Source of the DNA: Mobula birostris
Lineage: Eukaryota
Reading direction: 5' to 3'
DNA: 64,000 nucleotides
Assembly: GCF_030028105.1 (NCBI RefSeq)
Contig: NC_092387.1
Coordinates: 52,585,590-52,649,589, forward strand
Shown: piece by piece, positions 1 through 64,000 of the stretch
Numbering within the stretch: the first letter of the stretch is position 1
How the letters are laid out: every line of letters starts with the position of its first letter
Position numbers and translations under genes: made by a program
The notes under the pieces: generated by a model
Told to the model about the DNA's origin: nothing
Database searches by the model: none
The model's input: only the letters and a program-made list of their open reading frames with translations

Positions 1-12874: not shown

Positions 12875-13380
12875 ATACACAGAATGCTGGAGGAACTCAG
12901 CAGGTCTGGCAACATCAATGGAAAGGTGCAAAGAGTTGACATTTTGGGCCAAGGCCCTTCATCAGTGCTGGAAAGGCAGGGGAAAGGAGCCAGAATCAGA
13001 AGGTACGGGGAGGGGAAGGAATACAAGCTGGAAGGTGATAAGGGAAGCCAGGCAATGTGGAAGGTAGGTGGGTGGGGGAGGGGCACGAAGTGAGTAGCTG
13101 GGTGGTGATAGGTGGAAAATGTAAAGGGTTGAAGAAGGTGGTCTCCAATAGGAGAAGAGAGTGGACCATGGGAGAAAGGCAGGAAGGAGGGGTGTTAGAG
13201 GGAGGTGTAAGACAAGTGAGGAGAAACGGTAAGAGAGGAGCCAGAATGGAAAAAAATAGAGAAGGGGGAGGGGGAGAAATTACCATGCTGCTAGATTGGA
13301 GGCTACCCAGACTGATTATGAAGCGTTGCTCTTTCGACCTGAGTTTGGCCTCATCGTGGCAGTGCTTGAAGGTTGACATG
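12875..13380 (-). mobile_element. PLE 3' end with degenerate hammerhead
   Basis: EAKLRSKEQRFIISLGSLQ (PLE ORF end) and agagttgacattttgggccaaggcccttcatcag. Confidence 0.75.
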
Positions 13381-14507
13381 AACTTGATGGCTCACTGTGC
13401 TGCAGAACTCTGTATGAGACAACTAGCAGTCTTTATTGCAACAATGAGGCCACTCTCAGGTTGGAGGAGCACCACCCCATGTTCCATCACCAACTCATCC
13501 ATCTCTCTTTGTTTGGCTCCAGCCTTCAGCTGTGAATGTGCGGGAATTTTCAAGCATGAAATTCAATTTGAAATTTCTCTGGATAACAGATTGAATCTGA
13601 TATTTTTCAATGTATCTGGTGATCAAATCTGCCAGAGTGAGCTGCTAAATAGAAGCGTTTGAACTGAAATATAATGTGTCAGCAAGAGCTACCAGGTGAA
13701 GCAACAGGTTGCAAAACCCCAAAGAAAGGCAAAAACATCAAACATCTGCAGAGGCTGTAAAACACAGGTGCGTGTGACAATAGCACCAGATGGAACAGAA
13801 ATGAACAAAATTAAACTCAGGAAATTGGCCAGATGTTCTGGTGAATAAGAAAATTTCAAAGGATTGCTTTATATTTAAAAATTACGCCTGAATTCAAAGC
13901 TCTGATCCTGGAAGATGGAACAGCTCACCTTACTTCTCAGAAGACCATGAATCTGCTGGTCCACACTAAATGGATTTCCAAAACTAATTTAGGTATGCAA
14001 GTTCCCATACCAGTCCTCCCAGGCAAACTCAGTACCATTGGGCAGCAGGTACAGGAGCCTTAGGTCCCACGTCACTGGTTTCAGGAACAGTTATTATCCT
14101 ACAAACATCAGGCTCCTGAACCATAAGACCATAAGTCAAAGGAGCAGAAGTCAGCCATTCGGCCCATCGAGCCTGCTCCGCCAGGCGTGGATAACTTCAC
14201 TCATCTAAACACTGAGCTGATTTCACAACCTACACACTCACTTTCAATAACTCCATAACTCATGTTCTCAGTATTATTTATTTACTTTATTTTTATATAG
14301 AATTTGCACGATTTACCCTCATTAGTTGTTTGTTAGTCTTTGTTATGCATAGCCTTTCATAAATTCTATTAAATCTTTATTTCCTGTAAATGTCTGCAAG
14401 AAAATGAATCTCGAGGTAATATTGGTGGCAGACATGTATCTGGATGATAAATTTACTTTGGATTTTGAAGAATCATCGACTCAGAGGAGTAAATAAGTCA
14501 GTAAAGA

Positions 14508-15070
14508 CACTCAGTGGCCACTTTATTAGTACCTTCTGTACCTGATAAAGTGAATATTCATGGTCTACTACTGGTGTAGCCCATCCACTTTAAGGTTCAG
14601 CATGCTCTACGTTGAAAGGTACACTTTTCCACAACACTGTCATAGCGCATTGGCTATTTGAGTTACTATCGTCTTCATTTCAGCTTGAACCAGTCTAGCC
14701 ATTCTCCTCTGATCTCTCCCTTTGTAAAAAGGCATTTTTGCCTACAGAACTGGCTCACACTGGATGTTTTTTTTTTGTTTTTTCACATGATTCTCAGTAA
14801 ACTCCAGAGTCTGATGTGTGTGAAAATCCCAGGAGATCAGCAGTTTGAGATACTCTAACCACCCCATGTAGCGCCAACAATCATTCCATGGTTTAAGTCT
14901 TTCAGATCACATTTCTTCCTCTTTCTGATATTTGGTCTGAACAACAGCTGAACATCTTGACCATGTCTGCATGCTTTCATGCATTGAATTGCTGCCACAC
15001 AATTGGCTGCTCAGATATTTGTATTAACGAGCAGGTGTACAGGAGTATCTAATAAAGTGGCCAATGAGTG
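14508..15070 (-). mobile_element. Internally deleted Tc1/mariner element
   Basis: TIRs cactcagtggccactttatt / aataaagtggccaatgagtg; body similar to 32301-32858. Confidence 0.85.
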
Positions 15071-15434
15071 CAAGTCAATACCAGTTTCCCAGTGGATCTA
15101 ATGGGATAATCATTTAATTGTGTTCTATAGAGTCACAGGGTGATGCAGCCTGAAAACAGGCCACTTGGTCCATTGGTTCTGTACTGACCATCAAACACCC
15201 ATTTAAATCCCATTCCATTTTACTCTTCCCACATTTCTGCTGATATCACTTCTCACCTGTACATTAGCAACTATTTATGGCAGCTAATCAAACCATCAGC
15301 CATCATATCTTTAGCATGAGGAAGGAAACTCAAGAACCCAGGGGAAAGCTTTCTGGTATTTCAATTACAGCCATTCATAGCTCATGAATGACAAGGTTGT
15401 GCTCTTCCTCGTCACTGTTTTGTGAAGTACTTAC

Positions 15435-15472
15435 CTTTTCCACAGGACAGAACGTGAAAGAGAGAAAGGTCC
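15435..15472 (-). CDS. Speculative internal micro-exon or recursive splice site
   Basis: cag|GGACC...GAAAAG|gtaagt; strong donor, weak acceptor. Confidence 0.15.
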
Positions 15473-15664
15473 CTGCATGTGAATTCTTTCATTGTAAGGT
15501 GGCTACTGCATATCACATTGGGCTTGGTGGAATGAAGTCTTGATCCAATGACAGAACATCGAAGATAATTGGAGCCAAGTCTTTGCTACACACACTTAAT
15601 GCACACATACATGGACAGACAGACAGACTGACCTCCAGATACCTCACCGAGGAAAGGGTGGTGT

Positions 15665-16020
15665 CCGTTCGTTCATTATGTGCCATGCTGTATGACACGG
15701 GCGATCATGGTCTTTCCATGACCATACTTGTTCTTGGCAAATTTTTCAACAGAAGTGCTTTGCTGTTGCCTTCCTCTGGGCAGTATCTTTACAGGACGGG
15801 TGACCCCAGCCATTATCAATACTCTCAGAGGTTGTCTGCCTGGTGTCAGTGGTTGCATGACCAGGACTTGTGATATGCTCATACGACCATCTGCAGCCTG
15901 CTCCCATGGCTTCACGTGACCCTGATTGGGGAGGGGTGGGGGGGGGTGAGCAGATACTACACCTTGCCCAAGTGTGACCTGCAGGCCAGCAGAGGGAAGG
16001 AGCACCTTACACTTCCTTTG
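15665..16020 (-). mobile_element. RTE-related SINE
   Basis: Reverse strand ggcaacagcaaagcacttctgttgaaaaatttgccaagaa ending in an (aacg)n tail, similar to RTE-type 3' ends. Confidence 0.55.
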
Positions 16021-16891
16021 GTGGCGCATTGGTTCATTTATTTGATTAGTAGGCAGTGATCTGGAGCCTGAATGCAGGGATTTATGCTTGAATCTTTGCA
16101 GAGCACCTGGGAAGCTTAATTTCAAATAATGTAATATATGTTGTGATTAGTAAAGTAGCCATCTTTAGTATTGGGAGCTATGAACCAATATATAATCTTT
16201 CTGGTACACTGAAATCCTTCAAGAAAGAGATTTACCATCATTACCCAGTCTGCCCTATATATAGAACATAGAACATAGCATGATATTGTGCCAACCTATA
16301 GAAACATACTCCATCATCAATCTAACCTTTTACTCCAACACAGCCCATAACTCTCCATTTTTCTGCATGCATGTGCCTATCTAAGAGTCTTTTAAATGTC
16401 TGTATTATATCAGCTTCTCTCTGGCTATGCGTTCACTATTCTCTGTATAAAAACTACTTCTGACGTCCCCTCTAAACTTTCCCCCACTCATCTTCAAAGG
16501 ATGTCCTGTGGTATTGGCCATTGCACCCTGGGAAAAGACACAGGCTGTCCACTTAATCTATGACTTTCATAACTGTGTATACATCTCTATCAAATTGCTT
16601 CTCATCTTTCTTTGCTCCAAAGAGAAAAGGTCAATCAGACGTTCCTCATAGGACTTGTTCTTTAATCCAGGTGATCTCCCTGGGACATCCACATTGTTGA
16701 CCATTAACTGCTGCCTTAGTCTGAGGGCAATTGCAGATGGACAACAAATGCTGGTATTATCCATCATGTTCACACCCCACAAGCAAATGCACAAAAACGT
16801 CAGCTGTAGCTCAGAGATCAGCATACTCATATTTAGAAGCAGGAAATTCAAGTACCACTCTGCAAAACAGCTAAGCCAAACTGTTCAGTAC

Positions 16892-17270
16892 AGAGCAACA
16901 AACACAAAATGCTAAAAGAATTCAGCAAGTCGGGTAGCATCTCTACAGAGCAATGAACAGTCGATGTTTCAGGCTGAACCCCTTCATCAGGACTGGAAAG
17001 GAAGGGGGAGAAGGTAGAGGGAAGGGAAGGACTACAGGATGGCAAGTGACAGGTGAGACCTGGTGAGGGGTAAGGCAGGTGAGTGGGGCGGAAGCTGGGA
17101 GGTGTCAGGTGGAATAGGTAAAAGGCCGAAGGAGGAGTCCGATTGGAGGGGAAAGGGTGCCATGGAAGAAAGGGAAGGAGGAGGAGGGTACCAGAGGGAG
17201 GAAATGGACAGGTGAGGAGAAGAGAGCAGGGAAGAGAGGAGCCTGAATGGGGAATGGAAAGAGTGCAGTG
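16892..17270 (-). mobile_element. PLE terminal repeat with hammerhead (16958-16995)
   Basis: Minus strand cagtc-ctgatga-a-ggggttcagcct-gaaa-catc-gactg. Confidence 0.8.
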
Positions 17271-18099
17271 AGAAATATAGTAGTTCCGCATGGGATGGTT
17301 TAGACAAATTTTTGGTCTAGCTGTATTGGTCTCTCTTGCTTTATGTATTTTTTTCAGCCACGGCTAAAGACTTCCTCAATTGTGCTGTATTTATGTATGT
17401 TTCATTTTAGCTTGGAACCTTTATATTCTACTCCAGACTGTCATGGATTACAATTTATTGGAAAAGTCACAGTAGCCAAAATTTTACCCTGAATTACTTC
17501 AGAATTGAATTTGACCCTGTCTACCACTTTTCAGAAATTGCATGGCATCATTTCAAAGAAGAACGCAATAATTCTCCAGAATCAATACTTACGCCTCAAT
17601 TAACCTCATATCATCTGGTAATGGCACTGAATAGAGTCTTCAACTGAAGCTAATAAATTCACATATTTAAAACAATCAAAGAAAATGAGTAATAAGTACG
17701 GAAGAGCTTGCGCTTTGATACAGCTTTGGATGTTGTAAAATACTTTATGACAGATCAGTTACTTTAAAGATTCATGCCCAACCACAGTACAAAATACAAA
17801 ATAAATAACATTAGATTACATTTTTTTAAAAAAAACCTCTGCCTAATTCTGCTTTGGAAGTAAAGAAGTGGAGTCAGGTTGGCAATTCTGGAATGAAAGT
17901 GTCCTGCAACTGTCAAACTCCCATCTATGGGTTTTTAGCAACTAAAATTAAGTTGTCCAAAGGAAATTATTGGTTTTAAAGTGATTTTTCAAAAGAATGC
18001 CTCTGTGGATTTTCTTTTGGGGTTTGATCATGCTGGCATCCAAAAAATTAAACTTTTTGTGTCAAGAAACACAAAGCTGGAAGGTTACAGCTCCAGGTC

Positions 18100-18400
18100 T
18101 TAAATTATCCTTATAGAGCTCAGAATTGAATCCATTCTCCTGGATAGATATGAGAAAGGTCAAGAGAAAGCAGCCTGTCCCATTCAGGTGGTGCAGCCAC
18201 CTACATCAATCACAGATCAATCCACCACATCTGAACCAATTCAGGTCAAACATTCTGAGAAATTCTTCTCTGCCTGTCACAGACCACAACTCCTATACAA
18301 ATCTTTGTGTCATCTGCAACCTTAAGAACTGTCTGTTTGATGTGTTCCTCCAAGACACTGATTCAGTGATGAACAAACATCCCAGGATACCAACAAAACA
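18100..18400 (-). mobile_element. Old CR1/L2 RT remnant
   Basis: Minus strand gttgcagatgacacaaag encodes VADDTK (RT catalytic motif); frame is broken. Confidence 0.5.
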
Positions 18401-18879
18401 TGCACCTAACATCAGCACAGCAGGTAAACCTCCCACTAAGTTGGCAGAAAGGAAAAAGAAAAATTTCAAACGTAGAACAGCACAGAAATGGGTCCTTTGG
18501 CTCACAATAGTTATGCTGAACATGAGGCCAAATTAAACTAAACCTCTCCTGCATGCACATGATCCATATCTCTCCATTCTCTTCACATTCATGTCTCTAT
18601 CAAAAAGCCCTTAACTGCCTCTGTTGGATCTGCTTCCACCACTACCCCTGGCAACCCATTCCAGACACCCACTACACTCCTCGTCAAAACTTGCCTCACA
18701 CATCTCTCCAACTTTCCCCCTCTCATCTACATGCATGCACTCTGATATTTGCCTTTTTTTTTTAAATCTTGGGAAAATATTCTATCTCCCCTATCTGTGC
18801 CTCTCATAATTGTATAAACTTCTATCCAAGTCTCCCCACAGACTTTGACACTCCAGAGGAAACAACCCAAGTTTGTCCT

Positions 18880-19006
18880 AAACACAAGGAATTCAGCAGG
18901 AGCTGGAAATTTAGAGCAACACACACAAAATGGTGGAGGAGCTCAGCAGGTCAGGCAGCATCTACAGAAAGAGTCAACGTTTCAGGCTGAGACCCTTCAT
19001 CGGGAC
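18880..19006 (-). mobile_element. Short PLE hammerhead-plus-tail element adjoining a CR1 3' fragment (18470-18880)
   Basis: aacacaaggaattcagcaggagctgg...gagtcaacgtttcaggctgagacccttcatcgggact. Confidence 0.75.
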
Positions 19007-19289
19007 TTTACATCAACACTATAGATCCTGAAGTGAAGCTCAGATACACGTATATTCCCTTTTTTCTCTCTCTCTCTTTCCCCTCTCAGTTTGTCAGGTT
19101 CTATCACACACAGTATAACCAATCAACAGCAAACGTGTGTTGCATCTTCAATGTTATGAAATGCCCCAAAGGCATATTTGCAAAAGATACAGTCTTAGCA
19201 GAAAAGAATTAAGAGGAAGCAACCAAAGTCTTGGTTAATCTTACTTTTGATTAATCCTGGTTAAACTAAAAGCTTTGGGGAACACACAT

Positions 19290-20288
19290 TGAGAGGTCAG
19301 CAGCGGGAAGTCTGAGCAATTTCAAGTTCCAGGGTATCAACATCTCTGAAGATCTATCCTGGGCCCAATAAATTGATGCAATCACAAAGAAGGCATGTCA
19401 GTGGCTATATTTCATGAAGAGTTTGGGGAGATGTGGTATGTCAGTAAATCCTCTAGCAAATTTATACAGATGTACTGTGTAGAGCTTTCAAACCAGATGC
19501 ATCGCTGTCTGGTATGGAGGGGCCACTATGCACAATCAGTAAAAGCTGCAGAGAGTTGCGTCATTAAAGACCTTCATCACTCAGGACATGGACTCTTCTC
19601 ATTATTACCATCAGAGAGGAGGCACAGGAGCCTGAAGATATACACTCAATGTTCTCAGAACAGCTTTTTGCTATCAGATTTCTGAACAGAAAACAAACCA
19701 ACCCATGAACAGTACTTCACTATTTCTGCAGAATTTATTTAATTTGTATATACATGTATGTAAAATTGTAATTTATAGTAATTTTATGTCTTATATTGTA
19801 CTGCTTCTGCTTAGTTGAGTGAACTTGGCCTTTTTTTCCTTGGAGCAACGGAGGACGAGAGGTGACCAGATAGAGGTGCATAAGATGATTATGCATTGAT
19901 TGTGTGGATAGTCAGAGGCTTTTTCCCAGGGCTGAAATGGCTAGCATGAGAGGGCACAGTTTTAAGGTGCTTGGAAGTAGGTACAGAGGAGATGTCAGGG
20001 GTAAGTTATTTACAGAGAGAGTGGCGAGTGTGTGGAATGGGCTGCTGGCGATAGTGGAGGCAGATACGATAAGGCCTTTTAAGAAACTCCTGGACAGGTA
20101 CATGGAGAAAAATAGAGGGCTATGGTTAACCCTAGGTAATTTCTTTCTAAGGTAAGGACATGTTCAGCACAGTTTTGTGGGCTGAAGGGCCTGTATTGTG
20201 CTGTAGGTTTTCTATGTTTCTTTGTTAAACAACAAATTTCATTACATACATAGTGATAATAAACCTAATTCAGATTCTGATTCTGATG
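19290..20288 (+). mobile_element. Rex1/Babar 3' fragment with nested CR1 3' end (19812-20220)
   Basis: FKFQGINISEDLSW and HSGHGLFSLLPS motifs; nested DSQRLFPRAEMASMRGHSFKVLGSRYRGDVRGKLFTERV. Confidence 0.8.
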
Positions 20289-21112
20289 GGAAGTTTTAAA
20301 AGGAAAAGCATGATGGAGATTAGGGAGGGAATTCCAGAGGCTGGGACCCAGACAGCTGAAGGAACAGTATCAATAGCTCAGGACAGGAAAGAGTTAAATA
20401 GCAGCTCCTTCTAATATAATGATCTCCCTTCCTTGGGGAAAGGAGAGGGATTGCCCTTTCATGGGGAAAAATGTTAGTGGGGCTTCAAGGGTGGGTTTTT
20501 GCTTTTAACAGATTAACAGTTATAAAAGCAGAACATCTTCAAGTTTGACAGGAAGCCATTCATTAGCAGAAAGGCAGATTAACATGTTGGGGGTAAACCC
20601 TTCAGTGCACATTTAAACAAAAGGAATTCAACCAAAACATTACCCTGCCTTTTCTTCTTAGATGCCAACTGGCCTGCTGAAAATTTCCTGAATTAATTTT
20701 ACAGTTTCTGGTCTATATATTCTTTTCATAAATACATTTTAGATTCATGGAATATTTTGGATGTATAAATGACCTTCAGCTAGAATGAGATGGAAGAAGC
20801 GAATCAGTAATGACAGAGGTAAATTACATGTTACAATCCCCCTGGCAGTCTGCTTACGTCGGCAGAGGTTTATATGGACCTTTCAGCAGAAACACATCAA
20901 TCAGTTTGAGAAGTTAAGGCAATCTGTGTCACCCACAGCTGGTCCAACACTTAACTACCTCCATACAGTGCAATAAATATGTTTATTATAAAATGCTGTT
21001 TGTATAGAAACTTTGGCCAGGACAAAATTCACTTAGAAAGCAACATTCCCTCTAACCTAGTGTTAGGTATCGGGCCTGCTTATCCAACACAGTTTGATGT
21101 ACTGGGTGCTGT

Positions 21113-21380
21113 TCAGGCGCCACAGTAGCGTAGAGGTTAGCGTAACCCTATTATAGCTCGTGGCATTCGGAGGTGGGACTTCATCTATAGGAGTACGTAT
21201 GTTTCCCCCGTGAAGAGTGTGGGTTTCCTCTGGCTGCTTGGATTGCCTCCCACTGTCCAAGGACGTACCAGTTAGGAGGTTAATTGTTAAATTGACCTGT
21301 GATTAGGCTAGTGTTAAATAGGTGTGTTATTGGGCAGGGAGGGTCTGTTCTGCACCGTACAGTATCTTGACATAAAAAAT
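21113..21380 (+). mobile_element. V-SINE (HE1-like)
   Basis: Head ggcgccacagtagcgtagaggttagcgtaacc and V-domain gtgggtttcctctgg; similar copies at 25090-25325, 27030-27290, 28135-28345, 43675-43900, 49850-50080, 53120-53310. Confidence 0.75.
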
Positions 21381-22175
21381 AAAATTAGTTTGGGCATTGG
21401 ATATTCCATATTTCCAGGCTCAGATTAGCTTTTAAATTTGTAAATGGACTCACTTCAAGCCAGCTGTGCCTCAGTAGGCACCACTCTCGTTTCTGAGTCC
21501 AAGGGTTGTAAGTTCAAGTCTCATTCCGGAACCTTGAATAGGACACTAGAATAGAAAGCTTGTATGTGTAACAGCGGCCTTAAAGACCTCTCAGTGAAGT
21601 ATTGCTTGCATTTACATCCAGATTAACACTGGGTTTGACTTTTAACTGTCCTCTAAAGGCCAGGCAAGCCACTCGTTTTAAAAGCAGCCAATAAATTCTG
21701 GTGTTTCCAGCCGCAGACTAGGAAAAAATAAATAGCATAACATATTTTATATCGCTTTCACTTCCTGCTGACATGTGCAAGGCAGGGCTAATAGCACAGT
21801 CCTTGTAGAGTCATTTCCCCTGAGCTAGGACTATTGTGCTCTACTTGATTATAGACCATTTACTTTTTTTTTACATATTAACAGCGCATTAAAGTGGAGC
21901 TCGGAGGAATTTTATATCAACACATTATGCTGTAAGAACACCTCAAAACACTCTGTTCAGAAAATGATATTGATGGAGACATCCATTTTGTACATAGAAT
22001 AAAGATTGACAGGGTCCATGCGGTGAGAATATATCATCCAAGTGAAGGGCCTGAACCAGGAGCAAAGACCCAAGACAAGGATTCAGATTCATTTATTTAT
22101 CCTACGTATATCAAAATATGAGTTAACAACCAACACAACTTAAGGATGTGCTGGGGACAGCCCACGTGCATCTCT

Positions 22176-22203
<28 letters not shown>
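22176..22203. repeat. (CA)n microsatellite
   Basis: Direct reading. Confidence 0.95.
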
Positions 22204-22207
<4 letters not shown>

Positions 22208-23059
22208 CCAACAGAGTATGCCCACCATGTTTGCAGAACAACAGCAAATCAAGCCCCATTCCCTCTCCTCTCTCTCACGCACACACACAGGGATCAGGCA
22301 TCAGGTACTTGAATAGAAGGTGCTGAGTCTATGTAATTCTCTGTACTAGCAAGCTGCGAATGCACAGAGTTAAAGCCTGGACTTAATAAATTGTTGGAAT
22401 GTTTAGTGAATCAAAGACTAACAGGACCTATGAAGATAGTTGATTTAAGACCTACCAAAGCACAGGTCATCCCTACGTAGCAAACAAGTTACATTTGTAG
22501 AAGTTCATAAGTTTTGTCTATCAGTTGGAAAATATACAATAATCATTCAACATAGTAACACCACCAACAGTGTTGCAATGAATGTCACCAAAAATACAAA
22601 ATCTGATTAAAAAGAGCAATTACTAAAAGTGGGGAGAGAGCAATGTATTTATGTGGGTCAGGCTTTTGAATTGATTAATATTATGGGAGCTTGTTCACAT
22701 GTTGGAAAGTCCATAAGATGGACGTTTGTAAGCCAGTGATAGCCTGTGGCTTTGATCCTAATGAACAGCAAAGTAGACTTGAGAGTCCAAATGGCCAGGT
22801 CTTGTTCCAATTTCTTAGAGCCTGAGACTCAGAGTTTTACACATTGAGAAATGGCTTCCTGTACTCTCTGTCTCTCCAGGCTACATCCTGTGTGTCAGGC
22901 TGTATCTACTGAGGGAAGTGGGGGGTTTATGTTTTAGACACAGCATGTTGTCTGTCCATTTCCCTGCCCCACTGAGTTCTCCCAGTGCTTGGTGTGAGGC
23001 TCTGCCCTTTTACAATATGATCGAGCAGCTGGGCTTGAGAGACGATTCAGTTGTCTCAC

Positions 23060-23123
23060 TGCAGAGTCCTGTGGACAGTTTGATTACATTCTCCATTAAA
23101 CAGAAAGCCAGCTGATCTCCATC
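23060..23123 (-). CDS. Speculative internal exon (DGDQLAFCLMENVIKLSTGLC)
   Basis: Good acceptor ttttcatgttttgtctgtcag, donor CA|gtgaga, 64 nt of unique DNA. Confidence 0.2.
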
Positions 23124-23716
23124 CTGACAGACAAAACATGAAAATAATAACACTTAAACACCTGGAAATGACAGGGAAACCGGCAATGGGCTGGGACCTG
23201 TCGGCTGTCAATGGAGAGCCGTGGAACAAAATTCCTCGCTTGGTTATGAAGTAAATGGAGGCCCTTTCCGAATGCTCTGCCCACATCGATGAATTGCTGC
23301 TAACCAGAGCCCACATGTACACCCTTACAATCTGTAATTCACACCGTCACCTTAACGATCAGGTGGTGAATAAAGGGAGACCTGCATTTCTGTAGCACCT
23401 TTCACTCCCTGTCTGAAAGCCCCAAATAATTATGTAGATCTGTATCGTAATATTGGAAACGTGATGCACAGTGAGATCCCACAAAGATAAGAATGACTGG
23501 ATGATATGGTTCCAGTGATTTCAAAGGAGGGTTAGATACTGCCTGGGACGCATCTGCAACATAGCACTGTGAGATCAATTACTATCTCCTGGGAGAACAG
23601 TCTGGATGTTCGGTCAGTGTCTCTGATTCATGGCACTTCCTGACAATCCTTTATGGAAACACTAGACATGACTTTTGTGCTCATGTCTCTGAAGTGGGAC
23701 TTGAATCCATGGTCAC

Positions 23717-23961
23717 TGTTGTGTATTTTATACTTAAATAAAATGTTTGAGTAATCTTGTGTGTGTGTGTGTATATATATATTAGTTGATTACGCATTCT
23801 TGTTTATTTAAATCATTCATTATGGATTATATGTATAAATACGTGAATTGCATACGTTATCACGCTACCACGTGACATGTGCACTTCTTACTTAAAGTAA
23901 ACTCAGTTAGACCTACATTTCAGACTCCTGTTTGAATTAGCTTAATTTACAAAACTTAACA
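23717..23961. mobile_element. Solo LTR (Gypsy/BEL-like) inserted in an old tRNA-SINE
   Basis: TGTT...AACA termini, 5-bp TSD gtcac (23712-23716 / 23962-23966); diverged second copy at ~31600-31838. Confidence 0.75.
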
Positions 23962-24056
23962 GTCACCTGACTCGAGGAAGGAATATGACCCTCTTGAGCC
24001 ACAGCTGCTTGATAACTTCACTCACCTCAACTATGATCTGATTCCACAACCTATGG

Positions 24057-24685
24057 CAGACATCCCACCTCTCCCGGAAGTTCCGGCAGTCTCCCGCATA
24101 TTGATAGTGGCTCCCTGACGCCCGGAAATTATATACAATATCCCGGAAATTGATTGTTTAGAGAGGGAGAGCGAGAGCGAGTATCCTGATTGGTCTCTCT
24201 TCGTGCTAAGTAGACATATCAGTCTTCTCTGTGGGCGGGCTTTACAGTCGACCTTAAAAATAATGACAGTGCTGCTCACTGCACTGTTTGCAACAGTGAC
24301 TTTTCTATTGCCCATGGTGGGTTAAAATGTAAAAGACATGTTGAGGTGAGTTTAACAGGTGTCATTCGTTCATTAGCATAGCTAACGTCATTTAAACTAG
24401 CTGGCTAGCTGCTAAGGAGCTATTCTATTGATGTGCTATTTGATGAGGCCAAGCTCCCTGTAGACTTGCTTAAAGTTGTAATAGAATAAACATGATAATA
24501 TAATATAATAAGGACATACTTTAATGTCACATTTTCTGCATATACCCAATTTGGTTTACAGATTAGACAAAATCACTAAACGAAGTATTACGTGCACCCT
24601 TGGAGGTCCACCGGGGGGGGGGGGGGGAGAGGCGGGGGAATATAGGGTTGCAGTGGGCGGGGGTTTTTGCAGGGTGGGATGTCTG
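24057..24685. mobile_element. Non-autonomous DNA transposon (hAT-like MITE) with 6-bp TSD
   Basis: 13-bp TIR cagacatcccacc / ggtgggatgtctg, TSD ctatgg. Confidence 0.85.
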
Positions 24686-26234
24686 CTATGGACTCAGTTG
24701 CAAAGACTCTAACTACTCACGCTCTCAATATTATTTATTTATTCTTATTATTTGTTTTATTTTGTATTTGCACCAGTTTGTTTTCTTTTGCACATTGGTT
24801 GTTTGCAGATTTTCATTAATTCTATTGTGTTTCTCCATTCTACAATGAATGCCAGCAAGAAAATGAATCTTGGGGTAGTATGTGATGATATTGACAGTGT
24901 GAACTTTGATTTTAAAAAACTTAACTTTGAGCTGACCATCCACACTCACGATTTCGGGAAGACACTCAGTCTCCCAACCCCAACTCCCACCCTCACTATC
25001 GCATAAATGCAGCAGTATACTTAGAGACATACCAAAAAGGAACAAAGTGAAACAACTGGCATTTACAATGGGGTAACCAAGTCTAACCAGTGGCTGGCGT
25101 CAGAGTTCAGAGTTCAATTCTCTGTAAGGAGTCTGTGCCATGTGACATGTGGGTTTCCTCTGGGTGCTCCAGCTTACTCCCACAATCCAAAATCGTACCT
25201 AATTAGTAGTTAATTGGTCATTGCCCATTTTCCTGTGATTAGGCTGGGATTAAATCAGTGAGTTGCTGGCAGCATGGCTCGAAGGGCCAGAAGGGCCAAA
25301 TCTGTGCTGTACCTCTAAATGAATGAATAATCTATAGTAGAAATGCTACTATGAGTGTTGACCAGGACAGAATTCTATTGGTCTTGATAAAGGATCTCGA
25401 CCCGGAACATTGACTGTATTTTCCCCTCCTGACTTGCTGATTTCCTCCAACATCTTATGTGCATGTTGTTCAAAATTTCTCCAGCATCTGCAGAATCTCT
25501 TCTGTTTAGAATTTTTTTTTTTTTTTTTTTTTATTAAGTGCAATCGTGAACAATAGCCAGATTAGAAGTGCTGATCAAGTCAACTAGCTCCCGAAGAGAA
25601 CTCTGATAGGCCAATTAGATGGTTCACTGCTGCTCAGCGATAGAACGCAAAACAGGCAAAAGTGTTGCTAGCCCCTGTACCCTAGAAACACACCTGAGTG
25701 GTGCGGCAGAGGTATGTGCTATGCATGACCTGATCTGAAAGCATCATGTTGACTCATAACAGATCGTGTTCACGGTGGAACAGCTTAGTCAAGGATGGGG
25801 TGATCAGCACAGATGGACAAATTATACCTCCACTACCCGTTAGTTCCACTGGTGTTATCTCCAGGGTCTCTCACCTTCACCCTTTGAACTTCACTTTGAG
25901 TTTTGAGAGCAGTCTGAAGGGATACACTTTGACAGAGGGGATAAAGAAGCGAAACAAGGAAGGAAATCAATGAAATACTGGAGCGGGTTGACAATGTAGC
26001 TAAACTTCAGCCACATAGACAATAACAGGCTCTTCCAGCCCAATGACCCCATGCCATCCAATTACACCCATGTGACCAACTAACCACATGTCTGGAATGT
26101 GGGAGGAAACCAGATCACCCAGAGGAAATCCACATGGGCACAGGGAGAATGTACATACTCCTTATAGACAGCAGCAAAACTAAACCCGGTTCACTGGCAA
26201 TTTAGTAGCTTATGCTAACCACTACTCTATAGTG

Positions 26235-26994
26235 CAGCGGTCCCCAACTACCGGGCCACAGAGCATGTGCTACCGGGCCCCTAGGGAACGATATGAGTCA
26301 GCTGCACTTTTCCTCATTCCCTGTCACGCACTGTTGAACTTGAACATAGGGATGCCAACTGTCCCGAATTTGCCGGGACATCCCATATATTAGGCTAAAT
26401 TGTTTTGTCCTGCATTTCCCCCACTAAAGTAGAGCGTTCTTATGAAACCTTTCATGCCAAAATGGCATGAAGCGAAGAAGCAATCACCATTAATTTATAT
26501 GGGAAAAATTTTTCAACGTTCCCAGACCCAAAAAGTAACTTAACAAATCATACCAAATAACACATAAAACCAAAAATAAGTAACAGTAACATATAGTAAA
26601 AGCAGGAATGATATCATAAATACACAGCCTATATAAAGTAGAAATAATGTATGTACAATATAGTCAGGAAGATGAAGGCAAAACCGATTTGTGGGGAGAA
26701 AAAAATCAGCACGTACGCGCATGTGCACATCACATGCACACGTCACACATGCACACACAGGTGCCTGTGCAAGGCTTCATGGTCATGGCAGTCTTTCCTG
26801 GGGTAAAGTGTCCCGGGATTTGACTGCTACTTTTGTCTCTTATTTGGGAGTGAGAAAGTTGGCAACCCTAACTGTAAAGGACATGTTGAGGTGAGTTGAA
26901 CCCTACTTGAACACCCCCCTACTGGTCGGCCAGTCCGCAAGAATATTGTCAATATTAAACCGGTCCACAATGCAAAAAAGGTTGGGGACCCCTG
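26235..26994. mobile_element. hAT (Charlie-like) MITE with a nested hAT element (26347-26905)
   Basis: TIR cagcggtccccaac / gttggggacccctg with 8-bp TSD ctatagtg; inner taggg...cccta with 8-bp TSD cttgaaca. Confidence 0.88.
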
Positions 26995-28769
26995 CTATAG
27001 TGCCACCCCAGCTTTACAGTGCCAGGTGTAAGAACGGGGTTCACTTTTCTGTCGTTATCTGTAGGAGTTTGTATGTTCTCCCTGTGACCGCGCGTGTTTC
27101 TGTTAGTTGCTCCAGTTTCCTCCCACATTCCAAGGAAATACAGTTAGGGTTAGTGAGTTGTTGGCGTGCTACGTTGGCACCAGAAGCATGGCAACACTTC
27201 CGGGTTGCCCACAGCACAATGATTTGACACAAACCAATACATTTCACTGGATGTTTCAGTTTCAATGTATATATGACAAATAAAACTAATCTGTTATTTT
27301 TTATTTCTTTTAATCAGAGTTGCCAATCAAAAGTCTAAGTATCTCAGAATCAGATTTATTATCAATGACATATGTCATTAAATTTGTAGTTTTGTGGCAG
27401 GAGTACAATGCAATACGTAAGCATTACTATAAACTACAAGAATATATAAAAATATACAGGTAGTGCATAAAGATATCAAAATAGTGAGGTGGAAAAGTGA
27501 TGTTGAACTAGAGGTTAGTGTAACCAAGTCAAACAGCAATGTTATTCCCAAACTGCACTGATGCTGAGGTGGAATTAATTGGAAACAGGGGGTAAGAAAG
27601 GACAGAGTGAATGCCTCAGCGTTGGAAGGCATAAGCTAGGGAAAATGGGGAAGAAAAAGAATTTCAGGATGTATATTGTATCCATTTCTCTGACATTAGA
27701 TGTACCTATTGAGATCTATTGAATGATGTATGGTTTTCAGTAATGCTAATTGAGGGAAAGCAGAAGGAAAAAGTCGATCGTGTTCCCCATCAGACATTGA
27801 AGTGTGAAATGTTCAGTGATCAACCAAAGATCTGCTGTTGCCCAGGAGGTGCCTTCCCCTCAAGAGTGGAGAACCAGTTGGAGGAGTTGAAGAGAAATAT
27901 TTATGTGTTATATTCCGAGCGCACTGCTCCAAAGGATGGTTGAAGAAAAATCTATTAAAAGCAGTTTTGATAAATACTTTAAAAATGGGGAAAAAATGTT
28001 GCCAGAGTAAGTGGAGAAGAATAATTGGATATCTCATTTGGATAGTTGGCATGAACACGATGATCCAAATGTCCTCCTTCTGTGCTGCATGAGTCTCGGA
28101 AAGATCAACTGCAGGCACTGGCCTTGTAAGAGTGTGGTACAGTAGTGTAGCGTTTAACGTGGCTCTATTACAGCGCCAGTAACCAGGTTTAAATCCGCTG
28201 TTTTCTGTAAGGAGTCTGTACATTCACCCTGTGACAAACTGTGTTTCCTCTGGGTGCTCATATTCCAAAGACTTATGGGTTAGTAGGTTAGTTTGTCACA
28301 TGGGTGTAATTGGCCTCATTGGACCAGAAGCACCTGTAACTGTGTCATATTTCTAAATAAATAAAGGGGAGAAGAATAATTGGATGACACTTTTGGAGAG
28401 ATGGCAAAAACACAAAAGTCCAAATGTTCTCCTTCTGTGCTGCGTGAAAAGATCAGCAATGATCAATTGCAGGGTCTACAATTTCCATAAAACATGATGT
28501 AATTTGCACCTAATGCACAACATCTGTAGTTCAAACTTCTGTGATTCACACATTCAGCTGGTTAATTGGGCTGTTACTTTACCCTTCAATATGAAGCACA
28601 AACAATTACCTCATGTTTTATAGATTTTAATAATATTAGCCCTTGAGGTGGATTTGATGGAGGGAGAACTTATTGAAGAAAGGCACCAATTTAAATATAA
28701 TATTTGAAGCTTGTCCCAACAGAACATAATATCAACAGAACAGAACATATTAGAGTCTAGGTAGTTTGG

Positions 28770-29370
28770 AGGATCTGAGAGATCTTGGGGTCCATGTCGA
28801 TAGGACACTCAAAGCTGCTGCACAGGTTGACAGTGTTGTTAAGTAGGTGTACGGTGTGTTGGCATTCATCAACCATGGGATTGAGTGTGCAAAGGAGATT
28901 TACAAGGATGTTGCCCGGATTGGAGGGTGTACTTTATGAGAATACGTTGAGTATACTTAGCCTTTTCTCCTTGGAGCAACGGAAGTTGAGAGGTGACTTG
29001 AAAGAGGTATATAAAATGATGAGGGGCATTGATCATGTGGATAGCCAGAGGCTTTTTCCCAGGGCTGAAATGGCTAACACGAGGGGATATAGTTTTAAGA
29101 TGCTTGGAAATAGGGAGAGGGGATGTCAGGGGTAAGTTTTTCCACACAGAGAGTGGTGGGTACATGGAACACACTGTCAGTGGTGGTGGTGGAAACGGAT
29201 ACAATAGAGTCTTTTAAGACCCTCTTAGAAATTTGAACATGGAGCTTAGAAAAATAGAGGCCTATGTGCTGGGGAAATTCTAGTAGTCTCCAGAGTAGGT
29301 TTCATGGTCAGCACAGCATTTTGGCCCGAAGGGCTTGTAATGTGCTGTAGATTTCTCTGTTCTATGTATT
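28770..29370 (+). mobile_element. CR1 3' fragment
   Basis: VQRRFTRMLPGLEG..YENTL..LFSLEQRKLRGDLKEVYKMMRGID. Confidence 0.85.
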
Positions 29371-29559
29371 TATGTATCTCATGAATCCACGGATATCTTA
29401 GCCCTCAGCAGGCAATGAATAACAGTACCTGTTATGTAAGCAAAGAAATGGCAGTTAGTGTGTGCAAAATCCCAAAATGGTCGGGGTATTTTGTGTTTAT
29501 GGGATCAGTGTGCTTGTGTTTACAGGATTACGTATGAGATGAGACAAGCTTCACAGCCT

Positions 29560-30450
29560 TGGCTGCTGTACCTCCCTTTGCAACTGGATCCTTAATTTCC
29601 TCATCTGGAGACCAAAGTCAGTACAGATTGGAAATAATATCTCCTCCTCACTGACAATCAACACAGGCTCACCTCAAGGATGTGTGCTTGGCCCACCGCT
29701 CTACTCTCTACACTCATGACTGTGCAGCGGGGCACAGCACAAGCACCATCAATAAATTTGCCAATAACACCACAGTTGGTCTCAGACTCACTGATAGCGA
29801 TGAGGAAGTATCCAGGAGCGGAACAGATTGGCTGGTCGAGCGGCATCACAATGACTGTGCATTCAACGTCAGCAGGACCAAGGAAGTCAGGAAGGGGAAG
29901 TGGGGAGAACACACTCCAATCCCCAGAGGTGTCAGCTGTGGAAAGAGTAAGCAGCTTCAAATTCCTGGGCATCAGCATCTCAGAGGATCTATCCTGGGCC
30001 CTCCATATTGATGCAATCATGATGAAGGCACACCAGTAGATATACTTAAGTAGGAGTTGAAGGAGATTTGGTATGTTATCAAAGACTCTAGCAAATTTCT
30101 ACAGAGGTACTGGCTGCATCACCACCTTGTATTAAGGCTCCAATAAGCAGGATCGAAAGAGGCTACAGAAGGCTTTAGACTCAGTCAGCACCATCATGAG
30201 CACAAGCCTCCCCACCATTGAAGACATCTTCAAAAGACCGTCCCTCACGAAGATAGCATCCATCATTAAATGCCCTCTTCTCATTTCTATCATTAGGGAG
30301 GAGGTGGTACTGGAGCCTAAAGACCCCCACTCAAAGTATAAGGAACATCTTAAATTCCTCTAACATCAGAGCTCTGTACAGTCCATGGACCCATGAACAC
30401 CACCTTTCTATACCTCTATTTATTTATTATTGCAACTTGTAGTAATTTGT
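29560..30450 (+). mobile_element. Rex1/Babar RT fragment
   Basis: [20 protein letters not shown]...KFANNT (degenerate FADDT), VERVSSFKFLGISISEDLSW. Confidence 0.85.
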
Positions 30451-30469
30451 GGTTCCTTAAGGTTGTTAT

Positions 30470-31040
30470 ACACAGTGGTGGTAATGGGGATAAAAGCTCC
30501 CACCACCTCTTAAATGCTCCCAAAGGCGTGCTCGTCAAATAGCCTCCGACAAGCAAGTCCAACTCCCAGCCTTCACATATGGTTTAGTTACTATGCCTGG
30601 CGGAACTGTTTCTACTGACAGGCAGAGGGGCAAAAGCGGGTTACTGACACCTTAAAACCAGTTGCTTTGGGCAGATGGGGCTCGTCAGCCATGTTTGGCA
30701 ACTCATCTAGGAGAAGAAAAACTCTGATCTAATTTCTCTGCTGCCTTGCGGCTATACCCACTCATAGGGAAGGCTTTGGGGGTGAACCCAGAGGGAAAAA
30801 TCTGGAGCTGGAGTCCCTAAGACAGTCCTAGAGCTCAGCACTGACTGGCAACTCCTGGGACGCTGCTGGTGTCAAACTGTATCGGTCTCTGCCATTCCTT
30901 TGGGTTCATCAGATGCATGGAGGGGAGAAGCTAGCTACATGGACAACAGCTTGTTCTCCATATTCTACTGCCCTTGCTCGCGAATCTAGACAGCTAGGAT
31001 GCAACATTAATGGTCGACCCTGGCCAAAGGAGGCCTCACA
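30470..31040 (+). mobile_element. RTE-related non-autonomous element
   Basis: ggcaactcatctaggagaagaaaaactctga motif; 3' half resembles the body of the 8283 SINE. Confidence 0.5.
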
Positions 31041-32300
31041 GTAATTTGTTATACCTGCACTGTACTGCTGCCACAAATCAACAAATCTCATGACTTGTGT
31101 CAGTGACAATAAACCTGATTCCGATTCCGAGTTGAGTGAAGAATGTTGGCCAAGGACCCTCTAGCCTTTTACCAATGTCTGAGATAATTAAGTCCTCAAT
31201 AAGTCAGAGGCTTTTAACGTTTGGTGAACAAAGGGATTGGGTGATGCTCAAAAATGCAGCAAGGTTGTAAAATCACAGGAATATCCAATCCAGTAGGGAG
31301 ACATTTTGTTCTCCATAACTGATGATGGCATACTGGATTATGCTGTAGAAATCAATGCTGGGCTTCTTATCCAGTAAATGAAGCTGTGTATTGGGACGGG
31401 CAGCAAAGAACATCACTACTGCTCACTGTTTATTACTGGTATAGTGCACAGGGACGTGCTATAAACAGTATTACTGTCCTCCAGCTTGTGTGTATAATCA
31501 ATGACAGCGCATTATGAAGTGGTAGCCAATACAGGTCAACAAGCAAGTATGAATGCTTGATCAGACTAGCTGACTGGGGGAAGAAACCTTTAAGATGGTG
31601 CGCGTTATTTGATAATATTTGAGTAATCTTGTTTATATATTGTTTAATTAAATATTGTAGTTCATTTAAATAATTCATTACAGGTTATATACAAAAATAT
31701 GTTCTTTGCATATGTCATCACACTATCATGTGATACGTGCATGCCTCACTTAAAGTAAATTTGAACTACACTCATGTTTTCGGACTCCATGAGTTTCCTT
31801 GAATTAATTTAAGGTTTTGAAGTTACAAAACATAGCATTATGTTTGTTTTAAAAGCCCTATAGCACTTTCCAGAAGACAGCTTTTGTAAAAGGCAGTTTG
31901 CAGGGTGTGTAGTGTCCGCAATGATTTTCCCAGCCTGCTTTTTTTTGTCCTGGACACATGACTCTGCTGTAACAATGCAACATCATCTTGGTTCCGTTCC
32001 ATGATTCAAAGCCAAATATAACTCAAGTTGCTGCGACACTTGGTGCGAAGAGCTACAGTGACAATGGAAGATGCACATTAAATCCAGATCAATCATTATA
32101 AACTGAACAAGGGGTCATGAGTGTCAGAATTACATGCCCATTAACTAAGGCAATGCAATGAGCAAGCTGTTGTCCCTGAAATACTTGCATAATACACAAA
32201 CCTCTCACTCTAATGCACAAGACATCAATATGCAATTAGTCAGAAGCCAGGTGATTATCTCAGGATATCCAATATTTTGGGGACAGTTATATGCATTATA

Positions 32301-32858
32301 GACACAGTGACCACTTTATTAGGTACACCTGTATACCTGCTTACTAATGAGAATATCTAAGCAGTCAATCATGCGGCAGCAATTCAATGCATGAAAGCAT
32401 GCCGACATGGTCAAGAGGCTCAGTCCTTGTACAAACCAAACATCAGAATGGGGAAGAAATGTGAAGAAAAGTGACTTTGACTGTGGAAAGATGGCTGATG
32501 CCAGAAGAGGTGGTTTGAGCATTTCAGAAACTGCTGATCTGGGATTTTCACGCACAAGAGTTTACAGAGGTGGTATGGAAAACAAAAAATACATCCAATG
32601 AGTGGCAGTTCTGTGGGCAAAAGCACCTTGTTAATGAGAGAGGCCTGAGGAGAATGGGATGACTGGTTAGAGCTGACAGGAAGGTGACAGTAACTCAAAT
32701 AACTACATGTTAAACAGTGGTGCACAGAAGAGCATTTCTGAATGCACAACATGTTGAGCCTTGAAGTGAATGGTCTACAGCAACAGAAGACCACACACAC
32801 ATATACTCTGTGGCCACTTTATTAGGTACAGGAGGCATCAAATTAAAGCCATTGAGTG
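32301..32858 (+). mobile_element. Internally deleted Tc1 element retaining the transposase N-terminus
   Basis: SDFDCGKMADARRGGLSISETADLGFSRTRVYR resembles the Tc1 helix-turn-helix region; TIR ccactttattagg. Confidence 0.85.
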
Positions 32859-33808
32859 TAGTTACTTAATTGTACAAAAACATGACTCCCACAAGTAGGA
32901 AGCTTAGCTCCACAGGGATGGTCTATAGAACTTAGGTCCTCATATTTCTCTCAACCCACCCCCCCTCCACCCTACATCCCTTCCCTCACCCTCCCACTTT
33001 CGATTGAGGCACAACGGACTGAAGAAGCAGGAAATCTGAAGCTGGAGTAACTCAGCAGGTCAGGCAACTTCAAAAAAAAAAAGATCAACAATCAGCACTT
33101 TGGGTCTCAACCAGAAGTGTCCACTGTTGATTTCCCTCCACGCATGCTGCCTGACCTGTTTAATTCCTTCACGTGTTGCACTAACTTAGATTCTTCATTC
33201 TCCTCTTATTTCTGTTCATCTTCAAACCCTCATCTCTTTTCTTATATCTCTCTCTCTTTCGGTCTACACCCGTGTCCGTCTCCCCACCTTCCATCTCTTT
33301 CTTGTAGGCAGACATGCCTTTGGATCCCGTACCCACTGAAAGCTCAGTAACTCAGACAACACCACATTCCTGCAGTACTGCATCTTACATATTCACTCCC
33401 TCCACCAATATGACTGCAAAGCACATCAGCCACTGCCTCTTCAACAGCACACCCCAGACCCGCAATAAGTCATACACTTGGGAATGCAACCCCCTCTGCA
33501 TTCCACTCTAGGCCTCAAAATGTCCTAATGTGCACATAATTTGGTCACAACCGTAGGTTCAGTACTCTTGATAGCGTAACTATGACTCCCTCACCGCACG
33601 GACGGCAAAGAACCAGGAAGGAAGCAAACTACCACCACCAGCATCACCTCTGCAATTAGAAATGTAAAACAAATGCTGGTCTAGCTAGAGATAACACTCA
33701 CAAATGTATAAATAAATGCGCCAGGATAGAAGATGTAGAATTGTAGATGTTAGATTGCGATGTAGTGTAGGAGTTTTTCTTGTAGTTTAGCTTTCCTATG
33801 GTCGCTTC

Positions 33809-33864
33809 AGGTGATTTACCTGAACAGTTGCAGGTAAATCACCTATTTACCTGCAACTGTTCAG
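33809..33864. repeat. Overlapping perfect inverted repeats
   Basis: 20-bp arms 33820-33839 / 33845-33864; 14-bp arms 33809-33822 / 33831-33844. Confidence 0.9.
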
Positions 33865-34637
33865 TGGATTTTCTAGCAATCATGGTACAGTTGCTTCCGT
33901 ATTTTTCTAGAAACTTCCTAGTTTTCAGTAGCAAGTATCATGCCATTTGAATCTGGCTATTTTATTGGTTAATTGTTATCAATGAAATCTTGTTATCTCC
34001 CGTTTGAGTATGAGAAGACCATAACTATTTTTTTTAACATCAGTGCTTCATTAAGGGTCTCAGCCTGAAACATCGACTGTTTATTCCTCTCCATAGAAGC
34101 TGCCTGACCTGCTGAGTTCCTCCAGCATTTTGCTTGTAGTGCAGAAACTGTTTTTTTTCTATACTATGACTTGGTACTTGGTGCATCACAGGAGCCAGAC
34201 AGGACACAGTAAGATGGGAAAGAATCCGGATGTTTTGCAAAGTTATTTCGTGGTGCTGGCTGAGAGGAATTTAAGCAAGGTATTAAAAAAGCTTTTGCTG
34301 GGAAGAATGCCATAACAGCTAACTGACACAACAGACAGGCACTTCACTATGCCATTGGCAATAGGCATTGCCAACTGTACACCACTGACTCAGTACTGCC
34401 CTTGGTATGTCAGACTGGGTAACGTGCTCTGCTCTCAGCATGAACTCAACCTTTCTCCACTGAGGCAAGTGGGAAGCCACATCTACCCAGAATGCCTCTG
34501 GAGATGCCCACGCACCCATCACCCACTTTTTGACTCAGTACACACTCCCTGAGAAACTAAATTTATTCCCACTTCTGAACAGAAATATCTCCTGTGAAAA
34601 AACCCACTTCCTTGTTTTTAAAGCAGGCGTTACTTAC

Positions 34638-34688
34638 CGCGACTGAAATCACCAAGCACAGAGCCCCAGTTGTATGATTCCAAAACAT
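34638..34688 (-). CDS. Speculative first coding exon (MFWNHTTGALCLVISVA)
   Basis: Acceptor ccctgtattctag at 34694, ATG with a purine at -3, donor GCG|gtaagt. Confidence 0.2.
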
Positions 34689-35199
34689 CCCTTCTAGAAT
34701 ACAGGGTTTATAAAAAATGGTTCTTGTCTGATCTCCGTATCCATTAGTTGCTTTGGTACCCAAAAAAATTATTGATTTCAGCTTGAATAGGCATCTAATG
34801 AGCTCCCTGGGGTGCAGAAGTCTCAAGATTTATGACCTTTTAAGTAAAGAAATCTCGCCCCCTTCTCAGTTGAAAATAAATGACCATATCTCTTGGTTCT
34901 GGGCTGAGGGATCATCTTCCTTGTCGATCCCTCTTCTGTTTCAGCGAGCCTCTTTCATTCCTCTAAACTTTCATTTCTTTGAACTCAGTCCCACCCAAAC
35001 CCCTTGTCCCACAATACAATTAATCATTCAATCGGTCCAGGAAGTAAATTCAATCAAAGCGGTAGGTCTGATGCATAGAATACAGAAGTGAAAAGATGCT
35101 TATTTTCTAATCACAATAGAATGAGGCTGACACAATACCTGCTCGACAGGAACAATAGCAGCTTTCTTGACTAAGAAAGAAACAAGCCGGAGCAGTAAC

Positions 35200-35940
35200 G
35201 TACACAGACTCTCTCTATATCCATTCAGATGCTCGGGCATCCTTTGAACAGCTTCCTGCAGCTGTACTCTGACGCTGGGTGATCCCAGGCTGCTTCAGAT
35301 TCCCACCCACTCCTCATCCCAACTCCACGGTAGAGAGAGAAGTCCCCCTCCTCTGTGTCACGTCTGCCTGGAGCTCCCTCGCTGCAGCCAGCCTCTCGAC
35401 TGGCAGCGTGGATTACAGGCAGTCTGCAGGGGATCTCAGAACACGGCTCCACCACACGTGATTTCCCTCTCCCACCCACCAACCAACCACCCTCCCCTCC
35501 CCAGCGCTCTCCTGATTTCTATTATGTTCAAGCCTGCCCACCTGGTAATGAAATGCACAGTTAATTCACCAGCTGGAGAAAACATACAGACAAAAGGCAG
35601 TCACTCCAGGACACAACCACTGAGCTCGAGCTAACCTGCTTAGAAAAGCAAATTAACAGCAGGGACCACAAGGCTCCAGAGAGAACTGTCCAGTCTCTGA
35701 CGAGCTTGGGTGGGGGGGGGAGAACTACTGTAGCAGCCGTTCACTGAAACAACCCACACAATAAACTCCCCACTGCTTGGGATCAGCATTAAAGCAGGCA
35801 GATGGCCGGAGGATTTCACCAAACAGCTTCCCAGTCGATGATCCAGTGAACCACCGATCTCTCTCAGGAGGGGCGTGGACAGAGGGCTTTGGGAAAGTCC
35901 CTCGTAGTGATCCCGCCCTGTGGAGTGCACGGCAGGTCTG
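35200..35940. promoter_or_regulatory. CpG-enriched unique region, candidate promoter/enhancer
   Basis: Elevated GC/CpG outside repeats; kB site gggaaagtccc 35891-35901, GC boxes ggggcgtgg 35870-35878 and cccgccc ~35912, E-box cacgtg 35455-35460. Confidence 0.45.
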
Positions 35941-36339
35941 TGCTATAGCGTCATAGAGTCACTGAGCATAGAAACAAGCCCTTCGGTCCAACTCGGCAAT
36001 GTTGTAGGCCAGGCGTCTAGTTCAAGTTTATTGTCATTTGACTGTACATTAAAGGCATCCATTAGTCTTGCAAGACCATGGATCTGCGTCTGGAAAGTCT
36101 TCACTCTCCAGGGCACAGGCCTGGGCAAGGTTGTATGAAAAACCAGCAGTTGCCCATGCTGCAAGTCTCCCCTCTCCATGACACCAATGTTGTCCAAGGG
36201 AAGGGCATTAGGACCCATATAGCTTGGCAACAGTGTCATCGCAGAGCAATGTGTGATTAAGTGCCTTGCACAAGGACACAACACGTTGCCTTCAGGTCGC
36301 TAGTCCAATGCCTTAACCACTTGGCCATGTGCCCACTGA

Positions 36340-39330
36340 CGGTACATACATATAACCAAGCAAAATAACATTCCTCCGAACCATGGTGCACCCATAAAAT
36401 ATATATCACACAATGCATACAACAAAATATTATCATAAATACTCTAAAGTAATAACATTTAGTGTGCAGCACAGGTTAGAAGCAAACAGTAAATACTAGC
36501 TTGCTGTTTTAGAGACGAGACCTTGGTGGTGGCAGGGTATTAATTAGTCTCACAGCCTGAGGGGAGAAGATGTTACCCAGTCTGGTAGGCCTAGTCCTCA
36601 TCTTTCCATATCTCATTCCTGACTGTAGTGGGTCAAACAGATTTTGGGATGGGTGGTAGGGCCCTTTGTCCGCAACACTCCCTGTAAATATCACAAATAG
36701 GGGGAAGGGAGACCCCAGAGATCCTCTTGGCGGTTTTTACCACCTTCTGTAGAGACTTGCGGCCTGGTGCCTTGCAGCTTTCTTACCACACAATGATGCA
36801 GCCAGACAGGACACTCTCCATGGTGTTCCTGTAGAAAGTTGTTAGAATGGGGGCTGGGAGCCTTGCACGCCTCAATCTCCTCAGAAAATGTAGATGCTGC
36901 TGTGCCTTCTTGACTAATGAGTGGGTGCTGGGGTCCAGGATAGATCATCTGTTACGTGCACACCAAGGAACTTTGTGCCCTTCACTTTCTCCATGGCAGA
37001 GCTATTGATAGTCAATGAAGTGTGGTCAACCTGCGTCTTTCTGAAGTCCTTGATCATTTCTTGTGTCAACATTGAGACCCAGGTTGATGTTCATCTGACA
37101 AGCCTCTCTGCCTCCTCTCTGTATGCTGACTCATCATTGTTGATGATAAGGACAACCACTGTAGTATCATCAGCAAACCTAATGATGAGTTTGGAGCTGG
37201 ATCTGGCAGTGTAGTCATGGAGTCAGCAGCAGGCTGAGTACACAGCCCCGGGGAGGGGGGGGGGGGGGAACCAGTGCTCAAAAAAATGTTGTTGCCAAAT
37301 CAGACTGGGGTCTTTCCATCAAGAAGTCCAAGAACCAGTTACAGAGAGGGCTGTTGAGTCTCAATGAGGACAGTATGCCCACCAGTCTCTGAGGGATGAT
37401 CATGTTAACCACTGAGCTGAAGTCAATGAGCAACACTGCGACTTATGAGGCATCACCGTCTAGGTAGTGCAGGATGTAGTGGAGGGCCGAAGCTATCATC
37501 AGTGGACCAGCTTGAGTGGGAGGCGAACTGAAAAGGGTCCAATATAACTAGAAGATGAGATGTTAAACAATCCATTACCAGCCCCTCAAAGTACTTCATG
37601 ATTGTTGAAGTCAGTGCCACTGGGAAGTAATCCTTTATGCCAATTATTGGTGCTCTCTTGGGAACTAGAATGGGGGTGGCTTCCTTGGAGCATGCAGGGA
37701 CAGTGGACTGCTCCAAAGAGATATTAAAGATGTCCATTAAGATCTCTGTTAGCTGGGCTGTACAGTCCCTCAGCACCTGACCAGGATATGTTGTCCGACT
37801 CCGCAGCTTTGCCTGGGCTTACCCTGGCTAGGATCGTCTTCAATTCAGCTGCGGTCAGACAGGGTGCTGTTCCTCAGGGGGTGAGGGGGCTTTCCTTGAT
37901 TTCACATCATTCATTGCGTCCAATCATGCAGAGAAGGCTTCAGCCTATCAAGAACGGAGTGTTCCTGGTGTCACAAAGGTGACTGTAGATTTTCAGTGAG
38001 TACTCCTGCTTTGACTTCCTGATGACACGAGAGAGCATGGCCATCGCTGACCTTAAGCATCGTCCAATCCCCCAATCTGAAGGCAGCGTCCCAATCCCTA
38101 AGCAGTGCATGAACCTCTGCAGTCAGCCATAGTTTCTGGTTTGCCCTGGTAGTCATAGTAATGTCCTCAATGCATTTTCCCATGTAGCCAGTCACCAGTC
38201 CCACATACTCACCAATGTTAATCTGATGATCGTAGTTAGCCAATTCCCCATGAATTGCTCCAGTTTCTGCTTTTGAAGCTGTCCCGCAGCACTGAGGTGG
38301 CATCTTCTGGCCACATCCTCATCTTCCAGGAAACTGGAAACTGGACTGACTAAACCAGTGGTCTGTATGTAGGGATTAGCAAATTGGATATGAGGTCTGA
38401 GTATCTGAGGTGAGGCCGGGGCGGGGGAAGGTGTTGTGGGGGCAGCCTGTAGGCTCCATGAACCTTGGTATAAACCAGGTCCAATATATTCTATCCTCTG
38501 GTTGCAAGGTTGACTGGCAGAACTTCAACAAGACTGTTTTAAGTTGGTATGATGGCAGTCACCTGCAGCAATGAAGACACCATGGGTGTGAGGGCTTCGA
38601 GGTTGAAGATGACACTGTAGAGCTCCTTCAGTACTTCCCCAGCACGAGCGTGGGGGTGGGGGGAAGAGGGGTAAACAGCAACATTCACAATGGAAGTGAA
38701 CTCCCTTGGAAAATAGAAGGGTCTGCATTTCACCATTTAAAGCTCTGTCGGTGGTGAGCAGTGAGCTGTTACTAGGAGGTGTTCACACATCAGTTCTTAT
38801 TGACATAGACACACAGGTCTCCTCCGTGGGTCTGCCAAAGATTACCTAAAAGGAAATTAGGCCTTCTAGCTGGATGGCCGAGTCTGAAGTGGAGTCACAT
38901 TTCTGTCAGGATCAGTGTAAAGCAGTCCCTCATCTCTCGCTGGTTCAAATGCAGATGCAGGTAATCCACTACATTTTATAGCAATCGGACATTAGTGAGT
39001 AGAATCGTTGGGAGCGTGGGCCCGCAGAAATCCACTTTAAGTCTCACTCGAATACTGGCTAGCTTACCACACTTCTGCATCCTCATCTGCCACTTCCAAT
39101 GGCTGCTTCCCCAAGTAGCTGTAGCAGGCCGAGGCATGGAGCTCCCGCATTAGTCCGTAACTGTGCAGCACTTTCACTACCCTGCTCGCCAGTGAGATAG
39201 ACTTGCAGATTTCAGTGTTGTTTATGATCAACAGTGTTTTTTGATGATAGAAAATATGAACAGGACAAGAAATTTCACCGTTGATTGGAGCCAGAGGGGC
39301 TGCTGCAACTGTTCATAGCTCCATCTTTTT
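36340..39330 (-). mobile_element. Near full-length, frameshifted Rex1/Babar LINE (APE endonuclease + RT)
   Basis: Fragments VKCRPFYFPREFTSIVNVAVY, RANQKLWLTAEVHALLR, LRDCTAQLTEILMDIFNISL...PVALTSTIMKYFE; minus-strand ttgctgatgatact (FADDT) at ~37165. Confidence 0.88.
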
Positions 39331-40069
39331 GAGATGCTTCTTAAGCGTTGTGAGAGTATTTGCCTTCACCAACACTCCTGGCATCATATTCCAGACTCTC
39401 TATGAAATAGTTATGCCTCAGATGCCCTCTAAACCTTTCACCTTATAGCTTTGCCCTTTTGTTTTCGACAAGTGGGGAAAAGATTTTTACCATCCCCTCT
39501 TAATTTCGTACAGTATGTGTGCCAAAAGTGAATTCCAACTATCTTCAGCTAGAGGTGCTGAGCGGAGTTTCCATCATGAAACAGGCCCAACTCACTTTTC
39601 TAAGCTAATGGCATTGGTCTATGATGGATCCATATCTCTCCATCCTATCCACGTACCTGTCCAAATTAGATGTTCTGTACATAATTTACTACTAGAAACT
39701 ACTGCATTCACTTGATACTGCAAAGTCTGGGGAAATTGACTGCTGTCTTCGCTACTTTGAAGCTTAGAACCTTTTTACAACAATGGCATCAAAGTAATAG
39801 AGTAAGGAATTGTTTAGGTAGGTCTTGTTCACAGAGACAATACAAACAGGCTAAGTATTGCTTTATCATTTGATACTCAGTGTTCCGCAGGCATGACAAC
39901 GACCCTTCCTCCTCAATAAGCTGTTCAGTTTTAGAGTCATACAGCATGGAAAAAGGCCGCTTGGCCCAACGTCCATGCCAACCAAGATGCCATCTAAGCT
40001 AGTCCCATTTGTCTACACTTGACCCATATCCCTTCTAATTATCTTTTTCACTGCCTGTGATATGCCCTT

Positions 40070-41765
40070 GAAATGTTCACGGACATCTTCAGTCTCTCAC
40101 TGCTGGAGTTGGACGTTCCCACCTGCTTCAAAAGGACAACAATCGTGCCAGTGCCCAAGACGAGCAGAGTGAGCTGCCTCAATGACTATTGCTCAGCGGC
40201 ACTTACATCTACTGTGATGAAGTGCTTTGAGAGGTTGGTCATGGCTAGAATCAACTCCTGCATGGAATGGGCCTGCTGCAATTTGGCTAATGCCACATAG
40301 GCCCACAATGTCTGCAATTTTACTGGTACTCCACTTGGCCTTGAATCACCTGGACAATTAGTAATACTTACGTCAGTTTGCTGTTTACTGACTACAGGTC
40401 AGCATACAACACAATCATACCCTCAGTTCTAATCAACTGGCTCCAAAACCTAGGCCTCTGTACATCCCTGTGCAAATGGATCCTTGACTATGTCACCGGG
40501 AGACCACAGTCTGTGCAGATCGGAAGTAACACCTCCTCCTTGCCAACAATCAACACTGGCGCACCTCAAGGATGTGTGCTTAGTTAGATTACTGCTCTAC
40601 TCTCTCTACACCCATGTTGGTGTGGCTAGGCATAGTTCAAATGCTATCTATAAATATGCTGAAGACAGAACTTCCAGATGGTGATGAGGAGGCATACAGG
40701 AGTGACAACAGAAGTTGAGATGGTGATAAGGGGGTGTACAGGGACGAGGCAAATCAGCTGGTTGAGTGGTGTTGCAGTAACAAACTTGTACTCAGCATGA
40801 CCAAAGAATTGATTGTGGACTTCAGGAAGGGGAAAGTCAAGGAAATACACTCCAGTCCTCATCAAGGGATCAGCAGTGGAAAGAGTGAGCAGTATCAATT
40901 CTCTGAGTGTCAACATCTGTGAGTATCTACCCTGGACCCAACGTATTGATGCAAATACAATGAAGACATGACAGCAGCTAAAATTTTGTTAGGAGATTGA
41001 GGAGACTTGGTATGTCACTGAAGACACTCGCAAATTTCTACAGATACACCACGTAGACCATTCTAATCAGTTGCATCACTGTCTGGTATGGAGGGGCCAC
41101 TGCACAGGATTGGAAAAAGCTGCAGAAAGTTGTAAACTCACCCACGGAAACTAGAGTCCCCAGCATCAAGGGCAATTCAGAAGGCGATGCCTCAGAAATG
41201 CAGCACCCATCATTAAGGACCCCCATCACCCAGGACATGCCATCATCGTGTGGATAGTCAGAGGCTTTTTCCCCAGGGCTGAAATGGCTAGCACGAGAGG
41301 GCATCGTTTTAAGGTGCTTGGAATTAGGTACAAAAGAGATGTCAGGGGTAAGCTTTATACGCAGAGAGTGGTGAGTGCATGGAATGGGCTGCCGGCAGCG
41401 GTGGTGGAGGCGGAAATGATAGGGTCTTTTAAGAGACCCCTGGACAGATACATGGAGCTTAGAAAAATAGAGGGCTCTGGGGAAGCCTAGGTAGTTCGAT
41501 TGTAAGGATATGTTCGGCACAGCTTTGTGGGCCAAAGGGCCCATATTATGCTATGTTTCTATGTTTCTGATTGCTACAATCAAGGAGGATATACAGGAAC
41601 TGACGACACACTCAAGTGTTTTAAGAACAGCTTCTTCCCCTCTGGCATCTGATTTCTGAGTGGACGATGAACTCATGAATACTACCTCAGGATTTTTTCC
41701 TTCTCTTTAGCATGACTTATTTAATTTTTTCTATGTATACTTTTTATTGTCATTTATAGTTTTTT
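40070..41765 (+). mobile_element. Rex1/Babar RT and 3' end with nested CR1 fragment (41248-41567)
   Basis: [41 protein letters not shown]; [12 protein letters not shown]...[11 protein letters not shown]. Confidence 0.88.
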
Positions 41766-41771
41766 ATTATG

Positions 41772-42303
41772 TGTGAAGTTTTGGTCTCCAAATTTGAGGA
41801 AGGACATTCTTGCTATTGAGGGAGTGCAGTGTAGGTTCACGAGGTTAATTCCCGGGATGGCGGGACTGTCATATGTTGAAAGATTGGAGTGACTGGGCTT
41901 GTATACACTGGAATTTAGGAGGCTGAGAGGGGATTTTATTGAAACATTAAGGGATTGGACACGCTGGAGGCAGGAAGCATGTTCCCGCTGATGGGTGAGT
42001 CCAGAACCAGAGGCCACAGTTTAAGAATAAGGGGTAGGCCATTTGGAACGGAGTTGAGGAAAAACTTTTTCACCCAGAGAGTGGTGGATGTATGGAATGC
42101 TCTGCCCCGGAAGGCTGTGGAGGCCAAGTCTCTGGATGCTTTCAAGAAAGAGATGGATAGAGCTCTTAAAGACAGTGGAATCAAAGGTTATGGGGATAAG
42201 GCAGGAACTGGATACTGATTGTGGATGATCAACCGTGATCACAGTGAATGGCGATGCTGGCTTGAAGGGCCGAATGGCCTACTCCTGCAGCTATTGTCTA
42301 TTG
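41772..42303 (+). mobile_element. Young CR1 3' fragment
   Basis: SRTRGHSLRIRGRPFGTELRKNFFTQRVVDVWNALP; (tattgtc)n tail. Confidence 0.88.
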
Positions 42304-42689
42304 TAATGCAAAATACTGCTGCTGCAAGGCCACAAATTTCATGGCATATGCCAATGATATTAAACCTGATTCTAATTCTGATACTGATACTTTAGATTCA
42401 TCTGCAAGATTACTAACCATGCCTCGTATATTCTCATCCAAATAGGTGGCAAATAATTATGACCCCTGAGGCACACCACTGGTCACAGTCCTCCAGTCCC
42501 AATTTAGAGTGAAACTAAACTGTTGGAAGAACTTATCAGGTCAAATAGTATTTGTATAGGCGAAGGGGAGATGGACATTTTGGATCAAGACCCTGCTTAC
42601 TTTGGATCTTGTGGGACCATTTGCCTGCAGACAAACACAGGTGGGAAAGATGAATTGTAGAGGCAAAGCAAGAGTGGTGTGCTTGTAAT

Positions 42690-43180
42690 CAAGGCATTCT
42701 TGGAATATTGTGAGCAGTTTGGTGCTCCATTTTTTAAAAGAAAGATGTGCTGGCATTGGAGTGGGTCGAGAAGGGGTTCACGAAAATGATCCTGGAAATG
42801 AAAGGGTTAACATATGAGCGCGTTTGATGGCGCTGGGCCTGTCCTCATTAGAGTTTAAAAGAATGGGGGGGGGGGGATCTCATTGAAACCTGCTGAATAT
42901 TGAAAAGTCTAAGAAGAGTGGACGTGGAAAGGATGTTTCCAAAAGTGGGAGAGTCTAGGACCAGAGTGCACAGCCTCAGAATAGTAAGATGAGCCTTTAG
43001 AACAGAGATGAGGAGGGATTTCTTTATCTAGAGGGTGGTGAATCTGTGGAATTCATTGCCACAGATGGCTGTGGAGGGCAAGCCAATGGGTACACTTAAA
43101 GCAAAGCCTGATAGGTTCTTGATTAGTCAGGGCATCAAACGTTATGAGGTGAAAGCAGGAGAGTGGGGTTGAGAAGGAAA
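42690..43180 (+). mobile_element. CR1 3' fragment
   Basis: gaatattgtgagcagttttgg...agagggtggtgaatctgtggaattcattgcc. Confidence 0.8.
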
Positions 43181-44706
43181 GCAAACCATCAAGGACATCT
43201 TCAGAAGGCAATGCCTCAAGGAGGTGACATCCACCATTAAAGTCCCTCACTATCCAGGATATGCCGTCTTCTCATTACAACCATCTTCTCTAGGGTGAAC
43301 AGATAGATTTGCAGTTTTGTAAGAGTTAGGTTAGTGGATTAGGAATCAGACTTCAGGACTATTTGTCCTGAGTGATGAGTTCAAATCCCACTACCAGAAA
43401 CCTGAAGGCCCAAACTCAATGCTTTAAGAATAGCTTCTTCCCTTCCACCATCAGATTTCTAAACAATCCATAACTCATGAACACTGTTATTTGACTCCTG
43501 CGCTATTTATTTAACTTCCTAACATGTTATCTCTTGCTTTGTACTGCTGCTGCAAACCAACAGATTTCATGACATATGCCAGTGATAATACACCCGAGTC
43601 TGATTAATTCAAAATTCCTCAGAAAATGTTTGCATGTAATATGAACGAATATACATTCCTTGTATGTTATGGGGTGGTACAACACTTTCCAGTACCAGCG
43701 ACCCAGGTTCAATTCCCGCCGCTGCCTGTAAGTTCTCCCCATGACCATGTGGGTTTCCTCCGGGTGCTCCGATTTTGCCCACAGATGTAGCGGTTGGTAA
43801 GTTAATCAGTCATTGTAAATTTTCCATGATCAGGCTATGGTTAAATCAGAGGTTACTGGGCGACATGTCTTAAAGAGCCAGAAGGGCCTATCTCAATAAA
43901 TAACAGCCATTACAGTCCAACATATGACCAAATCCAACAAGAGAGAGAGACTGACTGCTGAACAAGATACAGAACGGCATCATCATCTCCAGCTCTCCAC
44001 CATCAACAATCTGAAGTCACCATTGATAGGTAACTTGAATAAACCAGTTACCTAAAACCATGAGCAGGGCAGGAGCTGAATATTCAGCGGCAAGTGTTAC
44101 ACCTCCTGACTCCTCAATGTCTTTTAGCCACCTACCAAGAGCGTGATGCCATTTTAGTCATTTGCCTGGATTAGGACAGCTCTAACAATACCCAAGAAGT
44201 TCACCACCAGCTGGAACAACACATCCACCACCTTAAGCATTCATTCCCGCCGCCAATGCACCGGCCACACAATGCTTTGTAGTTAGTCACCCAGGTTATT
44301 CTAACCCCACCTTCCAAATCTACAATGTCTACCAGCAAGATGAACAAAGCAGTGGAAATATGGGAACATAACAATCAGTGTTTCCCTTTTGAGTCTGCAG
44401 AAGGACCTTGGCAGTTCTGGACCACAACCTTCTCTAGGGTCAACAGAGATGGGTTTGCAGTTGTGTAAGAGTTAAGTTACTCCACAAGTAATCAGATTTT
44501 AGGACCATTCATCCAGAGTCATGAGATCAAATCCCTCTAAAGGAGCTGGGAAATTAAAATTTACGTAAGCAAAATGTGGAAATGAAATAGCAGGAACGAG
44601 GAAACAAATTGAGTGTAGCAAAAACCCATCTGGGTCACTGATGCATTTCAGTAAAGCTGAGCTTGTCAAGATTCAACCGTAAGCTTTCTTAAGAAAATGA
44701 AAGAAT

Positions 44707-44859
44707 NNNNNNNNNNNNNNNNNNNNNNNNNNNNNNNNNNNNNNNNNNNNNNNNNNNNNNNNNNNNNNNNNNNNNNNNNNNNNNNNNNNNNNNNNNNNNN
44801 NNNNNNNNNNNNNNNNNNNNNNNNNNNNNNNNNNNNNNNNNNNNNNNNNNNNNNNNNNN
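44707..44859. other. Assembly gap (N run)
   Basis: Run of n. Confidence 0.99.
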
Positions 44860-45669
44860 GTGGTTAAGGCATTGGACTAGCAACCTGAAGGTCGTGAGTT
44901 CGAGCCCCAGCCGAGGCAACATGTGCTGTGTCCTTGACCAAGGCACTTAATCGCACATTGCTCTGCGACGACACTGGGTGCCAAGCGGCACGGGTCCTAA
45001 TGCCCTTCCCTTGGACAACATTGGTGTCATGGAGAGGGGAGACTTGCAGTGTAGTTGACTCCTAACCTTCTTTTAAGTATGGTGGTACGGCAGTTAGTGT
45101 CATCAGCCTGGATTCTACCTGTCTGTGTAGAGTTGGCACCTTCTCCCAAACTTTGTGGTTACCCCCAAATGCTCTCTTTTCCTCCCACTTCTCATGGATG
45201 TGTTGGATGTTGGGTTAATTGTCTGCTGTAACTTTGCATCAGAATATGTATTGACACTTGCAGGCTTCTCTCAGCACATCCTCAGATTGTGTTGATTGTT
45301 AACACAAACAAAGCACTACTTGTTCCAATGTACCTGTAATCTAATCTAATCTAACCTAATACATAAATCTAAAATAATCATTCTGGTGAACCTTTTCTGC
45401 ACCCCCTCCAAAACCTCCACATCCTTCCTGTACCGGGGTGAACAGAACGGTATACAATACTCCAAGTGTGGCCTAACCAAACTTTTATGCAGCTACCCAC
45501 TTTTGTACTCAGTACTCCAACCAGTGAAAGCAAGTGTGCTCTATGCTTTCCTTACCAACCTATTTACTTCTGTATCACAAATATCACAACCTATCACAAA
45601 CTGGAAACACATGCCCAAATTTTGAAGAAGCCCAGCAGCACCATCTGCAGTTATCGTACACAAGACCGT

Positions 45670-48080
45670 ATGAACATAAGATACAGAAGCAAGAAGAGGC
45701 CATTTGGCCCATCGAGTCTGCTCCGCTACTTTGTCATGGCTGATCCATTTCCCTCTCAGCCCCAGTCTCTTGCCTTCTCCCTCTATCTCTTCATGCCCTG
45801 ACTAATCAAGAATCTATCAACCTTGGTCTTAAATATACCCAATGACTTGGCCTCCACAGCTGCCTGTAGCAAAGAATTCCACAGATTCACCACTCTGGCC
45901 GGATTAATTCCTCCCCATCTCCATCCTACGTGGACTTCCCTCTATTATGAGGATGTGTCCTTGGGTCTTAGACCCCCCTGCTATTGGAAACATCCTCTCC
46001 ACATCCACTCTATCAAGGCCTTTCAACATTCAATATGTTTCAATAAGATTCCTCCCCCCCTTCCTATGAATTCCAGTGAGCACAGGCCCAGAACCATCAA
46101 ATGCTCCTCATATGATAAGCCTTTCAATCCGGGAATCTTTTCATGGACATCCTTTGAACCTTCTCTAATGTCAACACTTACTTTCTTAGATAAGGAACCC
46201 TAAATTGCTCACAATACTCCAAGCGAGGCCTCACCAGTTCCTTAAAAAGCCTCAGCATTACAACCTTGCTTTTATATTCTAGTCCTCTCAAAATAAATGC
46301 TAATATTTAATTTACCTTCCTCACCACCGACTCAAATCTGCAAATTAACCTTTAGGGAATCCTGCACAAGGACTTCCAAGTCCCTTTGCACATCAGATTC
46401 TTGAATTTTCACTCCATCTAGAAAATAGTCTATACTTTTGTTCCTATTACCTAAGTGCATGATCCGATACTGTTTTCAATATGCCACTTCTTTGCTCATT
46501 TTCCTAATCTGTCTAAGTCTTCCTGTACCCTCTCTGCTTCCTCAGCACAAACTGCCCCTTCACCTATATTAATATCATCCACAAACTTGGCTACAAAGCC
46601 ATCAATTCCATCATCCAAATCATTACCATATAACGTAAAAAGAAGTGCTCCCAAAGCAGAAGTTGTGGAACACTAATCACCAGCAGCCAACCAGAAATGG
46701 CTCCCTTTATTGCCACTCCTCGCCTCCTGCCAATCAGCCAATGCTCTATCCATGATAGTATCTTTACTGTAATAGCATGGGCTCTTACGTTGTTATGCAG
46801 CCTCATGTGTATCATCTTATCAAAGGCCTTCTGAAAATCCAAGTATACACCATCAACTGATTCTCGCTTGTCTATCCTACATGCTGTTTCTTCAAAGAAT
46901 TCCAACGTATTTGTCAGGTTAGATTTTCCCTTTAGGAAACCATGCAGACTTTGCCCTCCAGTACCCCGAAACCACATTCTTAACAATCAACTCTAACATC
47001 TTCCTAAGCACTAAGGTCAGACTAACTGGCCTTAAGTTTCCTTTCTTCTTCCTCTCTCCTTTCTTGAAGAGTGGAATGACATTTGCAATTTTCCATTCCT
47101 CTGGAACCATGCCAGGATCCATTGATTCTTGAAAGAACATTACTAAAGCCTCCACAATCTCATCTGCCACCTCTTTCAGAACCCTGAGGTCTGGACCATC
47201 TGGTCCAGGTGACTTATCTACCTTCAGACTTTTCAGTTTCCCAAGCAACCTCTCCTTAGTAATGGCAACTTAACTCACTTCTGCCCTGACACTCTCGAAC
47301 TTCCTGCATACTGCTAGCATCTTCCACAGTGAAGACTAATGCAATATACTTATTCAGTTCATCCGCCATTTCCTTGCCCTTCATTACTACCTCTCCAGCA
47401 TTATTTTCCAGTACTCTGATACCTGTATCTACTCTCACCTCTCTTTTATACCTCACATGTCTGAAGAAACTTTCAGTATTCTCTTTAATATTTTTGGCTA
47501 GCTTACCTTTATATTCTATCTTTTCCTTTTTATGACCTTTTAGTTGCCTTCTGTTGTTTTTTAAAAGCTTCCCACTAATTTTTGTTTCGTTTTTATGTTG
47601 GCTTTGACTTCTCTTGTTGGCCACGGTTGCATCATCCTGCCTTTAGAATTCTTCTTCTCCTTTGCGGTTTATCTATCCTGCATCTTCCAAATTGCTTCGA
47701 GAAGCTCCAGCCATTGATATTCTGCCGTCATCCCTGCTAGTGTTCCTTTTCAATCAATTTTGGCCAGTTCCTCTCTCGTGCTTCTGTAATTCTGTTTACT
47801 CCACTTTAATACTGATACAGCTGGCTTTTCCTTCTTAAATTGCAGGGTGAATTTGATCATATTATGATCAATTACCGCTAAAAATTCCTTCACCTTAAGC
47901 TCTCTCATCATTTCTGGTTCATTGCACAACACCCAACCCAGAATAACTGATTCCCCAGTGGGTTCAACCATGAGCTGCTCTAAAAAGCTATCTCATAGGA
48001 AATGTAAAAATTCCCTCTCTTGGGATCCAGCACCAACCTGATTTTTCCAATCTACCTGCATATTGAAATCCCCTATGACT
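45670..48080 (-). mobile_element. CR1 LINE ORF2 (end of EN, RT, 3' UTR), degenerate
   Basis: LKVDKSPGPDG..RVLKEVA...WKIANVIPLFKKG...RPVSLT; HGFLKGKSNLTNTLEFFE...VYLDFQKAFDK. Confidence 0.92.
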
Positions 48081-48845
48081 ATATACAGTACTGTTGTTGC
48101 TATGTTACTTTATCAATACTCCATCTAAATTTAGATTTTGCAAACCAGACTTGCAACTCTGTAGCCTTTCTCAGAAGATTTCCAGATCATCTGCAGCTAT
48201 TATTTCAGGACAAGAAACAACTATTTTGTGTGCACAGTAACAAACAAAGAATGCTGAAAGAACTCAGAAGGTCAGGCAGCATCCATGGAAAGGAATAAAG
48301 AGTTGACCTTTTGTGTACATAACTCTGAATTTCCAGCACCTGCAGAACCTGTTGTGCGTCTACTTTGTGTGCACGGAAAGCTCCCACAAACAGCAATACG
48401 ACCATATCCAAATAATCAGATATGTAGATAGGGATTGAAGGATAAATATTGGCCCCAGAACACTGGAGAATAATGCCTGCTCTTCTAAAATTCATGCTGT
48501 GGCATCCTCTATATCAGCTTCTACGGCCTCAGCTTAAAACCAGTCTCCTCTAAATTGACTCCATCTACATTTCCCGCTGCCTCAGGAAAGCAGCCAACAT
48601 AACTAAGGACCCCTCCGATTCTGGTCATTCTCTCTTCTCCCCCCTTCCATCGGGCAGAAGATACAAAGGATTGAGGGCACGTATCACCAAACTTGGGGCT
48701 AGTTTCTACCCGACTGTTATCAGACACTTGATCAAATCACTGATACATTAAAGATAAAATTCCTGATCTTCCAATCTACATTTTTGTGGCCTTTGCACTT
48801 TATTTGCTTACCTGTACTGGACAGTTTGTTGTAGCTGCTACTTCA

Positions 48846-49706
48846 CACTCAGTGCCCATTTTGTTAACTACCTCCTGTACCTAATAAAGTGGCCACTGAG
48901 TGAAAGTTCATGGTTTTCTGCTGCTGCAGCCTATTCACTTCAAGGTTTGATATGTTGTGCATTCAGCAATGCTCTTCTGCACAAAACTGTTGTAACACGT
49001 GGTTATTTGAGTTACGGTTGTCTTTCCATCAGCTTGAACCAGCCTGGCCATTTTCCTCTGACGTCTCTCATTAGTAAGGCACGTCCATCCACAGAACTGC
49101 CACTTGCTGGATGTCTTTATTTGGGTTTTCTCACCATTCTCTGTAAACTCTAGAGACTGTTATGTGTGAAAACCCTAGGAGATGAACAGCTTCTGAGATA
49201 CTCAAACCACCCCTTCTGGCACCAACAATCATTCCATGGTCAAAGTCACTCTGATCACATTTCTTCCCCATTCTCATATTTGGTATGAAAAACAACTGAA
49301 TCTTCTGACCATGCCTGCATGTTTTTATGCATTGAGTTATTTAATTATTCATTTTGAGATACAATGCAGAACAGGCCCTTCTGGCCCAGTGCAAAGCAAC
49401 CCACCTATTTAACCCTAGCCTAATCACAGGGCAATTTACAATGACTAATTAACTACCTAACCAGCAATGTGGGAGGAAACCAGAGCACCTGGAAGAAACC
49501 CATGCGTTCACGGGGTGGACGTACAAGATCCTTATAGATGGTGTTGGAGTTGAACTCTGAACTCCGATGCCCCAAGCTGTAATAGCACGGTGCTAACCAC
49601 AGCTCTACCATGATGCCCCAAAGAATGTTGCAGCCACATGATTTGCTAATTAGATATTTGCATTAACAAGGTGTAAAAGCGCACCTAATAAAGTGGGCAT
49701 TGAGTG
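48846..49706 (-). mobile_element. Deleted Tc1 element with nested V-SINE (49340-49620)
   Basis: TIRs cactcagtgccca / aataaagtgggcattgagtg; internal third TIR at 48882-48902. Confidence 0.85.
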
Positions 49707-50615
49707 ATTATTCAGCATTCCCTTTTCTTTTATTACCTCGGTGTATTTATATGTGGTACAATTTGATATGGTAGGCTCATAGCACAGAAGTTAGCACAAC
49801 TGATTTACACACCAACAATCACTGATTGGGGTTTGATTTATACCAGTGTCTAGAAGAAGTTTGTATGTTTTCCCCATGACTGTGTGGGTTTCCTCTGGGT
49901 GCTCGGGTTTCCTCCCTTATTCCAAAGGCATATAGGTTAGGGTTAGTAAATTGTAGGCATGCTACTAGAAGCATGGTGACACTTGTGGTCTGTACCCAGC
50001 ATAATCCTCGCCGATTTGATTTGACGCAACAGATGCACTCCATTGTTTGAATGTACAGGTGACAAATAAAGTGTATCTTTTCTCTTTGATCTGACTGGAT
50101 GGCACTGAAAAAAAAAAGCTTTTCAATGTATCTCAGTAACCATATAACCATATAACAATTACAGCACGGAAACAGGCCATCTCGGCCTTTCTAGTCTGTA
50201 CCGAACGCTTACTCTCACCTAGTCCCATCTACCTGCACTCAGCCCATAACCCTCAATTCCTTTCCTGTCCATATACCTATCCAATTTTTTTTTTAAATAA
50301 CAAAATTGAACCTGCCTCAACCACTTCTACTGGAAGCTCATGCCACACAGCTACCACTCTCTGAGTAAAGATGTTCCCCCTCGTGTTACCCCTAAACTTT
50401 TGCCCCTTAACTCTCAACTCATGTCCTCTTGTTTGACTCTCCCCTACTCTCAATGGAAAAAGCCTATCCACATCAACTCTATCTATCCCCCTCATAATTT
50501 TAAATATTTCTATCAAGTCCCCCCTCAACCTTCTATGCTCCAAAGAATAAAGACCTAACTTGTTCAGCCTTTCTCTGTAACTTAGGTGCTGAAACCCAGA
50601 TAACATTCTAGTAAA

Positions 50616-52336
50616 CATAAGGAATTCTGCAGATGCTGGAAATTCAAGCAACACACATCAAAGTTGCTGGTGAACGCAGCAGGCTGGGCAGCATCTCTAG
50701 GAAGGGGTACAGTCGATGTTTCAGGCTGAGACCCTTCGCCAGGACTAACTGAAGGAAGAGCTAGTAAGAGATTTGAAAGTGGGAGGGGGAGGGGGAGATT
50801 CAAAATGATAGAAGACAGGAGGGGGAGGGATGGAGCCAAGAGCTGGGCAGGTGATTGGCAAAAGGGATATGAGAGGATCATGGGACAGGAGGTCCGGGAA
50901 GAAGGAAAAGGGGGAGGGGGGGAAAACACAGAGGATGGGCACCCCCCCTTTCTAGACCATTTCTGACACCTCCCTCCCCTTTCTAGACCATTTCTGACAC
51001 CTCCCTCCCCTTTCTAGATCTTTCTGTCTCTATCTCTGGAGACAGCTTATCTACTGATATCTACTATAAGCCTACTGACTCTCACAGCTATCTGGACTAT
51101 TCCTCTTCTCACCTGTCTCTTGCAAAAACGCCATCCCCTACTGACAATTTCTCCGTCTCCGCCGCATCTGTTCTCAGGATGAGGCTTTTCATTCTAGGAC
51201 GAGGGAGGTGCCTTCCTTTTTTAAAGAAAGGGGCTTCCCTTCCTCCACCATCAACTCTGCTCTCAAACGCATCTCCCCCATTTCACACACATCTGCTCTC
51301 ACTCCATCCTCCCGTCACCCCACTAGGAATAGGGTTCCCCTGGTCCTCACCTACCACTCCACCAGCCTGCGGGTCCAACATATTATTCTCCGTAACTTCC
51401 GCCACCTCCAACGGGATCCCACCACTAAGCATATCTTTCCCTCCCCACTTCCCTTTGCTTTCCGCAGGGATCGCTCCCTATGCGACTCCCTTGTCCATTC
51501 GTCCCCCCCATCCCTCCCCACTGATCTCCCTCCTGGCACTTATCCTTGTAAGCGGAACAAGTGCTACAGATGCCCTTACACTTCCTCCCTTACCACCATT
51601 CAGGGCCCCAGACAGTCCTTCCAGGTGAGGCGACACTGCACCTGTGAGTCGGCTGGTGTGATATACTGTGTCCAGTGCTTCCGATGTGTCCTTCTATATA
51701 TTGGCGAGACCCGACACAGACTGGAAGATCGTTTTGCTGAACACCTATGCTCTGTCCGCCAGAGAAAGTAGGATCTCCTAGTGGCCACACATTTTATTTC
51801 CACATCCCATTCCCATTCTGACATGTCTATCCACGGCCTCCTCTACTGTAAAAATGAAGCCACTCTCAGGTTGGAGGAACACCTTATATTCTGTCTGGGT
51901 AGCCTCCAACCTGAAGGCATGAACATTGACTTCTCTAACTTCCGCTAATGTCCCACCTCCCCCTCGTACCCCATCCGTAATTTATACACACATTCTTTCT
52001 CTCACTCTCCTTTTTCTCCCTCTGTCCCTCTGACTATACCCCTTGCCCATCCTCAGGGTTCCCCCCCGCCTTTTCCTTCTCCTTGGGCCTCCCGTCCAAC
52101 GATCCTCTCATATCCCTTTTGCCAATCACCTGTCCAGCTCTTGGCTCCATCTCTCCCCCTCCTGTCTTCTCCTATCATTTTGGATCTCCCCCTCCCCCTC
52201 CCACTTTCAAATCTCTTACTAGCTCTTCCTTCAGTTAATCCTGACGAAGGGTCTCGGCCTGAAATGTCGACTGTACCTCTTCCTAGAGATGCTGCCTGGC
52301 CTGCTGCGTTCACCAGCAATTTTGATGTGTGTTGCT
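50616..52336 (+). mobile_element. 5'-truncated Penelope-like element (Neptune-type) with inverted terminal repeat
   Basis: 15-bp TSD taacattctagtaaa (50601-50615 / 52337-52351); inverted repeat 50616-50940 vs 52020-52336; ORF remnant between. Confidence 0.92.
51005..51948 (+). pseudogene. PLE ORF remnant: RT C-terminus, Cys-rich linker, GIY-YIG endonuclease
   Basis: PFLDL..YYKPTDSHSYLDY; CKRNKCYRC; VIYCVQC..C..LYIGET..RL..RF.EH; LQPEGMN; carries stops and frameshifts. Confidence 0.9.
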
Positions 52337-53989
52337 TAACATTCTAGTAAATTTCCTCTGTACTCTCTCTATTTTGTTGACATCTTTCCTATAATTCGGT
52401 GACCAGAACTGTACACAATACTCCAAATTTGGCCTCACCAATGCCTTGTACAATTTTAATATTACATCCCAACTCCTATACTCAATGCTCTGATTTATAA
52501 AGGCCAGCATACCAAAAGCTTTCTTCACCACCCTATCCACATGAGATTCCACCTTCAGGGAACTATGCACCATTATTCCTAGATCCCTCTGTTCTACTGC
52601 ATTCTTCAATGCCCTACCGTTTACCATGTATGTCCTATTTTGATTAGTCCTACCAAAATGTAGCACCTCACACTTATCAGCAAGTGAAAAAAAATAAACC
52701 AGTATCAATCTCACCCAGAAAAAGAGTCCTTCTGATAGTGCAGCCCTCCCTCAAGTCTTGAGTGGGATGTGGTCACATAGCCTTCAAATTCAGAAACAAA
52801 AGTACTCCCTGCTTAGCCACAACTGACACAGAAACACAAGTCACAAGTCCTTTTCAATATCTTTCTGTTTTTGGAAGTGGAGGAAGACAACTTACCAATT
52901 AGCTGTCACCATTTGGAAATATTACACAAAAGCTCAAAGTTGACCTAATGTAGACTTGACCCTACCCAGAGCAGACTTAATGAGCCGAAAGGCCTAATTC
53001 TTCCCCGATGTCTTATGGACCCAAATATGTGGACGCTAACCCTCAATTTATGTCACTCGAGTCACTGACAAAGAGGATGGTTCTCCTGCCTAGTTTCTCC
53101 TGTTCGCTAACCCACATTTCCTGCCATTGCCTGTATGTTCTCCCCACGCCCACGTGGGTTTCCTCCGGGTACTCCAGTTTCCTCCTACAGTCCAGAGAAG
53201 TACCAGCGGTAGGTTAATTAGTCATTGTAAATTTCCCATGACTAGGCCACAGTTAAATCAGGAGTTGCTGGTTGACGCAGCTAGTCCACACTCCACCTCA
53301 ATAGATAAATAAACAATACATCCATTCAGGAATAATGCTTCAGTAAATACCTGTTACTTGAAATAAGGAAATATTAATGTACTTGAGGTTTGCAAATCTT
53401 TGGAAATCCCCACCCCATGAATAACCTACCCCTCCTCCCACATCCATTCCCACCCCTATTTATTCAACAAAATCAATGCAATTATATTTGAGCCAAATGA
53501 ACAAGGTGAAGTGTTCACATCAGAGCCATAAGTTGCCATGGTAACTGAAATAATAGAACTACTCCGTTTCCAATCAGAAGTAACTGATCCCTTGATCACA
53601 ATACATTGGGCTGCACAGAAACTGGGTGAACAATGGGGGCAGTGTTCATAACTACTCCTTATTGCCAGGAGAGAAAGTTCAATGGTGATTGAAGAATTGA
53701 ATTACTGATATGGGCTTCCCATCAGATCAGTGATTTAGAGTGCATTGAAATAATTTAATGAAATTAAAGGAAGTTTACTGGAACTGAGGCAATGGAGAAT
53801 CAGGTCAGGTAACTGACAGCTACAGGCAAAAGGTTCCTGGAAGCACAAAAATTCAGACAGCAACTGCAGGGGGAGAAAGACAGATAATGTTTCAGTTTAA
53901 CACACGAGATGATGGAAGAACTCTGTGGGTCAGGCAGTATCTATGGAGCGAAATTGCAGGCCGAGTCGGTGGTAAGGAAGGTAAATTAC

Positions 53990-54605
53990 AGCATTCATTT
54001 TGAGAGGATTACAATATAAAATCAAGGATGTAACGCTGAGGCTTTGTAAGGCATTGGTCAGACCATATTTGGAGAATTAAGAGCAATTTTGAGCCACTTA
54101 TCTAAGAAAAGATGTGCTGGTGCTTGAGAGGGCCTGGAAGAGGTTCACGAGAGTGATTCCTGGAATGAGAGGGTTAACATATGGGCCTGAAGTTACTGGA
54201 GTTTAGAAGAAAGAGGAAAGACCTCATTGAAGCCTATCAAATATTAAAAGGCCCAGATAGAGTGGATGTGGGGAAGATGGTTCTCATAATGGAGGGGTCT
54301 AGGACCAGAGGGCACAGCTTCGGAATAGAGGGACATCCATTTAGAACAGAGATGAGGAGGAATCTCTTTAGGCAGAAGGTGGTGAATCTATGGAATTTAT
54401 TGCCACTGACAGTTATGAAGGCCAAATCATTGGGTATACTTAAAGCAGAGGTTGATAGGTTCTTGATTATTCAGGGTGCCAAAGGTTACAGGGAAAAGGC
54501 AGGAGAACAGGATTGAGAAGGATAATAAATCATCCATGATAAGATGGTAGAGTAGGCTCAACGGGCTAAATGGCCTAATTATGTTGCTAGGGCTTATGGT
54601 CTTAT
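53990..54605 (+). mobile_element. CR1 3' fragment
   Basis: SRTRGHSFGIEGHPFRTEMRRNLFRQKVVNLWNLLP. Confidence 0.85.
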
Positions 54606-55384
54606 GAAAATGGATAGTCTGTGTTTCATGTCAAGACCTTTCATCTGGATGGCGGAGAGAGTAGCGCACAGAATGTGGCTGGAGAACTGTTGGGTAAAAC
54701 AAGGAATCCTGTGCAAGAATCTAAGATCCTGGCTGGGAAGACCTAGAAATAAAGCTTGCGGAATGAGATGACAGGGAAGACAAGTACTGAGGAAAGACAA
54801 CTGGCTGTAGTAGTAAGTCTGAATGAGAGTGCGGTTGAAGGGCAGGAAGGTAGCGGAAATCACAGAACAGGAGCAGTGAGAGAGGGCCTCACAGAAATGC
54901 ATCAAAGAAAGCTTCTTCAAAGTGGGTATGTATTGAAGAGACCACAGTGTAACAGTAGTTTCAGGTAGGATACTCTCCACAGATGCCGCCTGACCTGAAC
55001 ATCTCCAGCATTTTCTGTTGCTTCAGGTCCCCAGCACATGCAAGGGAGTTTACTTTATCATTACAGTCTCGGTTACCGATTGGATAAAGGCCTTTTCCTT
55101 TCTTGGACGGGCATGACGTACAACACAGAGGGTGAGTTACTGTGCTGGAAATTGAACTCATTTCTTTCCATATGAATCATGCAAGAGGTCATCCCAGCCC
55201 TCAAACTCTTGATTAATATCTCAGCCACAAAGATTCACTCCAGGCCAACCTACCTTCCATCATTTGCAGGGTGAGCTCAAAGCACAGTGAGTCCTGCATA
55301 TCATGTACTGATTATTCCAACCTTTTGGTGGTTCTTTCCCAAGTGTATTTCTATAATCTGACACTGGGTCAAATTAATTCAGTT

Positions 55385-55792
55385 CTTTGCTATTGCTCAT
55401 TCTGGTTCCCCTCACATCCCTTCTCTTCATCTCATCTGCCCAACACCTCCCCCTGGCCCCCCCTCCTCCTTCCCTTTCTCCCATGATCCACTCTACTCTC
55501 CTATCAGATTCTTTCTTCTTCAGCCCTTTACCTTTTTCCACCTGTCACTTGTCAGCTTCTTACTTCACACCCCTTCCCCATCCACCCACCTTCTCCTCCA
55601 CAAGGTTTCACGTATCACCTGCCAGCCTGTATTCCTTCCCCTCCCCTACTTTCTTATACTGGTTTCTTCCCCCTTCCTTTCCAGTCTGAAAGAAGGGACT
55701 CAGCCTGAAACATCGATTGTTTATTCCTCTCCAGAGATGATGCCTGACCACCATCTATGGAGTTCCTGCACCATTTTGTATGTGTTGCTCTC
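55385..55792 (+). mobile_element. PLE terminal repeat with degenerate hammerhead
   Basis: CT-rich repeat then ccagtctgaaagaagggactcagcctgaaacatcgattg. Confidence 0.7.
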
Positions 55793-57004
55793 GATTCTTT
55801 GCATGTTTACCCGTAGTTTTCCAAAATGTTATTTCTTTCCTGATACTTCCTTTTAACAGGTACTTCATCTTTTTGTGCCTAGTTTATGACTGAGGGACAT
55901 CATGAAACAGCATACCTTGCTTCCCATCCCTCTACACGTGGGAATCAATTGAGTTATTTACAGATTCAGTCACAGAACATGCCTGACAAAGCCACTCTTT
56001 ACTCTAATTCTGGATGGGTCCTGAAATGAGCGGGTAGTTGAGAGCCAACAGATTTTGTTGACCTGGTGTCTAACAGGGGCTAAATTCTATTGTATGTCTT
56101 TATATTTACTGAGTATGCCTGCAAGAAAATGAAACTCAGAGTAGTTTATGGTGATATATATGTTCTTTGATAATAAATTTACTTTAAACTTTGAAAATAA
56201 TTGGGCAGGTTCAGCAGATTTCCTGCCAGAAAGACATGAATAAACCAACAGTTTTATTTAAAAAATAGTTCCCAACACTTGGTTATTTTTCCCAATTTGT
56301 TTATTGACAAATTTAAACCTTCAGTCATAATGGGATATGAATTTATTAATGCAGACTAATATTCCTGGCGAACTACTCTAGAAGATATGGCGGCAGAGTG
56401 TCAGATGGGTTGTGTTATTGGACTAATAATTCTAGTTCTATTGATTCATCTGTTTAAATCTCACCCCATTAAGTATAATTTTTAATTCATTAAATCAATC
56501 TGAAATTAAAGAATGCTTATGAAATTACATAATCATTATCAATTTCCTTGAGCTTGCTAAAGAAGTTATCATAATTAGCTGGCCTGTTGCAGAGCATTGT
56601 GGTGCATCTTCAGAAATAACTTTAGCATTGTGACCATAAAGCTACCAGATTGCCATAGAAACATGCCCTGAGAAGGATCCTGCAACCCTTACCAGTCCGG
56701 GTATGTGATTCCAGACCCTCCAATGTGGCTGACTCTTAACAGCCTGCTGAAATTATGTGGCAAGTAACTCAATCAAAAGGGCCATTAGGGATAGGGAATA
56801 AATGTTAGTATTTACCAGCAACACCACAGCCACGAATATATCAGCAAATGGAGACGTACCCTAAGAAACCTCATCCAATTTATCAGCACATTCCACACAG
56901 ACACATTTCTCCTGGACTGCAGTCCTAAATTCTATCATACTTCATTTGATTACAGCCCAACTTTTTGCACTACTTATGCATATAAATAGAAAACCACAAA
57001 AGTA

Positions 57005-57061
57005 CACCCATTGGCCACTTTATTAGGTGCAGGAGGTACCGAATAAAGTGGCCATTGAGTG
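57005..57061. mobile_element. 57-bp Tc1-derived micro-MITE
   Basis: cacccattggccactttatt...aataaagtggccattgagtg, preceded by TA. Confidence 0.75.
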
Positions 57062-57199
57062 TCTATTTCTCATTGCAATTTATTGTCTATTTAATGCATT
57101 GCACTGTACTGCTGCCATGAAACATCAAATTTCATTACATATTCCAGTGATAATAAACCTGATTCTAATTCTGATTCCAATTCACTCACCAGGATCAAA

Positions 57200-57622
57200 A
57201 TAAGGTGCAGAAAGTTGTGAACTCTGTCAGCTCCGTCATGAGCACCAGCCTCCCAAGCATCCAGGACATCTTCAAGAAGCGATGTCTCAAAACGGCAGCA
57301 CCCATCACTAAGGACCCCCATCGCCCAGGACATGCCATCTTCTCCTTGCTACCATCAGGAAGGAGGTACAGGAGACTGAAGGCACACATTTAGCAATTCA
57401 GAAATGGCTTCTTCCCCTCTGCCATCAGATTTCTGAATGGACGTTGAACCTACAAATACGACCTCAATACCTTTTCGCACTACTTATTTAATTTAACTAT
57501 TACATATATGTATATATACGTAATTCACATTTTTTATTATATATTGTAATGTGTTGCTGCTGCAAAACAACATTATTTCTCGACATATGCCAGTGATATT
57601 AAACATGATTTTGATTCTGATC
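57200..57622 (+). mobile_element. Rex1/Babar 3' end
   Basis: QKVVNSVSSVMSTSLPSIQDIFKKRCLKTAAPITKDPHRPGHAIFSLLPSGRRYR. Confidence 0.85.
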
Positions 57623-57803
57623 CATTTTCAACATTCTACTGGATCTGAGTCTATTATTCTCATTTTATTATGTTACATTGCTAATGTATTTCCCATTGGT
57701 AAATAAAACACTGTGAGTTATTTTTCTTTAAGAATTCTAGTTTACAGTTGTTAGTATTCCAGGGATCTGTTTTGTGGCAAGAAAGAAATATGACTACGTT
57801 TAT

Positions 57804-58704
57804 AAAAGTTGCTGGTGAACGCAGCAGGACAGGCAGCATCTCTTAGAAGAGGTGCAGTCGACGCTTCGGGCCGAGAGCCTTCGTCGGGACTAACTGAAAG
57901 AAGAGCTAGTCAGAGATTTGAAAGTGTGAGGGGGAGGGGGAGATCCAAAATGATAGGAGAAGACAGGAGGGGGAGGGATGGAGCCAAGAGCTGGACAGGT
58001 GATTGGCAAAAGGGATGTGAGAAGATCATGGGACGGGAGGCCTAGGGAGAAAGAAAGGGGGGAGAGCCCAGAGGATGGGCAATAACGGATGGGGTACGAG
58101 GGGGAGGTGGGGCATTAATGGAAGTTAGAGAAGTCAATGTTCATGCCATCACGTTGGAGGCTACCCAGACGGAATATAAGGTGTTGTTCCTCCAACCTGA
58201 GTGTGGCTTCATCTTTACAATAGAGGAGGCCGTGGATAGACATATCAGAATAGGAATGGGACGTGGAATTAAAATGTGTGGCCACTGGGAGATCCTGCTT
58301 TCTCTGGCGGACAGAGCGTTGACTTCTCTAACTTCCATTAATGCCCAACTCCCCCTCATACCCCATCCGTTATTGCCCATCCTCTGGGCTTCCCCCCTCT
58401 CCCTTTCTTTCTCCCTAGGCCTCCCGTCCCATGATCCTCTCATATCCCTTTTGCCAATCACCTGTCCAGCTCTTGGCTTCATCCCTCCCCCTCCTGTCTT
58501 CTCCTATCATTTTGGATCTCCCCCTCCCCCTCACACTTTCAAATCTCTTACTAGCTCTTCTTTCAGTTAGTCCTGACGAAGGGTCTCGGCCCGAAACGTC
58601 GACTGTACCTCTTCCTAGAGATGCTGCCTGGCCTGCTGCGTTCACCAGCAACTTTTACATGTGTTGCTTGAAATTCCAGCATCTGCAGATTTCCTCGTGT
58701 TGGC
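57804..58704. mobile_element. Fold-back (inverted) PLE insertion
   Basis: Arms ~57805-58140 and 58320-58655 are reverse complements; TSD atgacta(c/t)gtttat 57790-57803 / 58705-58718. Confidence 0.9.
58569..58604 (+). ncRNA. Minimal type I hammerhead ribozyme (intact core)
   Basis: Stem I agtc/gact; CUGACGA plus extra A; stem II gggt-ctcg-gccc; GAAA; palindromic ACGU in place of stem III; GUC cleavage triplet at 58598-58600. Confidence 0.8.
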
Positions 58705-61202
58705 ATGACTATGTTTATTATTGTCCTCAGCAGTACAACTCATCACAAATGTAAGTACTAAAACAATTGAACTTCACACTCATCATGTAATAAACTTGAT
58801 CAAATCCTGCTCCTCTAAGGTGAAGACTTGTTCTGGCCATCTTATTTTCAACTTTGAACTTTGAACCTTAACCTACCTGCCTCAACCTAAGAATTAATCT
58901 TCTCTGTTTCTGTGTTGCACAAGGTAAAAATAATTTACTTAAGTAATTAATGATGCAATGTCCCACTCAACAGAATGTTCGAACACATTCAGTTTTACTT
59001 GGGCTTTTTTTGCATGTCATTTGAGAATAACAACTTCACATTGAAGTTAACTATGTCCAAGTTAAGTTGAACCAGTCTCTGTGAGTGCATGATACAAGAT
59101 AGTCCCTCCTGTAACCTATTGCCAGGCAGTCATTTACAGTGAAATTAAAAAGAAACAGAATGCAAAAAATACTCACCAGATCAAGTAGCATCTATGGAGG
59201 CAGAAGATCAATGAAGTTCATTAAAGCTGATCAAAGCTAGGAGACAAAAGAGGTCCTAATCAAGGGTAATTGCAGAAAGGCGGAAAGAACAGGTCTGCAT
59301 TCAGTTGGAAGACAAGAGAATAAAGGGAAAGAGGTAACAGCACAAAACGAGGAGGTGAGAGGACGAGTTAAGGAAATAAATGTTGAACCTAAGGAAGGGC
59401 AAATCGTGTGAGAATTACTATCAGCATCCACTGCGTAATACTGAAACCATACATTCTCATAACAGGAAATGCATCAGGGTGTCACCCTGCAATTTAAAGG
59501 AACGTTTTACATATAAACAATAGAAGGAGGTGCAGAAGCCTCAGGACACACATCACCAGGTCTGGAACAGTTATTACCTCTCAACCTTCAGCCTTCTGGA
59601 CCAGAGGGGATAACTTCACTCAATACTGAACTGCTTCCTCATCCTATGGACTCACTTTCAAGGACTCTTCATCTCACGTTCTCGATACGTATTGCTTATT
59701 TATTTATTATGTTCATTTTGTTCTCTTTTTCTATTTGCACAGTTTTGTTTGTCCATAAGGTTGTGTGTGTTTTTTTTTCATTGCTTCCTTTGTGTTTCTT
59801 TGTATTTACTGAGAGTACCTGCAAGAAAATGAATCTCAGTGTGATATATAGTATACTTTGAACTTTGAGGGTGCAGATAAGCCCACAGTGTCAGTCCTAA
59901 TCTACCTGATTCCACAACCCATGGACTTACTTTCAAGAACACTGCAACTCATATTCTCAGTTATTTATTTATTATTATTGTTATTGTTGTTTTTTGTATT
60001 TGCATAGTTTTGTCTTTTTTTGCACATTGGGTGTTTGTGTGTCTTTGTGGTGTGTGCTTACATTGATTCTAATGTATTTCTTTGTTCTACTGTGAATGTC
60101 CATAAGAAAATGAATCTCAGGGTGGCATATGGTGACATACAGTATGTACTTTAATTATAACTTTATTTTGATCTTTGAAAACATTTTCTAAAGTGCCAAA
60201 CACCACAAATATAGCTTTTGCCCAGATTAAGTGTTCAGATCCTATATAGACTATTTTGTTGATTGCTTGTGATCTGCACCTTTGTATCCAGTGGTTTCTA
60301 GCTCTCACCTGTAAATAAACTGAAGAGATCAACAGATTGCTGGAGGAACTCAGCAGGTCAGGCTGCACATCTGGAAGCAGAGGAGTGGTTGATGTTTTGG
60401 GTCAAGATACTGCATCAGGCCATGTTTACTTGCCCCGGATCCCAGCATCTGCAGTCTTTTGGATCTCCATGGGAATGCAATAATTCTATTACGAGGCAAT
60501 TATTTAATAATTTAAAAAACACCTGAGATTGCAGATGCTGGGATCTAGAACTACAAATAGTCTGCTGGAGGAACTCAGCGAGTCAGGCAGCATTTGCCTG
60601 AAGGACTGTTCGAGCGTGTGGGTTGGTGGAAGGGAGGAAAGCAGCTTCTTTTGCTGTTGTTGGTTTGTTGCTTATTGTATTCTATATTATTGTTGTTCTG
60701 CTGAGTATTGAGGGCATGCTATGTTGGGCGCCAGAGTGTGTGCTGACACTTACGGGCTGGCCCCAACACATCCTGTTGGTTGTTAATGCAAATAACGCAT
60801 TTCCTTGTAGGCCTCAATGGATGTGTGATAAATAAATGTGAATTTGAGACTGTGTGGGTAAAGCAATTGTCGATGTTGTGGCTCAAAACCCTACGTCAGG
60901 CTCTGAAACATCAACAGTTCCTTTCCCCCTACAAATGCTGCTTGACTTGCTGTGTTCTTCCTGTAGAGAATATAATTGTAACATTTGATAGCTAAAACCC
61001 AGAACATTTTTGATAACCTCCTACATCCTTTCCCCTATGAGCCAATGTCAGGGATTCAATGCATGAATCCAAAATATTTTAATACATTTGGGTGAGGGAA
61101 TGGGTATAAAATGCCATAGTTTAAATACATTCATTATCAAAGTATGTGCGCAGCATACGATCCTGAGGCTTGCCTTCCCCACAGACAGCCATGAAACAGG
61201 CC

Positions 61203-61450
61203 GGCTGGTGGCGCAATGGCATCAGCGCCAGACTCCAGAGCAAAGGCTCCCGAGTTCGAATCCAAGTCGGGCCACCCCCCAAGCACGCTTTCCATCCGCG
61301 CTGGGTTGAGCGTCGAGCTAGCCACTCAGCCTCGTAATAAAAAAAAGGGGCGAGTCAGGAACGTTCATATCGTGACCCGGTTAATCTGAAAGGAGACCAA
61401 TCCTGACAGCTCGCACCAGACAAGAACGGCTGACTGTCTGGCACAACACG
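61203..61450 (+). mobile_element. Young tRNA-derived SINE
   Basis: A box tggcgcaatgg, B box gagttcgaatcc, CpG-rich body. Confidence 0.7.
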
Positions 61451-62465
61451 CAAAAAAAAAAAACCATGAAACCAAGAAAACCATGGAACCCATTCAAGGA
61501 AAACATCAGTCCCCACCCATGCGTGAAAAAAATACAGAAATGGCAACAAAAAAAAACCAAGTGAAAAACACTACATAAACCACAAAATCAAAAGAATTCA
61601 GGCATAATTCAGTTCAGCTCAAGCTCAGTGTTCGTTATCTGCAGGCCACCGCAATTCAATGTTATCCAAACTAGCAACAGAAAAAGGTGTGACCAGAAAC
61701 CAAAAACACATCATAACGTGAACTACAGAGTACAACCCACAAACCATCCTCTAATAGCATCGAGGGAGAGGGAGCAAGTCTATTCGAACATAGGGACTCT
61801 CCATCAGGAGCTGTGAGCAAGATGGAGAGAAAGACTGTCACACGCAAACACCTTCCACCAACAGCAGCGACTGACAGGCTAGTAGATGGCGCTGAACACT
61901 CACTCGCCTCGATGTTTTCAGCCTTCCTCAATGCTTTAATCAGTGAGAAATGGGGTTGATCACGGGCTTGCACCCCTTCTCCAAGCACTTGGTCCCCAGG
62001 CCACTCAACTCCTGGAACCCTCTCGGAGACAGCAAAGCACCAGATCACTCAATCAGCCTGGTAACACACCATCAAACTGGAGACCACAGGCTCCAACAGT
62101 ACCACAACCATGTTTGAAAGAAAACAAAGATGTAAAAGAAGTGACCATCTAAAGGATACCGCTCTTGGTCACCTTGATTGCTGGTGTCATCTTCACCTCG
62201 ATATCAGATTTACTTTTCCAGGTTTTGTTCTGCTAGATAACATGGACTCAAAGAACAAACTACGGAATGTGTCCCGTCAAACATTCTGAACCAGGAGCTT
62301 CAAAAGAAACCTGGCAGAGCTCTCACATTGCAAACAAGTGATCACGTAATACGAATGGACTACTCTCTCCAATACAAGGAGTGAGAAAGTGCGATGAGCT
62401 CTGTGTTTCTTTACAGTAATTGATTTTATTTTCTGGACTGCTGCGAACCCCATTTAAACTACACT

Positions 62466-62551
62466 CACAACACACTGGAGGAACTCAGCAGGTCGGGCAG
62501 CATCCGTGGAAATGATCAGTCAACGTTTTGGGCTGGAACCCTTCGTCAGGA
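62466..62551 (-). mobile_element. 86-bp hammerhead-plus-tail insertion
   Basis: 17-bp TSD cccatttaaactacact (62449-62465 / 62552-62568); minus strand (g)tcctgacgaagggttccagcccaaaacgttgactg. Confidence 0.85.
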
Positions 62552-62894
62552 CCCATTTAAACTACACTTTGCAATTCCTTGTACAAGGATTTTGTTGATA
62601 AATTATAGCCTTGTTTGGCAGAATGCTATTTCCCTGGTTGGTGGAATATTCTTTTCAGCATCATTTAATGCTACCTTTTTAGCAAAATATAAAACCCCAC
62701 CCTCACTCATTATTCCTCAGTTACAGTATTTGGGATCGTAATGGTGTGTGCATCAAAGGTCATCCCCTCATCTGTCTGGTTACATAACTCCTGCCCCATC
62801 TGTCTAAGTGTGAGTGGTTCCCCCATCAACCACATCAGACATCTCAGAATCCACAAAACTGAAATAGAAACCAGTCATCTTATTCCCCAGGGAC

Positions 62895-63142
62895 TGTGAG
62901 TGAGTGAGTGAGTAAGTGAGAGAATGAGGGAGTGAGTGAGAGGTGGAGAGAAAGAGAGAGAGCGTAAGAAGAAGGAGGAGAAAGAAGAAGGGGAGGTAGA
63001 GGGAGAGAAAGAAAGGGGCGAGGGTGGTGGAGAGAGAAAGAAAAAGGAAGAGAAAGAAAGTAGGAGATAGAGGCTGAAGAGGGGAGAGAGTGAGTGAGAG
63101 AGAGAATGAGAAACAGAGATAATGAATGAGAGAGAGAGAAGA
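62895..63142. repeat. Polypurine (GA-rich) low-complexity tract
   Basis: Direct reading. Confidence 0.9.
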
Positions 63143-63415
63143 GTCTTGTTTCATGTTTCATTATAGCTGTGAAAAAGCCCAAATTTTACTATGAATTAAT
63201 CATCTGAGAGTAAGGGTCTAACATGTTTCTTACTTAACCAATCCACACTGCCTCATGTTTAATTGTGTTTAATTGATGTTTAATTAACATTTTTCTTGAG
63301 AATGCTGCTTATCGGATACTTGTGCCTGTGATGTTGCTGAAAGTAAGTTTTTCATCTCACCTGTCCGTAAATGTACTTGTGCATATGATAGTAAACTCAC
63401 CTTCAACTTTTGACT

Positions 63416-63660
63416 CAAACAACAGAAATTCTGCAGATGCTGGAAATTCAAGCAACACATATCAAAGTTGCTGGTGAACACAGCAGGCCAGGCAGCATCT
63501 CTAGGAAGAGGTGCAGTCGATGTTTCAGGCCGAGACCCTTCGTCAGGACTCTTCCTTCAGTTAGTCCTGACGAAGGGTCTCGGCCTGAAACGTCAACTGC
63601 ACCTCTTCCTAGAGATGCTGCCTGGCCTGCTGCGTTCACCAGCAACTTTGATGTGTGTTG
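63416..63660. mobile_element. Palindromic PLE mini-element with two hammerheads on opposite strands
   Basis: 15-bp TSD cttcaacttttgact (63401-63415 / 63661-63675); 101-bp arms 63450-63550 / 63563-63663. Confidence 0.9.
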
Positions 63661-64000
63661 CTTCAACTTTTGACTACACATTCTTGGAACAGATACACAT
63701 GACAACTTAGACTGAAAATTTCAAATTAAGAACTTCTCAGAATAGGTAACGTCAGCATTCCCATATTCCCGATTGGACCACGCACTGAGTGCATACAGCA
63801 GACTTACGAGTCACAACATTGGAGGGCCAGATCATTGCAAGGTACTCTCCTGCTCAACCTGAGAATTAGCCAGACCACTTAAAGCCTGGACTGTAAAAGG
63901 ACAAACATGGTGTACTACAAAGGTTATAGGGTGCCTCGATGCATCACAATGTCACAGAAAAAGGTCCTAAAGCCAACCAAGTCCTCATTGACCACTCGAA

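What the first reader, a model, noticed from the sequence alone, without database searches (positions are those of the whole stretch)
58569..58604. Intact minimal hammerhead ribozyme, and a ~20-copy ribozyme-bearing repeat family across the window
Seen: AGUC-CUGACGA-A-GGGU(CUCG)GCCC-GAAA-CGUC^GACU has all conserved hammerhead core nucleotides, stem I, stem II, an extra A after A9, and a palindromic ACGU where stem III should be. Variously decayed copies lie near 893, 1610, 4246, 4796, 6753, 10250, 12934, 16958, 18972, 25380, 33095, 34042, 42575, 50710, 52237, 55682, 57855, 60385, 60870, 62517, 63515 and 63563, about one per 3 kb. Most decay is CpG deamination (ACGT to ACAT, CGAAA to TGAAA/CAAAA). 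Known: Penelope-like elements carry minimal type I hammerheads with palindromic stem III that cleave as dimers. Inference: this genome may hold a very large hammerhead complement, most of it in short non-autonomous SINE- or retrozyme-like copies.
Basis: partly seen in the sequence, partly recalled or inferred. Interest (0 to 1): 0.75.

Follow-up and report, generated by a model that had tools for sequence, protein, structure and literature searches.

The report
Penelope retroelement hammerheads in a ray
The 36-base motif is a complete minimal hammerhead-ribozyme sequence at the end of a dead copy of a Penelope-like jumping gene, in what is likely a ray genome; this link has been published since 2014, and the only less ordinary point is that many short copies start right at the ribozyme's first base.

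Summary
58569-58604 has every minimal type I hammerhead feature, and all 22 listed copies are real (37 family hits at E<=0.05; none in the reversed control). Only this copy is intact among the 20 that span the motif. The family is the terminal repeat (pLTR) of an endonuclease-positive Penelope-like element (PLE), probably Neptune type; its best protein hit is Mobula hypostoma (90%). Evidence: RT and GIY-YIG remnants upstream, inverted 5'-joined pairs, 13-17 bp target-site duplications, and a ~35-nt tail on one end. It is not a retrozyme, because there are no head-to-tail tandems. No tRNA or other Pol III RNA was found at the heads of the copies. Short copies group with long ones. CpG deamination explains 44% of substitutions, not most. 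Covariation does not exceed shuffles. A read-through transcript would bury this hammerhead in a duplex with its inverted partner, so this copy is probably inert. One notable pattern: 9 of 10 5' ends between -190 and 0 fall within 9 nt at the start of stem I. The scan has already noted this motif and this pattern on other shark and ray DNA. Verdict: new member of a known kind.

The parts
58569..58604 (+). Intact minimal type I hammerhead motif; predicted cut after 58600
58314..58704 (+). 5'-truncated PLE arm: 3' UTR/pLTR, hammerhead and ~35-nt tail
57804..58318 (-). Inverted PLE arm: GIY-YIG C-terminus (58121-58318), 3' UTR, damaged hammerhead 57856-57891 (U4, A15.1 and one stem II pair changed), no tail
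57790..57803 (.). Left target-site duplication (14 bp, 1 mismatch)
58705..58718 (.). Right target-site duplication
50987..51948 (+). Broken PLE ORF remnant: RT C-terminus/thumb, CX4CxxC linker, GIY-YIG endonuclease (frameshifts and one stop)
51949..52336 (+). 3' UTR/pLTR of that element with damaged hammerhead 52237-52272, no tail
50616..50941 (-). Inverted pLTR arm with damaged hammerhead 50711-50746 and tail; whole insertion bounded by 15-bp TSD (50601-50615 / 52337-52351)
63416..63660 (.). Short inverted pair of the young subfamily (hammerheads 63515-63550 minus, 63563-63598 plus), 15-bp TSD
62466..62551 (-). Solo short copy starting at stem I, perfect 17-bp TSD
48236..48359 (-). Short copy plus inverted tail, 15-bp TSD (1 mismatch)
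34036..34145 (+). Short copy starting near stem I, 13-bp T-rich TSD (1 mismatch)
12860..13490 (-). Old long copy with endonuclease remnant (13275-13364 region) and inverted fragment at 13431-13487
10182..10695 (-). Old long copy reaching the ORF end by DNA similarity
4570..4907 (+). Old long copy with 3' UTR
16886..17246 (-). Old long copy with 3' UTR
55390..55797 (+). Old long copy with 3' UTR
886..982 (+). Short copy starting at about -6
4246..4380 (+). Short copy starting at -4, with tail
18870..19007 (-). Short copy starting at -4, with tail
25380..25510 (+). Short decayed copy starting at about -3, with tail
60331..60421 (-). Short decayed copy starting at about -3, with an inverted tail upstream
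60867..60961 (.). Short inverted pair joined inside the hammerhead
6698..6865 (.). Short inverted pair
33041..33180 (.). Short inverted pair joined inside the hammerhead
1548..1712 (.). Short plus copy with inverted partner and tail upstream
42512..42594 (-). Strongly decayed short copy

Best explanation
The motif is a minimal type I hammerhead sequence in the terminal repeat (pLTR) of an endonuclease-positive Penelope-like retrotransposon, likely of the Neptune type, and the other copies are likely dead insertions made by that element's reverse transcriptase and GIY-YIG endonuclease. Shown: the motif, its position about 290 nt after the ORF stop (52241 against 51948), inverted 5'-joined pairs, TSDs, two classes of 3' end, and a bimodal 5'-end distribution. 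Inferred from the Anolis Poseidon work (PMC11167929): the protein nicks target DNA and starts reverse transcription at two internal sites downstream of the hammerhead, about +83 to +98 and +126 to +131 from C3 here, which gives the tail. Because copies run across the cut site, the template was uncleaved or re-ligated RNA. Inferred: in an active tandem element two motifs would cleave as a dimer through the ACGU palindrome, probably weakly or with protein help. Inferred: the 58569 copy is intact because it is young, and it is probably inert, since read-through RNA would pair it with its inverted partner.
For: The ORF remnant upstream of the 52241 copy matches 48 proteins, the best 90% identical (Mobula hypostoma model). 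Relatives carry RVT_1 and GIY-YIG domains and a conserved CX4CxxC linker. tblastn places endonuclease remnants upstream of hammerheads at 57887, 52241 and 12965. The arms 57803-58059 and 58401-58657 are 96% complementary. Clear TSDs were found at 6 of 22 candidate insertions, with chance P=0.008 per zone pair at score >=10. In 3 of 3 TSD-bounded pairs the tail is on one end only, as described for PLEs (PMC8557442; PMC3846280). All features that Cervera 2014 lists for min-HHRs other than covariation are present. The same paper says most motifs are single and probably truncated PLEs, and that some occur as pairs 100-700 bp apart on opposite strands. The MFE fold of 57800-58720 pairs the hammerhead with 57856-57891. 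Contigs from four public runs cover all 30 of 30 bins of the element, ORF included; 101,065 contigs were laid in run X19.
Against: No full-length element or direct pLTR-ORF-pLTR tandem is in the window. The window's own ORF pieces gave no RT or GIY-YIG Pfam hit (0 of 2); the domains come from relatives, several below the curated cut-offs. 16 of 22 candidate insertions show no convincing TSD; one further 14-bp match at 10173/10765 was set aside as likely belonging to another repeat. There is no covariation support. Nearest-neighbour energies do not favour the active fold: the dimer hammerhead scores -14.7 against a co-fold MFE of -32.1 kcal/mol, and the monomer prefers a rod that pairs the core with CGUC. 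The Neptune assignment rests on the linker motif, not on a tree. The sharp 5' edge at stem I is not what random truncation predicts.
Confidence: 0.9

Rival explanations
1. Sub-mechanism A for the short copies: the element's RNA begins at the first base of stem I (A58569-equivalent, in a YYANWYY initiator-like context). Reverse transcription primed in the 5' pLTR copy runs to the RNA's 5' end and inserts a 100-135 nt 'strong-stop' unit.
For: 9 of 10 5' ends in -190..0 lie in -8..0 (binomial P about 2e-10 after correcting for 21 windows), and this bin is denser than +1..+50 (P=0.0015). Short copies lack the pyrimidine-rich 3' UTR (pyrimidine fraction 0.34-0.62 for the nine edge copies against 0.78-0.81 for long copies). 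They share no upstream sequence beyond chance, except the two inverted-junction copies. A TSD abuts the edge at 62549. PLE promoters lie in the pLTR (PMC2377424), and internal RT initiation is shown (PMC11167929).
Against: No transcript-end data were available; contigs cannot show RNA ends. An initiator match is cheap in pyrimidine-rich DNA and was judged by eye. In D. virilis Penelope the start site lies upstream of an intron that ends at helix I, which is a different geometry. The 5' ends were read by hand from alignments, and 7 weak hits of 37 were dropped.
Confidence: 0.4
2. Sub-mechanism B for the short copies: the rod hairpin that spans exactly -4 to +31 stalls RT, or lets the new cDNA snap back once it is copied, so ordinary truncation piles up at and inside the hammerhead.
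For: The monomer MFE is a rod closed by stem I, -11.9 kcal/mol, with its 5' base at -4. Seven further ends lie at +1..+20, and several inversion junctions fall inside the motif. Self-priming has been proposed for PLE inversions (PMC3846280).
Against: RT stalls are usually expected at the 3' foot of a hairpin (general knowledge). The near-absence of ends between -9 and -190 (1 of 30) needs a very strong stop, yet 9 of 30 copies read far past it.
Confidence: 0.35
3. The short copies are an independent non-autonomous SINE-like family with its own master genes, mobilised in trans by the PLE.
For: Shared 5' edge, roughly uniform length of 100-135 nt, and high density. Non-autonomous PLE derivatives are described (bioRxiv 10.64898/2026.07.22.740005).
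Against: Short copies occur in both young and old subfamilies. Young short copies are 92-93% identical to young long ones and nest among them. No tRNA or other Pol III RNA was found at their heads. The deeper nodes of the tree are poorly supported (86-nt region).
Confidence: 0.15
4. The repeats are non-LTR retrozymes that replicate through circular RNA from head-to-tail tandems.
For: Non-LTR retrozymes are reported in one chondrichthyan and are related to pLTRs. Copies spanning the cut site are compatible with a circular template.
Against: No tandem array with period above 31 bp. Paired copies are inverted, which cannot give a cis dimer. Copy ends are fixed downstream of the motif and are not permuted.
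Confidence: 0.04
5. The 58569 copy has been kept intact by selection as a host ribozyme.
For: It is the only intact copy of 20.
Against: It belongs to the youngest subfamily (93% mean identity to its peers), so intactness is expected by age. It has no sense partner and is predicted to be sequestered in a duplex.
Confidence: 0.02

Closest known systems
Minimal hammerheads (min-HHR) in pLTRs of metazoan Penelope-like elements (Cervera and De la Pena 2014, PMC4209133)
   Same: Type I, no helix III, palindromic 15.2-16.2, extra nucleotide after A9, G10.1-C11.1, short helix I, located in the pLTR, mostly single dispersed copies, some opposite-strand pairs. Reported in fish Neptune/Poseidon/Xena elements, coelacanth (~4,000) and Xenopus (~9,000).
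   Different: The host is probably a ray; no shark or ray term was found in the supplement file searched (one file could not be searched). Helix II is 4 bp against 7-8 bp in Schistosoma. Density appears far higher here, extrapolating from one window.
Neptune-clade EN+ PLEs (as summarised in Craig et al. 2021, PMC8557442)
   Same: RT, CX2-5CxxC linker and C-terminal GIY-YIG; 5' truncation; inverted 5'-truncated partner; 30-40 bp tail on one end.
   Different: Clade not tested by phylogeny. The sharp 5' edge at stem I was not seen in the passages read.
Poseidon of Anolis carolinensis, PAc (Frangieh et al. 2024, PMC11167929)
   Same: Hammerhead upstream of two 3' ends separated by a tail; inserted copies span the cut site, fitting unprocessed RNA as template.
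   Different: PAc is Poseidon clade and its ORF starts in stem II; that was not determined here. Its hammerhead was shown to need protein; untested here.
Non-LTR retrozymes (bioRxiv 10.64898/2026.07.22.740005; PMC7229834, search listing only)
   Same: Type I hammerhead; related to pLTRs; non-coding short units.
   Different: Defined by head-to-tail tandems with a hammerhead in each unit, which are absent here.

Membership tests
PLE minimal hammerhead (min-HHR) | Conserved core CUGANGA, GAAA, UH with helices I and II | tested here: met
PLE minimal hammerhead (min-HHR) | Unpaired nucleotide between 9 and 10.1; G10.1-C11.1 pair | tested here: met
   A58580; G58581-C58592; A in 20 of 20 copies; feature list
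PLE minimal hammerhead (min-HHR) | No helix III; palindromic 15.2-16.2 | tested here: met
   ACGU at 58596-58599
PLE minimal hammerhead (min-HHR) | Located in a PLE pLTR | tested here: met
PLE minimal hammerhead (min-HHR) | Compensatory covariation across families | tested here: inconclusive
   Not above shuffles on 20 decayed paralogues; neutrally decaying copies are not expected to show it
PLE minimal hammerhead (min-HHR) | Self-cleavage as a dimer | not testable with these tools
   The dimer fold can be drawn without pseudoknots but is not the MFE
EN+ Penelope-like element | Single ORF with RT and C-terminal GIY-YIG endonuclease | tested here: met
   Through homologues; window fragment alone had no Pfam hit
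EN+ Penelope-like element | Inverted 5'-truncated partner, tail on one end, TSD | tested here: met
EN+ Penelope-like element | Direct partial tandem (pLTR-ORF-pLTR) in full-length copies | not testable with these tools
   No full-length copy in the window; no genome held
Neptune clade | CX2-5CxxC linker between RT and EN | tested here: met
   CX4CxxC in the window ORF and most aligned relatives; definition. The motif is shared with Nematis.
Neptune clade | RT phylogenetic placement | not tested
   No labelled reference set available
Non-LTR retrozyme | Head-to-tail tandem units each with a hammerhead | tested here: not met
Non-LTR retrozyme | Circular RNA expression | not testable with these tools
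   Only contigs available
SINE | Head derived from a Pol III RNA (tRNA, 5S, 7SL) | tested here: not met
   No ARAGORN gene; the single weak Rfam tRNA hit (36273-36334) is not at any copy
SINE | Shared discrete 5' end | tested here: met
SINE | Own lineage separate from the autonomous partner | tested here: inconclusive
   Young short copies nest with long ones; old nodes are unresolved

The most novel reading that the evidence does not exclude
In elasmobranch Neptune-type PLEs the transcript starts at the hammerhead's first base, and internal priming in the 5' pLTR pours out 100-135 nt 'strong-stop' insertions. These SINE-like, ribozyme-headed units may number near a million per genome, and their junctions record the RNA's 5' end and both RT start sites.
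Probability: 0.35. Interest if true: 0.5.

Novelty: new member of a known kind. Interest (0 to 1): 0.22.

Why it matters
The kind of element and its ribozyme are known, so the motif itself changes little. Its value is practical. First, rays may hold a much larger set of PLE hammerheads than the thousands reported for coelacanth and Xenopus; my nine paper searches found no description in cartilaginous fish beyond one species in a retrozyme survey. Second, what PLE hammerheads do in transposition is still open. A hard 5' edge at stem I rather than at the cut site argues that inserted cDNAs come from uncleaved RNA, and it gives a cheap genomic read-out to test where PLE transcripts begin.

Tried and rejected
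No whole genome is held, so no genome-wide count was made. Rfam: no hammerhead family; the miRNA hits are inverted repeats far below gathering score. ARAGORN: 0 genes. A metagenome pattern scan for the motif found 0 matches. Pfam on 8 window ORFs: no RT or GIY-YIG hit. Sequencing runs: no RNA holder listed as such; 24 runs hold part of the element. In one search contigs show no molecule ends. Loose ends pile up before 52239 in all four runs, but this copy has a private change at 52238 and old subfamilies diverge upstream, so I do not count it as support for the 5' edge; contig depth was not used as copy number. Splice-acceptor reading of the edge (pyrimidine tract plus AG just before the core, as in D. 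virilis): rejected because short copies share no upstream exon and several keep the AG. Cleavage-site origin of short copies: rejected because few ends lie near +28 (4 of 30 in +21..+50). Covariation test negative. Sequence look-up in earlier findings: nothing. Paper searches found no paper on shark or ray PLE hammerheads. Two elasmobranch genome preprints do not mention Penelope or ribozymes in the main text; their supplements could not be seen and may list PLE content.

Full report
Observation. The motif at 58569-58604 is as described: a 4-bp stem I, CUGACGA, one unpaired A, a 4-bp stem II with loop CUCG, GAAA, palindromic ACGU in place of stem III, and a predicted cut after C58600. A structure descriptor independent of that profile matched 3 sites, against 0.0 per simulated window in 100 simulations. 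Of the 20 copies that span the motif, only 58569 keeps the core, the palindrome and all eight pairs. CpG deamination accounts for 52 of 118 substitutions. Covariation is not above shuffles, as expected for neutrally decaying paralogues. Rfam returned no hammerhead family.

What the repeat is. The flagged motif lies in one arm of an inverted pair: 57803-58059 and 58401-58657 are 96% complementary, with further matching blocks up to the junction near 58314-58318. The pair is bounded by a 14-bp TSD, and the minus arm holds the C-terminus of an endonuclease. A sister insertion at 50616-52336, inside what looks like a CR1-type LINE (my reading of the flanking ORFs, not confirmed by Pfam), has a perfect 15-bp TSD. 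It carries a broken ORF (50987-51948) followed by the same 3' UTR and hammerhead. That ORF matches 48 proteins; the best are gene models from Mobula hypostoma (90%), Hypanus sabinus (69-81%), whale shark (64%) and zebra shark (58%), so the host is likely a myliobatiform ray. Relatives carry RVT_1 and GIY-YIG domains, and the alignment shows a CX4CxxC linker, which Craig et al. associate with Neptune and Nematis PLEs. The window fragments alone had no Pfam hit. One zebra shark model reads through into its 3' UTR and ends in a peptide matching the translation of the window hammerhead at 8 of 11 residues, which is compatible with the same motif in sharks.

Anatomy of the copies. Clear TSDs of 13-17 bp were found for 6 of 22 candidate insertions. 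TSD-defined 3' ends fall in two classes, +83..+98 and +126..+131 from C3, and in 3 of 3 TSD-bounded pairs the longer 'tail' is on one end only. Many short copies have an inverted partner or an inverted tail at their 5' end. These are the published hallmarks of PLE insertions (PMC8557442 and PMC3846280, passages). No tandem array of the unit exists, so the retrozyme definition is not met (bioRxiv 10.64898/2026.07.22.740005, parts 1-3 of 5 read). Young short copies are 92-93% identical to young long copies and nest among them with support 0.999; older nodes are unresolved. Contigs of four public runs cover all 30 of 30 bins of the element (101,065 laid in X19), so the family, ORF included, is very abundant; depth was not used as copy number.

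The 5' edge. I scored 30 of 37 hits, dropping 7 weak ones (20615, 22955, 53913, 53977, 54647, 54933, 59241) and reading ends by hand. Nine ends lie beyond -190, 1 in -190..-9, 9 in -8..0, 7 in +1..+20 and 4 in +21..+50. The excess at -8..0 is significant against upstream (P about 2e-10) and against downstream positions (P=0.0015). It is unlikely to be an alignment artefact: these copies lack the pyrimidine-rich UTR, share no upstream sequence, and one has its TSD directly at the edge. Two mechanisms fit. The RNA may start at the first base of stem I, with internal priming in the 5' pLTR. Alternatively, the rod hairpin spanning -4..+31 may stop RT or release the cDNA. I cannot separate them. 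I noted the pattern before seeing that two earlier scan reports describe it in shark DNA; those are unchecked AI notes, not independent proof.

Mechanism. Shown: motif, context, TSDs, tails, inversions and end distribution. From the literature: min-HHRs are inactive as monomers and weakly active as dimers (PMC4209133, parts 1-2 of 4 read). In the Anolis Poseidon element RT starts at two internal sites that define the tail, the hammerhead cleaves only with protein, and cleavage is not needed for insertion (PMC11167929, parts 1-2 of 4). The Penelope promoter is in the pLTR (PMC2377424, passages). Inferred: the same cycle applies here, with uncleaved or re-ligated RNA as template because copies span the cut site. 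For this locus, the partner is antisense and damaged, so no cis dimer is possible. A read-through RNA is predicted to pair the whole motif with 57856-57891. The isolated motif folds into a rod that locks the core, and the dimer hammerhead is not the minimum-energy co-fold. The copy is therefore probably inert unless transcribed from within the pLTR and paired in trans.

Comparison and novelty. Membership among PLE min-HHRs is met on every structural and contextual feature tested; covariation is inconclusive and cleavage is untested. Cervera 2014 already reports such motifs in fish Neptune elements, mostly as single copies, with some opposite-strand pairs. Nine searches found no paper on shark or ray PLE hammerheads; the 2026 preprint reports retrozymes in one chondrichthyan. 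The review PMC6155905 was seen as passages. Lunse et al. 2017 on dimer cleavage is recalled and named in a scan note; I did not read it. Supplements of the preprints and one Cervera file could not be seen. The scan reported the same motif in five other shark or ray windows.

Verdict. Real, correctly identified, and a new member of a known kind. Interest 0.22. The most novel reading, a transcript that starts at the ribozyme and yields strong-stop insertions, has probability about 0.35. With 37 hits in 64 kb and batoid genomes of 2.2-4.0 Gb, a naive extrapolation gives about a million remnants and tens of thousands of intact motifs, but this rests on one window and one intact copy.

Noticed in passing
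window 33808-33878, 57000-57068, 48840-48907: Short near-perfect inverted repeats that Rfam matches weakly to miRNA families, far below gathering score; probably MITE-like DNA transposon remnants.
   Followed up: no
window 36273-36334 (-): Weak tRNA-like match (27.7 bits, E=0.14); possibly the head of a tRNA-derived SINE, unrelated to the hammerhead family.
   Followed up: no
window 50277-50657 and 52310-52750 (-): Two ORF pieces that look like one CR1-type LINE split by the PLE insertion; family label is from recall, with no Pfam hit. Similar LINE-like ORF fragments occur at 1081-1557, 29638-30098, 37453-37818 and 46591-47642.
   Followed up: partly
window 50945-51026: A 31-bp unit repeated 2.7 times exactly at the junction between the inverted arm and the ORF remnant, suggesting repeated template re-annealing during insertion.
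   Followed up: no
window 58573-58600 and other copies: With C or U at N7, the core bases can pair with the CGUC before the cut site, giving an inactive rod; A at N7 removes this. It could act as an off state.
   Followed up: partly
P0008 C-terminus; P0004, P0005: Public shark and ray gene models include this retroelement ORF, two of them under host gene names; one reads through the hammerhead.
   Followed up: partly
window 4080-4250, 9880-9940, 10150-10240, 10750-10780: Another dispersed repeat family flanks or hosts several hammerhead copies; it gave the 14-bp match at 10173/10765 that I did not count as a TSD.
   Followed up: no

Follow-up and report, generated by a model that had tools for sequence, protein, structure and literature searches.

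A 245-bp palindrome that carries a hammerhead ribozyme motif on each strand lies close to the right end of the window, the 64,000-nucleotide stretch of Mobula birostris DNA analyzed here. This fold-back (63401-63675) raises the question of whether it is a by-product of Penelope-like element (PLE) integration or one copy of a self-propagating family, and whether its two ribozymes could be active. We approached this question from the anatomy of the fold-back, from its relatives in the window, and from assembled contigs.

Anatomy of the fold-back and state of its hammerheads

The features of the fold-back are as follows.

63401-63415, no strand: left target site duplication (TSD), 15 bp, with an exact copy at 63661-63675; organism B contigs (see below) stop at 63415
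63416-63449, minus strand: PLE tail, 34 nt, confined to the left arm; the putative downstream start site of reverse transcription lies at its outer end, and the same tail is found in copies B and C (see below)
63450-63550, minus strand: left arm, a 5'-truncated pLTR copy of minus-strand sense starting at hammerhead stem I
63515-63550, minus strand: minimal type I hammerhead; the G at position 16.2 has become A (63521), which disrupts both the 15.2-16.2 pair and the ACGU palindrome
63549-63550, no strand: junction microhomology of 2 nt (CT), fitting both the antisense and the sense parent
63551-63562, plus strand: 12-nt spacer, pLTR sequence directly upstream of the hammerhead, part of the right arm by its identity to copy B 52225-52236
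63563-63598, plus strand: minimal type I hammerhead; the G-to-A change at 63595 turns the stem I pair adjoining the predicted cut (after 63594) into a C-A mismatch
63563-63660, plus strand: right arm, a tail-less pLTR copy of plus-strand sense
63661-63675, no strand: right TSD, 15 bp, exact copy of 63401-63415

The dimensions given in the first-pass annotation were all reproduced: two 101-nt arms (63450-63550 and 63563-63663) with four mismatches, three of them at CpG (63460/63653, 63480/63633, 63518/63595 and 63521/63592), a 12-nt center, and an exact 15-bp TSD enclosing 245 bp. The right arm as first stated shares 3 nt (CTT) with the right TSD. The predicted fold of the region has an energy of -211.4 kcal/mol (z -26.7), which none of 200 shuffles equaled. 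Two descriptions required correction. First, each arm had been read as a hammerhead plus a tail; each does carry the hammerhead motif, but the tail is present on the left arm only. Second, the 12-nt spacer has the length described, but it is parent pLTR sequence rather than a separate spacer. Each arm thereby contains sequence of its own, the tail on the left and the upstream extension on the right. The claimed absence of coding sequence agrees with the Pfam scan of 133 frames, in which the five stop-to-stop frames overlapping the fold-back gave no match; by the same scan, no host exon was found in 133 of the 751 stop-to-stop frames (52.8-64 kb, at least 42 aa), with one sub-threshold match.

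One CUGANGA...GAAA hammerhead core was located on each strand, as had been claimed, and each motif comprises stem I, CUGACGA, a short stem II and GAAA, plus a stem III of four bases (ACGU). The assignment rests on this motif and on published minimal hammerhead anatomy; over the window, Rfam gave no matches at gathering thresholds and no hammerhead at E-value thresholds either. Seven sub-threshold Rfam matches at the fold-back, to microRNA and sRNA models, were rejected because such models fit any long hairpin. Minimal type I anatomy is present in all six arms of the three young insertions described below, while only one of the six, the right arm of copy C, is fully intact. In the fold-back, a CpG mutation affects the core-adjacent pair of each hammerhead; at 63521, contigs of run X3 (see below) carry C in 2,145,727 of 2,468,957 of the summed depth.

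The idea that full arm pairing would switch the ribozyme off is in line with our predictions, in which stems I and II had a pairing probability of 0.0 on either strand, for the full RNA as well as the nascent one, and of no more than 0.02 when the arms were folded singly, under a monomer model without tertiary contacts. An escape by co-transcriptional cleavage had also been proposed and appears unlikely: the arms point outward, so that transcription of either strand reaches the sense hammerhead only after the antisense arm, and the sense ribozyme is therefore predicted to be zipped shut during transcription. Furthermore, minimal metazoan PLE hammerheads require a dimer, and cleavage by one motif on its own was undetectable, as described by Cervera and de la Peña (PMC4209133). 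Since dimer pairing needs the ACGU palindrome, the change at 63521 would impair it. Both motifs are thus mutated and predicted to be switched off. In vitro, hammerhead cleavage was dispensable for the insertion of a lizard PLE (PMC11167929).

The annotation had also likened the layout to that of viroid-like RNAs. A viroid-like or retrozyme-like replicon, in which opposite-strand hammerheads process rolling-circle intermediates, would account for the motif on each strand and for the rod-like fold. One sense ribozyme per strand, however, would allow at most one cut and no unit-length circle, and no tandem copy adjoins the fold-back. The stem predictions, the core-adjacent pair broken in both motifs and the inactivity reported for single minimal PLE hammerheads likewise argue against such a replicon. 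The comparison fails on the missing circle-forming pair of same-sense ribozymes and on the two mutated motifs, and we regard a replicon of this kind as extremely improbable. Pattern scans for the junction and the hammerheads returned 0 loci in metagenome and 0 in viral contigs, collections that need not contain ray DNA.

A separate observation concerns the sequence directly upstream of hammerhead stem I, where all six copies checked have a pyrimidine run ending in AG that resembles a 3' splice site (52205-52240, 58537-58572, 4770-4800, 16990-17025, 55655-55685 and 12960-12998). In Drosophila virilis Penelope, helix I coincides with the end of an intron, according to a passage of PMC4209133.

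Relatives of the fold-back in the window

The 64-kb window contains 31 pLTR pieces. The fold-back is the shortest of three insertions of the same family (245 bp, ~0.9 kb and 1.72 kb), and the two longer ones, also young, had been missed by the first-pass annotation.

50616-52336, plus strand: copy B, same family and layout, with a tail-bearing inverted arm (50616-50941) and a long sense arm with a broken ORF
51145-51768, plus strand: ORF piece of copy B, the stretch between reverse transcriptase and endonuclease, with the Cys-rich linker CKRNKCYRC and the start of GIY-YIG
57804-58704, no strand: copy C, same family, flipped, with a 14-bp TSD (1 mismatch)

The arms of the fold-back match copies B and C at 89-96%, with 94-96% identity to the end of copy B. 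Copy B has an exact 15-bp TSD (50601/52337). In copy C, the tail-less inverted arm (57804 to ~58317) extends into the endonuclease region, and the tail-bearing sense arm occupies ~58314-58704. The ORF piece of copy B shows 90% identity to a protein from Mobula hypostoma (E 3.7e-114), 78-85% identity to proteins from Hypanus sabinus, and 43% identity to P0018, which matches RVT_1 above the cut-off and GIY-YIG below it; P0035 matches GIY-YIG above the cut-off. The piece alone gave no Pfam match, and copy B does not contain the reverse transcriptase core. By sequence, the parent family of the fold-back classifies as an endonuclease-bearing PLE with the reverse transcriptase (RT) followed by GIY-YIG. 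Its linker is of the Cys-rich motif type that marks Neptune and also Nematis in the text of PMC8557442 and would point to one of these two clades; the label Neptune-like is taken from the linker.

Copy B interrupts a LINE-like ORF on the minus strand (50280-50615 and 52337-52750), whose flanking frames overlap at the TSD. We take this ORF to be CR1-like. Copy B has two direct repeats of 31 nt and a partial third at its junction (50942-51010), which look like repeated template slips. At 62449-62568, a tail-less pLTR piece in antisense stands alone, flanked by an exact 17-bp TSD and lacking an inverted partner.

In all three young insertions, a tail-bearing and a tail-less copy are joined by their 5' ends between TSDs. 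The tail ends at +126 to +131 from the hammerhead core, and the tail-less copies end at +83 to +95. The upstream limits vary: the arms begin ~4 and 16-18 nt upstream of the core in the fold-back, ~0.26 kb and 0.43 kb upstream in copy C (by copy C's own sequence), and ~0.2 kb and >1.2 kb upstream in copy B, so that all three junctions differ. The joints show a 2-nt microhomology in the fold-back, ~3 nt in copy C, and the 31-nt slips in copy B. The annotation had proposed comparing junctions as the deciding check; the three young insertions indeed differ, and a search allowing up to 5 mismatches in 30 nt found the junction of the fold-back at a single place in the window. An inverted pLTR, one tail and a TSD is the published pattern of PLE insertion: inverted pLTRs in head-to-head order with a TSD, one of them with a 31-bp tail, are described in PMC3846280, and an inverted 5'-truncated copy together with a tail of 30-40 bp at one of the two ends in PMC8557442. 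In truncated PLEs, minimal hammerheads are also described in pairs, on opposite strands and separated by 100-700 bp (PMC4209133).

Five older loci had been described as fold-backs with the same layout, which brings the junctions compared to 8 loci.

1546-1710, no strand: older pLTR pair, head to head; the left arm is short and bears the tail, and a complete hammerhead is absent
6698-6862, no strand: older pLTR pair, head to head; the right arm is the shorter one and bears the tail, and a complete hammerhead is absent
33043-33171, no strand: decayed head-to-head pair; scores of 39 and 46, where shuffles reached at most 25; tail side not resolved
48233-48355, no strand: older head-to-head pair; tail on the shorter right arm, ~17-bp imperfect TSD
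60332-60454, no strand: older pair, head to head; decayed hammerhead on the tail-less arm, right arm reduced to the tail

These are head-to-head pLTR pairs, weakly so for the 33045 locus and for the short arm of the 60325 locus (60439-60454, score 27 against a shuffle maximum of 25). The two-hammerhead layout did not hold: a core on both strands was found in none of the five, and a relaxed one-strand match in one.

Among the eight pairs examined, the tail-bearing arm stops sooner in all seven that could be resolved, the exception being 33045 (two-sided sign test, 2 x 0.5^7 = 0.016); the count combines three young and four older pairs, the latter diverged and with one arm near noise. This asymmetry fits two primings on one RNA, because a trailing polymerase could not pass the leading one if both used the same RNA. 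Neither this arm-length rule nor a twin-priming model for PLEs was found in the literature searched, whose scope did not include the subscription PLE-structure papers.

Nine pieces begin between ~18 nt upstream and 6 nt downstream of the hammerhead core (894, 4246, 6781, 19007, 34053, 60419, 62552, 63550 and 63549), and eight reach further upstream. A preferred 5' stop near the hammerhead, if real, would let short two-hammerhead fold-backs recur without being mobile. Two further older pairs of opposite-strand pLTRs (3938-4380 and 60516-60959) lie ~200-300 nt apart with unrelated DNA between them, the former with a tail on both arms; they are either separate insertions or captured spacers. Runs of N at ~2762-2925 and ~44720-44860 mark assembly gaps, the first of which lies between 30-nt inverted arms at 2536 and 2926.

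Empty site and copy number in assembled contigs

Assembled contigs of 24 runs were compared with the locus; 20 matched part of it, and four runs (X3, X5, X6 and X9) were aligned to 63207-63566. X3 derives from organism A, and X6 and X9 derive from one sample of organism B; the depth of a single locus is 3-3.7 in X3 and 8-10 in X6 and X9. In each organism B run, one contig covers the left flank with 5 substitutions and 2 gaps, follows the locus to the last base of the TSD (63415), and then continues for 754 and 619 unlike letters, respectively. The site of the fold-back is empty in organism B, a relative, and the insertion is young. The left flank itself holds a low-copy repeat remnant (63315-63398) with a depth of up to 3,700 in X3, which ends just before the TSD.

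The outer end of the tail is a sharp boundary throughout the family, with 321 contigs at 63416 and 212 at 63417 in X3 continuing into unrelated AT-rich flanks. Contigs running over either end of the aligned stretch numbered 70 of 29,808 (X3), 129 of 63,708 (X6) and 130 of 58,684, one of each being the flank contig. On the junction side, the contigs are consequently capped at 69 of 29,808 in X3 and 128 of 63,708 in X6, or about 200 copy-equivalents in organism A. Beyond the junction, the depth of the far bin equals that of 179-220 single loci in organism A and 545-562 in organism B. These depths amount to 0.03-0.07% of the tail-bin depth, a ratio that is indicative since the tail bin sums overlapping contigs. 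In X5, the far-bin signal of 465.3 is fully matched by two contigs that carry other short junctions (depths 412.6 and 63.3), so the far bin is not specific for the junction of the fold-back. We attribute the far-bin depth to short parent-sense pieces and other short junctions, as seen in the RNA-like run X5 only. Among the 15 joints listed of 53, none had more than two contigs in a run; a contig with the exact junction would overrun the end of the aligned stretch and would not appear as a joint, so that this list does not bear on the junction of the fold-back. None of the contig pieces listed covers the aligned stretch from end to end. A large family with this junction is unlikely, while the fold-back could be one of up to a few hundred copies.

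These counts bear on the possibility that the fold-back belongs to a small self-propagating non-autonomous family, in which the PLE protein would use a fold-back transcript as template and copy the unit in full. The contig bounds leave room for such a family, and the pLTR alone is reported to suffice for mobilization in trans (PMC3846280). A joint from 63546 to 63461 also recurs in organism B at 9 to 26 times the single-locus depth. In the window, however, the junction is unique and the insertions form a continuous size series with different junctions, and the far-bin depth is small and not junction-specific. The template would be a rod with a predicted -204 kcal/mol that buries the reverse transcription start region, and copying would have to stop exactly at the tail-less end. 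We consider this family quite unlikely, and still somewhat less likely its extended form, a mobile hairpin RNA with a ribozyme on both strands that is re-inserted whole by the Penelope protein, reaches up to a few hundred copies in rays and doubles as a dsRNA trigger against its parent. A mobile unit, if true, would be a new kind of non-autonomous PLE derivative.

This recurrent joint (63546 to 63461, 4 letters between) reaches depths of 92 and 210 in the organism B runs, ~9-fold and ~26-fold that of a single locus, and may reflect either a short fold-back that recurs or a retrozyme-like tandem unit of 90 nt. In X5, contigs with depths of 413 and 63 join 63451 and 63454 to 63548, linking a tail-only arm to a sense arm that starts ~33 nt upstream of the core at a shared TTCAA, which suggests a microhomology-favored junction.

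The first-pass annotation had further proposed the hairpin as a substrate for dsRNA processing or ADAR. Structurally this is plausible, as a 101-bp near-perfect hairpin is predicted, and the hairpin might now serve the host as dsRNA, small RNAs or A-to-I edited RNA that help to silence the family. A contig of X5, a run guessed to be RNA although none of the 24 runs is recorded as such, covers the left flank to 63417 at a depth of 61.6, and antisense small RNAs against Penelope are reported in a rotifer in a passage of PMC3846280. Moreover, T-to-C changes, which correspond to A-to-G on the sense strand of the element, exceed those of X3 DNA in the pooled family contigs of X5 at three of the four informative sites listed (11.4 vs 1.0%, 3.9 vs 0.6% and 4.7 vs 0.5%). 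The fourth site is reversed (11.2% in X5 vs 15.4% in X3), the shares are pooled over the family with contigs from a different individual, and organism B DNA already reaches 6.8% at 63512. The excess is a weak, family-level hint of A-to-I editing, and nothing links it to the fold-back locus. The insertion is also young and absent from the relative, giving no sign of conservation. A present use by the host therefore seems unlikely to us.

Origin of the fold-back and comparison with known systems

Taken together, the fold-back very probably represents the head-to-head, 5'-truncated ends of an endonuclease-bearing PLE, likely generated by two primings in one insertion event and likely dead on arrival. 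Its anatomy, parent family, TSD, empty site, junction microhomology and mutated hammerheads are direct observations. Between the two origins that the annotation had left side by side, the by-product of PLE integration is supported by the differing junctions and the published layout, while the self-propagating family found no positive support and has a bounded copy number.

We propose the following mechanism, which is comparable to the twin priming of L1. The GIY-YIG endonuclease would nick both target strands ~15 nt apart, and each nick would prime reverse transcription of the element RNA. One cDNA would start at the tail end (+130 from the hammerhead core) and the other ~35 nt upstream (+93 to +96); both would stop early near the 5' edge of the hammerhead and be joined via the 2-nt microhomology. 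If both started on one RNA, the trailing, tail-bearing polymerase could not pass the leading one. Read-through RNA from either strand would then form the 101-bp hairpin that blocks the ribozyme. A PLE protein was found to cut and extend both target strands in vitro, with two reverse transcription start sites bracketing the tail, in PMC11167929; these data were obtained with a Poseidon-clade lizard element, not with the ray family.

Alternatively, the palindrome may owe its origin to an antisense template that primed itself or to a single cDNA that snapped back, with no second priming at a nick, as in the model of Arkhipova et al. (2013); the Discussion of PMC3846280 explains head-to-head inversions in this way, and the 2-nt microhomology and 12-nt loop at the junction would be suitable. 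Snap-back of one cDNA, however, makes one arm a sub-copy of the other, and each arm has unique sequence in all three young insertions, which is at odds with one arm being a plain copy of its partner. Snap-back would also need loops of ~175 nt in copy C and >1 kb in copy B. We hold this route to be rather unlikely, though the least so of the alternatives; it would alter the mechanism only, and the verdict of an insertion by-product stands. A mixed route, snap-back of the tail-less cDNA combined with a second priming, predicts the same asymmetry as two primings on one RNA, and the present data do not separate the two.

As a locus, the fold-back is of little importance, being one of very many truncated PLE insertions. 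Its value lies in a clean record of PLE insertion chemistry, which passages of the cited PLE papers call unresolved. The arm-length rule (seven of seven pairs) makes the model of two primings on one RNA countable in ray assemblies and testable in the existing in vitro system.

The known systems compared share different parts of this layout; no report of hammerheads or PLE fold-backs in sharks or rays was found in the literature searched. The Avsunviroidae and hammerhead viroid-like RNAs (PMC9608096) also have a hammerhead motif per polarity and a rod-like fold. They are described there as circles of both polarities that replicate by rolling circle with ribozymes active during transcription, whereas the fold-back is an inverted duplication integrated in DNA, in which the sense ribozyme is made after its complement and is not predicted to fold during transcription. 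Animal non-LTR retrozymes (bioRxiv 10.64898/2026.07.22.740005) are likewise short, non-coding and derived from a PLE pLTR with a type I hammerhead, but they are head-to-tail tandems with at least 2 complete same-sense ribozymes; the fold-back is one inverted pair with a TSD, with one sense motif per strand and no adjoining tandem unit.

The Anolis Poseidon element PAc studied in vitro (PMC11167929) shares two ends separated by the tail, an AT-rich target, and ends ~90-130 nt downstream of the hammerhead, while the fold-back comes from another clade and another host; the main text consulted gives no account of the origin of inverted products. The truncated PLEs of Schistosoma mansoni (PMC4209133) share close, opposite-strand minimal type I hammerheads with a palindromic 15.2-16.2, no loop 3, and an extra nucleotide before stem II; in the fold-back the cores are ~20 nt apart rather than 100-700 bp, and both carry CpG mutations. 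Finally, endonuclease-bearing (EN+) PLE insertions (PMC3846280 and PMC8557442) share head-to-head inverted 5'-truncated copies, a 30-40-nt tail at one end and a TSD, and furthermore a pLTR hammerhead, RT then GIY-YIG in the relatives of the parent, and microhomology at the 5' junction. The fold-back differs in its arms of only ~100-135 nt without an ORF body, and the TSD is 14-15 bp in the ray family against 8-10 bp in the rotifer examples given. With RT and GIY-YIG in its parent, a pLTR hammerhead, an inverted 5'-truncated copy, and a tail at one end with a TSD, the fold-back has the defining features of EN+ PLE insertions and is an ordinary young member at the short end of a size series.
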